This document shows positions 1-64,000 of a stretch of DNA of 64,000 nt, one piece after another (the first letter of the stretch is position 1; each line of letters opens with the position of its first letter). The position numbers and the translations under genes were made by a program. The notes below the pieces were generated by a model that had not been told where the DNA came from, did no database searches, and saw nothing but the letters and a program-made list of their open reading frames with translations. The DNA lies in the NCBI RefSeq assembly GCF_055900595.2, contig NZ_CM148325.1; one strand, given 5' to 3'.

Positions 1-99
1 TGCCCGCCTAACGCCTTTAATTCCGGCACCGATTTATTATTACTGGAACCAGGAAAAACGCATCGCCTGTTTTTTAATATTCACGGGCAGCACAATTAA
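1..99 (+). CDS. yihR: 3' end of a CDS entering from upstream; probably the aldose-1-epimerase-family gene yihR
   Basis: Frame 1 is open from base 1 to TAA at 97-99 and encodes CPPNAFNSGTDLLLLEPGKTHRLFFNIHGQHN*. The PxAFNSG ... LEPGxxH pattern resembles mutarotase-family C-termini. It lies directly upstream of the yihQ-yihP-yihO-ompL block. The window edge truncates it, so it is absent from the ORF track. Confidence 0.45.
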   Translation, partial: CPPNAFNSGTDLLLLEPGKTHRLFFNIHGQHN

Positions 100-159
100 T
101 TTCATTAAGAAAAAAACGAGATCATTGTTTAGGGTTGTATTTACACAACAGGAAATATT

Positions 160-1035
160 ATGGACTTTTTTACGTTATTTTCGCCAGATGGGGCCATGCT
201 GGAAACAAACGTGGTATGTATCGTTATCGCGTTGATGTTTCTTTATACCTTTGTGGGGATATGCGCGGGATTTGGTGGCGGTTTAACCACCATGCCACTC
301 GTCACGTTAATGCTCCCCGTAAAAATGGCAACACCACTTTCGGTAATTGTCGGCACCGCAACCGCCTTGTACGCCACCTGGCTATCACGCAAAGAAACGG
401 ATTGGCGCTCGGCAATGGTGCTGATTATTTTCTCATTTTTGGGAATACCCGTCGGTTTATATGCGCTGTCGTATTTACCCGACCATTTTATGAAAGTGGG
501 CTTAGGTGGATTTCTTATCCTCTACTCCTTTTACAGCATGTTTATTCCTCGCTTGCCGATTTATGACCGTAACTGGATCGCCGCACCTATCGGCGCAGTA
601 GCTGGCGCATTAGGCGCGGCGTTCTCAACCAACGGGCCGCCGATGGTTATCTACGGGATGCTACGTAACTTAGGTCCGGCGGCATTTCGCGGCACACTGA
701 ACGCCTTCTTCACCGCAAACAACATCGCGGTGATCGGCGGGCTGGCGACCAGCGGAATTTTGACTGTTTCTATCTTTAAACTGGTGCTGTTTTGTATTCC
801 CACCATGATCCTCGGTTCACTGATTGGACAATATGTGCATAAACGCATTTCGGTCAAAGTGTTTCGTGTGATGGTCTTTTTATTGTTGATTGCCTCCGGT
901 TCTATGTTGATAAAAGGTGCGTTGGGAATTCCCGCTGCTGCCGCACTTCTGCCTCCGTTTACCTTGTTAGTTATACTGCAACTGGCATTTGGTAAAAAAG
1001 TGGCGGCAATCCGCCGGGCTGAAGAAAGTAAATAA
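160..1035 (+). CDS. TauE/SafE (DUF81, YfcA-like) family integral membrane anion permease, a putative sulfite/organosulfonate exporter
   Basis: 291-aa ORF with ATG at 160 preceded by AGGA about 8 nt upstream. The protein is almost entirely hydrophobic with multiple TM-length segments. Gly-rich motifs GICAGFGGGLTTMPLV (N-terminal half) and GAVAGALGAAFSTNGPPMV (C-terminal half) fit the two-repeat TauE architecture. Confidence 0.8.
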   Translation: MDFFTLFSPDGAMLETNVVCIVIALMFLYTFVGICAGFGGGLTTMPLVTLMLPVKMATPLSVIVGTATALYATWLSRKETDWRSAMVLIIFSFLGIPVGLYALSYLPDHFMKVGLGGFLILYSFYSMFIPRLPIYDRNWIAAPIGAVAGALGAAFSTNGPPMVIYGMLRNLGPAAFRGTLNAFFTANNIAVIGGLATSGILTVSIFKLVLFCIPTMILGSLIGQYVHKRISVKVFRVMVFLLLIASGSMLIKGALGIPAAAALLPPFTLLVILQLAFGKKVAAIRRAEESK

Positions 1036-1141
1036 TCATTATGCGGGTTTTAATTTATACCTTCACACATTCTTTAATTAATGAAACCTGTAATAACAGG
1101 ATGGCATGAAATATTAGTTTTATACTCTATGGAGATTATTT

Positions 1142-3178
1142 ATGGATACGCCACGCCCACAGTTATTAGATTTTCAATTTCATCAGAATAACGACAGTTT
1201 TACTCTACGTTTTCAAGACCGTCTTATTTTAATCCATAGCAAAGATAATCCTTGCTTATCGATTGGCTCAGGTATAGCGGATATCGATATGTTCCGCGGT
1301 AATTTCAGCATTAAAGATAAATTGCAGGAGAAAATTGCGCTGACCGACGCCATCGTCAGCCAGTCACCGGATGGCTGGTTAATCCATTTCTGCCGTGGTT
1401 CTGACATTAGCGCCACGCTGCATATCTCTACTGACGAACAAGGCCGTTTAGTGCTGAAACTGCAAAACGATGATCGTCACCATAACCGCATCTGGCTGCG
1501 TCTCGCCGCACAACCAGAGGACCATATCTACGGCTGCGGCGAACAATTCTCCTACTTTGATCTGCGCGGCAAACCGTTCCCGCTATGGACCAGTGAACAA
1601 GGCGTTGGTCGCAACAAACAAACCTATGTCACCTGGCAGGCCGACTGCAAAGAGAACGCGGGCGGCGACTATTACTGGACTTTCTTCCCGCAGCCTACTT
1701 TTGTCAGCACGCAGAAGTATTACTGCCATGTCGATAACAGCTGCTATATGAACTTCGACTTCAGTGCTCCGGAATACCATGAACTGGCATTGTGGGAAGA
1801 CAATGCCACCCTGCGTTTTGAATGTGCGGACACATACATCTCCCTGTTGGAAAAATTAACCGCCCTGCTGGGACGTCAGCCAGAACTGCCCGACTGGATT
1901 TATGACGGGGTAACGCTAGGTATTCAGGGCGGGACAGATGTATGCCAGAAGAAACTGGACACCATGCGTAACGCGGGCGTGAAGGTCAACGGCATCTGGG
2001 CGCAGGACTGGTCCGGGATCCGTATGACCTCTTTTGGCAAACGTGTGATGTGGAACTGGAAGTGGAACAGTGAAAACTACCCACAGTTAGATTCCCGCAT
2101 CAAGCAATGGAAAGAAGAAGGCGTGCAGTTCCTCGCCTACATCAACCCGTATGTTGCCAGCGATAAAGATCTCTGCGAAGAAGCGGCGCAACATGGCTAT
2201 CTGGCAAAAGATGCCTCTGGCGGTGACTATCTGGTGGAATTTGGGGAGTTTTACGGCGGCGTTGTCGATTTGACCAATCCTGAAGCCTATTCCTGGTTTA
2301 AAGAGGTCATCAAGAAAAACATGATCGAATTGGGCTGCGGCGGCTGGATGGCAGATTTTGGCGAATATTTGCCGACCGATACGTATCTGCATAACGGCGT
2401 TAGCGCCGAAATTATGCATAACGCCTGGCCCGCACTGTGGGCGAAATGTAACTACGAAGCCCTTGAAGAAACGGGCAAGCTTGGCGAGATCCTTTTCTTT
2501 ATGCGCGCCGGTTCTACCGGTAGCCAGAAATACTCCACCATGATGTGGGCGGGCGACCAGAACGTCGACTGGAGTCTGGACGATGGCCTGGCGTCGGTTG
2601 TTCCGGCGGCGCTCTCGCTGGCGATGACCGGGCATGGCCTGCATCACAGTGACATTGGCGGTTACACCACCCTGTTTGAGATGAAGCGCAGCAAAGAGCT
2701 GCTGCTGCGCTGGTGCGATTTCAGCGCCTTCACGCCGATGATGCGCACCCACGAAGGTAACCGTCCTGGCGACAACTGGCAGTTTGACGGCGACGCGGAA
2801 ACCATCGCCCATTTTGCCCGTATGACCACCGTCTTCACCACCCTGAAACCTTACCTCAAAGACGCCGTCGCGCAGAACGCGAAGTCCGGTCTGCCCGTTA
2901 TGCGCCCGCTGTTCCTGCATTACGAAGACGATGCACACACCTACACCCTGAAATATCAGTACCTGCTGGGCCGCGACATTCTGGTCGCTCCGGTGCACGA
3001 GCAAGGTCGCAGCGACTGGACGCTCTATCTGCCAGAGGATAACTGGGTCCACACCTGGAGCGGAGAAACCTTCCACGGCGGAGAAGTCACCGTTGAAGCG
3101 CCCATCGGCAAACCGCCGGTCTTTTATCGCGCCGACAGCGAATGGGCTGCACTGTTCGCCTCGTTAAAAAGCATCTAA
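1142..3178 (+). CDS. yihQ: sulfoquinovosidase, GH31 alpha-glucosidase family (YihQ)
   Basis: 678-aa ORF with a GGAG RBS upstream of the ATG. GH31 motifs are present: GIWAQDWSG, GWMADFGEYLP (nucleophile Asp region) and MWAGDQNVDW (acid/base region). Synteny with yihP, yihO and ompL supports the call. Confidence 0.93.
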   Translation: MDTPRPQLLDFQFHQNNDSFTLRFQDRLILIHSKDNPCLSIGSGIADIDMFRGNFSIKDKLQEKIALTDAIVSQSPDGWLIHFCRGSDISATLHISTDEQGRLVLKLQNDDRHHNRIWLRLAAQPEDHIYGCGEQFSYFDLRGKPFPLWTSEQGVGRNKQTYVTWQADCKENAGGDYYWTFFPQPTFVSTQKYYCHVDNSCYMNFDFSAPEYHELALWEDNATLRFECADTYISLLEKLTALLGRQPELPDWIYDGVTLGIQGGTDVCQKKLDTMRNAGVKVNGIWAQDWSGIRMTSFGKRVMWNWKWNSENYPQLDSRIKQWKEEGVQFLAYINPYVASDKDLCEEAAQHGYLAKDASGGDYLVEFGEFYGGVVDLTNPEAYSWFKEVIKKNMIELGCGGWMADFGEYLPTDTYLHNGVSAEIMHNAWPALWAKCNYEALEETGKLGEILFFMRAGSTGSQKYSTMMWAGDQNVDWSLDDGLASVVPAALSLAMTGHGLHHSDIGGYTTLFEMKRSKELLLRWCDFSAFTPMMRTHEGNRPGDNWQFDGDAETIAHFARMTTVFTTLKPYLKDAVAQNAKSGLPVMRPLFLHYEDDAHTYTLKYQYLLGRDILVAPVHEQGRSDWTLYLPEDNWVHTWSGETFHGGEVTVEAPIGKPPVFYRADSEWAALFASLKSI

Positions 3179-3186
3179 TCACGTCC

Positions 3187-3208
3187 GCCCGTGGGGAAAC
3201 TCACGGGC
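3187..3208 (+). other. intercistronic GC hairpin between yihQ and yihP
   Basis: GCCCGTG (3187-3193) pairs with CACGGGC (3202-3208) around an 8-nt loop. No T-run follows, so it is not a classical terminator. Confidence 0.4.
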
Positions 3209-3223
3209 ACAGGGAGAACAACG

Positions 3224-4609
3224 ATGAGTCACATCACAACGGAAGATCCGGCTACTTTACGCCTGCCCTTTAAAGAGAAACTCTCTTACGGTATCGGCGA
3301 TCTGGCCTCTAACATCCTGCTGGATATCGGCACGCTTTATCTTTTGAAGTTTTATACCGACGTTCTGGGGCTGCCCGGTACCTATGGCGGCATTATCTTT
3401 TTGATTTCGAAGTTCTTTACTGCGTTTACCGATATGGGTACCGGCATCATGCTCGATTCCCGACGCAAGATCGGTCCAAAAGGTAAGTTCCGTCCTTTTA
3501 TTCTGTATGCGTCATTCCCGGTCACCTTACTGGCGATCGCCAACTTTGTCGGCACACCGTTTGATGTCACCGGTAAAACGGTGATGGCCACTATCCTGTT
3601 TATGCTCTACGGGCTGTTTTTCAGCATGATGAACTGCTCTTATGGCGCAATGGTCCCCGCTATTACCAAAAACCCCAACGAACGCGCATCACTGGCGGCA
3701 TGGCGTCAGGGTGGCGCTACATTGGGCCTGCTGCTTTGTACGGTGGGATTCGTGCCGGTTATGAATCTTATCGAGGGTAATCAGCAACTTGGCTATATCT
3801 TCGCCGCCACGCTGTTTTCACTGTTCGGCCTGCTGTTTATGTGGATCTGCTATTCGGGCGTGAAAGAGCGTTATGTCGAAACGCAACCTGCAAATCCGGC
3901 GCAAAAGCCAGGCTTGTTGCAGTCTTTCCGCGCAATTGCCGGTAACCGCCCGCTGTTCATTTTGTGCATTGCTAACCTCTGTACCTTAGGGGCATTTAAC
4001 GTCAAGCTCGCCATTCAGGTCTATTACACCCAGTACGTGCTTAACGATCCCATCCTGTTGTCATATATGGGATTTTTCAGCATGGGCTGTATTTTCATCG
4101 GCGTGTTCCTGATGCCTGGTGCAGTCAGACGTTTTGGTAAGAAGAAGGTCTATATCGGCGGCCTGCTGATTTGGGTGCTGGGCGATCTGCTCAACTATTT
4201 CTTCGGCGGCGGCTCGGTCAGTTTTGTGGCGTTCTCCTGCCTGGCATTCTTCGGCTCGGCGTTTGTTAACAGCCTGAACTGGGCACTGGTTTCCGACACC
4301 GTCGAGTACGGCGAGTGGCGCACCGGCGTTCGTTCGGAAGGTACGGTCTACACCGGCTTCACCTTCTTTCGCAAAGTATCTCAGGCGCTGGCAGGTTTCT
4401 TCCCAGGCTGGATGCTGACGCAAATCGGCTATGTGCCAAACGTGGCGCAGGCTGACCATACCATCGAAGGTTTACGCCAGCTGATCTTCATCTACCCAAG
4501 CGCACTGGCGGTAGTCACCATTGTTACGATGGGTTGCTTCTACAGTCTGAACGAGAAAATGTACGTCCGCATTGTTGAAGAAATAGAAGCCCGTAAACGC
4601 ACGGCATAA
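3224..4609 (+). CDS. yihP: GPH-family (glycoside-pentoside-hexuronide:cation symporter) transporter YihP
   Basis: The ORF track starts at GTG 3191. ATG 3224 (MSHITTEDP...) has a GGGAG RBS and gives 461 aa, the length I recall for K-12 YihP. It is a 12-TM MelB-like protein and a clear paralog of the next gene. Confidence 0.9.
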   Translation: MSHITTEDPATLRLPFKEKLSYGIGDLASNILLDIGTLYLLKFYTDVLGLPGTYGGIIFLISKFFTAFTDMGTGIMLDSRRKIGPKGKFRPFILYASFPVTLLAIANFVGTPFDVTGKTVMATILFMLYGLFFSMMNCSYGAMVPAITKNPNERASLAAWRQGGATLGLLLCTVGFVPVMNLIEGNQQLGYIFAATLFSLFGLLFMWICYSGVKERYVETQPANPAQKPGLLQSFRAIAGNRPLFILCIANLCTLGAFNVKLAIQVYYTQYVLNDPILLSYMGFFSMGCIFIGVFLMPGAVRRFGKKKVYIGGLLIWVLGDLLNYFFGGGSVSFVAFSCLAFFGSAFVNSLNWALVSDTVEYGEWRTGVRSEGTVYTGFTFFRKVSQALAGFFPGWMLTQIGYVPNVAQADHTIEGLRQLIFIYPSALAVVTIVTMGCFYSLNEKMYVRIVEEIEARKRTA

Positions 4610-4618
4610 ATAATAAAC

Positions 4619-4636
4619 AACGCCCTGCGGGGCGTT
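4619..4636 (+). other. intercistronic hairpin between yihP and yihO
   Basis: AACGCCC (4619-4625), loop TGCG, GGGCGTT (4630-4636). It is followed by ATAAGGAG (the yihO RBS) rather than a T-run. Confidence 0.4.
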
Positions 4637-4649
4637 ATAAGGAGTGATT

Positions 4650-6053
4650 ATGTCTGACCATAATCCACTGACATTAAAACTGAATCTGCGGGAAAAAATC
4701 GCTTATGGCATGGGCGACGTCGGTTCGAATTTAATGCTTAGCATCGGCACTCTGTATCTCCTCAAATTTTATACCGATGAATTAGGGATGCCTGCTTACT
4801 ATGGCGGGATTATCTTTCTGGTGGCAAAATTCTTTACCGCGTTTACCGATATGCTCACCGGATTTTTACTCGACTCGCGGAAAAATATTGGGCCTAAAGG
4901 CAAATTTCGTCCCTTTATTTTATATGCAGCGGTTCCGGCGGCGTTAATTGCAACGCTCCAGTTTATCGCCACCACTTTTAGTTTGCCGATTAAAACGACG
5001 ATTGCCACCGCGCTGTTTATGATGTTTGGACTTTCATACAGTCTGATGAACTGCTCGTATGGCGCGATGATTCCAGCAATTACCAAAAACCCCAATGAGC
5101 GCGCGCAGCTTGCGGCTTACCGCCAGGGTGGTGCAACCATAGGGCTATTGATTTGTACCGTAGCATTTATTCCACTGCAGTCGCTTTTTTCTGACTCCAC
5201 TGTCGGTTATGCCTGCGCGGCACTGATGTTCTCCATTGGTGGCTTTATTTTTATGATGCTGTGCTACAGAGGCGTCAAAGAGCATTATGTGGACACGACG
5301 CCAACCGGACATAAAGCCAGTATTCTCAAATTTTTTTGCGCGATATTTCGTAATCCGCCATTGCTGGTTTTATGCATTGCTAACCTGTGTACCCTGGCGG
5401 CATTTAATATCAAACTGGCAATTCAGGTCTATTACACCCAGTATGTGCTGAATGATATTAATTTATTGTCGTGGATGGGATTCTTCAGTATGGGATGCAT
5501 CCTCATCGGCGTATTGCTGGTGCCATTAACTGTAAAATGTTTTGGTAAAAAACAGGTTTATTTAGCTGGCATGGTGCTGTGGGCGGTGGGGGATATCCTG
5601 AATTATTTCTGGGGCAGTAACTCTTTCACTTTCGTCATGTTCTCTTGTGTCGCCTTTTTTGGTACGGCCTTTGTGAACAGCCTGAACTGGGCGTTAGTTC
5701 CTGACACCGTAGATTACGGTGAATGGAAAACCGGTATTCGTGCCGAAGGTTCTGTTTATACTGGTTATACCTTCTTTCGTAAAATTTCTGCCGCACTTGC
5801 TGGCTTCTTGCCAGGCATTATGCTGACGCAAATCGGTTATGTTCCCAACATCGCGCAAAGCGATGCAACATTACAGGGTTTGCGTCAGCTCATTTTTATT
5901 TGGCCTTGTGCGCTGGCGATAATTGCTGCATTGACGATGGGATTCTTTTACACGCTCAATGAAAAACGTTTTGCGTTAATTATTGAGGACATCAACCAAC
6001 GTAAAAATAAAGAGATTGAGACAAAAGAAAAAACTGCTTCCGTAACGTTATAA
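4650..6053 (+). CDS. yihO: GPH-family transporter YihO (proposed sulfoquinovose importer)
   Basis: ATG at 4650 lies 6 nt after AAGGAG (the track starts 2 codons earlier at GTG 4644) and gives 467 aa. It is highly similar to YihP along its full length, for example shared LYLLKFYTD, NPNERA and YYTQYVLND. Confidence 0.9.
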   Translation: MSDHNPLTLKLNLREKIAYGMGDVGSNLMLSIGTLYLLKFYTDELGMPAYYGGIIFLVAKFFTAFTDMLTGFLLDSRKNIGPKGKFRPFILYAAVPAALIATLQFIATTFSLPIKTTIATALFMMFGLSYSLMNCSYGAMIPAITKNPNERAQLAAYRQGGATIGLLICTVAFIPLQSLFSDSTVGYACAALMFSIGGFIFMMLCYRGVKEHYVDTTPTGHKASILKFFCAIFRNPPLLVLCIANLCTLAAFNIKLAIQVYYTQYVLNDINLLSWMGFFSMGCILIGVLLVPLTVKCFGKKQVYLAGMVLWAVGDILNYFWGSNSFTFVMFSCVAFFGTAFVNSLNWALVPDTVDYGEWKTGIRAEGSVYTGYTFFRKISAALAGFLPGIMLTQIGYVPNIAQSDATLQGLRQLIFIWPCALAIIAALTMGFFYTLNEKRFALIIEDINQRKNKEIETKEKTASVTL

Positions 6054-6120
6054 ATGTCAATAGCCGCTATTTCCATCCTGATGGGTGGCGGCCCCCCTAC
6101 GTTAAAAAAATGGACTTATT

Positions 6121-6813
6121 ATGAAAAAGATTAATGCAATAATTTTATTATCTTCTCTGACCTCTGCCTCGGTATTTGCTGGCGCATACGTCGAAAACAG
6201 GGAGGCATATAATCTCGCCTCCGATCAGGGCGAGGTTATGCTACGTGTGGGTTATAACTTCGATATGGGCGCGGGTATCATGTTAACCAATACCTACAAC
6301 TTTCAGCGCGAAGATGAACTAAAACATGGATATAACGAAATTGAAGGCTGGTATCCGTTATTTAAACCAACCGATAAATTAACCATCCAGCCCGGTGGAT
6401 TAATTAATGATAAGAGCGCCGGTTCCGGTGGTGCAGTATATCTGGACGTCAACTATAAATTTGTACCATGGTTTAATCTGACAGTGCGAAATCGCTATAA
6501 CCATAATAACTACAGTTCAACAGATTTGAACGGGGAGCTGGATAATAATGACACCTATGAAATTGGTACCTACTGGAATTTCAAAATCACCGATAAATTC
6601 TCCTATACATTTGAGCCACATTATTTTATACGCGTAAATGACTTTAATAGCAGCAATGGAAAAGATCATCATTGGGAAATCACTAATACCTTCCGTTACC
6701 GTATTAATGAACACTGGCTGCCTTATTTCGAATTACGCTGGTTAGACCGCAACGTCGAGCCGTATCACCGCGAGCAAAACCAGATTCGTATCGGAACGAA
6801 GTATTTCTTCTGA
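6121..6813 (+). CDS. ompL: outer membrane porin OmpL
   Basis: 230-aa ORF with signal peptide MKKINAIILLSSLTSASVFA and alternating beta-strand pattern. It ends in the aromatic residues YFF typical of OMPs and sits downstream of yihO as in K-12. Confidence 0.92.
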   Translation: MKKINAIILLSSLTSASVFAGAYVENREAYNLASDQGEVMLRVGYNFDMGAGIMLTNTYNFQREDELKHGYNEIEGWYPLFKPTDKLTIQPGGLINDKSAGSGGAVYLDVNYKFVPWFNLTVRNRYNHNNYSSTDLNGELDNNDTYEIGTYWNFKITDKFSYTFEPHYFIRVNDFNSSNGKDHHWEITNTFRYRINEHWLPYFELRWLDRNVEPYHREQNQIRIGTKYFF

Positions 6814-6822
6814 TGTGAAAAT

Positions 6823-6888
6823 GTAAAAAGTCGCTGATATGGACTGCCCCCCATAAAGTTGGACAGTTCAGGTTAAGCGGCTTTTTAC
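6823..6888 (+). terminator. possible long-stem terminator/structure downstream of ompL
   Basis: GTAAAAAGTCGCT (6823-6835) is complementary, with one mismatch, to AGCGGCTTTTTAC (6876-6888). The distal arm carries a T5 run. The large 40-nt loop makes the call tentative. Confidence 0.3.
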
Positions 6889-7025
6889 ACAGATATTCAC
6901 AATATAAATAACTCCCCATAATTATATAACCACGTTGATTATAAAATATTCCTCGTCCTCTCTATCAAAGTCATTGACTACCAGGTAAGATCTTTTCCAC
7001 CGCAACACTCACAAGGAATGAGAAA

Positions 7026-7874
7026 ATGGAAAAGAAATTTTTTATGGATTGGGATAATGAAATCCCGCAAGAAGAGTTTATTAACAATATTTTAGCCGAT
7101 GAAGACCTGCCTAAAATCCGCTCTCTGATTATTGGTCGTTGGGGGGAGTGCTGGGATGAGGAAAGTTGCCAACCAATAATCGACATGTTTGTTGAACATG
7201 CCGAACGCTTTGCTCATCTCGAATCCCTATTTATCGGCGATATGGAAAGCGAAGAGTGTGAAATTTCGTGGATAAAACAAGGGGATTATTCTCGTCTGTA
7301 TGCTGCGCTGCCGAACCTCAAAAAGCTGACAATTAAAGGTACTCAGGGCCTGGAACTGGGAGAAATCGCCCATGACAAACTGGAGCATCTGGAAATTATC
7401 TCTGGCGGTACGCCGTGTGACGTGTTCGCCTCATTGCAAAATGCCCAACTGCCTGCGTTAAAAACACTTATCGTTTATATTGGCGTTGAGAATTATGGTT
7501 TTGATGCATCGCTGGATATCGTAATGAAGCTGGCGTCGAAATCCCTCTTCCCGAGCCTGACGCATCTTGGCCTGGTGAACAGCGAAGAGCAAAACGAAAT
7601 CGTCCGCCGCGTGCTGGAAAGCGACATTCTGCCGCAACTGGAAGTGCTGGCACTCTCCTGCGGTACGCTTACCGACGAAGGTGCAGAGCATCTTCTCAAA
7701 CATGCCGATCGCCTTAGCCATCTGAAACTGCTGGATTTGTACCATCATTACCTGACAGAAGAGATGCAGAAAAAACTGCAAAAAACACTGACATGTACTC
7801 TCGAATTATCAGAAGCGCTAACGCCTGAAGTCTATGATGACGAAATTTATATGCATGCGATGTATACCGAATAA
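7026..7874 (+). CDS. cytoplasmic leucine-rich-repeat protein (ribonuclease-inhibitor/RNI-like LRR) with an acidic Tyr-rich C-terminal tail; function unknown
   Basis: 282-aa ORF with AAGGAA RBS and no signal peptide. LRR units recur: LPKIRSLIIG, FAHLESLFIG, LPNLKKLTIKG, LEHLEIISG, LPALKTLIVYIG, FPSLTHLGLVN, LPQLEVLALSCGTLTDEGAEHLLKH and LSHLKLLDLYHHYLTEE. The tail is PEVYDDEIYMHAMYTE*. Confidence 0.8.
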   Translation: MEKKFFMDWDNEIPQEEFINNILADEDLPKIRSLIIGRWGECWDEESCQPIIDMFVEHAERFAHLESLFIGDMESEECEISWIKQGDYSRLYAALPNLKKLTIKGTQGLELGEIAHDKLEHLEIISGGTPCDVFASLQNAQLPALKTLIVYIGVENYGFDASLDIVMKLASKSLFPSLTHLGLVNSEEQNEIVRRVLESDILPQLEVLALSCGTLTDEGAEHLLKHADRLSHLKLLDLYHHYLTEEMQKKLQKTLTCTLELSEALTPEVYDDEIYMHAMYTE

Positions 7875-7886
7875 ATGACATTTATT

Positions 7887-7906
7887 GGGAGAGAGTCATC
7901 TCTCCC
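7887..7906 (+). terminator. perfect 8-bp stem-loop directly after the LRR gene; candidate partial terminator/attenuator
   Basis: GGGAGAGA (7887-7894), loop GTCA, TCTCTCCC (7899-7906), followed by the T-rich ATTATTTAT. It lies 13 nt after the LRR stop codon. Confidence 0.55.
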
Positions 7907-7934
7907 ATTATTTATCACAGAAAAGGAATTCTTC

Positions 7935-8921
7935 GTGATTACGCTAATTGGTCATCCTGAAAGCAAACGCACATTTTATTTTTGCCAGGCAGCGTCACGC
8001 TTACAGGAACATATCAACGTAGTGAGCTATGATCAAGCACTTACCCTGCTCTTAAATAAAGGCATGGTAAAAATCGATCCCCCCTTACATCAGGAAACAG
8101 ATATTCGCTTAATTAATACGGTTAGCCAAAACTATATTACTTTTTTACAAAAAATGGCTACCAGAAGGGAGATCCGTTTTATTAACTCACCAGAAGGTAT
8201 TATTCATCTTCTGGATAAACGCCACTGTAAGCAACGATTAGTCGAACACGCGATCCCGACACCGCCAATATTAGCGGATGATATCCGTAGCTACGATCAA
8301 CTGATCGCCTGTATGCGCAGCGAAAAGGTTTATCGCGTGTTTATTAAGCCGAATTTCGGATCAGGGGCCGCCGGGGTGCTGGCTTTGAGTCTACATCCCG
8401 GCGATAACCGTCAGGTGCTTTATTGCGCCATCCAGGTTGCAGGTGACAGGCTGGTGAACAGTAAACATATTATCCGCTATGAAAACAGCGGTGATATTAC
8501 GTTGATTGTGAATGCTATTTTACAACAAGACAATATTATCGAACGCTGGCTGGCAAAAGCCAGAGTGGGCAATAAAAGCTACGATTTACGCATCGTGTAC
8601 GTTAATGGTGAAATCGTCTGGCGGGTTGTCAGAACATCATCACAGCCGATCACCAATTTACATTTACAAAATGAAGCTATCCGTTTTGCCGATCTTAATT
8701 TACCCGTAGAAAAAGTAGCTGAAATTGATACGCTTTGTCTCAACGCCATGACCCTCTATCCGGACGTACACATTGCCGGGCTTGACGTATTACTCACGCA
8801 AAATTTAACACCCTATATTATCGAAATTAACGGCCAGGGCGATCTTATTTATCAGGACACCTGCGAAAAAAACAAAATTTATCAACGCCAGATTCAGGTA
8901 ATGAGAGAACATCATGTATAA
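7935..8921 (+). CDS. ATP-grasp fold ligase (RimK / glutathione-synthetase-like); substrate unknown
   Basis: The track ORF starts at ATG 7875, but that start would place the hairpin inside the CDS. GTG 7935 (VITLIGHPES...) has an AAAGGA RBS. ATP-grasp motifs are present: YRVFIKPNFGSGAAGVLAL, YDLRIVYVNGEIV and AGLDVLLTQNLTPYIIEINGQGD. The start codon is uncertain. Confidence 0.75.
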   Translation: MITLIGHPESKRTFYFCQAASRLQEHINVVSYDQALTLLLNKGMVKIDPPLHQETDIRLINTVSQNYITFLQKMATRREIRFINSPEGIIHLLDKRHCKQRLVEHAIPTPPILADDIRSYDQLIACMRSEKVYRVFIKPNFGSGAAGVLALSLHPGDNRQVLYCAIQVAGDRLVNSKHIIRYENSGDITLIVNAILQQDNIIERWLAKARVGNKSYDLRIVYVNGEIVWRVVRTSSQPITNLHLQNEAIRFADLNLPVEKVAEIDTLCLNAMTLYPDVHIAGLDVLLTQNLTPYIIEINGQGDLIYQDTCEKNKIYQRQIQVMREHHV

Positions 8922-9786
8922 CGTAACAGACGAAGTACCGGAAAATACCCGCACGGCAATCCATTCCTGCGATGGCGAAATCAATCTGAATGATTTAATT
9001 GCCAGGGAAGCCAATATCCTGTTTGTGGTGCTTGATTCCCTGCGTTTTGATATTGCGTTTCAGGAACAAGAGGCGGGAAATACACCAAATATTAACCGCT
9101 ATGGTCGCTGGATAAAGTGTGAAGCCGCTGGCAATTTTACCTGGCCTTCGCATCATTCGATGTTCTCTGGTTTTATGCCTAAGCCGCTGGAAGCTGCACC
9201 TGGTCATTCAATGCTCTTTTTCCCGAAAGATATTGGTTTAGGTCGTTTAGGGCCAAAAAATGCGTTCGCGTTCAGCGAAGAGACGTGGATTAAAGGGCTG
9301 GAAAACAAAGGTTACCGCACTATCTGCGTGGGTGGCGTCTCCTTTTTTAATAACCGCTCAGGGATGGGAAAAGTGTTCCCGGCGATGTTTAAAGAGAGTT
9401 ACTGGTATCCTAATTTCTCCTGCACGGTGAAAGAGAGCATGGATAATCAGCTCACCTTAATTAACAAAAAGGTGAACGCTGAACAGCCGCTGATGATGTA
9501 TATCAATATCGACACCATTCATTATCCGAATCATTTTTATATTGAAAATGCCAAACCTGGCGATACGGTAGAAACTCACGCCGCTGCCCTGCATTATATT
9601 GATGCCAGAATCGAAAAACTTTTCGATATCTTTCGGCAAACCGGGCGGGAGACGTTAGTTATTCTCTGTTCCGATCATGGCACCTGCTACGGGGAAGACG
9701 GTAAATATTTCCACAGTTTTAACCATCCGATTGTGAATACCGTACCCTATTTTCACTTTGTGTTAGACGGCAAAGACCATGAATAA
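8914..9786 (+). CDS. alkaline-phosphatase-superfamily hydrolase (sulfatase/NPP-like fold), soluble, with a predicted Thr nucleophile
   Basis: 290-aa ORF whose ATG overlaps the upstream stop by 8 nt. Motifs are the N-terminal metal-ligand motif VVLDSLRFD, the nucleophile motif F-T-W-P-S-H-H-S-M-F-S-G (T-x-P-x-H, at 9139 onward) and the C-terminal CSDHGTCYGEDG (D-H metal ligands). Confidence 0.75.
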   Translation: MYNVTDEVPENTRTAIHSCDGEINLNDLIAREANILFVVLDSLRFDIAFQEQEAGNTPNINRYGRWIKCEAAGNFTWPSHHSMFSGFMPKPLEAAPGHSMLFFPKDIGLGRLGPKNAFAFSEETWIKGLENKGYRTICVGGVSFFNNRSGMGKVFPAMFKESYWYPNFSCTVKESMDNQLTLINKKVNAEQPLMMYINIDTIHYPNHFYIENAKPGDTVETHAAALHYIDARIEKLFDIFRQTGRETLVILCSDHGTCYGEDGKYFHSFNHPIVNTVPYFHFVLDGKDHE

Positions 9787-11017
9787 TGAATCGATTTATC
9801 AGCAATATATGTACAGTTACCCGCATAAGACCGCTTATCGGGAATTAAACAATATTGCTTTTGCGGATGTGAAATCGCGTATTTACGAGCATAAAACACA
9901 TCTCTATATTCATATGCCTTTTTGCCAGAGCCGCTGCGGGTTTTGTAATCTCTTTACCTGCACGGGGGCAGACAATGCCTTTATCGACAACTACATAGAA
10001 GCAATTATTATCCAGGCCCGGCAAATGCAACTTGCGCCTGTAGACTGGGCCAGTTTTACCATTGGCGGCGGTACGCCACTACTGCTTAATACCGGGCAAC
10101 TGTCACGGTTGTTTCGCGGGGTGTTTGACGAATTACAGGTCGATGCGCAGATTTTTAAGGCAATTGAAACATCGCCTTCCGATACCACCGCCGAAAAGGT
10201 CGCGTTATTGCGCCAGCTTGCGGTAAACCGCGTCAGTATTGGCATTCAGAGTTTTAACGATCTGGAACTTGCCACATTACACCGCCGCCATAGTGCGGAA
10301 AATGCCCATCGGGCGCTGGAGCTACTGCGCAGGGGTAATTTCCCGATAATCAATATTGATATTATTTACGGTATTCCTGGTCAAACAGCCGCAAGTTTAA
10401 TGGCGTCGCTTAATCAAGCATTAGATTATCAGCCTGACGAACTGTTTCTGTACCCGCTATATAACATGCCGCGTCAGCCGGATATGTATAGCCTCTATAT
10501 TGAAGCCCGCGATCGCTTATTGCATGAAGGTTATACGCAAACGTCAATGCGCCGTTTTGTGCGGGTGAATAATGATTCGGCGGCTGAAAGTTGTGGCTTT
10601 GAAAATTCGCTGGCGCTTGGCGCGGGCGGGCGCAGTTATCTTGGCAATTTACATTACTGCACGCCGTGGTCGCAAAACCAGCCCGCATCGCGGCAAATTG
10701 TCACGGATTTTATCGCCCGGCCAGATAAGACCCAGATTCACCACGGCTATGTACTTTCACAAGCAGAAATGAAGCGGCGTTTTATTATCAAGAATCTCTT
10801 TTTCTATAAGGGGCTTTCGTTACGGGATTATCAGCACCAGTTCTTCTCTGAGGTATTAAGCGATTTTCCCCTGCTGGGCGATTTCATCAAACAAGATTAC
10901 TGCCACCAGCAGGATAATCGTATTCTGCTCACCGCGCAGGGTTTAGCGCTTTCGGACCAGCTTGGCCCGCTGTTTATCTCCCCGGAAGTTCGCAGGCTGG
11001 AGACGCATAAACGATGA
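9779..11017 (+). CDS. HemN/HemW-like (class C-type) radical SAM enzyme
   Basis: 412-aa ORF whose ATG overlaps the upstream stop by 8 nt. CX3CX2C motif FCQSRCGFC lies at 9923-9946. It aligns by eye with the authentic HemN in this window: YIHMPFCQSRCGFC vs YVHIPFCHKLCYFC, TIGGGTPLLL vs HWGGGTPTYL, NRVSIGIQSFND vs NRLSMGVQDFNK, NIDIIYGIPGQT vs NIDLIYGLPKQT. Confidence 0.85.
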   Translation: MNNESIYQQYMYSYPHKTAYRELNNIAFADVKSRIYEHKTHLYIHMPFCQSRCGFCNLFTCTGADNAFIDNYIEAIIIQARQMQLAPVDWASFTIGGGTPLLLNTGQLSRLFRGVFDELQVDAQIFKAIETSPSDTTAEKVALLRQLAVNRVSIGIQSFNDLELATLHRRHSAENAHRALELLRRGNFPIINIDIIYGIPGQTAASLMASLNQALDYQPDELFLYPLYNMPRQPDMYSLYIEARDRLLHEGYTQTSMRRFVRVNNDSAAESCGFENSLALGAGGRSYLGNLHYCTPWSQNQPASRQIVTDFIARPDKTQIHHGYVLSQAEMKRRFIIKNLFFYKGLSLRDYQHQFFSEVLSDFPLLGDFIKQDYCHQQDNRILLTAQGLALSDQLGPLFISPEVRRLETHKR

Positions 11018-11871
11018 CGCTCAAGCAGATCCAGACGCTGATTTATCGCGGCGAGATAAAGTCGTGTAATTATCGCTGTGGTTATTGCCCTTTTCATAAA
11101 CAAGACCGCAATGATAAACAGCAGGATGAAGTGGCATTATGGCGCATGGTTGAACATTTACCGGCGCAGGGTTCACCATTAAATGTATTTATTACGCCCT
11201 ACGGCGAAGCATTGCGTTATCGTTATTATATGGCGGCGATGGCGGAAATCAGCCGCTATTCCCATGTGCAGGCGGTGGGTATTCAGACCAACGCCTCTTT
11301 TAATTTATCCACCTTAGTCGCGACTTTTCAGCACTCTCAGGGCGATTTAGCAAAGCTGCGGCTGTGGTGTTCGTTTCATCCTTCCCAGGCAAGTAAAGAA
11401 GTTTTCCTTAAACAGTTACTGGCAATTAAGGACACGGGGATTACCTGTTCTGTGGGGGCCGTCGCCAGCGTAGCCGACTATGACGAATTACAGTGGTTAC
11501 GCGCGCATCTTCCTCCCGATATCTATTTCTGGCTAAACGCCAATGAGCGCGATAAAAGGCCCACCAGCGACGAAAGAAATAGCCAGTTTCAGTTGCTGGA
11601 CCCGCTTTATTATCTGGAAACCAGCCTCTGGCCTGCCAATGTCGAGTTTTGTCTGGGCGGCAAAAAGAGCGTGTTTATGAATGCTGATGGCGATCTCTTC
11701 GCCTGTAATATCAGCAAAATTAAGATTGGCAATTTATATCAACAGCAACTTTCATCTCCGTCTTGTATGTCCAGGCACTGTCACTGTTATCTGGCTTATC
11801 ACCTGCGTGAGGATATTCCGGCCCTCTCACAATTTGATGCTGAACGCTGCTTTCGGATCTTCTCGTTATGA
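11014..11871 (+). CDS. small radical SAM enzyme with a C-terminal Cys-rich (SPASM/twitch-like) region
   Basis: 285-aa ORF with an ATGA overlap with the upstream gene. CX3CX2C motif SCNYRCGYC lies at 11065-11088, and a YGEAL (GGE-like) motif is present. The C-terminus carries CLGGKKSVFMNADGDLFAC then CMSRHCHC (from 11650). Confidence 0.8.
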   Translation: MTLKQIQTLIYRGEIKSCNYRCGYCPFHKQDRNDKQQDEVALWRMVEHLPAQGSPLNVFITPYGEALRYRYYMAAMAEISRYSHVQAVGIQTNASFNLSTLVATFQHSQGDLAKLRLWCSFHPSQASKEVFLKQLLAIKDTGITCSVGAVASVADYDELQWLRAHLPPDIYFWLNANERDKRPTSDERNSQFQLLDPLYYLETSLWPANVEFCLGGKKSVFMNADGDLFACNISKIKIGNLYQQQLSSPSCMSRHCHCYLAYHLREDIPALSQFDAERCFRIFSL

Positions 11872-12563
11872 TCTGGCGGTTAATCGCGCTCGATTTAGAC
11901 GGCACATTGCTGAACAGCAAGAAGATGATTTCCCCTGCGTCTGTTTCGGCACTGCAAAGCGCACAACAGGCAGGTGTGAAAATTATCCTCGCCACCGGAC
12001 GTTCGCACAGCGAAGCCCTGCCTTATTACCAACAATTGCAGTTAACCGAGCCGATGATTTGCTGTAACGGCAGCTATCTTTATCATCCGCGCCAGCGGCA
12101 AATATTGCGTCCGCTGGCGCTTGATATCCACAAGGTGGAAAGGCTACGACTCTGGTTTTCACAACAAATATTGCAGCCAAATATTTATACGTACGATGAT
12201 TTTGTTTTGCAGATTAGCCTGATACACCGCAAGGCTTCGTTATTGCGCCAGACAGAGGAATTTGCCCGACAAGAATTATCGCTGGCCTGTAGCTGGTCCT
12301 GGCATCATCAACTGGATATTACACAGGTGGGGTGTGAGAAAGGCAAAAGTCTGGCCTGGTATGCCCGACAGCAAAATATCGTGCTGGATGAAATCATCGC
12401 CTTTGGCGATAACGATAATGATGCGGGGATGCTGCGGATGGTAGGCAAAGGGATTGCGATGGGCAATGGCAGTTCGCTGGCAAAAGTCAGTGCTGACCGC
12501 GTTATTGGTCACAACAACACAGATGCTATTGCGGATTTTCTTGATGCGCAGGGTTTCAGATGA
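11868..12563 (+). CDS. HAD-superfamily Cof-type (IIB) phosphatase
   Basis: 231-aa ORF with an ATGA overlap with the upstream gene. It has motif I LDLDGTLL, motif II ILATGRS and motif IV AFGDNDNDAGML. Confidence 0.85.
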   Translation: MIWRLIALDLDGTLLNSKKMISPASVSALQSAQQAGVKIILATGRSHSEALPYYQQLQLTEPMICCNGSYLYHPRQRQILRPLALDIHKVERLRLWFSQQILQPNIYTYDDFVLQISLIHRKASLLRQTEEFARQELSLACSWSWHHQLDITQVGCEKGKSLAWYARQQNIVLDEIIAFGDNDNDAGMLRMVGKGIAMGNGSSLAKVSADRVIGHNNTDAIADFLDAQGFR

Positions 12564-12564
12564 C

Positions 12565-12600
12565 GCCTGATGCGATGCTGACGCATCTTATCAGGCCTAC
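12565..12600. repeat. REP (repetitive extragenic palindrome) element
   Basis: GCCTGATGCGATGCTGACGCATCTTATCAGGCCTAC matches the canonical E. coli REP consensus and its palindromic structure. Confidence 0.85.
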
Positions 12601-12605
12601 AAAAG

Positions 12606-12637
12606 CAAAAAACCTGCCATCGCTGGCAGGTTTTTTA
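12606..12637. terminator. bidirectional rho-independent terminator shared by the HAD gene (+) and typA (-)
   Basis: CCTGCCA (12613-12619) pairs with TGGCAGG (12624-12630). It is flanked by an A-run upstream and T6 downstream, so it reads as a terminator on both strands. Confidence 0.8.
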
Positions 12638-12653
12638 TGACTAAAAAACGAAA

Positions 12654-14477
12654 TTAATCGTCTTTCGGTGCGCGGTTGGCGCGACGACGATCGTTTTCCG
12701 TCAGGTGACGTTTACGAATACGGATAGAGGTCGGAGTCACTTCTACCAGTTCGTCATCATCGATGAACTCCAGCGCTTGTTCCAGCGTCATGCGGATAGG
12801 CGGAACCAGAACAACGGCTTCGTCAGTACCGGAAGCACGCATGTTGGTCAGTTTCTTACCGGTCAGACAGTTTACAGTCAGGTCGTTAGAACGGCTGTGA
12901 ATACCGATAATCTGACCTTCGTAAACTTCTGCACCGTGACCGAGGAACAGCTTACCGCGATCCTGCAGACCGAACAGCGCGAACGCGACCGCTTTACCCT
13001 GACCGTTAGAGATCAGTACGCCGTTCTGACGCTGACCCACTTCACCCGGACGCACGTCGTCGTAGTGGCTGAAGGTGGAGTACAACAGACCCGTACCAGA
13101 GGTCATGGTCATGAACTCAGAACGGAAGCCAATCAGACCACGGCTTGGGATCACGTAGTCGAGACGTACGCGGCCTTTACCGTCTGGATTCATGTTTTTC
13201 AGGTCGCCTTTACGTTCGCCCAGCGCCTGCATCACAGAACCCTGATGCTGTTCTTCAACGTCCAGCGTCACGTTTTCATACGGCTCTTGTTTACGACCGT
13301 CGATTTCACGGAAGATAACTTTCGGACGGGATACCGCCAGTTCGAAACCTTCACGACGCATGTTTTCGATCAGAACAGACAGGTGCAGTTCGCCACGACC
13401 AGAAACGCGGAACGCATCGGCGTCTTCAGTTTCTTCTACGCGCAGCGCAACGTTGTGTACCAGTTCTTTGTTCAGACGATCCAGAATCTGACGAGACGTT
13501 ACGAACTTACCTTCTTTACCGCAGAACGGCGAGGTGTTAACGCAGAAGAACATAGAAACGGTCGGCTCATCAACGGAGAGTGCCGGCAGCGCTTCAACGT
13601 TTTGCGTGTCGCAAACGGTGTCAGAAATGTTCAGTTCGCCCAGGCCCGTGATCGCCACGATATCGCCAGCTTCCGCCAGATCGGTTTCGATACGTTCCAG
13701 ACCGAGGTGGCCCAGCACTTTACCGACTTTCGCGTTGCGGGTTTTGCCTTCGCTATCGATGATAGTAACTTGCTGGTTCGGCTTCACTTTACCGCGCTTG
13801 ATGCGGCCAATGCCGATAACGCCAACATAGCTGTTGTAATCGAGCTGAGAAATCTGCATCTGGAACGGACCGTCAAGGTCAACGTCCGGCGCAGGAACGT
13901 GGTCAACAATTGCCTGATACAGCGGGGTCATGTCTTCCGCCATATCTTCGTGGTCCAGACCGGCGATACCGTTCAGCGCAGAAGCGTAAACGATCGGGAA
14001 GTCCAGCTGCTCGTCGGTCGCGTCGAGGTTAACGAACAGGTCGAATACCTGATCCACAACCCAGTCAGGACGCGCGCCAGGGCGGTCAACTTTGTTGATA
14101 ACAACAATTGGCTTCAGGCCGTAAGCAAACGCTTTTTTGGTTACGAAGCGCGTTTGCGGCATCGGGCCGTCAAATGCGTCAACCACCAGCAGCACTGAGT
14201 CTACCATGGACATTACACGTTCAACTTCACCACCGAAGTCGGCGTGCCCCGGGGTATCAACGATGTTGATACGGTAATCATTCCATTTGATAGCGGTGTT
14301 TTTCGCGAGGATGGTAATCCCACGCTCTTTCTCCAAATCGTTGGAGTCCATCACGCGCTCTTGGGTTTCGGCACGAGAGTCGAACGTACCGGATTGTTGG
14401 AGCAGCTTGTCTACCAGGGTGGTTTTACCATGGTCTACGTGCGCGATGATGGCGATATTACGCAATTTTTCGATCAC
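12654..14477 (-). CDS. typA: ribosome-dependent translational GTPase BipA/TypA
   Basis: 607-aa ORF starting [26 protein letters not shown] with G-domain motifs [13 protein letters not shown] and NKVD. It is identical in style to K-12 BipA. Confidence 0.98.
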
Positions 14478-14628
14478 AACTTTGCCTCAGGCATTAGAAA
14501 TAGCGCGTTATTGTACACGGATTAATCGCACTACAAAACAGGATCACAAACATCCTCCGCAAACAAGTATTGCAGAGTCCCTTTGTGATCGCTTTCACGG
14601 AGCATAAAAAGGGTTATCCAAAGGTCAT

Positions 14629-14719
14629 TGCACCAATATGGTGCTTAATGTTTCCATTGAAGCACTATATTGGTGCAATATTCACATCGTGGTGCAGCCC
14701 TTTTGCACGATGGTGCGCA
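14629..14719. promoter_or_regulatory. NtrC (NRI) enhancer sites upstream of glnA
   Basis: Repeated TGCACC-N5-GGTGCA-type dyads: TGCACCAATATGGTGCT (14629-14645), GCACTATATTGGTGCA (14662-14677), TCACATCGTGGTGCA and TGCACGATGGTGCGCA (to 14719). Confidence 0.85.
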
Positions 14720-14750
14720 TGATAACGCCTTTTAGGGGCAATTTAAAAGT

Positions 14751-14766
14751 TGGCACAGTTTTCGCT
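14751..14766 (+). promoter_or_regulatory. glnAp2 sigma54 (-24/-12) promoter
   Basis: TGGCACAGTTTTCGCT has GG and GC elements at the correct sigma54 spacing. It lies about 85 nt upstream of the glnA ATG and downstream of the NtrC sites. Confidence 0.85.
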
Positions 14767-14849
14767 TTATCTTTTTTACGGCGACACGGCCAAAATAATT
14801 GCAGATTTCGTTACCACGACGACCATGACCAATCCAGGAGAGTTAAAGT

Positions 14850-16259
14850 ATGTCCGCTGAACACGTACTGACGATGCTGAACGAGCACGAAGTGAAGTTT
14901 GTTGATTTGCGCTTCACCGATACCAAAGGTAAAGAACAGCACGTCACTATCCCTGCTCATCAGGTGAATGCTGAATTCTTCGAAGAAGGCAAAATGTTTG
15001 ACGGCTCCTCGATTGGCGGCTGGAAAGGCATTAACGAATCCGACATGGTGCTGATGCCAGACGCATCCACCGCAGTGATTGACCCGTTCTTCGCGGACTC
15101 TACCCTGATTATCCGTTGCGATATCCTTGAACCAGGCACCCTGCAAGGCTATGACCGTGACCCGCGTTCCATCGCGAAGCGCGCTGAAGATTACCTGCGT
15201 TCTACTGGCATTGCCGACACCGTACTGTTCGGGCCAGAACCTGAATTCTTCCTGTTCGATGACATCCGTTTCGGCGCGTCTATCTCCGGTTCTCATGTTG
15301 CCATCGACGATATCGAAGGTGCATGGAACTCCTCCACCAAATATGAAGGTGGTAACAAAGGTCACCGTCCGGCAGTGAAAGGCGGTTACTTCCCGGTTCC
15401 GCCGGTAGACTCTGCTCAGGATATCCGTTCTGAAATGTGTCTGGTGATGGAACAGATGGGACTGGTAGTTGAAGCCCATCACCACGAAGTAGCGACTGCT
15501 GGTCAGAACGAAGTGGCTACCCGCTTCAATACCATGACCAAAAAAGCTGACGAAATTCAGATCTACAAATATGTTGTGCACAACGTAGCACACCGCTTCG
15601 GTAAAACCGCGACCTTTATGCCAAAACCGATGTTCGGTGATAACGGCTCCGGTATGCACTGCCACATGTCACTGTCTAAAAACGGCGTCAACCTGTTCGC
15701 TGGCGACAAATATGCAGGTCTGTCTGAGCAGGCGTTGTACTACATTGGCGGCGTAATCAAACACGCTAAAGCAATTAACGCCCTGGCAAACCCGACCACC
15801 AACTCTTACAAGCGTCTGGTCCCGGGCTACGAAGCACCGGTAATGCTGGCTTACTCTGCGCGCAACCGTTCTGCGTCTATCCGTATTCCAGTGGTTTCTT
15901 CTCCGAAAGCACGTCGTATCGAAGTCCGTTTCCCGGACCCAGCGGCTAACCCGTACCTGTGCTTTGCTGCCCTGCTGATGGCCGGTCTTGATGGTATCAA
16001 GAACAAGATCCACCCAGGCGAAGCCATGGACAAAAACCTGTATGACCTGCCGCCAGAAGAAGCGAAAGAGATCCCACAGGTTGCAGGCTCTCTGGAAGAA
16101 GCACTGAACGAACTGGATCTGGACCGCGAGTTCCTGAAAGCCGGTGGCGTGTTCACTGACGAAGCCATTGATGCGTACATCGCTCTGCGTCGCGAAGAAA
16201 ATGACCGCGTGCGTATGACTCCGCATCCGGTAGAGTTTGAGCTGTACTACAGCGTCTAA
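14850..16259 (+). CDS. glnA: glutamine synthetase type I
   Basis: 469-aa ORF starting [31 protein letters not shown] with a GGAG RBS. The adenylylation-site region NLYDLPPEE is present. Confidence 0.98.
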
Positions 16260-16346
16260 TAGTTGAAGTTGTACTACCCGGTGCTAAGAAGGCCGGGATT
16301 TAGTTGCCGTGGAAACTTTCAGCCCATCTCTGCATGGGCTTTTTTC
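16260..16346 (+). ncRNA. glnZ: glnA 3'UTR, the expected source of the 3'UTR-derived sRNA GlnZ; boundaries approximate
   Basis: This segment runs from the glnA stop to the intrinsic terminator at 16321-16346. GlnZ is described in enterobacteria as processed from this 3'UTR. The 5' end cannot be determined from sequence alone. Confidence 0.4.
16321..16346 (+). terminator. rho-independent terminator after glnA
   Basis: AGCCCAT (16321-16327), loop CTCTGC, ATGGGCT (16334-16340), followed by T5. Confidence 0.8.
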
Positions 16347-16390
16347 TCCGTAACTTCTTTGATGCTTCGCGCTTTTTATCCGTAAAAAGC

Positions 16391-16412
16391 TATAATGCAC
16401 TAAAATGGTGCA
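16391..16412 (+). promoter_or_regulatory. glnLp: -10 TATAAT overlapped by an NtrC operator
   Basis: TATAAT at 16391-16396 is immediately followed or overlapped by the dyad TGCACTAAAATGGTGCA (16396-12). It lies about 25 nt upstream of the glnL ATG region. Confidence 0.7.
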
Positions 16413-16433
16413 ACCTGTTCAGGAGACTGCTTT

Positions 16434-17483
16434 ATGGCAACAGGCACGCAGCCCGATGCTGGGCAGATCCTCAACTCGCTGATTAACAGTATTTTGTTAA
16501 TTGATGACAACCTGGCGATCCATTACGCCAACCCCGCCGCACAACAACTGCTCGCTCAAAGCTCCCGCAAATTGTTTGGTACACCGTTACCGGAACTGTT
16601 GAGCTACTTCTCATTAAATATCGAGCTGATGCAAGAAAGTCTTGAGGCGGGGCAAGGTTTTACCGATAACGAAGTGACGCTGGTCATCGACGGGCGCTCG
16701 CATATCCTTTCTGTGACGGCCCAGCGTATGCCGGACGGCATGATCCTGCTGGAGATGGCACCGATGGATAACCAGCGCCGCTTAAGTCAGGAACAGCTAC
16801 AGCACGCCCAGCAGGTTGCTGCCCGTGATTTAGTGCGCGGCCTGGCGCATGAGATTAAAAATCCGCTTGGCGGTTTACGTGGCGCGGCCCAGTTGCTCAG
16901 CAAAGCATTACCTGACCCGTCACTGCTCGAATATACCAAAGTGATTATCGAACAGGCGGACCGGCTGCGAAATCTGGTCGACCGTCTGTTGGGGCCGCAG
17001 CTGCCTGGTACGCGCGTTACCGAAAGTATTCACAAAGTGGCTGAACGCGTGGTGACGTTGGTGTCGATGGAACTGCCGGACAACGTGCGGTTGATTCGTG
17101 ATTACGACCCCAGCCTGCCGGAACTGGCGCACGACCCGGATCAAATTGAACAGGTATTGCTGAATATTGTGCGCAATGCACTTCAGGCGCTGGGGCCGGA
17201 AGGTGGTGAAATCATTCTGCGTACCCGCACCGCGTTTCAACTGACTTTACACGGCGAGCGCTATCGGCTGGCGGCGCGGATTGATGTGGAAGATAACGGG
17301 CCAGGCATTCCGCCTCATTTGCAGGATACGCTGTTTTACCCGATGGTCAGCGGCCGCGAAGGTGGCACCGGGCTTGGCTTATCCATCGCCCGTAATTTGA
17401 TTGATCAGCATTCAGGCAAAATTGAATTTACCAGTTGGCCAGGTCATACCGAGTTCTCGGTTTACCTGCCTATCAGGAAATAA
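16434..17483 (+). CDS. glnL: nitrogen regulation sensor histidine kinase NtrB (NRII)
   Basis: 349-aa ORF with H-box [11 protein letters not shown], an N-terminal PAS-like region and an ATPase G-box GTGLGLSIA. Confidence 0.97.
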
Positions 17484-17494
17484 AGGTGACGTTT

Positions 17495-18904
17495 ATGCAA
17501 CGAGGGATAGTCTGGGTAGTCGATGACGATAGTTCCATCCGTTGGGTGCTTGAACGTGCGCTCGCTGGAGCAGGTTTAACCTGTACGACGTTTGAGAACG
17601 GCGCGGAAGTGCTGGAGGCGCTGGCGAGCAAAACACCGGATGTACTGCTGTCGGATATCCGTATGCCGGGAATGGACGGGCTTGCGCTGCTCAAGCAGAT
17701 TAAACAGCGCCATCCGATGCTTCCGGTCATCATTATGACCGCACATTCCGATCTGGATGCTGCCGTCAGCGCCTATCAACAAGGGGCGTTTGATTATCTG
17801 CCTAAACCATTTGATATCGACGAAGCCGTGGCGCTGGTTGAGCGCGCCATCAGCCATTATCAGGAACAGCAGCAACCGCGTAATGTTCAGCTTAACGGCC
17901 CGACGACCGATATCATCGGCGAAGCGCCAGCCATGCAGGACGTGTTCCGGATTATCGGTCGGCTTTCACGTTCTTCTATTAGTGTGCTGATTAACGGCGA
18001 GTCCGGTACCGGTAAAGAATTGGTCGCTCATGCCCTGCATCGCCACAGTCCGCGAGCCAAAGCGCCGTTTATCGCGCTGAATATGGCGGCTATCCCGAAG
18101 GATTTGATCGAATCAGAACTGTTCGGTCACGAGAAAGGCGCGTTTACCGGCGCGAATACCATTCGTCAGGGGCGTTTTGAACAGGCCGATGGCGGCACGT
18201 TATTCCTCGATGAAATTGGCGATATGCCGCTCGATGTACAGACGCGTTTGCTGCGCGTGCTGGCAGACGGTCAGTTTTATCGCGTTGGCGGTTATGCGCC
18301 GGTGAAAGTGGATGTGCGGATTATCGCTGCGACCCACCAGAATCTCGAACAGCGGGTACAGGAAGGCAAGTTCCGTGAGGATTTGTTCCACCGCCTGAAC
18401 GTTATCCGCGTTCATCTGCCGCCATTGCGCGAGCGTCGGGAAGATATTCCCCGTCTGGCACGCCATTTTTTACAGGTTGCCGCGCGCGAACTGGGCGTAG
18501 AAGCGAAGTTGCTGCATCCGGAAACCGAAGCCGCGCTGACGCGTCTGGCATGGCCGGGTAACGTGCGCCAGCTGGAAAACACCTGCCGCTGGCTAACGGT
18601 GATGGCCGCCGGGCAGGAAGTGTTGATTCAGGATTTGCCAGGCGAACTGTTTGAATCAACCGTAGCGGAAAGCCCTTCGCAATTACAGCCGGACAGTTGG
18701 GCAACGCTGTTAGCGCAGTGGGCAGACAGAGCGCTACGTTCCGGTCATCAAAACCTGCTTTCCGAAGCGCAGCCTGAGCTTGAGCGGACATTACTGACAA
18801 CCGCGTTGCGACATACGCAGGGGCATAAACAGGAAGCGGCGCGGCTACTCGGCTGGGGGCGTAACACACTGACGCGGAAGTTAAAAGAGCTGGGGATGGA
18901 GTGA
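17495..18904 (+). CDS. glnG: nitrogen regulation response regulator NtrC (NRI), a sigma54 enhancer-binding protein
   Basis: The start is set at ATG 17495 ([18 protein letters not shown]), giving 469 aa; the track ORF extends 20 codons upstream into glnL. It has a receiver domain, an AAA+ domain with GESGTGKE and GAFTGA motifs, and a C-terminal HTH. Confidence 0.97.
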
Positions 18905-18944
18905 TTCACGGCTTGTGTGTAAAGATTGATTATTGAGCGCAAAT

Positions 18945-18975
18945 TGCTGGTATTTTGCGCTTTACTGTTCCGATA
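18945..18975 (+). terminator. probable terminator of glnALG
   Basis: AGCGCAAA (18946-18953) pairs with TTTGCGCT (18964-18971), followed by TTTACTGTT. Confidence 0.5.
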
Positions 18976-19015
18976 AGTTCAGTATGATCTTGCCCGGAAA
19001 ACGGGGAGAGTCATT

Positions 19016-19126
19016 ATGCTGGAATCAATAATTAATCTCGTATCGAGTGGCGCAGTTGACAGCCACACACCACAAACTGCTGTTGCTGCTGTTCTGTGTG
19101 CCGCGATGATTGGGCTGTTTAGCTGA
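19016..19126 (+). CDS. yshB: small 36-aa hydrophobic protein YshB
   Basis: ATG at 19016 follows a GGGGAGAG RBS and encodes MLESIINLVSSGAVDSHTPQTAVAAVLCAAMIGLFS*. This matches the small protein I recall between glnG and hemN in K-12. It is below the ORF-track length cutoff. Confidence 0.75.
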   Translation: MLESIINLVSSGAVDSHTPQTAVAAVLCAAMIGLFS

Positions 19127-19140
19127 AGCTCGTTGTTTAT

Positions 19141-19243
19141 GCCGGATGCGGAGAAAGTCGTAGGCCTGATAAGACGCGACCAGCGTCGCATCAGGCATCA
19201 TGCTCAGATGCCGGATGCAGCGTAAACGCCTTATCCGGCCTAC
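19141..19243. repeat. BIME (cluster of three REP units)
   Basis: GCCGGATGCGG..., GCCTGATAAGACGCGACCAGCGTCGCATCAGGC and GCCGGATGCAGCGTAAACGCCTTATCCGGCCTAC occur in alternating orientation. Confidence 0.85.
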
Positions 19244-19308
19244 AAAAGCAATAATTTCAACAGGTTTTCTTAACCAGCGCATCAAGCAATCTTGTTCTCA
19301 GCACATTG

Positions 19309-19347
19309 ATGGCGCTTTCGTTTTCTACTTTGTAAACGAAGCGCCAT
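19309..19347 (-). terminator. hairpin just downstream of hemN; possible terminator
   Basis: ATGGCGCTTTCGTTT (19309-19323) pairs with AAACGAAGCGCCAT (19334-19347) with one bulge. There is no clear U-tract, so confidence is low. Confidence 0.35.
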
Positions 19348-19354
19348 TCACCAT

Positions 19355-20728
19355 TTAAATCACCCGTGAGAACTGCTGCATCCGCGCTTTCTGGCGCAGA
19401 TAGGTATCAAAGCACATGCAAATGTTGCGGATCAGCAGGCGACCTTTCGCCGTTACCTGAATCCCCTTCTCATCCACATCCACCAGCCCATCTTTTGCTA
19501 ACGGGGCGAGCAGCTTGAGATCTTCTGCAAAGTAGTCAGCGAAGAGCAAATCCCACTGTTGCTCAATAGGGGCGTAATCCAGACGGAAGTTGCAGATGAG
19601 CGACTTAATCACATCGCGGCGAATACAGTCATCACGCGTTAGCGCAATACCACGCCACAGCGCATTGCCTTGTTCATCCACTTGCTGATAGTACTGCTTC
19701 AACTCTTTCTGGTTCTGCGCGTAGCAGTCGCCAATCATGCTGATGGCGGAAACGCCCATCCCCAGCAGATCGGTATCGCCCTGAGTGGTGTAGCCCTGGA
19801 AGTTACGATGCAGCACGCCTTCACGCTGGGCCACCGCCAGCTCGTCATCCGGACGGGCAAAGTGATCCATACCGATAAACTGATAGCCCGATTGTGTCAG
19901 GAAGGCGATGGTTTCCTGCAGGATATCGAGTTTTTGCTGCGGACTCGGCAGGTCAGCATCTTTGATTTTACGCTGAGCAGCAAAAATGGTCGGCAAATGC
20001 GCGTAGTTAAAGACACTCAGGCGATCGGGGTTAAGTTCCGCCACGCGTTTCAGGGTAAAGGCGAAACTCTCCGGCGTTTGTTTCGGCAGGCCGTAAATCA
20101 GGTCGATGTTGGTGGAGGTAAAGCCAATCTCACGCGCATGGTTAAGCAGTGCAAAGATGAACTCTTCATCCTGCTCGCGGTTAACCAGACGTTGCACTTC
20201 TTTGTTGAAGTCCTGCACGCCCATGCTCAGGCGATTAAAGCCTTCGGCGCGTAAATGATCGAGTACATCCAGTTCGATTTCCCGCGGATCGACTTCGATC
20301 GAGATCTCCGCATCGGCATTGAACTGGAAGTTTTCGCGCAGCAGCTTCATCAGACGGCTGATTTGCGCTTTATTCAGATACGTCGGCGTTCCTCCGCCCC
20401 AGTGCAATTGGCTGACGTGACGCCCGGCGAACAGCGGTGCACGATGGACGATTTCTTGCTCCAGCGCGTCCAGATACTGATCGGCCTTGTGCTGCTGGCG
20501 AGTAACAATCTTATTGCAACCGCAGAAGTAACAAAGCTTATGGCAGAACGGGATATGTACGTAGAGAGATAATGGACGCTCAGGATAGCGCGCCACGGCT
20601 TGTAAAAACGCCTGTTCGCCGAAGTCTTCTGAAAACTCCAGCGCGGTTGGGTACGAGGTGTATCGTGGCCCGGAATAGTTATATTTCTGGATCAGGGCCA
20701 GATCCCAGTCGATTTGCTGTACAGACAT
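19355..20728 (-). CDS. hemN: oxygen-independent coproporphyrinogen III dehydrogenase (radical SAM)
   Basis: The start is set at ATG 20728 (MSVQQIDWDLALIQKYNYSGPRY) with a GGAG 5 nt upstream, giving 457 aa; the track adds 2 codons from a GTG. It has the CX3CX2C motif FCHKLCYFC. Confidence 0.97.
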   Translation of the reverse strand: MSVQQIDWDLALIQKYNYSGPRYTSYPTALEFSEDFGEQAFLQAVARYPERPLSLYVHIPFCHKLCYFCGCNKIVTRQQHKADQYLDALEQEIVHRAPLFAGRHVSQLHWGGGTPTYLNKAQISRLMKLLRENFQFNADAEISIEVDPREIELDVLDHLRAEGFNRLSMGVQDFNKEVQRLVNREQDEEFIFALLNHAREIGFTSTNIDLIYGLPKQTPESFAFTLKRVAELNPDRLSVFNYAHLPTIFAAQRKIKDADLPSPQQKLDILQETIAFLTQSGYQFIGMDHFARPDDELAVAQREGVLHRNFQGYTTQGDTDLLGMGVSAISMIGDCYAQNQKELKQYYQQVDEQGNALWRGIALTRDDCIRRDVIKSLICNFRLDYAPIEQQWDLLFADYFAEDLKLLAPLAKDGLVDVDEKGIQVTAKGRLLIRNICMCFDTYLRQKARMQQFSRVI

Positions 20729-20916
20729 GCTCACTCCTTCCGATGGCGTCTCTGGCGGCTACGGCGTACCGGCGGATGCCCGTTTCGGGTCATCAACCGG
20801 TTGCGCAGCCACTTTTGTCGCCGCGACAACCGCTGTAGTTTAACGAATAACCACACCAGATAACATATAACCGGAAGGGTTATCAGCAGAACGGGAAGGC
20901 CCACGGCGGCAATCCG

Positions 20917-21426
20917 TTAGTTGCCCCGCAGCAGACGCATCATGTCTTCTTGCTTCTCGTCTTCTTCCTCTTCTTCGTCATCGTCATAAGAGAGGCCGAG
21001 TTTCTGCATCAACTCATCAATACGATCCAGTTTGGCATCCACCCAGGATTGCTCTTCGGCGCTCAGGGTTTCGCCTGCCTCCAGACGTTCCAGCAGCGCA
21101 TCCAGACGCTCATCCGTTTCCAGTAACTCCAACTCCGCCTGCGGTGAAAGCATAGGTTTCTCACTCTTCGGTTTGTGCTGTTTGGTGACTTTTTCAGTCA
21201 CGCCCAATGGAATAGGGGTTTTACTGCCAATACGTGGATCTTTCGGTGCGTTCTGGCCTTTGCTGCCTGACGTGGTGTTACCGCCCGCTGCGCGGCTGCC
21301 CGGCGCATGACCACGACGTTTTTTCTGACGCTTACGGTCACGAGCTTCCTGATCCAGCTCCTCGCGTGTTTTTCGACGCGCTTTTGCATGACCTTTGCTG
21401 CGTGAGTTTGAAGATGATGGTTTCAT
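20917..21426 (-). CDS. yihI: Der GTPase-activating protein YihI
   Basis: The start is set at ATG 21426 ([40 protein letters not shown]), giving 169 aa. It has a highly basic N-terminus and an acidic C-terminus. Confidence 0.93.
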
Positions 21427-21492
21427 AATGGTTCGTCTTTTAGCCGTTTTATTCAGTATAGATTTGCGGCGGAATCTAACAGAAAGCAAGCA

Positions 21493-21737
21493 AAGAAAAA
21501 AGGCGACAGATTACTCTGTCGCCTTTTTTCCTGACTCATAACCCTTAACGGGTCTTACAATCCTTGCAGGCCGCCAACACACCCTGTTTTTCCATTAGCC
21601 GGAACAATCCGTGTTGATTCCATTTCCGTTTAATTACGTCTCCGGACGTTTGTCTTCCTGACAATCCTCTGTCTTCGCCTCCTGGCGCTCCTGACCCTCA
21701 TCCTGAGTCATTGTTCCTGTTAGCGTCCTCGCTCTAT
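21493..21737 (-). ncRNA. csrC: CsrC, a CsrA-sequestering sRNA
   Basis: The minus strand reads ATAGAGCGAGGACGCTAACAGGAACAATGACTCAGGATGAGGGTCAGGAGCGCCAGGAGG... with many GGA motifs. It ends in the terminator GGCGACAGAGTAATCTGTCGCC followed by T6. It lies between yihI and engB as in K-12. Confidence 0.9.
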
Positions 21738-22007
21738 GGGTGCTACTTTACGCCTTTGCTTTAAACAAACAATCAACCGCCATCAGTATTTGCACATTTT
21801 CAGAGTTTTATATAAAAGCAATTAACTGATTTATATAGCTTATTTGACATGCATCGCAGAATTTTCTCTGCTATTTCGCATAAAGACTATCGGCAATGTC
21901 TCACAAAGCGTATGGCTTTTACTTACAACGCTCACGCCGAAAAATCCGCCTTTTATTATGGTTCAGGTATAATCACCGCAAAGCTTTGACTGACGGAGAC
22001 GACCGCT

Positions 22008-22640
22008 TTGACTAATTTGAATTATCAACAGACGCATTTTGTGATGAGTGCGCCTGATATTCGCCACCTACCTTCCGATACCGGAATTGAAGTGGCTTTT
22101 GCAGGCCGTTCCAACGCAGGTAAATCCAGCGCGCTGAACACGCTGACTAACCAGAAAAGCCTGGCGCGGACCTCAAAAACCCCAGGGCGCACCCAGCTTA
22201 TCAACCTGTTTGAAGTGGCTGACGGCAAGCGTCTGGTTGACCTGCCCGGCTATGGCTACGCGGAAGTCCCGGAAGAGATGAAGCGCAAATGGCAACGCGC
22301 GCTCGGCGAGTACCTCGAAAAACGTCAGAGCCTGCAAGGCCTGGTGGTACTCATGGATATTCGCCATCCGCTGAAAGATTTGGATCAGCAGATGATTGAG
22401 TGGGCGGTAGACAGTAATATCGCCGTACTGGTGCTGCTGACCAAAGCGGACAAACTGGCAAGCGGCGCACGTAAAGCACAATTGAATATGGTGCGTGAAG
22501 CAGTGCTGGCGTTTAACGGTGATGTGCAGGTTGAAACGTTCTCTTCGCTGAAGAAGCAAGGCGTGGACAAGCTGCGGCAGAAACTGGATACCTGGTTTAG
22601 CGAGATGCAGCCTGTAAAAGAAACGCAGGACGGCGAATAA
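22008..22640 (+). CDS. engB: ribosome biogenesis GTPase EngB/YihA
   Basis: 210-aa ORF with a TTG start after a GGAG RBS, beginning [22 protein letters not shown] motifs [15 protein letters not shown] and TKADK are present. Confidence 0.95.
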
Positions 22641-22661
22641 TTTTCTTGCCTTAATGCTTGT

Positions 22662-22740
22662 GCCGGATGTGGCGTATCCGGCCCGTAAATTCAATAGATT
22701 ACACTTCTACCGTTGGCCTGATAATCAGTGCGCATCAGGC
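22662..22740. repeat. two REP-like palindromes downstream of engB
   Basis: GCCGGATGTGGCGTATCCGGC (22662-22682) and GCCTGATAATCAGTGCGCATCAGGC (22716-22740). Confidence 0.6.
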
Positions 22741-22765
22741 ATTACGGATCTTTTCTTTCGCCCAA

Positions 22766-22874
22766 TAAAAAACGCCCCAGTCATTACTGACTGGGGCGGC
22801 TAAAATATTCAGCCAAATCCGATTACGTGAAGTAAAAGGTCTGAAAGATAGAACATCTTACCTCTGTACCCTAC
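22766..22874 (-). ncRNA. spf: Spot 42 sRNA
   Basis: The minus strand reads GTAGGGTACAGAGGTAAGATGTTCTATCTTTCAGACCTTTTACTTCACGTAATCGGATTTGGCTGAATATTTTAGCCGCCCCAGTCAGTAATGACTGGGGCGTTTTTTATT. This is the 109-nt Spot 42 sequence with its terminator, located between polA and engB. Confidence 0.95.
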
Positions 22875-23021
22875 GCGACTAACTTTACTCTTTTTTGTTC
22901 AGTTCAGAAAGCATTTTTTGTAATTTTTTTTCAGTTGTTGCATAGGAATTTCTAATAGCCATCACAAAACGTGACAGCTTATGTTGCTTACTTACGAAAA
23001 AAGGGCATGTTCAGGCGAATC

Positions 23022-25808
23022 TTAGTGCGCCTGATCCCAGTTTTCGCCACTCCCCACTTCCACCAGCAACGGCACATCCAGACGGGTACAGTTTTCCATC
23101 AGTTGATGAATCTGCTTCGCGACGGCATCGACATCATCTTTATGAACTTCAAATACCAGTTCATCGTGTACCTGCATAATCATACGCACACGCGGTTGCT
23201 CAGCTTGTAACCACGCATCAACGGCAATCATCGCTCGTTTGATAATGTCGGCGGCGGTTCCCTGCATTGGCGCGTTAATGGCTGCACGTTCAGCCGCTGC
23301 ACGACGAGCACCATTGCTGGATTTGATATCCGGCAGATACAGACGGCGTCCGTCCAGCGTTTCAACGTAGCCCTGTTCTTTCGCCTGCGCACGGGTGCGC
23401 TCCATATACTCCAGCACGCCTGGGTAGCGTTCGAAGTAAAGGTCCATGTACTTCTGCGCTTCTTTACGTGGAATGTTCAATTGTCGCGCCAGACCGAAAG
23501 CACTCATGCCATAAATCAGACCAAAGTTGATCGCTTTCGCGCTACGACGTTGCTCGCTGGTGACGGTTTCCAGTGGCAAACCAAACACTTCTGCCGCCGT
23601 AGCCCGGTGGATATCTTTTCCTTCCGCGAATGCGGTCAGCAAGCCTTTGTCACGCGAGAGATGCGCCATAATGCGCAGTTCAATCTGCGAGTAGTCCGCC
23701 GAGACAATCACATAATCCTCTGGCGCAATAAACGCCTGGCGGATACGACGACCTTCTTCGTTACGCACCGGAATGTTTTGCAGGTTAGGATCGGTTGACG
23801 ATAAACGTCCCGTTGCGGTTACTGCCTGGTGATAAGAGGTATGTACACGCCCGGTTTTCGGGTTGATCATCAGCGGCAGCTTGTCGGTGTAGGTCGATTT
23901 CAGCTTCGCCAGACCACGATACTCCAGAATCACTTTTGGCAACGGATAGTCCAGCGCCAGTTCTTCCAGTACCTCTTCCGACGTTGACGGCGCACCACCC
24001 GGCGTTTTCTTCAGCGGTTTAATGCCCTGTTTTTCAAACAGAATGGTTTGTAACTGCTTGGTGGAAGAAAGGTTAAATTCTTCACCTGCAATTTCATGCG
24101 CTTTCTTTTCCAGCTCAGCCAGACGTAGAGTGAGCTCTTCAGAATGATTATGAAGCACTTTCGGATCGATCTTCACACCGTTACGTTCAATGCGTGAAAG
24201 CACCGGCACCAGCGGCATTTCGATGTTCTCGAAGACGTTCAACGGCCCTTTGTGTTTTTGCAGATCCGGCCACATTTTCAGATGCAGCTGCAAGGTGACA
24301 TCGGCATCTTCGGCTGCGTAACGTCCGGCCTCTTCGAGGGCAATCTGGTTAAAGGTCAGTTGATTTTTGCCTTTACCGGCAATCTCTTCAAAAGTGATGG
24401 TTTTGTGCTTCAACCAACGTTCCGCGAGGCTGTCCATATCGTGACGCCCGGCAACGCTATTGAGAATGTAGGATTCAAGCATGGTATCAAACGCAATCCC
24501 ACGCAGCTCAATGCCGTAATTCGCCAGAATACCGCGATCGTATTTTAGGTTTTGCCCAACCTTCAGCGCCTTTTCATCTTCCAGCAGCGGTTTTAGCAAC
24601 TCGAGTGCACGCCCGCGAGAGATTTGATCGGGCGCATCAAGATAATCATGAGCAACCGGAATATATGCCGCTACGCCTGGCTCGATAGCAAAAGAAAGCC
24701 CGACCAGGTTGGCAGAGATGTTATCGAGGCTGTCGGTTTCGGTATCAAATGCAAATACCGGCGCTTTTTCCAGCTTCGCAATCCACGCTTTCAGTATTTC
24801 TTCATCAAGGATGGTGACGTAGTTGTCATAAGAAATCACCGTTGCCGTCACTTCTGGCGCTTCGTCTGCAACACTGGTTTCCTGCGGCCTGGCTGCGGGT
24901 TTCGCCCCTTTAGCCTGTAACCATTTGCCCGCTTCGACATCAGCAGTCCAGCGTTTGAACTCATACTTTTTGAACAGCCCCAACAACTCTTCCGCCGCCG
25001 GTTGCTGCACTTCCAGTTGTTCACAGGTCAGCTCCAGTTCAACGTCGGTTTTAATCGTCGCCAGCTGGTATGAGAGATAAGCAACTTCTTTGTTTTGCTC
25101 GAGCTTCGCTGCCATTGTTTTCGCGCCACGGAAGCTCAACCCAGCAATTTTTTCTGGCTCGGCATACAGCGTATCCAGCCCGCCAAGACCTTGCAGCAAT
25201 GCCTGCGCGGTTTTTTCACCGACGCCCGGTACGCCAGGGATGTTATCAGAGGAGTCACCCATCAGCGCCAGGAAGTCGATGATCAGTTCTGGCGGCACGC
25301 CGTACTTATTCACCACCTCTTCCGGGCCGAGGATGGTATTCGTCATGGTATTGATAAGCGTAATATTTGGCGTCACCAGCTGCGCCATATCTTTATCGCC
25401 AGTGCTGATCAGCACCGGACGCCCGGCTTTTTCGGCTTCGCGCGCCAGAGTACCGATAACGTCGTCCGCTTCTACGCCAGAAACCGCCAGCAGCGGCAGT
25501 CCCATCGCTTTGACCATCGCGTGCAGAGGTCCGATTTGTGCTCGCAGATCGTCCGGCATTGGCGGGCGATGTGATTTGTAATGTTCAAACAGTTCATCAC
25601 GAAAGGTTTTTCCCTTGGCGTCAAAGACCACCGCTGCATGCGTCGGTTTATATTGCATGATTAGACTGCGCAGCATGTTGAGGACACCATACATCGCACC
25701 GGTCGGCTCGCCTGCGCTGTTAGTCAGCGGGGGAAACGCGTGATATGCGCGATAAAGATAAGATGAACCATCTACAAGGATAAGTGGATTTTGGGGGATC
25801 TGAACCAT
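23022..25808 (-). CDS. polA: DNA polymerase I
   Basis: 928-aa ORF starting [25 protein letters not shown] (5' nuclease domain). It has the 3'-5' exonuclease domain and polymerase motifs DYSQIELR and QVHDELVFE. Confidence 0.98.
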
Positions 25809-25931
25809 AATGTCCGTGCCTGTTTATCAGATTATGGGTAAAGGATGCCACAGACAGGATGAAAACATGAGTTTTTCACCGCTTTTCGTGAAAATCTTTT
25901 GTAGATCTTCTGGATCGCTCGCAAATCGTCA

Positions 25932-25940
25932 TGTGGATAA
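25932..25940. promoter_or_regulatory. consensus DnaA box in the polA promoter region
   Basis: TGTGGATAA is the reverse complement of TTATCCACA (9/9). A second near-consensus box, TGTGGATAG, lies at 26073-26081. Confidence 0.6.
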
Positions 25941-26171
25941 CTTTGTGCATAAATTATTTACATCACTTTTAATTTATTATCATGCTTTTTACAGCATGAT
26001 GTTTGTCTTTGCTTTTCATACAGTTAAATATAAAGCCATCCCTAATAATTGTGATAATGGGATTTTTTCTAATGTGGATAGATATGAATTATTTTTCTCC
26101 TTAAGGATCATCCGTTATTTGGGGCGTTTTCTGCTAAAATCGGCGCCTTGCGCTTCTTTAGCGCACTGTCT

Positions 26172-27104
26172 ATGGCTAACCTTTTGAATAAATTCATTAT
26201 GACGAGAATACTCGCTGCGATAACCCTTTTGCTGAGTATCGTATTGACCATTTTGGTCACTATTTTTTGCTCCGTCCCGATCATCATTGCCGGGATTGTA
26301 AAACTATTGCTACCTGTGCCAGTCATTTGGCGAAAGGTTTCGCGTTTTTGTGATTTTATGATGTATTGCTGGTGTGAAAGTCTGGCGGTATTACTGCATC
26401 TGAACCCACACCTGCAATGGGAAGTTCACGGGCTGGAAGGGTTAAGTAAGAAGAACTGGTATCTGCTTATTTGTAACCACCGTAGTTGGGCAGATATTGT
26501 CGTACTGTGCGTGCTGTTTCGTAAGCACATTCCGATGAATAAATATTTCCTCAAGCAGCAGCTTGCCTGGGTGCCATTTCTTGGCCTGGCATGCTGGGCG
26601 CTGGATATGCCGTTTATGAAGCGTTATTCCCGCGCTTATTTATTACGTCATCCGGAACGACGTGGTAAAGATGTTGAAACCACCCGGCGTTCTTGTGAAA
26701 AGTTTCGCCTGCACCCCACCACCATTGTCAATTTCGTTGAAGGCTCCCGTTTCACGCAAGAAAAACATCAGCAAACCCACTCCACTTTTCAAAACTTGTT
26801 GCCACCAAAGGCGGCAGGCATTGCGATGGCGCTAAATGTACTGGGTAAACAATTCGATAAACTGCTTAATGTTACGCTGTGTTATCCGGACAATAACCGT
26901 CAGCCGTTCTTCGATATGTTAAGCGGTAAACTGACGCGAATTGTCGTACATGTGGATTTGCAGCCTATTGCCGATGAGTTACATGGCGACTACATCAATG
27001 ACAAAAGCTTTAAGCGCCATTTTCAGCAATGGCTGAACTCACTGTGGCAGGAAAAAGACCGGCTTCTGACGTCGTTGATGTCATCACAGCGGCAGGACAA
27101 GTAA
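26172..27104 (+). CDS. yihG: PlsC-family acyltransferase YihG
   Basis: The start is set at ATG 26172 ([21 protein letters not shown]), giving 310 aa. It has an N-terminal TM segment and the acyltransferase H(X)4D motif NHRSWAD. Confidence 0.92.
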
Positions 27105-27106
27105 AT

Positions 27107-27141
27107 TTTGCTCGCCTCTGAATGAGCAGAGGCGAGTGAGT
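27107..27141. terminator. hairpin terminator between convergent yihG and yihF
   Basis: CTCGCCTCTG (27111-27120), loop AATGAG, CAGAGGCGAG (27127-27136), with T/A-rich flanks on both sides. Confidence 0.65.
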
Positions 27142-27144
27142 ATT

Positions 27145-28575
27145 TTAATGAACAAAACGTCCGGCACGAGACATAAATTCTTCTTCGCTCATCTCCTGTC
27201 CGTTAAAAACAACTTTACCCGGTGTATAACGCAGTTGCAGCGAGGCGGTATTGTTGTCAATCGTGATTAACTGAAACATCTGACCTAATGTCATCATCCC
27301 GCTGATTTGTTTATCAGCCTGCTTTTGCGCTTTTTCCGCATCCATGCCTTCAGATAAATTAAGCTGTTTTGCGGTTTCTGTGACAACATTAAGCGGTAAC
27401 TTCACGTCAAAATTGAGCGATTTAATATCTTTGTTTGTGGATGATGAAGATTTGGCTGGGTCGGCAATACTGATATCCAGATTGGCATTTAGTTCGCCGA
27501 GTGCGTTCTTCCATCTTACCGGTTGTTTAATGGTCGGCTCACTTTTTTGTAATAACGGTAAATACTCTTTGAACAATGCAGCATTCACTTCTTGCAGAGC
27601 AACTTCATCGTTTGCTAACTCAGGGTGTGCAGCAAGCTGCTTCTGCATCGCAATGTTATACTGAATGATAAATTGGCGCACCGCTGAGGGATCAATAGAT
27701 TCCGCAATCAAGGACCACTCACCACTACCGAGTTGCTGATTCCCTTTTGTTAACTTATCAAGTTCGTAGGTCAGATTGACATTGATATAATCTTTGTCTT
27801 TAACGCGATCCAGCCTGGTTTTTGCAACGAAAGCATCGATTTGGGCAACGTCTTCTCCCTGATTGATAATGTTAATCTGATTGAATTTCGACTCGCTTTC
27901 GCCAACCGGAAATTTCTTTTCTTCTAATCGCGTCAGAGAATCAATGGTAAAACTTTTCGCCGTTACTTTGTTCAATGGCGATAATTCCAGAACAATATCT
28001 TCGACTTTGCCTTCAATATCCAGGTTAGACAATGAGCTACCATCACCATTAAAAGTAAACTGGCCTTCACCAAAAGAAAACTTTCCATATTTTGCAGGGG
28101 CAACATCTAATGTCGTGGAGAATGAGCCACCAAACGCGAATCGCAATGTCGCTTCCACAGGAGATTTATTTTTTGCGGCGATAAATAGCGGTTGTGTCAG
28201 TTCATTATCCACTAATTTCACTTTTGCCGCTGCCAGTGCGGGGATGACATTACCACGCATTAACATTGTGATGGGTAACGGACCGTGCTCAACATCCACA
28301 TCAAACGCAACTTTCTGGCCAGGTTTGATATTGAGATCAGGTGCACCGTTATCAAATGTCATTTGCATTTGAAAACGAGAATTAAAAAAGCCTTTGTCAA
28401 AATTTTTATAACTTAACGTCATATCGTAGACATGTTCACCTTTCTTTTTAGCATCGTTAAAATCTTTAATAAACTTTTCGACACCAGGCTGAATTTGCGT
28501 ACCTGTGTACCATGTGCCACCACCCCAGATTACGGCTAACGCAACAATAACACCTGTAGCTGACTTACGTATCAT
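27145..28575 (-). CDS. yihF: DUF945-family protein YihF (exported or membrane-anchored)
   Basis: The start is set at ATG 28575 (MIRKSATGVIVALAVIWGGGTWYTG), giving 476 aa. It has an N-terminal hydrophobic anchor. Confidence 0.9.
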   Translation of the reverse strand: MIRKSATGVIVALAVIWGGGTWYTGTQIQPGVEKFIKDFNDAKKKGEHVYDMTLSYKNFDKGFFNSRFQMQMTFDNGAPDLNIKPGQKVAFDVDVEHGPLPITMLMRGNVIPALAAAKVKLVDNELTQPLFIAAKNKSPVEATLRFAFGGSFSTTLDVAPAKYGKFSFGEGQFTFNGDGSSLSNLDIEGKVEDIVLELSPLNKVTAKSFTIDSLTRLEEKKFPVGESESKFNQINIINQGEDVAQIDAFVAKTRLDRVKDKDYINVNLTYELDKLTKGNQQLGSGEWSLIAESIDPSAVRQFIIQYNIAMQKQLAAHPELANDEVALQEVNAALFKEYLPLLQKSEPTIKQPVRWKNALGELNANLDISIADPAKSSSSTNKDIKSLNFDVKLPLNVVTETAKQLNLSEGMDAEKAQKQADKQISGMMTLGQMFQLITIDNNTASLQLRYTPGKVVFNGQEMSEEEFMSRAGRFVH

Positions 28576-28681
28576 ATAAATATTCCCTGATAAAACAGCA
28601 AAACTTTGAATATCCACTTATGCTGAAATAATGTCCAGCGGCAGGACGCATTATCAGAATGTATTTATATTTATTAAATAA

Positions 28682-28710
28682 TAAAAAAGCCCGTGAATAT
28701 TCACGGGCTT
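28682..28710 (-). terminator. rho-independent terminator after dsbA
   Basis: The perfect palindrome AAGCCCGTGAATATTCACGGGCTT (28687-28710) is followed on the minus strand by T6. Confidence 0.85.
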
Positions 28711-28728
28711 TATGTAATTTACATTGAA

Positions 28729-29355
28729 TTATTTTTTCTCGGACAGATATTTCACAGTATCAGCATACTGCTGAACAAAAACATCCATATTGCTGGTATC
28801 CATACCCTGCGGATTCAGCTGATATTTACCGTTAACAAACATCGCCGGAACGCCACGCAATTGCACGTCAGCTGCAGCTTTTTCCTGCTGAGCGACCAGG
28901 GATTTCACCACGAAGCTGTTCCACGCCGCGTCGTACTCTTCACCTTTAATACCTGCGTTGATAAATACATCGCGGATATCAGATGCTGAACGAATGGTCT
29001 GGGTTTTCTGTACGCCTTCAAACAGCGGAACAGTGACTTTGTCTTCCACGCCCAGTGCCATCGCCACTGCCCATGCCTGAGTCAGATCTTTGCCCAGGTC
29101 ACCCCCCATGAAGTTGACGTGGTATTTAGTCATCTTCACGCCTTCCGGCAGTTTTTTCTTCACGTTATCAGAAATATGCAGAACTTCTTCAAACTGATAG
29201 CAGTGCGGGCAGAAGAAAGAGAAAAACTCCAGCACTTGCGGCGCGCCAGCTACCGGTTTTTCCAGGGTAGTGTACTGTTTACCATCTTCATACTGCGCCG
29301 CCGATGCGCTAAACGCTAAAACTAAACCAGCCAGCGCCAGCCAAATCTTTTTCAT
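28729..29355 (-). CDS. dsbA: periplasmic thiol:disulfide oxidoreductase DsbA
   Basis: 208-aa ORF with signal peptide [19 protein letters not shown] and active site FFCPHCYQF (CPHC). Confidence 0.98.
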
Positions 29356-29371
29356 GATCTACTCTCTCCGA

Positions 29372-30358
29372 TTAATACATAGGTGTTAATTGCAAAGGGG
29401 GTTCTTGTAGAACTTTTGCCTGTTCTATAAAAGTCGCCGTCTGTCGCAGCCAGTAATCTTCCCCGGTTAACCACGGGAAATTTTTCGGGAACGCGGGATC
29501 AGCCCAACGCCGCATTAGCCAGGCAAGATAATAAACCAAACGCATGGCGCGTAAAGGTTCAATCAGTCCGATTTCAGCGGTGTCGAACTCGCTAAATTCT
29601 TCATAAGCTTCAATAATAGTTTCCAGTTGCATCCGCTGCTCGGCTTTATCGCCATTGAGCAACATCCACAAATCCTGAATAGCCGGACCATTACGTGCAT
29701 CATCCAGATCAACAAACATTGGACCATCGCGCCAGAGGATATTCCCGGCGTGGCAGTCTCCATGTAGCCGCAGAACGGTGAAATCTTCCCGCCAGTGTGC
29801 TGTAACGGCGGCGATCAGCTCATCTGTCGCTTTCAGGAATGCCGCTTTCAACCCGGAAGGTATCAGTGTGGCGTCCTCAAACAGCTTGCGTGGCTCAATG
29901 AGATATTCATTCAGACCGATGGTCGGGCGATGGATAAAAAGCTGTTTGCGCCCCGTCTGGTGCATACGCCCTAAATAACGCCCAACAGCTTCCATCTGAT
30001 CGATATTATCAGCTTCGAACTGGCGACCACCGACGCTTGGAAAAACAGCGAAATAAAATCCCTGATGATTCAATAAAGTCTGACCGTTAAAGGCCACAGG
30101 CGCTGCGACCGGAACTTCATCGTTAACCAGCTGCAACGCAAATTGATGTTCTTCGAGGATTTGATCGGCTGTCCAACGTTCAGGGCGATAAAATTTGACG
30201 ACAAAACGTCGACGATCTTCGTCCTGAAATTGATAGACACGGTTTTCATAGCTGTTAAGCGGGGTAAGACCGGAATCCACCCGGATCCCATGCTCAAACA
30301 GAGCGTCCATGATGGTATCCGGGTGTAGTGTCTGGAAAGTAAAAGCGCTGTTGTTCAT
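29372..30358 (-). CDS. srkA: stress response Ser/Thr kinase SrkA (YihE)
   Basis: 328-aa ORF starting MNNSAFTFQTLHPDTIMDALFEHGIRVDSGLTPLNSYENRVYQF. It has the APH/choline-kinase-like catalytic loop LHGDCHAGNILW and DLDD. Confidence 0.95.
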   Translation of the reverse strand: MNNSAFTFQTLHPDTIMDALFEHGIRVDSGLTPLNSYENRVYQFQDEDRRRFVVKFYRPERWTADQILEEHQFALQLVNDEVPVAAPVAFNGQTLLNHQGFYFAVFPSVGGRQFEADNIDQMEAVGRYLGRMHQTGRKQLFIHRPTIGLNEYLIEPRKLFEDATLIPSGLKAAFLKATDELIAAVTAHWREDFTVLRLHGDCHAGNILWRDGPMFVDLDDARNGPAIQDLWMLLNGDKAEQRMQLETIIEAYEEFSEFDTAEIGLIEPLRAMRLVYYLAWLMRRWADPAFPKNFPWLTGEDYWLRQTATFIEQAKVLQEPPLQLTPMY

Positions 30359-30434
30359 CCCATCATCCGGAAAACATTACGAATGATGAAGGATATCATT
30401 TCACGATGATTTTGGTGGCACCGCTTACAAGCTT

Positions 30435-30704
30435 TTACTCTTTAATTACGCCGCGAGCGCGTAACAGCGCCGTTTTGAAATCTTCTTCATAATCTTTCTG
30501 CAAACCCGGGATCACCGCATCTTTCGCGGAATCACGCATTTTCAGGTGATAGATCAGAATGTCATCCGTCAAATCCGCCAGTTCGCCGTCAAAACCTGAC
30601 TCTTTCGCCAGTTTCTGCAAAAATTGCAGCAGGTTAAGGTCTGGCTCTTTTTGCCAGGCTGGCTGGAGGAGTTCAATAACTTCATTCAGACGTTTACATT
30701 TCAT
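30435..30704 (-). CDS. yihD: small conserved protein YihD (DUF1040)
   Basis: The start is set at ATG 30704 ([33 protein letters not shown]), giving 89 aa; the track ORF has a 10-codon upstream extension. Confidence 0.9.
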
Positions 30705-30773
30705 AGTAATGCTCCTTACTCTTGAGACAGACACGTTAGCAGGGTCAATCCCACAATAAAAGAGGCGATATCG

Positions 30774-31358
30774 GTGAATCTGATGACGACGATAACAGGC
30801 GTTGTGCTGGCGGGCGGTAAAGCCAGACGAATGGGCGGCGTAGATAAAGGATTGCTTGAATTAAACGGCAAACCATTATGGCAACATGTCGCTGACGCGC
30901 TTATGACGCAGCTCTCTCACGTCGTGGTTAATGCTAATCGTCATCAGGAAATCTATCAGGCAAGCGGTCTGAAAGTGATTGAAGATACACTGGCGGATTA
31001 CCCAGGCCCTCTGGCAGGAATGCTTTCAGTAATGCAGCAGGAAGCGGGGGAGTGGTTTTTGTTTTGCCCATGCGATACGCCTTACATTCCCCCTGATTTA
31101 GCTGCCCGGCTTAATCATCAGCGCAAAGATGCGCCTGTCGTGTGGGTCCACGACGGTGAACGCGATCACCCGACTATTGCTCTGGTAAACCGCGCAATTG
31201 AGCCTTTATTACTGGAATATCTGCAAGCAGGAGAACGCCGGGTAATGGCATTTATGCGTCTGGCTGGCGGTCACGCGGTCGATTTCAGCGATCATAAAGA
31301 TGCATTTGTAAACGTGAATACGCCAGAGGAGCTTGCCCGATGGCAGGAAAAACGATGA
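30774..31358 (+). CDS. mobA: molybdenum cofactor guanylyltransferase MobA
   Basis: 194-aa ORF with a GTG start, beginning [28 protein letters not shown] (LAGG-x-RMG motif). Confidence 0.95.
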
Positions 31359-31858
31359 TACCGTTACTCGCCTTTGCCGCGTGGAGCGGCACTGGAAAAA
31401 CTACGCTGCTGAAAAAACTGATCCCGGCATTATGCGCCAGAGGGATCCGTCCAGGGCTGATTAAGCATACGCACCATGATATGGATGTTGATAAACCGGG
31501 CAAAGATAGCTATGAGCTGCGCAAGGCTGGCGCGGCACAAACCATCGTTGCCAGCCAGCAGCGATGGGCCTTGATGACGGAAACACCAGACGAAGAAGAG
31601 CTGGATCTACATTTTCTCGCAAGTCGAATGGATACCTCAAAGCTGGATTTGATTCTGGTCGAAGGGTTTAAGCATGAAGAGATCGCAAAGATTGTGCTGT
31701 TTCGCGATGGAGCCGGACATCGACCGGAAGAATTAGTGATAGACAGACATGTTATTGCTGTAGCCAGTGATGTGCCGCTTAATCTTGATGTCGCGTTACT
31801 GGATATTAATGATGTTGAGGGGCTGGCTGATTTTGTGGTGGAGTGGATGCAAAAGTAG
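31340..31858 (+). CDS. mobB: molybdopterin-guanine dinucleotide biosynthesis adaptor protein MobB
   Basis: ATG at 31340 follows a GAGGAG RBS. An alternative ATG at 31355 forms an ATGA overlap with the mobA stop. The Walker A motif WSGTGKTTL is present. Confidence 0.9.
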
Positions 31859-31891
31859 GCTGGATAAGATGCGCCAGCGTCGCATCCGGCA
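31859..31891. repeat. REP element abutting the mobB stop codon
   Basis: GGCTGGATAAGATGCGCCAGCGTCGCATCCGGC is a REP-type imperfect palindrome. Confidence 0.7.
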
Positions 31892-31909
31892 TGATTTTCT
31901 GCACCAATG

Positions 31910-31938
31910 CAAAAAGGCCATCCGTCAGGATGGCCTTT
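31910..31938 (-). terminator. rrn operon terminator downstream of 5S rRNA
   Basis: GGCCATCC (31916-31923), loop GTCA, GGATGGCC (31928-31935). The minus strand reads AAAGGCCATCCTGACGGATGGCCTTTTTGC. Confidence 0.9.
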
Positions 31939-31949
31939 CGCTTAATTTG

Positions 31950-32069
31950 ATGCCTGGCAGTTCCCTACTCTCGCATGGGGAGACCCCACACTACCATCGG
32001 CGCTACGGCGTTTCACTTCTGAGTTCGGCATGGGGTCAGGTGGGACCACCGCGCTAAGGCCGCCAGGCA
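31950..32069 (-). rRNA. rrfA: 5S ribosomal RNA
   Basis: The minus strand reads TGCCTGGCGGCCTTAGCGCGGTGGTCCCACCTGACCCCATGCCGAACTCAGAAGTGAAACGCCGTAGCGCCGATGGTAGTGTGGGGTCTCCCCATGCGAGAGTAGGGAACTGCCAGGCAT (120 nt). Confidence 0.98.
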
Positions 32070-32162
32070 AATTCTGTTTCATCAGACCGCTTCTGCGTTC
32101 TGATTTAATCTGTATCAGGCTGAAAATCTTCTCTCAATCCGCCAAAACATCTTCGGCGTTGT

Positions 32163-35067
<2,905 letters not shown>

Positions 35068-35174
35068 TCACAACCCGAAGATGTTTCTTTCGATTCATCA
35101 TCGTGTTGCGAAAATTTGAGAGACTCACGAACAACTTTCGTTGTTCAGTGTTTCAATTTTCAGCTTGATCCAGA

Positions 35175-35187
35175 TTTTTAAAGAGCA
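35175..35187 (-). promoter_or_regulatory. spacer boxA antitermination element upstream of 23S
   Basis: The minus strand reads TGCTCTTTAAAAA, a boxA-like sequence. Confidence 0.6.
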
Positions 35188-35250
35188 AAACTTCGCAGTG
35201 AACCTTTGCAGGTACACTCTGAAGTATTTTTTATTTAATCACTACAGAGA

Positions 35251-35326
35251 TGGTGGAGCTATGCGGGATCGAACCGCAGACCTCCTGCGTGCAAAGCAGG
35301 CGCTCTCCCAGCTGAGCTATAGCCCC
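35251..35326 (-). tRNA. alaT: tRNA-Ala (anticodon UGC)
   Basis: The minus strand reads GGGGCTATAGCTCAGCTGGGAGAGCGCCTGCTTTGCACGCAGGAGGTCTGCGGTTCGATCCCGCATAGCTCCACCA (76 nt, encoded CCA). Confidence 0.98.
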
Positions 35327-35368
35327 ATAACATGTAGTTAAAACCTCTTCAAATTTGCGGTGCAAATT

Positions 35369-35445
<77 letters not shown>

Positions 35446-35513
35446 GTAGAGGTTTTACTGCTCATTCTCATCAGACAATCTGTGTGAGCACTGCAAAGAA
35501 CAGTTCTTTCAGG

Positions 35514-37055
<1,542 letters not shown>

Positions 37056-37186
37056 AAAAGTTTGATGCTCAAAGAATTAAACTTCGTAATGAATTACATG
37101 TTCACTCTTGAGACTTGGTATTCATTTTTCGTCTTGCGACGTTAAGAATCCGTATCTTCGAGTGCCCACACAGATTGTCTGATAAA

Positions 37187-37199
37187 TTGTTAAAGAGCA
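37187..37199 (-). promoter_or_regulatory. rrn leader boxA antitermination element
   Basis: The minus strand reads TGCTCTTTAACAA, the canonical rrn boxA. Confidence 0.85.
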
Positions 37200-37236
37200 G
37201 TGCCGCTTCGCTTTTTCTCAGCGGCGCGGGGTGTGC

Positions 37237-37265
37237 ATAATACGCTTTCCCGCTTCAGAGTCAAG
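37237..37265 (-). promoter_or_regulatory. rrnA P2 promoter
   Basis: The minus strand reads TTGACT-N17-TATTAT followed by the GC-rich discriminator GCACACCCCGCGCCGC. Confidence 0.85.
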
Positions 37266-37354
37266 CATTTTTTTGCTTTTCTCTGTCGAGATTCTCAGGA
37301 GAATCTCGCTGACCCGGCGGCGTGTTTGCCGTTGTTCCGTGTCAGTGGTGGCGC

Positions 37355-37404
37355 ATTATAGGGAGTTATTCCGGCCTGACAAGAGGAAATTTAAAATAAT
37401 TTTC
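37355..37404 (-). promoter_or_regulatory. rrnA P1 promoter with UP element
   Basis: The minus strand reads TTGTCAGGCCGGAATAACTCCCTATAATGCGCCACCACTG. It is preceded by the A/T-rich UP element GAAAATTATTTTAAATTTCCTC. Confidence 0.9.
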
Positions 37405-37431
37405 CGACCGCGCATTTTTTACTCTTTATGC

Positions 37432-37977
37432 TTATTTCAGCGTCGGTTTGTCGGTTAAATGGGCGATTTCTCGGGCGAAATTCGCCACCTGCTGCCAATC
37501 GGTATAGACAACTTCTTTGCGCGTATCCGTTTCACCGCCTGACATCTTCATAATCAGCTTGATCATAAAGCGGTCGTACCAGCGGTAACGTGGATAACGT
37601 AGCGCCCCGGCAATGACGGCACAGCGATCGGGACGCCATTGTGAACTCATCAGAAACTTCCGCGCGTAGCTGTTGGTCTGTGGAGTACGCTTCTCCGGTT
37701 TACGCGCCACCAGGTTTACGGAGTAAAAGGCGCTCGGCATCGAATTCAGCCGCGTCGCATGCTTTTTGACAAATTCCTGGAACGCAGAGTGGTAGTGACC
37801 ATAGCGAATAGAAGCACCAATGACCACGCGATCGTAGTTTTCCCACTGGGGTTCTTCAATGCGATGCACATTAGCGACATCTGCCTGGATCCCCAGTTCT
37901 TTCAGTTCCGAAGCCAGGTAGGCGGCAATCTCGCGCGTTTGTCCGTCCCTTGTTGAGAAAAGAATTAATGTTTTCAC
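37432..37977 (-). CDS. hemG: protoporphyrinogen IX dehydrogenase (menaquinone-dependent, flavodoxin-like) HemG
   Basis: 181-aa ORF starting [29 protein letters not shown]. Confidence 0.96.
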
Positions 37978-37988
37978 GTATTACTCCA

Positions 37989-39440
37989 TCATTCACGCCA
38001 GAAAGTCGGGGTAAAGAGCACCAGCAATGTAAAGACCTCGAGACGACCAAACAGCATATTGGCAATCAGGATCCATTTAGCCACCGGGTTCATACTGGTA
38101 AAGTTATCAGCAACCACGCCAAGCCCTGGCCCCAGGTTATTCAATGTCGCAACAACCGAGGCAAAGGCAGAAAAGTCATCCACACCCGTGGCGATAATCG
38201 CCAGCATACTGACGATAAACACCAGGGCATAAGCGGAGAAAAATCCCCAAACAGCTTCGAGGATACGTTCCGGCAGTGCGCGATTCCCCAGCTTAATGCT
38301 GTAAACGGCGTTCGGATGCACCAGTCGTTTCAGCTCACGGTTCCCCTGCTTAAACAGCAGCAGAATGCGGATCACTTTCAGGCCACCGCCCGTAGACCCG
38401 GCGCAACCGCCAATAAATGCTGAACATAAAAGCAGTACCGGCAAAAAGAGCGGCCAGCGGGCAATGCTGTCAGTCGTAAACCCGGCGGTTGTCGCCATCG
38501 ACACCACCTGGAAAAACGCCTGGTTAATTGTCATCAGCGCCGAACTATAGACATTATGAAACCACAGCACGAGGGTACAAATAACCACCAGCGTAAACTG
38601 TACGCCGATAAACATGCGAAATTCCGGATCGCGCCAATAAACCTTCAGACTACGCCCACTTAACAGCGAAAAGTGCAGACCGTAGTTACAGCCGGAGATC
38701 AGCAGGAAGATAGCAATGATAGTGTTAATAGTCGGGCTGTCGAAATAACCGATACTGGCATCATGTGTCGAGAAGCCGCCAATAGCGATAGTCGCAAAGC
38801 TATGGCCGATGGCATCAAAGGCATCCATTCCGGCAAACCACAACGCCAGCGCACAGGCGACGGTCAGCAAGACATAAATCAACCACAGGGTTTTCGCCGT
38901 TTCCGCAATTCGCGGGCGCATTTTGTTATCTTTCAGCGGGCCGGGCATTTCCGCGCGATAGAGCTGCATCCCACCCACGCCGAGGATAGGCAGTATCGCA
39001 ACCGCCAACACGATGATCCCCATCCCGCCAAACCATTGCAGCATCTGGCGATAAAAGAGGATTGCGTGAGGAAGTGTATCCAGTCCCACCAGCGTAGTGG
39101 CCCCCGTGGTAGTCAGACCGGAGAAAGATTCAAAAAACGCATCGGTAATCGTGAGGTTTGGGCTTTCCGAAAAGATAAAAGGGAGCGCACCGACGCTACC
39201 CAACACGGTCCAGAACAGCACCACTATCAGAAACCCTTCACGGGATTTCAGTTCGCCCTTTTCTTTACGGTTCGGCCACCACAGCATAGAACCAATGGCA
39301 AGGGCGACAAAAAAGGTCTGGGTAAAGGCGCGGCCCGCACCATCCCGGTAGATGAGTGCTACCAGCCCAGGGATAATCATGGTCCCTGAAAATAAGATGA
39401 CCAGTAGTCCAACAATTCGGGTAATGGCGCGAAAATGCAT
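37989..39440 (-). CDS. trkH: Trk system potassium uptake protein TrkH
   Basis: 483-aa polytopic membrane protein starting MHFRAITRIVGLLVILFSGTMIIPGLVALIYRDG. Confidence 0.97.
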   Translation of the reverse strand: MHFRAITRIVGLLVILFSGTMIIPGLVALIYRDGAGRAFTQTFFVALAIGSMLWWPNRKEKGELKSREGFLIVVLFWTVLGSVGALPFIFSESPNLTITDAFFESFSGLTTTGATTLVGLDTLPHAILFYRQMLQWFGGMGIIVLAVAILPILGVGGMQLYRAEMPGPLKDNKMRPRIAETAKTLWLIYVLLTVACALALWFAGMDAFDAIGHSFATIAIGGFSTHDASIGYFDSPTINTIIAIFLLISGCNYGLHFSLLSGRSLKVYWRDPEFRMFIGVQFTLVVICTLVLWFHNVYSSALMTINQAFFQVVSMATTAGFTTDSIARWPLFLPVLLLCSAFIGGCAGSTGGGLKVIRILLLFKQGNRELKRLVHPNAVYSIKLGNRALPERILEAVWGFFSAYALVFIVSMLAIIATGVDDFSAFASVVATLNNLGPGLGVVADNFTSMNPVAKWILIANMLFGRLEVFTLLVLFTPTFWRE

Positions 39441-39478
39441 CTCTGCCGCTTCCTTAGTTCTGCAAAATGAAGTGGGGA

Positions 39479-40093
39479 TTATTCTTCAATCGCTAACAAT
39501 TGCAATGAACCACGGCTAAAATCCGCCAGTTTTGCGGAAAATTCAGCCACTTTCGCCGCCGGAAGCGCCACCCGCAGCAGAACGAATGTCTGATAATCAC
39601 TGTTGATAATTTTGCCGCCACACTGCCCCAGCAATGCTTCAATGCCGGTTAACTGACTATATTCACATTGCAAAGTATATTCGGTTAATGGCGTCTTGCG
39701 TTGGGTCGTTAGCTGGCGCAGTGCCTGATTCACGCCGCCGCCATACGCTTTCACTAACCCACCGGTGCCCAGCAATATGCCGCCGTAGTAGCGCACCACC
39801 ACGGCGGTAATTTCCCCGACGCCGCTGCCCATAAGTTGGGCGAGCATCGGTTTACCTGCCGTTCCCGCGGGTTCCCCGTCATCAGAGAAACCCAGTTGTT
39901 GAGAATCATCCGGTGCGCCAGCTACCCACGCCACGCAATGGTGGCGGGCATCAGGGTGTTCTGCCCGCACCGATTCAACAAACGCTTTCGCCGCCTCGAC
40001 GCCATCGGTATGCGCCAACAGCGTAATGAAGCGGCTTTTTTTGATCTCTTCAACAACCGTGACCGGTGCCGCAGGAATTAACCAGCTTTCCAT
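39479..40093 (-). CDS. yigZ: IMPACT-family protein YigZ
   Basis: The start is set at ATG 40093 ([23 protein letters not shown]), giving 204 aa. It overlaps the pepQ stop as TGATG. Confidence 0.92.
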   Translation of the reverse strand: MESWLIPAAPVTVVEEIKKSRFITLLAHTDGVEAAKAFVESVRAEHPDARHHCVAWVAGAPDDSQQLGFSDDGEPAGTAGKPMLAQLMGSGVGEITAVVVRYYGGILLGTGGLVKAYGGGVNQALRQLTTQRKTPLTEYTLQCEYSQLTGIEALLGQCGGKIINSDYQTFVLLRVALPAAKVAEFSAKLADFSRGSLQLLAIEE

Positions 40094-41424
40094 CACGCCA
40101 GTTTCAGATCCCGGGTCATGTTTTCCACGTTGTTTTCGTGGATCACCACGTTGTCTTCGATACGAATACCGCCGAACGGTTTCAGTGCTTCAATTTTCTG
40201 CCAGTTGAAGTGTTTGCTGAACTGCCCTTCACGCCACGGTGCCAGCAGCGATTCGATGAAGTAGATACCCGGTTCGATGGTTAAGACCATGCCCGGCTGG
40301 AGAATACGGGTGCAGCGCAGGTACGGATATTTTGCCGGTGCCGCGAGGTGCGTACCGCTATCATCCTGCATAAAACCGGCCACGTCATGCACCTGCAGGC
40401 CCAGCGGATGGCCGATACCGTGCGGCATAAACGGTCCGGTAAGATCATTTTCGACCATCGCCTCTTCACTCATATCGGTGATGATTTGATGTTTACGCAG
40501 CAGTTTGGCGATACGCTGATGGAACTGGATGTGGTAATCCACATAGCTGACGCCTGCTTTCATGGTGGCGATCAGCGCCAGTTGTTCATCATTTACGTCT
40601 TTCACCAGCTGTGCATAGTCGTTGTCGCTTTTTGCCGACCAGGTACGAGTCAGGTCAGCCGCATAGCCGTTATATTCGGCCCCGGCATCCAGCAGGAAGC
40701 TGCGCATCTCTTCCGGTGCCTGATGGTCGAGTTTGGTGTAATGCAGTACCGCAGCGTGTTCGTTGAGCGCCACAATGTTGCTGTAAGGCACGTCGGTATC
40801 ACGATGACCGGTCGCGGTCAGATAGGCAATGTTGATATCGAACTCGCTCATGCCAGAACGGAACGCTTCTTCTGCCGCGCGATGACCGTTGACCGCCATT
40901 TTCTGCGCTTCACGCATACAGGCCAGTTCGTACTCGGTTTTGAAGGAGCGGTAGTAATGCAGGTAGTCGATCACCCCTTTCGGGTTGATATTGCTGGCCT
41001 CAATACCCAGTTGCAGCGCACGTTCCGGCACCGGACCGATATAACCGATATTGCCGCGCGCAGCTGGCAACAGGCTACCAATGCCATCGGCTTTCGGCAA
41101 CGCAATTACTTCCACGTCCTCAGTCCAGAAGGAGGTCGGCAGTGGTTCAACGTTGTGCCAGTAATCAACCGGCAGATAAAACCACAGTTTCGGCTTGTTC
41201 ACGCCATCTACCAGCAACCAGCAGTTTGGCACCTGGGTTACCGGCACCCACGCTTTGAATTGCGGGTTCACTTTAAAAGGATAGGGATGATCGTCGAGAA
41301 AAACGTTGAACAGTTCGCCGGAGTGAATAAGTAACGCATCCAGCTTGAAGCGCGCCAGCGCATCGCGAGTCCGTTCCTGTAAGGTAGCTATATGATTTTT
41401 ATAGAGCGAGGCCAGTGATTCCAT
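40093..41424 (-). CDS. pepQ: Xaa-Pro dipeptidase (prolidase) PepQ
   Basis: 443-aa ORF starting [23 protein letters not shown]. It has the M24 metallopeptidase motifs [13 protein letters not shown] and EPG. Confidence 0.97.
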
Positions 41425-41570
41425 TTTTTACCCTTCTGTTTTTTGACCTTAAGTCTCCGCATCTTAGCACAACGTTAATACAGAGCGTGATTTCTGCCGA
41501 GCGTGATCAGATTGGCATTTCTTTAATCTTTTATTTGCATATTTTTAACACAAAATACACACTTCGTCTC

Positions 41571-41589
41571 ATCTGGTACGACCAGATCA
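41571..41589. promoter_or_regulatory. FadR operator in the fadBA promoter
   Basis: ATCTGGTACGACCAGATCA is a palindromic TGGT-N-ACCA core matching the FadR consensus. It lies about 25 nt upstream of the fadB ATG. Confidence 0.8.
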
Positions 41590-41612
41590 CCTTGCGGATT
41601 CAGGAGACTGAC

Positions 41613-43802
41613 ATGCTTTACAAAGGCGACACCCTGTACCTTGACTGGCTGGAAGATGGCATTGCCGAACTGGTATTTGATGCCCCAGGTTCAGTTAATA
41701 AACTCGACACTGCGACCGTCGCCAGCCTCGGCGAGGCCATCGGCGTGCTGGAACAGCAATCAGATTTAAAAGGGCTGCTGCTGCGTTCGAATAAAGCAGC
41801 CTTTATCGTCGGTGCTGATATCACCGAATTCTTGTCCCTGTTCCTCGTTCCTGAAGAACAGTTAAGCCAGTGGCTGCATTTTGCCAATAGCGTGTTTAAT
41901 CGCCTGGAAGATCTGCCGGTGCCGACCATTGCTGCCGTCAACGGCTATGCGCTGGGCGGTGGCTGCGAATGTGTGCTGGCGACCGATTATCGTCTGGCGA
42001 CGCCAGATCTGCGCATCGGTCTGCCGGAAACCAAACTGGGCATCATGCCGGGCTTTGGCGGTTCTGTACGTATGCCACGTATGCTCGGTGCTGATAGTGC
42101 GCTGGAAATCATTGCTGCCGGTAAAGATGTCGGCGCGGATCAGGCGCTGAAAATCGGTCTGGTGGATGGCGTAGTCAAAGCAGAAAAACTGGTTGAAGGC
42201 GCGAAGGCGATTTTACGTCAGGCCATTAACGGCGACCTCGACTGGAAAGCGAAACGTCAGCCGAAGCTGGAACCGCTAAAACTGAGCAAGATTGAAGCCA
42301 CCATGAGCTTCACCATCGCTAAAGGAATGGTCGCACAAACAGCAGGGAAACATTACCCCGCGCCCATCACCGCAGTAAAAACCATTGAAGCGGCTGCCCG
42401 TTTTGGTCGTGAAGAAGCATTAAATCTGGAAAACAAAAGTTTTGTCCCGCTGGCGCATACCAACGAAGCTCGCGCACTGGTCGGCATTTTCCTTAACGAT
42501 CAATATGTAAAAGGCAAAGCGAAGAAACTCACCAAAGACGTTGAAACCCCAAAACAGGCCGCTGTGCTGGGCGCAGGCATTATGGGCGGCGGCATTGCTT
42601 ACCAGTCTGCGTGGAAAGGCGTGCCGGTTGTCATGAAAGATATCAATGACAAGTCGTTAACCCTCGGTATGACTGAAGCCGCAAAACTGCTGAACAAGCA
42701 GCTTGAGCGCGGCAAGATCGACGGTCTGAAACTGGCTGGCGTGATCTCCACGATTCATCCAACGCTCGACTACGCCGGGTTTGACCGCGTGGATGTTGTG
42801 GTAGAAGCGGTTGTCGAAAACCCGAAAGTGAAAAAAGCCGTACTGGCAGAAACCGAGCAGAAAGTACGCCCGGATACCGTGCTGGCGTCTAACACTTCAA
42901 CCATTCCTATCAGCGAACTGGCCAACGCGCTGGAACGTCCGGAAAACTTCTGCGGGATGCACTTCTTTAACCCGGTCCACCGGATGCCGTTGGTAGAAAT
43001 AATTCGCGGCGAGAAAAGCTCCGACGAAACCATCGCGAAAGTCGTCGCCTGGGCGAGCAAGATGGGCAAAACGCCGATTGTGGTTAACGACTGCCCCGGC
43101 TTCTTTGTTAACCGCGTGCTGTTCCCCTATTTCGCCGGTTTCAGCCAGCTGCTGCGCGACGGCGCGGATTTTCGCAAGATCGACAAAGTGATGGAAAAAC
43201 AGTTCGGCTGGCCGATGGGTCCGGCATACTTGCTGGATGTCGTGGGCATTGATACCGCGCATCACGCCCAGGCAGTGATGGCAGCAGGTTTCCCGCAGCG
43301 GATGCAGAAAGATTATCGCGATGCCATCGACGCACTGTTTGATGCCAACCGTTTTGGTCAGAAGAACGGCCTTGGTTTCTGGCGTTATAAAGAAGACAGC
43401 AAAGGTAAGCCGAAGAAAGAAGAAGATGCCGCCGTTGACGACCTGCTGGCAGAAGTCAGCCAGCCGAAGCGCGATTTCAGCGAAGAAGAGATTATCGCCC
43501 GCATGATGATCCCGATGGTCAACGAAGTGGTGCGTTGTCTGGAGGAAGGCATTATCGCCACTCCGGCAGAAGCCGATATGGCACTGGTCTACGGCCTGGG
43601 CTTCCCTCCGTTCCACGGCGGCGCGTTCCGCTGGCTGGACACCCTCGGTAGCGCAAAATACCTCGATATGGCACAACAATATCAGCACCTCGGCCCGCTG
43701 TATGAAGTGCCGGAAGGTCTGCGTAATAAAGCGCGTCATAACGAACCGTACTATCCCCTGGTTGAGCCAGCCCGTCCGGTTGGCGACCTGAAAACGGCTT
43801 AA
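41613..43802 (+). CDS. fadB: fatty acid oxidation complex alpha subunit (enoyl-CoA hydratase / 3-hydroxyacyl-CoA dehydrogenase) FadB
   Basis: The start is set at ATG 41613 ([32 protein letters not shown]) with a CAGGAG RBS, giving 729 aa. The track ORF has a spurious 66-codon upstream extension through the promoter. Confidence 0.97.
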
Positions 43803-44975
<1,173 letters not shown>

Positions 44976-44982
44976 CCACTTG

Positions 44983-45093
44983 CCGGATGCGGCGTAAACG
45001 CCTTATCCGGTCTACCGATCCTGCGCCCATGTGGGCCTGATAAGACGCGCAAGCGTCGCATCAGGCATCGTGTGCCGAATGCCGGATGCGACA
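44983..45093. repeat. BIME (REP cluster) downstream of fadA
   Basis: GCCGGATGCGGCGTAAACGCCTTATCCGGTCTAC, GCCTGATAAGACGCGCAAGCGTCGCATCAGGC and a partial GCCGGATGCGAC. Confidence 0.85.
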
Positions 45094-45134
45094 TAGATCT
45101 AAATGCCACTGTATAAAGTTTTAGTTGCCGTTCT

Positions 45135-45161
45135 TCCCGCCTGTCAGGGGCGGGTTTTTTA
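45135..45161. terminator. rho-independent terminator between convergent fadA and fre
   Basis: CCCGCC (45136-45141) pairs with GGCGGG (45149-45154), followed by T6 on the plus strand. It lies 5 nt from the fre stop on the other side. Confidence 0.8.
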
Positions 45162-45165
45162 TATC

Positions 45166-45867
45166 TCAGATAAATGCAAACGCATCGCCAAACAGGCGAT
45201 CTTCCCGCGCATTACGCTCACTGCAAAACAGGTCACGGGCAATTTTCGCCATCTCAAAACGTCCGGCAATATAGATATCATGCTCTGCCAGCGTGCCGTG
45301 ATCCTGCAATACCGCCGTTAACACGGTGCCAGTACGCCCACGCCAACCCGCTTCCGGTTGTTCAACCACCGGCACCACTTGCAGACCAGGATGCTTCAGC
45401 GAAAGCGCCTCAAGCTCGGAGAGATCATAAAGATGCTGCTCTTCACGCCCGCCCCAGTAAATGGTGATATCACGGTTTGGGTTACGCGCCAGCGCCGTCA
45501 GCAAAATCGAGCGCGCATAAGAGAACCCGGTGCCACCCGCAATCAAAATCATCGGACGTTCTTCATCATCGCGCAGCCACGCTTCTCCGTGGGGAATATC
45601 GACCACGATTTGATGATCTTTGAGAATACGGTCCATAACGGCTTTCGCGTAAAGGTTAATTTCAGAAGCGCCAATATGCAGCTCGATGAAACCTTTTTCA
45701 TCCGGCGTCGAGGCCATTGAAAACGGACGTTTGTCGCGCTCATCCATCACTACCATCAAATACTGACCAGCACGAAAAGAAAAGGCCGCGTCTGGTACGA
45801 TTCGGACACGGTATACGGTATCCGTGATAGCTTCTACCGAGGTCACTTTACAGCTTAAGGTTGTCAT
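45166..45867 (-). CDS. fre: NAD(P)H-flavin reductase Fre
   Basis: The start is set at ATG 45867 ([26 protein letters not shown]), giving 233 aa. It has the FNR-like motifs RPFSMAS and GGTGFS. Confidence 0.96.
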
Positions 45868-45912
45868 GCGCTTTCTCTGTCGGATCGATAAATAGGGCAA
45901 AACAAACGCGCA

Positions 45913-47406
45913 TCAGGCGCTTTTACCGTTGTTAAAGATGGCCAGTTCATCCCAGATGGCGTCAATATGCGCGACAACATCCGGATCTTTTTTGATGGGA
46001 CGTCCCCATTCACGCTGGGTTTCCCCTGGCCATTTATTCGTGGCATCCAGCCCCATTTTTGAACCCAGCCCGGACACAGGCGAGGCAAAATCCAGATAAT
46101 CAATAGGCGTATTTTCTACCAGAACAGTATCCCGCGCCGGGTCCATACGGGTGGTAATCGCCCAAATCACATCGTTCCAGTCGCGTGCGTTGACGTCATC
46201 ATCGCAAACGATCACAAATTTAGTGTACATAAACTGGCGTAAGAACGACCAGACGCCCATCATGACGCGCTTCGCGTGTCCGGCGTACTGTTTTTTGATC
46301 GTCACTACCGCCAGGCGATAAGAGCAGCCTTCCGGCGGCAGGTAAAAATCGACAATTTCCGGGAACTGTTTTTGCAGAATCGGCACAAACACTTCGTTCA
46401 GTGCGACACCCAGCACCGCAGGTTCATCCGGCGGACGCCCGGTATAGGTGGAATGATAAATCGCATCTTCACGCTGGGTAATATGCGTCACAGTAAATAC
46501 CGGGAAACTATCGACTTCGTTATAGTAACCGGTGTGGTCGCCATACGGCCCTTCCGGCGCCGTTTCACCTTGTTCGATATACCCTTCCAGCACAATCTCC
46601 GCACTGGCGGGCACTTCAAGGTCATTGGAGATACACTTCACCACTTCGGTCTTGGTGCCGCGCAGCAATCCGGCAAACGCATATTCTGAAAGTGTATCCG
46701 GAACGGGCGTTACCGCACCGAGAATCGTGGCGGGATCAGCACCCAGCGCCACAGAAACCGGGAAACGTTCGCCCGGATGCGCCGCGCACCACTCCTGATA
46801 ATCCAGCGCGCCGCCGCGATGCGACAGCCAACGCATAATCAGTTTGTTTTTACCAATCAGCTGCTGGCGATAAATACCCAGATTCTGCCGTTCTTTATTC
46901 GGGCCGCGCGTTACGGTCAGCCCCCAGGTAATCAGCGGCGCGGCATCTTCCGGCCAGCAGGTCATAATGGGAATGCGGTTAAGATCGACGTCATCGCCAG
47001 AGACGATTTTTTGTTGGCAGGGCGCACCACGCAGTCGCTTTGTCGGCATGTTCAATACTTGTTTAAACTGCGGCAGTTTATCAAACAGGTCGCGGAAACC
47101 TTTTGGCGGCTCCGGCTCTTTCAGAAAAGCCAATAATTTACCCACTTCACGCAGCGCCGAAACATCTTCCTGCCCCATGCCCATCGCCACGCGCTTCGGC
47201 GTACCGAACAGGTTGCAAAGCACCGGCATTGAGTACCCTTTAGGGTTTTCGAATAACAGCGCAGGCCCACCGGCACGCAAAGTGCGGTCAGCAATTTCAG
47301 TGATTTCCAGATGCGGATCCACCGGGAGCGTGATACGTTTTAGCTCACCCTGCTGTTCAAGCAGCGTCAGGAAGTCGCGTAAATCGTTATATTTCATGGC
47401 ATCCAT
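45913..47406 (-). CDS. ubiD: 3-octaprenyl-4-hydroxybenzoate decarboxylase UbiD
   Basis: 497-aa ORF starting [41 protein letters not shown]. Confidence 0.97.
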
Positions 47407-47527
47407 TGTAGCCTCTTAATCTGCGCCCATTATACGGCGTTCATCTTTGCGATGCTGTAAATTTGTTAAATTAGCGTGAACTCTGACGGTATAACGCAAA
47501 CCGGGGAATATAATTAACTTAGCGTAA

Positions 47528-48840
<1,313 letters not shown>

Positions 48841-48881
48841 CCTGTACTCCATATGACAACCGCCCTGACGGGCGGTTGAAT

Positions 48882-49658
48882 TTATTCTTCAGTTTTTTCG
48901 CTTTCTGCTTCAGCGTCGTTTTCCTCTTCCCGGTTTCGACCCTTACCAACGTAAAAGCGTGAGAAGAAGACACCGATTTCAAACAGGCAGTACATCGGGA
49001 TCGCCAGCAGCGTTTGCGAGAAGACATCCGGCGGCGTCAGCAGCATCCCGACAACAAATGCGCCAACCAGCACATACGGACGTTTTTTGCGTAAGTCTTC
49101 TGGCGAGGTAATTCCCATCCAGCACAGCAACACAATTGCCACCGGCACTTCAAAGGAGACACCAAACGCCATAAACAGCGCCATAACGAAGCTTAAATAG
49201 CTGGCGATGTCGGTGGATACCTGTACCCCTTCCGGCGCGGTATTGGCAAGGAAGCCAAATGCCAGAGGAAAGACCACAAAGTAGGCGAACGCCATGCCGA
49301 TATAAAACAGCAGAGAGCTGGAAACCAGCAGCGGCACCACCAGGCGACGTTCGTGCTTATACAATGCTGGGGCGATAAACGCCCACACCTGATAGAGAAT
49401 CACCGGCGCTGATAGAATCAGCGACACCATAAAGGTTAGCTTGATCGGCGTAAAGAACGGCGAGGCCACGTCAGTGGCGATCATCGTTGAGCCTTGCGGT
49501 AACTGCTTGATCAATGGCGCGGATACCAGGTGATAGATGTCATTGGCGAAATAGACCAGACACAGGAATATCACGATCACCGCGATAATGCAGTTCAGCA
49601 GACGCTTACGCAGCTCAATCAGATGCGTGATAAGCGGTTGAGTATCTTCTACAGACAT
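48882..49658 (-). CDS. tatC: twin-arginine translocase subunit TatC
   Basis: 258-aa ORF starting [32 protein letters not shown] with 6 TM segments. Confidence 0.97.
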
Positions 49659-49660
49659 GT

Positions 49661-50176
49661 TTACGGTTTATCACTCGACGAAGGGGAAGGTGCAGCGGTT
49701 TTCGGTTCAGCGTCCGCAGCAGGTTTTACCACCGGCTCTGGCGTGGTTTCTGGCTTCTGTTCTGGCGAACTGGCCTGCGTTTGTGCAGCGGCAGGCGTTA
49801 CGCCTTCATGCGCAGCTTCATTATCTTTCACCACCGGATTATGGATGGTGTGCGCTTCATCGCTCGCCTTTTCAGGATCGTTTGCAACGTAGGAACGCTT
49901 CATCGACTCCGCGGCCTGGCGTAGTTCATCCATCGACGCTTTCAGTTCGGGCGTCAGGTTAGTGAGGCTCGCCTTTTCAACCTTTTTCAGGCTGTCCTGA
50001 AACTCCTGGAGTTTTAACTCCTGGGTCAGTTCGTTCTGCACCGTTGTCGCCAGTGAACGCAACGCGCGAATCCAGCCCGCTACCGTTTTTACCGCCACAG
50101 GCAGTCGTTGCGGCCCCAGAACGACGAGGCCGATGATGAACACCAATAGCAGTTCGCTAAAACCGATATCAAACAC
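49661..50176 (-). CDS. tatB: twin-arginine translocase subunit TatB
   Basis: 171-aa ORF starting [40 protein letters not shown]. Confidence 0.97.
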
Positions 50177-50179
50177 GGA

Positions 50180-50449
50180 TTACACCTGCTCTTTATCGTG
50201 GCGCTTTGCGTCTTCTGTTTTAGCCTGTTCCTGATTCGTATCCGCCTGCTTATCGGCGATAGTTTTCGCAGTAAAATCAGCATCCTGACTGGTTTTATCC
50301 TGCTTTGGTTCATCATCGCTCATTGCTTTTTTAAAGCCTTTGATCGACGCACCAAGATCGGAACCGATGGAGCCGAGCTTTTTGGTGCCAAAAAGCAGTA
50401 CAACGATGACGGCAATAATCAATAACTGCCAAATACTGATACCACCCAT
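50180..50449 (-). CDS. tatA: twin-arginine translocase subunit TatA
   Basis: The start is set at ATG 50449 ([33 protein letters not shown]), giving 89 aa; the track ORF has a 14-codon extension. Confidence 0.97.
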
Positions 50450-50527
50450 ACATGTTCCTCTGTGGTAGATGATGATTAAACAAGGCCGCATTATACGTTA
50501 CACGGCCCGCCTTGAGCGATGAAAAAA

Positions 50528-52770
<2,243 letters not shown>

Positions 52771-52783
52771 TTCCGGTCTCCTG

Positions 52784-53539
52784 TCAGAACTTATAACCAC
52801 GATGCAGCGCCACAACCCCTGCCGTCAGGTTGTAATAGTCGACACTTTCGAATCCAGCATCCTGCATCATAGCTTTCAGGGTGTCCTGATCGGGATGCAT
52901 GCGGATAGATTCAGCAAGATAACGGTAGCTGTCAGCGTCGTTCGCGACCAGTGAGCCAATACGCGGCAGCACATGGAAGGAGTAAGCGTCATAGGCCTTA
53001 CTTAACGGCTCGATAATCGGCTTCGAGAACTCAAGCACCAGCAGTCGGCCGCCAGGTTTCAGAACGCGATACATTGAACGCAGAGCTTTATCTTTGTCAG
53101 TGACGTTACGCAGACCAAACGAAATGGTGATGCAATCAAAGGTGTTATCCGGGAACGGCAGCGCCTCAGCGTTCGCCTGAACATACTCAACGTTGCCAAT
53201 CACACCAATATTACGCAGCTTCTCGCGGCCCATTTTGAGCATGGATTCATTGATATCAGCAAGGACCACTTTGCCAGTTTCACCCACCAGGCGGGAGAAT
53301 TTCGCTGTCAGGTCGCCAGTACCGCCTGCCAGATCCAGCACGGTCTGCCCACGGCGTACGCCGCTGCAATCAATCGTGAAGCGTTTCCACAAACGATGTA
53401 TGCCAAAAGACATCAAATCATTCATGACATCGTATTTCGATGCCACGGAATGGAAAACGTGAGCGACCATATCCGCTTTTTGTTCCTTCGCGACGGTCTG
53501 AAAACCAAAGTGCGTCGTTTCTTGTGACTTATCCACCAT
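52784..53539 (-). CDS. ubiE: ubiquinone/menaquinone C-methyltransferase UbiE
   Basis: 251-aa ORF starting [41 protein letters not shown] with the SAM motif [10 protein letters not shown]. Confidence 0.97.
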
Positions 53540-53633
53540 CTCAATGCCTGCTCATCAAAAAATTGTTCCAGAAGTGTAACAGATTGGGCGTCGATGCCCT
53601 AGATTTCTACCCGGCTTAACTACCCCCAATGGG

Positions 53634-55061
53634 CTAGCGCGACTGCTGATTATATTCATCATCGCGTTGATAAGCTTCATCATTCGGCTGCTCCGGAACC
53701 GACCGCAGTCGATACTCTTCATCCTGGCTCACCGCTTGTTCAGCCAAATCCGGATTAATCTCGCGTTTAATTTCTACCCCTAAACCGCGAAACGCTTCTG
53801 CTTGCGCCAGCACATTTCCGCGACCTGAAGAGAGTTTTTTCATTGCCTGACGATAGTTGTCCTGTGCTTTGTCCAGACTTTGACCAATCGCGGACATATC
53901 ATCGACAAACAAGCGCATTTTGTCGTACAACTTGCTGGCGCGATCGGCTATTTTCTGGGCGTTACGACTTTGATGCTCATAGCGCCAGAGGTTGGCGATA
54001 GTGCGCAGCGCCACCAGCAGCGTGGTCGGGCTAACCAGCATGATATTGTTTTTCAACGCTTCGGTGATCAGCTCCGGCTGGCGGTCAAGCGCCAGTAAAA
54101 AAGCGGGTTCAACGGGAATAAACATCAGCACGTAATCCAGGGTTCGCAGCCCCGGCAGCTGTTGATAATCTTTGCGTCCCAGCAAACGGATATGGTTACG
54201 CACCGACGCGATATGTTCCTGTAGCGCGCTTTCGCGGGTGTAGTCGTCTTCTGCGTTGAAATAGCGTTCATAGGCGACCAGCGTCATTTTTGCGTCGATC
54301 ACCACAACTTTGCCCTGCGGCAGCCGCACGATGACATCCGGCTGCATCCGCGAGCGGGCGTCATTTTCGATGCTGACCTGGGTTTCATATTCATACCCTT
54401 CACGCAGACCGGAAGCCTCCAGCACACGCGTCAATACTACCTCGCCCCAGTTGCCCTGGGTTTTATTGTCGCCTTTCAGCGCACGCGTCAGGTTGATCGC
54501 TTCCTGGGCCATTTGCGCGTTGAGCTGCTGGAGATTGCGTATTTCGTGAGTCAGGGTATGGCGTTCTTGTGCTTCTTTACCGAAACTGTCCTGAACCTGA
54601 CGACGAAAACCGTCCAGTTGTTCACGTAGTGGCGACAACAGGCTGTTCAGACTCTGACGGTTTTGCTCATCAACCCGGCGATTGCTGTGCTCGAAAATAC
54701 GGTTGGCGAGGTTTTCAAACTGCTCACTGAGGCGCTGTTCGCTGTTGATCATTTGGCGAATTTTATCGTCAGCATGTTGCTGTACGGCCTCCATTCGCGT
54801 GGTGACCTCACGCAGATCCGCCTCCAGCGAGGTGTTAATGCTTTGCAGACTGCGCACTTCATTATTGAGTAACTCGCACTCAGCACGCCAATGTTCGCTT
54901 TGGGTAATTTGTTGTTTTGCCGCACTTAACTCCGCGACCATCTCTTCACGTTCAGCGAATTGCTCGGCTTTTTGCTGCGCATGCTGATAACTGGCAATCA
55001 GCCAGCCAATCGCCACGCTCACCAACGCAATAACTGCGTAAACCATGATTGAGATATCCAC
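53634..55061 (-). CDS. rmuC: DNA recombination protein RmuC
   Basis: The start is set at GTG 55061 (MDISIMVYAVIALV...) with a GGAGG RBS, giving 475 aa. It has an N-terminal TM segment, a coiled coil and a C-terminal nuclease-like domain. The track ORF extends 31 codons upstream. Confidence 0.93.
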   Translation of the reverse strand: MDISIMVYAVIALVSVAIGWLIASYQHAQQKAEQFAEREEMVAELSAAKQQITQSEHWRAECELLNNEVRSLQSINTSLEADLREVTTRMEAVQQHADDKIRQMINSEQRLSEQFENLANRIFEHSNRRVDEQNRQSLNSLLSPLREQLDGFRRQVQDSFGKEAQERHTLTHEIRNLQQLNAQMAQEAINLTRALKGDNKTQGNWGEVVLTRVLEASGLREGYEYETQVSIENDARSRMQPDVIVRLPQGKVVVIDAKMTLVAYERYFNAEDDYTRESALQEHIASVRNHIRLLGRKDYQQLPGLRTLDYVLMFIPVEPAFLLALDRQPELITEALKNNIMLVSPTTLLVALRTIANLWRYEHQSRNAQKIADRASKLYDKMRLFVDDMSAIGQSLDKAQDNYRQAMKKLSSGRGNVLAQAEAFRGLGVEIKREINPDLAEQAVSQDEEYRLRSVPEQPNDEAYQRDDEYNQQSR

Positions 55062-55178
55062 AACGCCTCCAGCCTCATTACTTACCCGCACAAAATAGAA
55101 TTGTGCTGTACAAACGTCCAGTTTGAAAGAAGTTTCCTGCGAGGCGCTACGCAAAACGATCCTTAATTTTTATTATTT

Positions 55179-55216
55179 TATCCCACAATATGAGACGTAG
55201 TTTATATTGTGGGATA
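55179..55216. promoter_or_regulatory. perfect 13-bp inverted repeat upstream of the IclR-family gene; candidate operator
   Basis: TATCCCACAATAT (55179-55191), a 12-nt spacer, then ATATTGTGGGATA (55204-55216). It lies in an AT-rich region about 60 nt upstream of the regulator ATG. Confidence 0.55.
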
Positions 55217-55276
55217 TATCACCTTTTCCCCACGTCATTATGTGGAACACTTCAGCAATATCATCAGGAGAAACGT

Positions 55277-56044
55277 ATGGCAGATACCTCTTCAACCACC
55301 GCTGGCGCACAAACGTTATTACGCGGGCTGGCGGTTCTTAATGCTGTTTATAACGGCTGCCATGACCTGAAAAGTATCGGCGAGTTCACCGGCACGACCC
55401 GGAGCACAACCCATCGTTTAGTCACCGTTCTGGTGGAACAACGCTACCTGCGCCACGTCCCAACGCAGGGCTACCAACTGGGCGCCAAACTGATCGAATT
55501 CGGTGCCAGAGCACTGGAAAGCACCTCGCTGTACGAAGTTGCGCTGCCCGTTTTGCAGCGTCTGGCCCGTTACACCCTGGACACCGTGCATCTGGGGATC
55601 GTTGAAGGCGGCGAAGTGCTGTATCTGGAGAAGATCAACAGTCAGCGTGGGCTGGAAATGCGCTCACGCCCAGGCCATCGCATGCCACTGGCAATCACCG
55701 GCATCGGCAAGGCATTGATCCTCAACCGAACAGAAGAAGAGTGGCGCACGCTGTTTAAGACCTGTGGTGATGAAACAAAACTGGGCACATTTATTCAGAA
55801 CATGCGTCGTTATGCCGCCAGTGGTTTTGCTTTTGATCTGGAAGAGAACGAGCCGACTATCCGTTGCGTTGCAGCGCCGGTTTACAACGCCCGGGATGAA
55901 ATTGTGGCGGCTATTTCTGTCGCCAGTACCACTACGTATATGTCACTGGCGCGTCTGGAAGAACTGGCACCTTACGTCAAATCCTGTGCAGAAGAGATAT
56001 CCGCTGAACTGGGCTGGGGTAAGCACGTCCACAAAAATAAATAA
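55277..56044 (+). CDS. IclR-family transcriptional regulator
   Basis: The start is set at ATG 55277 (MADTSSTTAGAQTLLRGLAVLNAV) after an AGGAG RBS, giving 255 aa. It has an N-terminal winged HTH (IGEFTGTTRSTTHRLVTVL) and a C-terminal IclR effector domain (PIRCVAAPVY-like: PTIRCVAAPVYN). Confidence 0.88.
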   Translation: MADTSSTTAGAQTLLRGLAVLNAVYNGCHDLKSIGEFTGTTRSTTHRLVTVLVEQRYLRHVPTQGYQLGAKLIEFGARALESTSLYEVALPVLQRLARYTLDTVHLGIVEGGEVLYLEKINSQRGLEMRSRPGHRMPLAITGIGKALILNRTEEEWRTLFKTCGDETKLGTFIQNMRRYAASGFAFDLEENEPTIRCVAAPVYNARDEIVAAISVASTTTYMSLARLEELAPYVKSCAEEISAELGWGKHVHKNK

Positions 56045-56067
56045 ACCATGACTAAAGGAAACGGCTA

Positions 56068-57072
56068 ATGTCGGGAAACACCTCATTTATTGCCCTGGAC
56101 TGGGGAACGTCATCGCTTCGGGCATGGCGTTTTGGCGACTCACCCAATCCACAAGAAAAACGTGAATTCCCGTGGGGGATCATGAAATTACCCTCCCAGG
56201 CAGCAACACGTGAGGACGCTTTCCACGATACGTTTTTACGTGTCTGCGGCGACTGGCTGGCACAATCCCAATGCCCGGTTCTGGCTTGCGGCATGATCGG
56301 CAGTGCGCAAGGGTGGCAACCCGCAGCTTATTTACCTTGCCCGGTCACTCTCGAGGGTCTGGCAAAGCAGTTGACGCCTGTTATCTACCAGCAGCAGACA
56401 ATGCTGCACATCATTCCCGGCGTGATTAAAGAAGGTGAAATGCCCGAAGTGATGCGTGGCGAAGAGACACAAATCTTCGGTGCTATCTCGATGGAACCGG
56501 CCCTGCAAAACGCGATCCGCCAGGGTATGCCTGTGCTGATTGGCTTACCTGGCACACATGCGAAATGGGCGGTAGTTGAAAACAACACCATTACCGATTT
56601 CCGAACCTTTATGACAGGCGAGTTATTTGATGTTTTATCCCGCCATTCGATTCTCGGTGCCACCATGCGTTCGGGAGATGAACCGCACTGGGATGCCTTC
56701 ACCCATGGGCTGAAATCAGCACAAGAGCATCATCAGACCGGATTATTATCGACGCTGTTTTCGACCCGTTCGCGCCTGCTGACCAGTAATCTTACGCCGT
56801 CCTCGCAGGGGGATTACCTTTCAGGATTACTGATAGGCCATGAATTATGCGGTCTGGCATCCAGTTTGCTACGTGATTTACCCGCCACAACACCGATCGC
56901 CTTAATCGGTAGCGCCACTCTGAACAGCCGCTATTCACAAGCATTCAGCCACGTTTTTCCCGACAGACAGCTACACGCCATTCCTAATGCCACTGAACAG
57001 GGGTTATGGCGAATCGCCCACGCTGCCGGGCTACTCTCCACCAACGCCAGGGAATGTACTCATGCCATTTAA
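56068..57072 (+). CDS. 2-dehydro-3-deoxygalactonokinase (DgoK) family sugar-acid kinase
   Basis: 334-aa ORF. It is similar by eye to E. coli DgoK: ALDWGTSSLRAW (vs AIDWGSTNLRAW), VMRGEETQIFGA, PGTHAKW...ITDFRTFMTGELF and LSGLLIGHEL. Confidence 0.85.
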   Translation: MSGNTSFIALDWGTSSLRAWRFGDSPNPQEKREFPWGIMKLPSQAATREDAFHDTFLRVCGDWLAQSQCPVLACGMIGSAQGWQPAAYLPCPVTLEGLAKQLTPVIYQQQTMLHIIPGVIKEGEMPEVMRGEETQIFGAISMEPALQNAIRQGMPVLIGLPGTHAKWAVVENNTITDFRTFMTGELFDVLSRHSILGATMRSGDEPHWDAFTHGLKSAQEHHQTGLLSTLFSTRSRLLTSNLTPSSQGDYLSGLLIGHELCGLASSLLRDLPATTPIALIGSATLNSRYSQAFSHVFPDRQLHAIPNATEQGLWRIAHAAGLLSTNARECTHAI

Positions 57073-57691
57073 TACGCTTTTGCAAAAAACCGGGTTAGTC
57101 GCCATTTTACGCGGCGTGAAACCGGATGAGATTGTCGCCATCGGTGAAAAGCTGTATGCCGCTGGATTTCGCCTGATTGAGATTCCCATGAACTCGCCGG
57201 AGCCGTTGCAAAGTATCAGTTTACTGCGCGACGCCCTGCCTAAGGACTGCCTGGTCGGAGCCGGAACTGTGCTTTCGGTGGAGCAAGTCGTCGCGGTTAA
57301 AGAGGCTGGAGGCCAGATTATCGTAATGCCGCATTGCGATACTGCGGTGATCCGTCGTGCCCGTGCGCTGGGTATGTATTGTGCGCCTGGCGTCGCTACG
57401 CCCACCGAAGCTTTTGCTGCCATTGAACATGGCGCCAATGCCATCAAGCTGTTCCCGGCTGAACAAATTACGCCTGAAGTCACCAAAGCCTGGCGTGCGG
57501 TTATTCCACAATCCGTTCCGATGTTACCGGTTGGCGGTATCACTCCAGACACAATGGCGCGTTATCTGAGCCACGGCGCAAACGGCTTTGGCCTCGGTTC
57601 TGCGCTATATCGCCCCGGCATGACGCCAGAGCAAGTCTATGAAAATGCAGTACTGTTTATGAACGCATGGAACAATTTAAATAGCAAATAA
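57062..57691 (+). CDS. 2-dehydro-3-deoxy-6-phosphogalactonate / KDPG-type class I aldolase (DgoA/Eda family)
   Basis: The start is set at ATG 57062 (MPFNTLLQKTGLVAILRGVKPDEIVAIGEKLYAAGFRLIEIPMNSP), giving 209 aa with an 11-nt overlap with the kinase gene. It matches DgoA motifs AILRG, EIPLNSP, GAGTVL, the K in LFPA and VGG. Confidence 0.85.
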   Translation: MPFNTLLQKTGLVAILRGVKPDEIVAIGEKLYAAGFRLIEIPMNSPEPLQSISLLRDALPKDCLVGAGTVLSVEQVVAVKEAGGQIIVMPHCDTAVIRRARALGMYCAPGVATPTEAFAAIEHGANAIKLFPAEQITPEVTKAWRAVIPQSVPMLPVGGITPDTMARYLSHGANGFGLGSALYRPGMTPEQVYENAVLFMNAWNNLNSK

Positions 57692-57715
57692 CTGATAAAT
57701 AAGGATATAAAAGCA

Positions 57716-58690
57716 ATGATAAAACATCTTACCTTACCGAAAAAAATGGCTGCAATGGTACTTCTTGCCGGCGCTGCCCTCAGCACTGCGCCTGTGCAGG
57801 CGGCCTCCTGGCCAACCAAACAGATCGAGTTAGTCGTACCCTACGCGGCCGGAGGCGGTACGGATCTGGTTGCCCGTGCCTTTGCTGATGCCGCCAAAAA
57901 CCATTTGCCCGTCAGCATCGGGGTTATCAATAAACCTGGCGGTGGCGGCGCTATCGGCCTGAGTGAAATCGCCGCTGCCCGCCCTAACGGTTACAAAATG
58001 GGTTTAGGCACGGTTGAACTGACCACCCTTCCCAGTCTCGGAATGGTGCGTTTTAAAACCAGCGACTTTAAACCCATTGCCCGTCTGAATGCGGATCCGG
58101 CTGCTATCACCGTCCGTGCCGATGCACCGTGGAATAGCTATGAAGAATTTATGACTTACGCCAAAGCGAATCCCGGAAAAGTACGCATTGGTAACTCAGG
58201 CACCGGAGCAATCTGGCATCTGGCGGCAGCTGCACTGGAAGACAAAACGGGCGTGAAGTTTTCTCATGTCCCATATGACGGCGCAGCCCCTGCCATTACA
58301 GGCCTGTTAGGCGGGCATATTGAAGCGGTTTCCGTAAGCCCAGGTGAAGTTATCAATCATGTGAAAGGCGGCAAGCTGAAGACACTGGTAGTGATGGCGG
58401 ATGAACATATGAAAACCATGCCTGACGTACCGACGTTAAAAGAGAAAGGCGTTGATCTCTCCATCGGCACCTGGCGCGGCCTGATTGTGTCGCAAAAAAC
58501 GCCGCAGGATGTGGTGGATGTTCTGGCAAAGGCAGCAAAAGAGACGGCTGAAGAGCCTGCATTCCAGGATGCGCTGCAAAAGTTGAATCTCAACTATGCA
58601 TGGCTTGATGGTGCCAGCTTCCAGACCCAAATCAACGAGCAGGAAAAGTACTTTGACGAGCTGCTGACTCGCCTGGGCCTGAAAAAATAA
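57716..58690 (+). CDS. tripartite tricarboxylate transporter (TTT) periplasmic substrate-binding protein, TctC/Bug family
   Basis: 324-aa ORF with a signal peptide ending APVQA-AS. It has the Bug-family motif VVPYAAGGGTDLVAR. Confidence 0.85.
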   Translation: MIKHLTLPKKMAAMVLLAGAALSTAPVQAASWPTKQIELVVPYAAGGGTDLVARAFADAAKNHLPVSIGVINKPGGGGAIGLSEIAAARPNGYKMGLGTVELTTLPSLGMVRFKTSDFKPIARLNADPAAITVRADAPWNSYEEFMTYAKANPGKVRIGNSGTGAIWHLAAAALEDKTGVKFSHVPYDGAAPAITGLLGGHIEAVSVSPGEVINHVKGGKLKTLVVMADEHMKTMPDVPTLKEKGVDLSIGTWRGLIVSQKTPQDVVDVLAKAAKETAEEPAFQDALQKLNLNYAWLDGASFQTQINEQEKYFDELLTRLGLKK

Positions 58691-58706
58691 TCCCGAGGTA
58701 CGGTCG

Positions 58707-59213
58707 ATGAACACAAAACAGTCTGTTGCTCAACTCGCCGTACCGCACCGCAAGCGCCTTTCATCCACTGTGGTGGTGGCGCTGTTACTTTGTGTGGTTG
58801 CTGGCGCGGTGATAATTAATGCCGCTGATTTTCCAGCAACTGCCATTGAAACGGATCCCGGTGCAAGTGCCTTCCCTACTTTCTATGCCTGCGCTCTGAT
58901 TGTGCTCGCTGTCTTACTTGTGATACGCGATCTTTTGCTGGCAAAACCAGTCCCTTGCGCCAACGCACAGGAAAAACCGGCATTCAGGAAAACGGCAACA
59001 GGAATTGCGGCAACCGCGTTTTATATCGTGGCAATGAGCTACTGCGGTTATCTCATTACTACTCCTGTTTTCCTCATCGTCATTATGGCATTGATGGGCT
59101 ACAGGCGATGGGTACTCACACCGGGTATTGCGCTGCTGTTAACGGCAATCCTCTGGTTGCTGTTTGTCGAAGCGTTACAGGTGCCATTGCCTGTCGGCAC
59201 ATTTTTCGAATAA
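58707..59213 (+). CDS. TTT small membrane subunit, TctB family
   Basis: 168-aa ORF with 4 hydrophobic segments and a GAGG RBS, positioned between the TctC and TctA genes. Confidence 0.75.
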   Translation: MNTKQSVAQLAVPHRKRLSSTVVVALLLCVVAGAVIINAADFPATAIETDPGASAFPTFYACALIVLAVLLVIRDLLLAKPVPCANAQEKPAFRKTATGIAATAFYIVAMSYCGYLITTPVFLIVIMALMGYRRWVLTPGIALLLTAILWLLFVEALQVPLPVGTFFE

Positions 59214-59225
59214 CAGGGGCCTGCA

Positions 59226-60716
59226 ATGTTTGAAAGTGAACTTTTAACTCAGGGGTTTTCGACATTACTCAGTAATCCTCAGGCGCTGCTGTTTGCCACG
59301 TTTGGAGTGATGCTGGGTATTATGATTGGCGCTCTGCCTGGCCTGACAGCGACCATGGGTGTGGCGATTTTGCTGCCTTTCACCTACGGCATGGAGCCTG
59401 TTTCTGGCTTGTTGATGATTTGCGGTGTCTTTTTTGGTGGTGTGTATGGTGGTTCTATCACCGCAATTTTGCTCAAAATTCCCGGTACGCCTGCCGCCGC
59501 TGCCACCGCCATTGACGGATATGAGCTGACGAAGCAGGGAAAAGCCGGGCTGGCGTTAAGTGCCGCCACGTTCTCTTCTTTTAGCGGTGGAACGCTCAGC
59601 ATTATCGTATTGATGTTTCTCTCTCCGGTACTTGCCAGTTGGGCGTTGAAATTTAGTGCCTCGGAGTCCTTCGCCCTGGCAACCTTCGGACTGAGCATTA
59701 TTGCCAGTATTTCCGGTGAGTCACTGATTAAAGGGCTGATTGCCGGGGTTGGCGGATTGCTTATCGCAACGATAGGCCTTGATCCAATGGGCGGTTTTCC
59801 ACGCTTTACAGGTGGATTTGTGGAGCTGATGAATGTGCCATTTATCCCGGTGATGATTGGTTTATTTGCTGCTTCAGAAGCATTCCGCTCTATGGAGCAA
59901 AACCAGCAAATTCGTCAGGGGGCGAAGGTGGCTATCGGCAGTCTGTTACTGCCCTGGCAAACACTACGCCGCATCGCATTAACCATTTTGCGCTCATCAG
60001 GATTAGGGGTTTTTATCGGCATGATCCCCGGTGCGGGGGCAGATATTGCAGCTTTTGTTGCCTATAACGAAACTCGTCGTTTCAGTAAGACGCCTGAAAA
60101 CTTTGGTAAGGGTGAGATTAAGGCGGTGGCCTCCTGTGAGGCAGGCGCGAATGGCTGCACCGGTGGCGCATTGTTACCTATGCTGACGTTGGGGATCCCA
60201 GGCGATGCGGTAACTGCCATCATGCTGGGCGCGTTAACGTTACAAGGGATGCAGCCAGGCCCACTTATGTTTACCGACCACGGCGATATGGTTTATACGC
60301 TGTTTGTCGGCATGATCTTTTGTTACTTCATGCTGCTAGTTCTTGGACTGCTCTCTTTGAAAGTCATCGGTAACGTGGTGAAGATCCCCGGCAATATTCT
60401 CACGCCGATGATCCTCGCACTTTGTGTGGTCGGGACTTATGCGCTGAACAATAGCCTGTTTGATGTTGGCATTATGCTGATTGCAGGCGTGGTGGGCTAT
60501 TTCATGCAAAAAGGGGGGTATCCGGCATCACCCGTAGTGCTGGCATTGATTATGGGGCCAATGGCGGAAAGTAATTTTCGCCGTGCGCTGTCGCTTTCTG
60601 GTGGGTCACTCGACTTTCTGTATACCCGACCGATAACCCTGGCATTGCTGACACTGGCAGCCTTTACGCTACTGACGCCAATAATACGCAAAATTATGCG
60701 CTTACGGCGTCAGTAA
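59226..60716 (+). CDS. TTT large permease subunit, TctA family
   Basis: 496-aa polytopic membrane protein. It has typical TctA features: GALPGLTATMGVAILLP, GIPGDAVTAIMLGAL and GMIPGAGADIAAF. Confidence 0.85.
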   Translation: MFESELLTQGFSTLLSNPQALLFATFGVMLGIMIGALPGLTATMGVAILLPFTYGMEPVSGLLMICGVFFGGVYGGSITAILLKIPGTPAAAATAIDGYELTKQGKAGLALSAATFSSFSGGTLSIIVLMFLSPVLASWALKFSASESFALATFGLSIIASISGESLIKGLIAGVGGLLIATIGLDPMGGFPRFTGGFVELMNVPFIPVMIGLFAASEAFRSMEQNQQIRQGAKVAIGSLLLPWQTLRRIALTILRSSGLGVFIGMIPGAGADIAAFVAYNETRRFSKTPENFGKGEIKAVASCEAGANGCTGGALLPMLTLGIPGDAVTAIMLGALTLQGMQPGPLMFTDHGDMVYTLFVGMIFCYFMLLVLGLLSLKVIGNVVKIPGNILTPMILALCVVGTYALNNSLFDVGIMLIAGVVGYFMQKGGYPASPVVLALIMGPMAESNFRRALSLSGGSLDFLYTRPITLALLTLAAFTLLTPIIRKIMRLRRQ

Positions 60717-60770
60717 TTGATATCGCTCCCCGACGTTGGGGAGTATGAGACTGATGACAAACGCTAAATT

Positions 60771-60868
60771 GCCTGATGCGCTGCGCTTATCAGGCCTACC
60801 ACAGAAATGCAATATATTGAATTTGCATGCTTTTGTAGGCCGGATAAGGCGATCACGCCGCATCCGGC
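60771..60868. repeat. BIME (two inverted REP units around an A/T-rich core)
   Basis: GCCTGATGCGCTGCGCTTATCAGGCCTAC (60771-60799) and GTAGGCCGGATAAGGCGATCACGCCGCATCCGGC (60835-60868). Confidence 0.85.
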
Positions 60869-60901
60869 ATGAACAAAGCACACGTTAACAACAATCGGAA
60901 T

Positions 60902-60928
60902 GCTCCCCTAAGCCAGGGAGCGTTTTTT
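60902..60928. terminator. hairpin terminator between convergent tctA-like gene and udp
   Basis: GCTCCC (60902-60907), an 8-nt loop, GGGAGC (60916-60921), followed by GTTTTTTAT on the plus strand. The T-run overlaps the udp stop codon. Confidence 0.7.
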
Positions 60929-61691
60929 ATTTCAGCAGACGACGCGCCGCTTCCACCACGATTTTCACCGCATGGCTTTCGGTTTGTTTCATCGTCTCAG
61001 CATTCGGGATCTCTTGTTGGGTACGATTGACGATAACGCCCGCCACCATACCGGCACGAAGGCCCTGGCTTGCACACATGGTCAGCAGGGTTGCAGATTC
61101 CATTTCATAGTTCATTACGCCCATCGCCTGCCACTCTTCCATAGAACCTTTAAAGTGACGAACTACGCGACCAGAGTAAGTATCGTAACGTTCCTGACCT
61201 GGGTAGAAGGTATCAGAAGAAGCCGTCACGCCAACGTGAGTCGTCGCGCCGATGGATTTCGCAGCCTCAACCAGCGCGGTCGTACATTCGAAATCAGCGA
61301 CAGCCGGGAATTCCAGCGGTGCGAAGTGCAGGCTCGCGCCATCCAGACGAACAGACGCCGTGGTAACCAGGACATCGCCAACATTAATATGCGGCTGAAT
61401 AGCGCCCGTTGTACCGATACGCAGGAAGGTGCGAATGCCCAGCTGTGCCAGCTCTTCAACTGCAATAGAGGTAGACGGGCCGCCGATACCGGTAGAGCAG
61501 ACGATAACAGGTTTACCATCCAGCTCTGCACGCCAGGTGGTGAATTCGCGGTGAGATGCCAGCTTAACCGGCTTATCCATCAGCGCGGCGATCTTTTCCA
61601 CACGATCCGGGTCGCCAGGGACGATGGCAAGCGTAGCCCCTTGTAAATCGTTTTTAGTGAGGCCGAGATGAAAAACATCAGACTTGGACAT
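60927..61691 (-). CDS. udp: uridine phosphorylase
   Basis: The start is set at ATG 61691 ([31 protein letters not shown]) after a GAGGAG RBS, giving 253 aa. Confidence 0.97.
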
Positions 61692-61952
61692 ATACAACTC
61701 CTCTGTGAATCGGTTTAGTCAGAAGAAGCAAAAAGACACTTTACCGAAGGGTTTAACATTTTTTCGTGACACTCATCACCTTGATGCAAATGCGTTGCAT
61801 AAATTTACCCAGCAAAAGTGATGCGAATCACATAAATCACTCTTCATTCTGCATGACTGCATAAAAGATGAGCCGATTCAGGCAATGTGATTTGTTGCAT
61901 GCTGACTATAGTTAACATTGCGCAACATTTTTATAAGGGTACGGAGAATACC

Positions 61953-62768
61953 ATGGCAACAACACAACAATCTGGATTTGCACCTGCTGCATCACCTCTC
62001 GCTTCGACCATCGTTCAGACCCCGGATGACGCGATTGTAGCAGGCATCACCTCTATCCCTTCACAAGGGGATAACATGCCTGCTTACCATGCCAGACCAA
62101 AGCAGAGCGATGGCCTACTACCAGTGGTCATTGTAGTGCAGGAAATTTTTGGCGTGCATGAACATATCCGCGATATTTGTCGCCGTCTGGCGCTGGAGGG
62201 GTATCTGGCTATCGCACCTGAACTTTACTTCCGCGAAGGCGATCCGAATGATTTTGCCGATATCCCTACGCTGCTTAGCGGTCTGGTAGCAAAAGTGCCT
62301 GACTCGCAGGTGCTGGCCGATCTCGATCATGTCGCCAGTTGGGCGTCACGCAACGGCGGCGATGTTCATCGCTTAATGATCACCGGATTTTGCTGGGGTG
62401 GGCGCATCACCTGGCTGTATGCTGCGCATAATCCACAACTGAAAGCAGCGGTGGCATGGTACGGCAAATTAACCGGCGATAAGACGCTGAATTCACCGAA
62501 ACAACCTGTTGATATCGCAACCGATCTTAACGCTCCGGTTCTCGGCTTATATGGCGGCCAGGATAACAGCATTCCGCAGGAGAGCGTTGAAACCATGCGC
62601 CAGGCGCTGCGGGCTGCTAATGCGAAAGCAGAGATTATCGTCTACCCGGATGCCGGGCATGCATTCAACGCCGATTATCGCCCGAGCTATCATGCCGAAT
62701 CTGCGAAAGATGGCTGGCAGCGAATGCTGGAGTGGTTCAGGCTGTATGGTGGGAAGAAGTCGCTGTAA
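61953..62768 (+). CDS. ysgA: dienelactone hydrolase family protein YsgA (DlhH)
   Basis: The start is set at ATG 61953 ([31 protein letters not shown]), giving 271 aa. It has the nucleophile-elbow-like motif GFCWGG and a DAGHAF motif. Confidence 0.93.
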
Positions 62769-62777
62769 TGAGAAAAG

Positions 62778-62800
62778 ACCGGGTGGTATTACCACCCGGT
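62778..62800. terminator. bidirectional hairpin terminator between ysgA and metE
   Basis: ACCGGGTGGTA / TACCACCCGGT is a perfect palindrome centred at 62789. It is flanked by an A-run (plus-strand upstream) and TTGGATTTT downstream. Confidence 0.8.
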
Positions 62801-62807
62801 TTGGATT

Positions 62808-64000
62808 TTACCCCCGACGCAAATTCTGCGCCGCCTGCACCATGTTCGCCAGTGCCGCGCGGGTTTCTGGCCAGCCGCGCGTTTTCAGACCACAGTCCGG
62901 GTTGACCCACAGACGCTCTGCCGGAATGCGTTTTGCCGCTTTCTTCAGCAGGGACTCAATCCATTCCACGCTCGGTACGTTTGGCGAGTGAATGTCATAG
63001 ACGCCAGGACCGATTTCATTCGGATAATCAAACTCTTCAAACGACTCCAGCAACTCCATGTCGGAACGCGAGGTTTCGATTGTGATGACGTCAGCATCCA
63101 GCGCCGCAATCGAATCCATGATGTCGTTGAACTCGCAGTAACACATGTGAGTGTGGATTTGCGTGTCATCTTTCGCTACGGCAGCGTTGATACGGAAAGC
63201 CTCCACGCCCCACTGAAGATAGGCATCCCAGTCGCTGCGACGCAGCGGTAAACCTTCGCGTAGCGCCGGTTCATCAATCTGGATGATGCCAATTCCAGCC
63301 GCTTCCAGATCGGCCACTTCATCACGCAGCGCCAGCGCAATTTGTTTGGCGATGGTTTCACGGCTGACATCTTCACGCGGGAACGACCAGCAGAGAATGG
63401 TCACCGGACCAGTCAGCATCCCTTTCACCGGTTTGTCGGTCAGCGATTGCGCATACTTCGCCCACTCCACAGTAATCGGTGCCGGGCGGCTAACGTCACC
63501 AATGACAATCGGTGGCTTCACGCAGCGGGAACCGTAGCTCTGTACCCAACCGTTTTGCGTAAAGACAAAGCCATCCAGGTGCTCGCCAAAGTATTCCACC
63601 ATGTCATTACGCTCGGCCTCACCATGCACCAGCACATCCAGACCCAGACGTTCCTGCTCAACAATGGCCTGCTTGATATGTTCTGCAATGCCCGTACGAT
63701 AGTTGTTGGCGTCGAGATTACCCTTTTTGAAATCCAGACGCAGGGTACGGATTTCTGTGGTTTGCGGGAAAGAGCCAATCGTGGTGGTCGGCCAGGCTGG
63801 CAGTTTAAAACGCGCACGCTGGGCTTCAGCACGCACTTCATAAACGTTCGCACGCTGACTGTCCTGGGCGGTGATCGCCGACAGACGCTTTTCTACTGCC
63901 GGATTATGTACACGAGTAGAGTGACGACGCGCCTGAATCGGAGCGCTCCACCCTGCCAGAGCTGCCGTATCACCACTGTTCAGCGCATCGCGCAGCAATG
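62808..64000 (-). CDS. metE: cobalamin-independent methionine synthase MetE, C-terminal portion (gene continues beyond the window)
   Basis: The ORF is open to the window edge. The C-terminal catalytic domain has zinc-ligand motifs HTHMCYCEF and PDCGLKTR and ends AQNLRRG*. Confidence 0.96.

Follow-up and report, generated by a model that had tools for sequence, protein, structure and literature searches.

A six-gene operon between rmuC and udp of Escherichia coli with a predicted role in the catabolism of a galactonate-series sugar acid

Between rmuC and udp, the window analysed here, a stretch of 64,000 nucleotides from contig NZ_CM148325.1 of assembly GCF_055900595.2, carries six intact plus-strand open reading frames. 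They encode an IclR-family regulator, a DGOK-family kinase, an aldolase and the TctC, TctB and TctA subunits of a tripartite tricarboxylate transporter (TTT). Our best overall explanation, to which we assign a probability of roughly 45%, is a vertically inherited operon for an acid of the galactonate series, with free 2-keto-3-deoxy-D-galactonate (KDGal) slightly favoured as the substrate. The locus is missing from K-12 and our literature search returned no experimental paper on it; it is an uncharacterised nutrient-use module, a similar example of which was predicted bioinformatically in 2017.

Gene content of the locus

In K-12, rmuC and udp lie 140 bp apart, and alignment places positions 55157-60928 of the window in the stead of 43 unrelated K-12 base pairs, the left border (about 55157) falling inside the rmuC/iclR intergenic region. 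The first-pass annotation had given the two genes as adjacent in K-12, and was right in this respect. The six gene identities it proposed agree with both the open reading frames and the family matches: all six proteins score above the Pfam gathering threshold along their entire length. The RefSeq annotation of E. coli E200086, a 100% identical record, contains the same six gene calls. Successive genes are spaced by 23, -11, 24, 16 and 12 nt, so that the short spacers (12-24 nt) and the single 11-nt overlap described earlier are exact; the overlap joins the 3' end of the kinase gene (56068..57072) to the 5' end of the aldolase gene (57062..57691).

Distribution and age

Full-length copies of the locus were found in 1452 of 5426 complete E. 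coli genomes (27%), including BL21, Nissle 1917 and ST131, and always at the rmuC–udp site. Such a patchy distribution, together with the fact that the nearest relatives beyond the Enterobacteriaceae are beta- and alphaproteobacterial, could point to a recently acquired genomic island that was inserted horizontally into the carrier lineages. We consider this very unlikely, as several observations speak against it. Klebsiella spallanzanii, K. indica, Buttiauxella and Metakosakonia carry the locus at exactly this site; E. whittamii has it too, as do E. fergusonii and IAI39 if protein names are taken as a guide. E. coli strain HS-02 retains an in-situ deletion remnant, and no enterobacterial plasmid carries the cassette. 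The GC content (50-57%) resembles that of the flanks, dS matches the values for rmuC, ubiE and udp, and dN/dS across the operon is 0.01-0.25, in the range of purifying selection. Neither integrase or transposase genes nor tRNA genes, border direct repeats or phage-family matches were detected at the locus, in line with the lack of mobility genes noted before. Based on the shared site, the ordinary composition, the flank-like dS, the purifying dN/dS and this lack of mobility signatures, the operon looks like an old, vertically inherited, repeatedly lost chromosomal catabolic locus rather than a mobile island. The label of accessory island given to it at first stands with regard to its absence from K-12, but should not be taken to mean a recent insertion, since at least four other enterobacterial genera have the locus in the same place.

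The IclR–DGOK–aldolase–TctCBA unit recurs in Klebsiella, Buttiauxella, Metakosakonia, Enterobacter, Lelliottia, Brenneria, Uliginosibacterium, Rhodoferax, Azospirillum and a soil metagenome-assembled genome, the six genes travelling together in alpha-, beta- and gammaproteobacteria. A dehydratase gene was absent from all 13 cassettes examined in these three classes. In Azospirillum, Rhodoferax and the soil genome, the cassette is extended by genes for a lactonase and a short-chain dehydrogenase (SDR) resembling sugar (glucose) 1-dehydrogenase; in Enterobacter and Lelliottia, it comes with an iron-type alcohol dehydrogenase and a second, paralogous DGOK gene.

Kinase and aldolase

The kinase (56068..57072, plus strand, 334 aa) belongs to the 'long' subtype of the DGOK family (PF05035, 300 bits, full length) and is a predicted 2-keto-3-deoxygalactonate kinase. 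The DGOK motifs DWG, GMxGS, RGEE, PGTHxKW and MTGE are all invariant in the alignment, including in the cassette kinase, whose best solved structure is 3R1X (E=1e-36) and whose dN/dS is 0.14-0.25. Since it is only 35% identical to K-12 DgoK and matches no NCBIfam model, its substrate could differ from that of DgoK.

The 209-aa aldolase (57062..57691, plus strand) is assigned more narrowly. It fails the Eda models and passes the curated model for KDPGal-type class I aldolases (NF006600) with 323 bits where 207 are required; its identity to K-12 DgoA is 46%, and 2V81 is its best solved structure (E=1e-49). Its residues Lys129, Glu40 and Val157 align with K126, E37 and V154 of DgoA, so that the Schiff-base lysine and the glutamate are retained and a valine stands where Eda carries Thr161. 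The gene is under strong constraint (dN/dS 0.04). With a score this far above the cut-off and a DgoA-type active site, the simplest product of the kinase would be KDPGal.

These assignments make it probable that the operon follows a general scheme of acid uptake, phosphorylation and aldol cleavage to pyruvate and glyceraldehyde-3-phosphate, which is the logic that had been proposed for it. The kinase would phosphorylate a 2-keto-3-deoxy-hexonate at C6 to give KDPGal, which the aldolase would then split into the two end products. A different acid, such as a compound derived from unsaturated uronates or another sugar acid of the 2-keto-3-deoxy or 3-deoxy type, could be the substrate if the enzymes acted on an analogue of KDGal. 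The divergence of the long kinase subtype from DgoK and from the curated models would fit this idea, as would the second DGOK paralogue and alcohol dehydrogenase of Enterobacter and Lelliottia and the FucD-like and 2-hydroxyacid-dehydrogenase contexts in which orphan TctC relatives also occur. In view of the aldolase score and active-site residues, we nevertheless regard such a substrate as unlikely.

Transporter

The transporter consists of a TctC/Bug-family periplasmic binding protein of 324 aa with a signal peptide ending in VQA|AS (57716..58690, PF03401), a small membrane subunit TctB of 168 aa (58707..59213, PF07331) and a large membrane subunit TctA of 496 aa (59226..60716, PF01970, 505 bits, full length), all on the plus strand; TctA shows a dN/dS of 0.01-0.02. 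TctC would catch the substrate in the periplasm and pass it on to the TctBA membrane complex for uptake, probably driven by an ion gradient.

By family name and Pfam membership of the three subunits, TctCBA could be an importer of citrate or other tricarboxylates like that of Salmonella, functionally apart from the adjacent enzymes. The cassette does share the three-component architecture and the full-length Pfam matches with the Salmonella and Bordetella TctCBA systems and Bug-family TTTs (TctC against BugD, E=1e-47; against BugE, E=1e-41). In contrast to the Salmonella and Bordetella systems, however, no TctDE two-component regulator is encoded at the locus and the context is one of sugar-acid catabolism, and many lineages have inherited all six genes together. 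Orphan relatives of TctC (50-58% identity) adjoin DgoA-DgoD-DgoK, DgoD, IlvD/EDD or FucD-like dehydratases, which links this clade with sugar acids rather than with citrate. As the nearest liganded structure, moreover, holds uronate oligosaccharides instead of citrate, we think it extremely improbable that the operon imports citrate.

The solved structure closest to TctC is 4X9T (E=3e-99), the apo form of Polaromonas Bpro_3516 (PMC5812351). The loop of Bpro_3516 (GGNGSTWH) is of the type seen in orphan TctCs next to FucD-like dehydratases and differs from the cassette-specific binding loop SGTGAIWH; at loop positions 163 and 165, cassette TctCs carry T163/A165 and orphan relatives N163/S165. 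The second-closest structure is 25HK (E=1e-63), the TTT-C protein of Vibrio sp. C42, which binds uronate (alginate) oligosaccharides (PMC13390454) and demonstrates that sugar-derived acids are possible TTT cargo. Of the 11 contact residues proposed for it, the cassette TctC shares eight, and both proteins have a GGGTD first loop, whereas BugD and MatC have a proline at the equivalent of Gly24. The second binding loop, on the other hand, is STAAPN-FY in the Vibrio protein, which is part of an alginate locus feeding KDG and not KDGal.

Regulator and control region

For iclR (55277..56044, plus strand; 255 aa, WP_032304169.1, HTH_IclR and IclR_C domains), the start at 55277 was chosen over the mechanical ORF start at 55190, because an AGGAGA Shine-Dalgarno sequence precedes it and the resulting length fits that of homologues (249-255 aa). 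The regulator reaches the cut-off of no NCBIfam equivalog; BhcR comes first with 140 bits, followed by KdgR with 124 bits, far under the latter's cut-off of 275 bits. The divergent control region (55062..55276) lies between the start of rmuC (55061, minus strand) and that of iclR, and contains a perfect 13-nt inverted repeat, TATCCCACAATAT-N12-ATATTGTGGGATA (55179..55216), as a candidate IclR operator. Its arms are kept in the aligned B2 and E. whittamii copies, with a varying spacer, and a similar 13-nt repeat, likewise perfect and with ATCCC/GGGAT cores, is present in the Buttiauxella copy. The IclR-family protein may repress the operon via this conserved repeat upstream of its own gene until a sugar-acid effector, presumably the transported galactonate-series acid, frees it.

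Read from the sequence, a candidate CRP-like site, TGTGG-N6-TCACC, overlaps the repeat (55208..55223; 8/10 consensus matches). Its cores, TTGTG and ATCACC, do not vary across the Escherichia/Klebsiella alignment while adjoining columns diverge, although about 0.2 matches this good are expected by chance in a region of this size, and on its own the site is therefore a candidate no better than a chance match. If it is functional, cAMP-CRP would probably be needed for expression as well.

Candidate substrates

The first-pass annotation had called the physiological substrate not evident. Since TctC relatives recur in linkage with sugar-acid genes, we narrow it to the galactonate/2-keto-3-deoxygalactonate series, within which the exact acid can be proposed from context. 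One close parallel is E. coli dgoRKADT, the D-galactonate system of the De Ley-Doudoroff lower pathway, which also pairs a DGOK kinase with a KDPGal aldolase, their catalytic residues matching those of the cassette enzymes, and would yield the same end products. Apart from the modest protein identities given above, the cassette differs from it in lacking DgoD, in having an IclR-type regulator instead of the GntR/FadR-type DgoR, and in using a TTT that depends on a substrate-binding protein instead of the MFS symporter DgoT. Another parallel is the enterobacterial KdgR regulon (kdgT, kdgK, eda) for free 2-keto-3-deoxygluconate, which, like the cassette, combines an IclR-family repressor, a 2-keto-3-deoxy acid transporter, a kinase and a class I aldolase and has no dehydratase. 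Here the cassette is set apart by a DGOK instead of a PfkB kinase, a galacto-specific aldolase, another transporter family and its organisation as a single operon.

In one reading, TctCBA is a high-affinity scavenger of D-galactonate, which is dehydrated by the unlinked core DgoD, and the cassette kinase and aldolase duplicate DgoK and DgoA. The dgoD gene is indeed present in the genome of the window and in 5020 of 5426 E. coli genomes, and in two Comamonadaceae loci a TctC relative stands beside a genuine DgoD (75% and 74% identity to the E. coli enzyme). The lactonase and SDR of the extended cassettes also favour this reading, because such enzymes, here resembling the galactonate-making upper steps of the De Ley-Doudoroff pathway, normally yield an aldonate that needs a dehydratase encoded elsewhere. 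In addition, D-galactonate was predicted bioinformatically as transported substrate and effector for a locus of Salinivirga fredricksonii HL-109 (Leyn et al. 2017, PMC5507952), which by its described gene content resembles the cassette in clustering an IclR-type regulator (GalR), dgoK and a TTT. Yet the required dehydratase step is found in none of the 13 cassettes, and the binding-loop positions are unlike those of the dehydratase-linked relatives. Cytoplasmic D-galactonate would, moreover, induce dgoKA anyway, but the cassette kinase and aldolase are under purifying selection. On balance, we hold D-galactonate to be a rather unlikely substrate.

We slightly favour KDGal over D-galactonate dehydrated by DgoD, and tentatively propose it as the imported species. 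The genome of the window also contains a complete dgoRKADT, and DgoR responds specifically to D-galactonate (PMC12288454). An additional kinase–aldolase pair under its own regulator is most readily understood if its substrate leaves dgo uninduced. If KDGal is this substrate, the cassette would be the galacto counterpart of the KdgR-controlled kdgT/kdgK/eda genes.

The 3' end of the operon

A hairpin on the plus strand (60725..60743) follows right after the tctA stop. Its counterpart in the B2 type strain runs straight into TTTTTTT and the udp stop (34-bp spacer), whereas in the window lineage the T-run lies apart, separated from the hairpin by about 175 bp. These include a BIME of two REP units in opposite orientation (60771..60870), composed of inverted repeats that are multi-copy in E. 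coli genomes (e.g. H30) and matching the REP-derived Rfam families naRNA4 and ES036; it is missing in ATCC 11775 and is a lineage-specific insertion. The BIME and terminator reported earlier at the udp side were both recovered: the intrinsic terminator of the operon, identified by a terminator scan and in the sequence itself (60897..60933, plus strand; hairpin and T-run at 60897-60926), has an 11-bp stem followed by a T-run and abuts the udp stop.

Organization of the rmuC-udp interval

An ORF scan of the window revealed that the region between rmuC (53634-55061, minus strand) and udp (60927-61691, minus strand) is wholly filled by six plus-strand ORFs, encoding an IclR regulator (55277-56044), a DGOK-family kinase (56068-57072), an aldolase (57062-57691) and the TctC (57716-58690), TctB (58707-59213) and TctA (59226-60716) components of a tripartite tricarboxylate transporter (TTT). 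The same six genes are annotated by RefSeq in E. coli E200086, a record from human stool in Mali that is 100% identical to the window. Spacers of 23, 24, 16 and 12 nt separate the genes of the operon, except for an 11-nt overlap between those for the kinase and the aldolase, in agreement with the first-pass annotation, which had described a plus-strand operon of six genes with short spacers and one 11-nt overlap. That annotation had also described rmuC and udp as neighbours in K-12, and in MG1655 the two genes indeed lie 140 bp apart. Pairwise alignment placed the indel relative to K-12 at 55157-60928 of the window; its K-12 counterpart consists of 43 unrelated bp containing K-12's own udp terminator hairpin. 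For iclR, the start at 55277 is better than that at 55190, from which a 284-aa ORF would begin inside an inverted repeat. The mechanical ORF of rmuC (53634-55154, 506 aa, TTG start) is too long, since the RmuC equivalog model aligns only from residue 32, in agreement with the 475-aa RefSeq start at 55061.

The inverted repeat upstream of iclR (55179-55216) is a candidate operator. It consists of two perfect 13-nt arms, TATCCCACAATAT-N12-ATATTGTGGGATA, and lies 60-100 nt upstream of the gene; a perfect repeat of such length would very rarely arise by chance within about 1 kb. In the copies of the B2 type strain ATCC 11775 and of E. whittamii, the arms are conserved, while the spacer varies; Buttiauxella has a comparable repeat, likewise perfect and built on ATCCC/GGGAT cores, and similar GGGAT elements were recognized by eye in the Klebsiella sequence. 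A putative CRP-like site, TGTGG-N6-TCACC, overlaps the right arm and matches the CRP consensus at 8 of 10 positions, which taken alone is no better than chance; its cores are invariant in Escherichia and Klebsiella. For the plus strand, a consensus promoter scan returned nothing convincing.

At the udp-side junction, the BIME and hairpin terminator noticed in the first reading were both recovered. The BIME (about 60771-60870), identified from inverted repeats, multi-copy matches in E. coli genomes and Rfam, comprises two REP units in opposite orientation and matches the REP-derived families naRNA4 and ES036; these REP-derived matches were the only ones in the Rfam scan, which contained no riboswitch or leader RNA. 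The terminator scan located a hairpin with T-run on the plus strand at 60897-60926. The tctA-udp spacer is 210 bp in the window (60717-60926) versus 34 bp in ATCC 11775, where a single hairpin with T-run is present, and the insertion of approximately 175 bp in the window contains, besides the BIME, another copy of the GCTCCCC...GGGAGC hairpin. By this comparison of sequences, the BIME is a lineage-specific insertion splitting the terminator that is single in B2.

Distribution and origin of the island

A sequence search supported the proposed accessory status of the island. Of 5426 complete E. coli genomes, 1457 contain its interior as a single copy, 1452 of them at full length, and it is missing from K-12. 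The matches are chromosomal in all but one of 1465 places, the remaining one being a plasmid. Among the carriers are two laboratory strains, B and BL21-AI, together with O25b:H4-ST131, LF82, Nissle 1917 and ATCC 11775. The names in 90% protein clusters extend the list to E. fergusonii, IAI39 and one Shigella sonnei, and E. whittamii carries the island as well. The identical rmuC/udp site is occupied in Klebsiella spallanzanii, K. indica, Buttiauxella warmboldiae and Metakosakonia massiliensis. In the latter, rmuC appears to be missing, since gene calling gave no rmuC in the interval from ubiE to the IclR gene (5546-7358 of the extracted locus).

The GC content is 0.50-0.57 inside the island versus 0.45-0.56 outside. 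Relative to the B2 copy, dS amounts to 0.07-0.23 for the six genes and 0.08-0.27 for the flanking genes rmuC, ubiE and udp, and the dN/dS of the six genes is 0.01-0.25; a comparison with E. whittamii agrees. As already noticed in the first reading, mobility genes are absent: besides the six metabolic ORFs, the island contains no integrase, transposase, phage-like gene (PHROG), tRNA/att site or border direct repeat. The binding-protein gene was not found on any enterobacterial plasmid. In E. coli HS-02 (NZ_CP172818.1, 6795-8205 of the extracted stretch), an unannotated stretch of about 1.4 kb lies between rmuC and a 3'-truncated udp pseudogene. As this stretch aligns with iclR and the beginning of the kinase gene, it appears to be what a deletion has left of the island, with the qualification that its identity of only 79% could also reflect assembly errors. 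The lack of mobility genes, the flank-like composition and dS, the occupation of the same site across genera, the apparent HS-02 remnant and the absence of the binding-protein gene from enterobacterial plasmids together point to an old resident locus, lost by deletion in K-12-like lineages, rather than to a recent insertion. A recently acquired mobile island appears unlikely and was rejected, given the lack of mobility features and the flank-like composition and dS. A decaying relic was also considered and rejected.

Gene products of the operon

Each of the six products gave a full-length match to its Pfam family (HTH_IclR/IclR_C, DGOK, Aldolase, TctC, TctB and TctA, respectively), which upholds the identities given to them in the first-pass annotation, i.e. 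an IclR regulator, a DGOK-family kinase, a KDPGal/KDPG-type aldolase and TctCBA. The kinase scores 299.8 bits against PF05035 (DGOK; cut-off 25) over profile positions 1-281 of 281, and the motifs DWG, R18, GMxGS, GW, RGEE, PGTHxKW and MTGE are invariant in an alignment with the 2-keto-3-deoxygalactonate (KDGal) kinase DgoK of E. coli. It is 35% identical to K-12 DgoK, which is too distant for orthology to the characterized DgoK by close identity or a curated equivalog. With 334 aa versus 292 aa for DgoK, it appears from the alignment to be a distinct, longer DGOK subtype (about 316-337 aa versus 292-298 aa) with several insertions. No NCBIfam model matches the kinase or the three transporter subunits.

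The aldolase scores 322.9 bits against NF006600 (KDPGal aldolase; cut-off 207) and stays below the Eda cut-offs (TIGR01182, 134.7 versus 156). It is 46% identical to K-12 DgoA, and E. coli DgoA (2V81) is also its best solved relative. K129, E40 and V157, corresponding to the Schiff-base lysine, the catalytic glutamate and the valine in place of Thr161 of Eda, align with K126, E37 and V154 of DgoA and with K133, E45 and T161 of Eda. Going by work on the 2V81 structure, we take the last position to be tied to the stereochemistry of the aldolase.

The three TTT components are adjacent in the order C-B-A, with PF03401, PF07331 and PF01970 all above threshold. TctC is predicted to be an exported binding protein, as its N-terminus, MIKHLTLPKKMAAMVLLAGAALSTAPVQA/AS, has the typical layout of an export signal (basic, hydrophobic, AxA) and its alignments to solved homologues begin at residue 29. 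The solved structure closest to TctC is that of the Polaromonas protein 4X9T (E=3e-99), determined in the apo form and of unknown ligand (PMC5812351), followed by 25HK (E=1e-63), a Vibrio binding protein for unsaturated alginate oligosaccharides (PMC13390454); TctC shares 8 of the 11 residues that were proposed as contacts in 25HK. The regulator carries an N-terminal HTH_IclR domain (PF09339) and a C-terminal IclR effector domain (PF01614). Equivalence to KdgR, AllR, IclR, BhcR or PcaR was not found, all of these scoring far below their curated cut-offs; the best matches were BhcR and KdgR (123.5 versus 275 for the latter), and the protein thus reads as a generic IclR-family member. Close solved homologues are available for three of the six proteins. 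The protein-cluster names of all island products are generic.

Related cassettes in other bacteria

The gene context of TctC relatives was looked up, with ORFs in high-GC loci called by a GC3-based caller. The order IclR-DGOK-aldolase-TctC-TctB-TctA recurs in unrelated chromosomal neighbourhoods, namely in Brenneria, Uliginosibacterium and Azospirillum thermophilum, with an added lactonase and SDR in Rhodoferax, Azospirillum brasilense and a soil MAG, and with other extra genes in Enterobacter hormaechei and Lelliottia. None of these cassettes, across three proteobacterial classes, contains a dehydratase. The added lactonase is of the SMP-30 type, and the best curated match of the SDR is glucose 1-dehydrogenase, below cut-off. 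In A. brasilense Sp7, the eight-gene cassette is located on plasmid p2 (6377-13932 of the extracted locus), where the gene for the lactonase overlaps the stop of tctA and the SDR gene comes next; this species is genetically tractable and the substrate of the cassette could be identified there. The related cassettes of E. hormaechei (4079-13003) and Lelliottia (4078-12997 of the extracted loci), whose TctC is 62-65% identical, include a divergently transcribed gene for a second DGOK-family kinase of 331 aa without NCBIfam match, and an iron-type alcohol dehydrogenase gene and a second IclR gene downstream, which suggests a two-branch pathway for related acids.

Orphan TctC relatives from Comamonadaceae (50-58% identical) adjoin DgoA-DgoD-DgoK, DgoD, IlvD/EDD dehydratases, FucD-like enolase-superfamily dehydratases or 2-hydroxyacid dehydrogenases. 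Firmicutes relatives adjoin sulfonate ABC transporters, which is uninformative, and the surroundings of the Azohydromonas locus consist of signalling genes only. Since both the cassettes and the orphan TctCs adjoin sugar-acid genes, the clade is tied to sugar acids, not to tricarboxylates. Canonical citrate tctCBA loci are accompanied by the two-component regulator genes tctDE, whereas this locus has an IclR-type regulator instead; on the absence of TctD/TctE and the affiliation of the binding protein, a citrate transporter was rejected. In an alignment of 27 sequences, the second loop SGTGAIWH (T163, A165) is common to all cassette-type TctCs, while the dehydratase-linked orphans have N163/S165. 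In BugD and BugE, this loop contacts the ligand carboxylate. The distinct loop of the cassette TctCs would fit a different ligand, without being proof of one.

Substrate of the pathway

The analysis found a co-inherited, selected operon that combines a regulator and a transporter dependent on a solute-binding protein with two enzymes, a DGOK kinase whose motifs are intact and an aldolase of the KDPGal type. The imported acid would be converted to KDPGal (phosphorylated KDGal) and cleaved to pyruvate and glyceraldehyde-3-phosphate. We slightly favour, with a probability of roughly 0.4, that KDGal itself is imported and that no dehydratase is needed. This is in line with the consistent absence of a dehydratase from the cassettes and with the binding loop that sets their TctCs apart from dehydratase-linked relatives. 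In addition, the genome of the window also holds a complete D-galactonate operon, dgoRKADT, whose repressor DgoR responds specifically to D-galactonate (PMC12288454). A second, IclR-controlled kinase and aldolase under purifying selection would thus be required solely for a compound that leaves dgo uninduced. Work by Cooper in 1978 reportedly found that wild-type K-12 cannot use external 2-oxo-3-deoxygalactonate unless it acquires regulatory mutations.

Import of D-galactonate, with the dehydratase DgoD supplied in trans, is the main rival and appears somewhat less likely to us. It would agree with the lactonase and SDR of the extended cassettes, with the link of binding-protein relatives to DgoD, and with the 2017 prediction of an IclR, dgoK and TTT architecture as D-galactonate system in one alphaproteobacterium, Salinivirga (Leyn et al., PMC5507952). 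Another related acid as substrate seems improbable. Under import of KDGal, the versions with lactonase and SDR might start from 3-deoxy sugars or 3-deoxy-aldonolactones and arrive at this keto-deoxy acid with no dehydratase involved; we know of no bacterial precedent for such a route. Tentatively, and at less than even odds, the cassette, lacking a dehydratase, could represent a salvage pathway devoted to free 2-keto-3-deoxy sugar acids, chiefly KDGal, that relies on a TTT binding protein and forms the galacto counterpart of KdgR/KdgT/KdgK/Eda. If so, cassette-bearing E. coli (B2, B/BL21, Nissle) would gain a substrate that K-12 neither imports nor senses.

Relevance of the locus

In RefSeq, the genes are already named at the family level. 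The open-access full-text literature contained no experimental study of the E. coli locus, so within this literature the operon is not yet experimentally characterized. To our knowledge, K-12 has no TTT system. Comparisons of E. coli strains, a metabolic model of Nissle, a regulatory-network study of six strains and the 2025 study on natural variation of DgoR (PMC12288454) do not mention the locus. Sugar-derived acids are by now documented as substrates of TTT systems. The interest of the locus lies in an operon that is intact, selected and apparently unstudied in widely used or clinical E. coli (BL21/B, Nissle 1917, ST131, LF82, ExPEC lineages and the type strain of the species), and in the wide conservation of the dehydratase-less cassette. 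Since the cassette is widespread in proteobacteria, assignment of one ligand would annotate many genomes and provide a defined sugar-acid specificity for the poorly charted TTT family. Sugar acids, including D-galactonate, are implicated in gut colonization (PMC12288454), and high-affinity uptake of the galactonate series could contribute to niche differences between phylogroups. Such uptake would also be relevant to metabolic models and chassis engineering.

With regard to the source strain, the core flanks in 47720-64000 of the window are about 95-96% identical at the nucleotide level to K-12 and to the B2 type strain, and 93% to E. whittamii, and an island match of at least 99% identity is present in only 8 of the 5426 E. 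coli genomes. Thus, E200086 appears to belong to a divergent Escherichia lineage that was deposited as E. coli and may represent a cryptic clade. Outside the window, at 5156833-5175291 of its record, E200086 carries, near pstS and tnaA, a type III effector gene, a frameshifted effector gene of the ShET2/EspL2 family and an lpfA-O113 fimbrial operon, which hints at a pathotype background.
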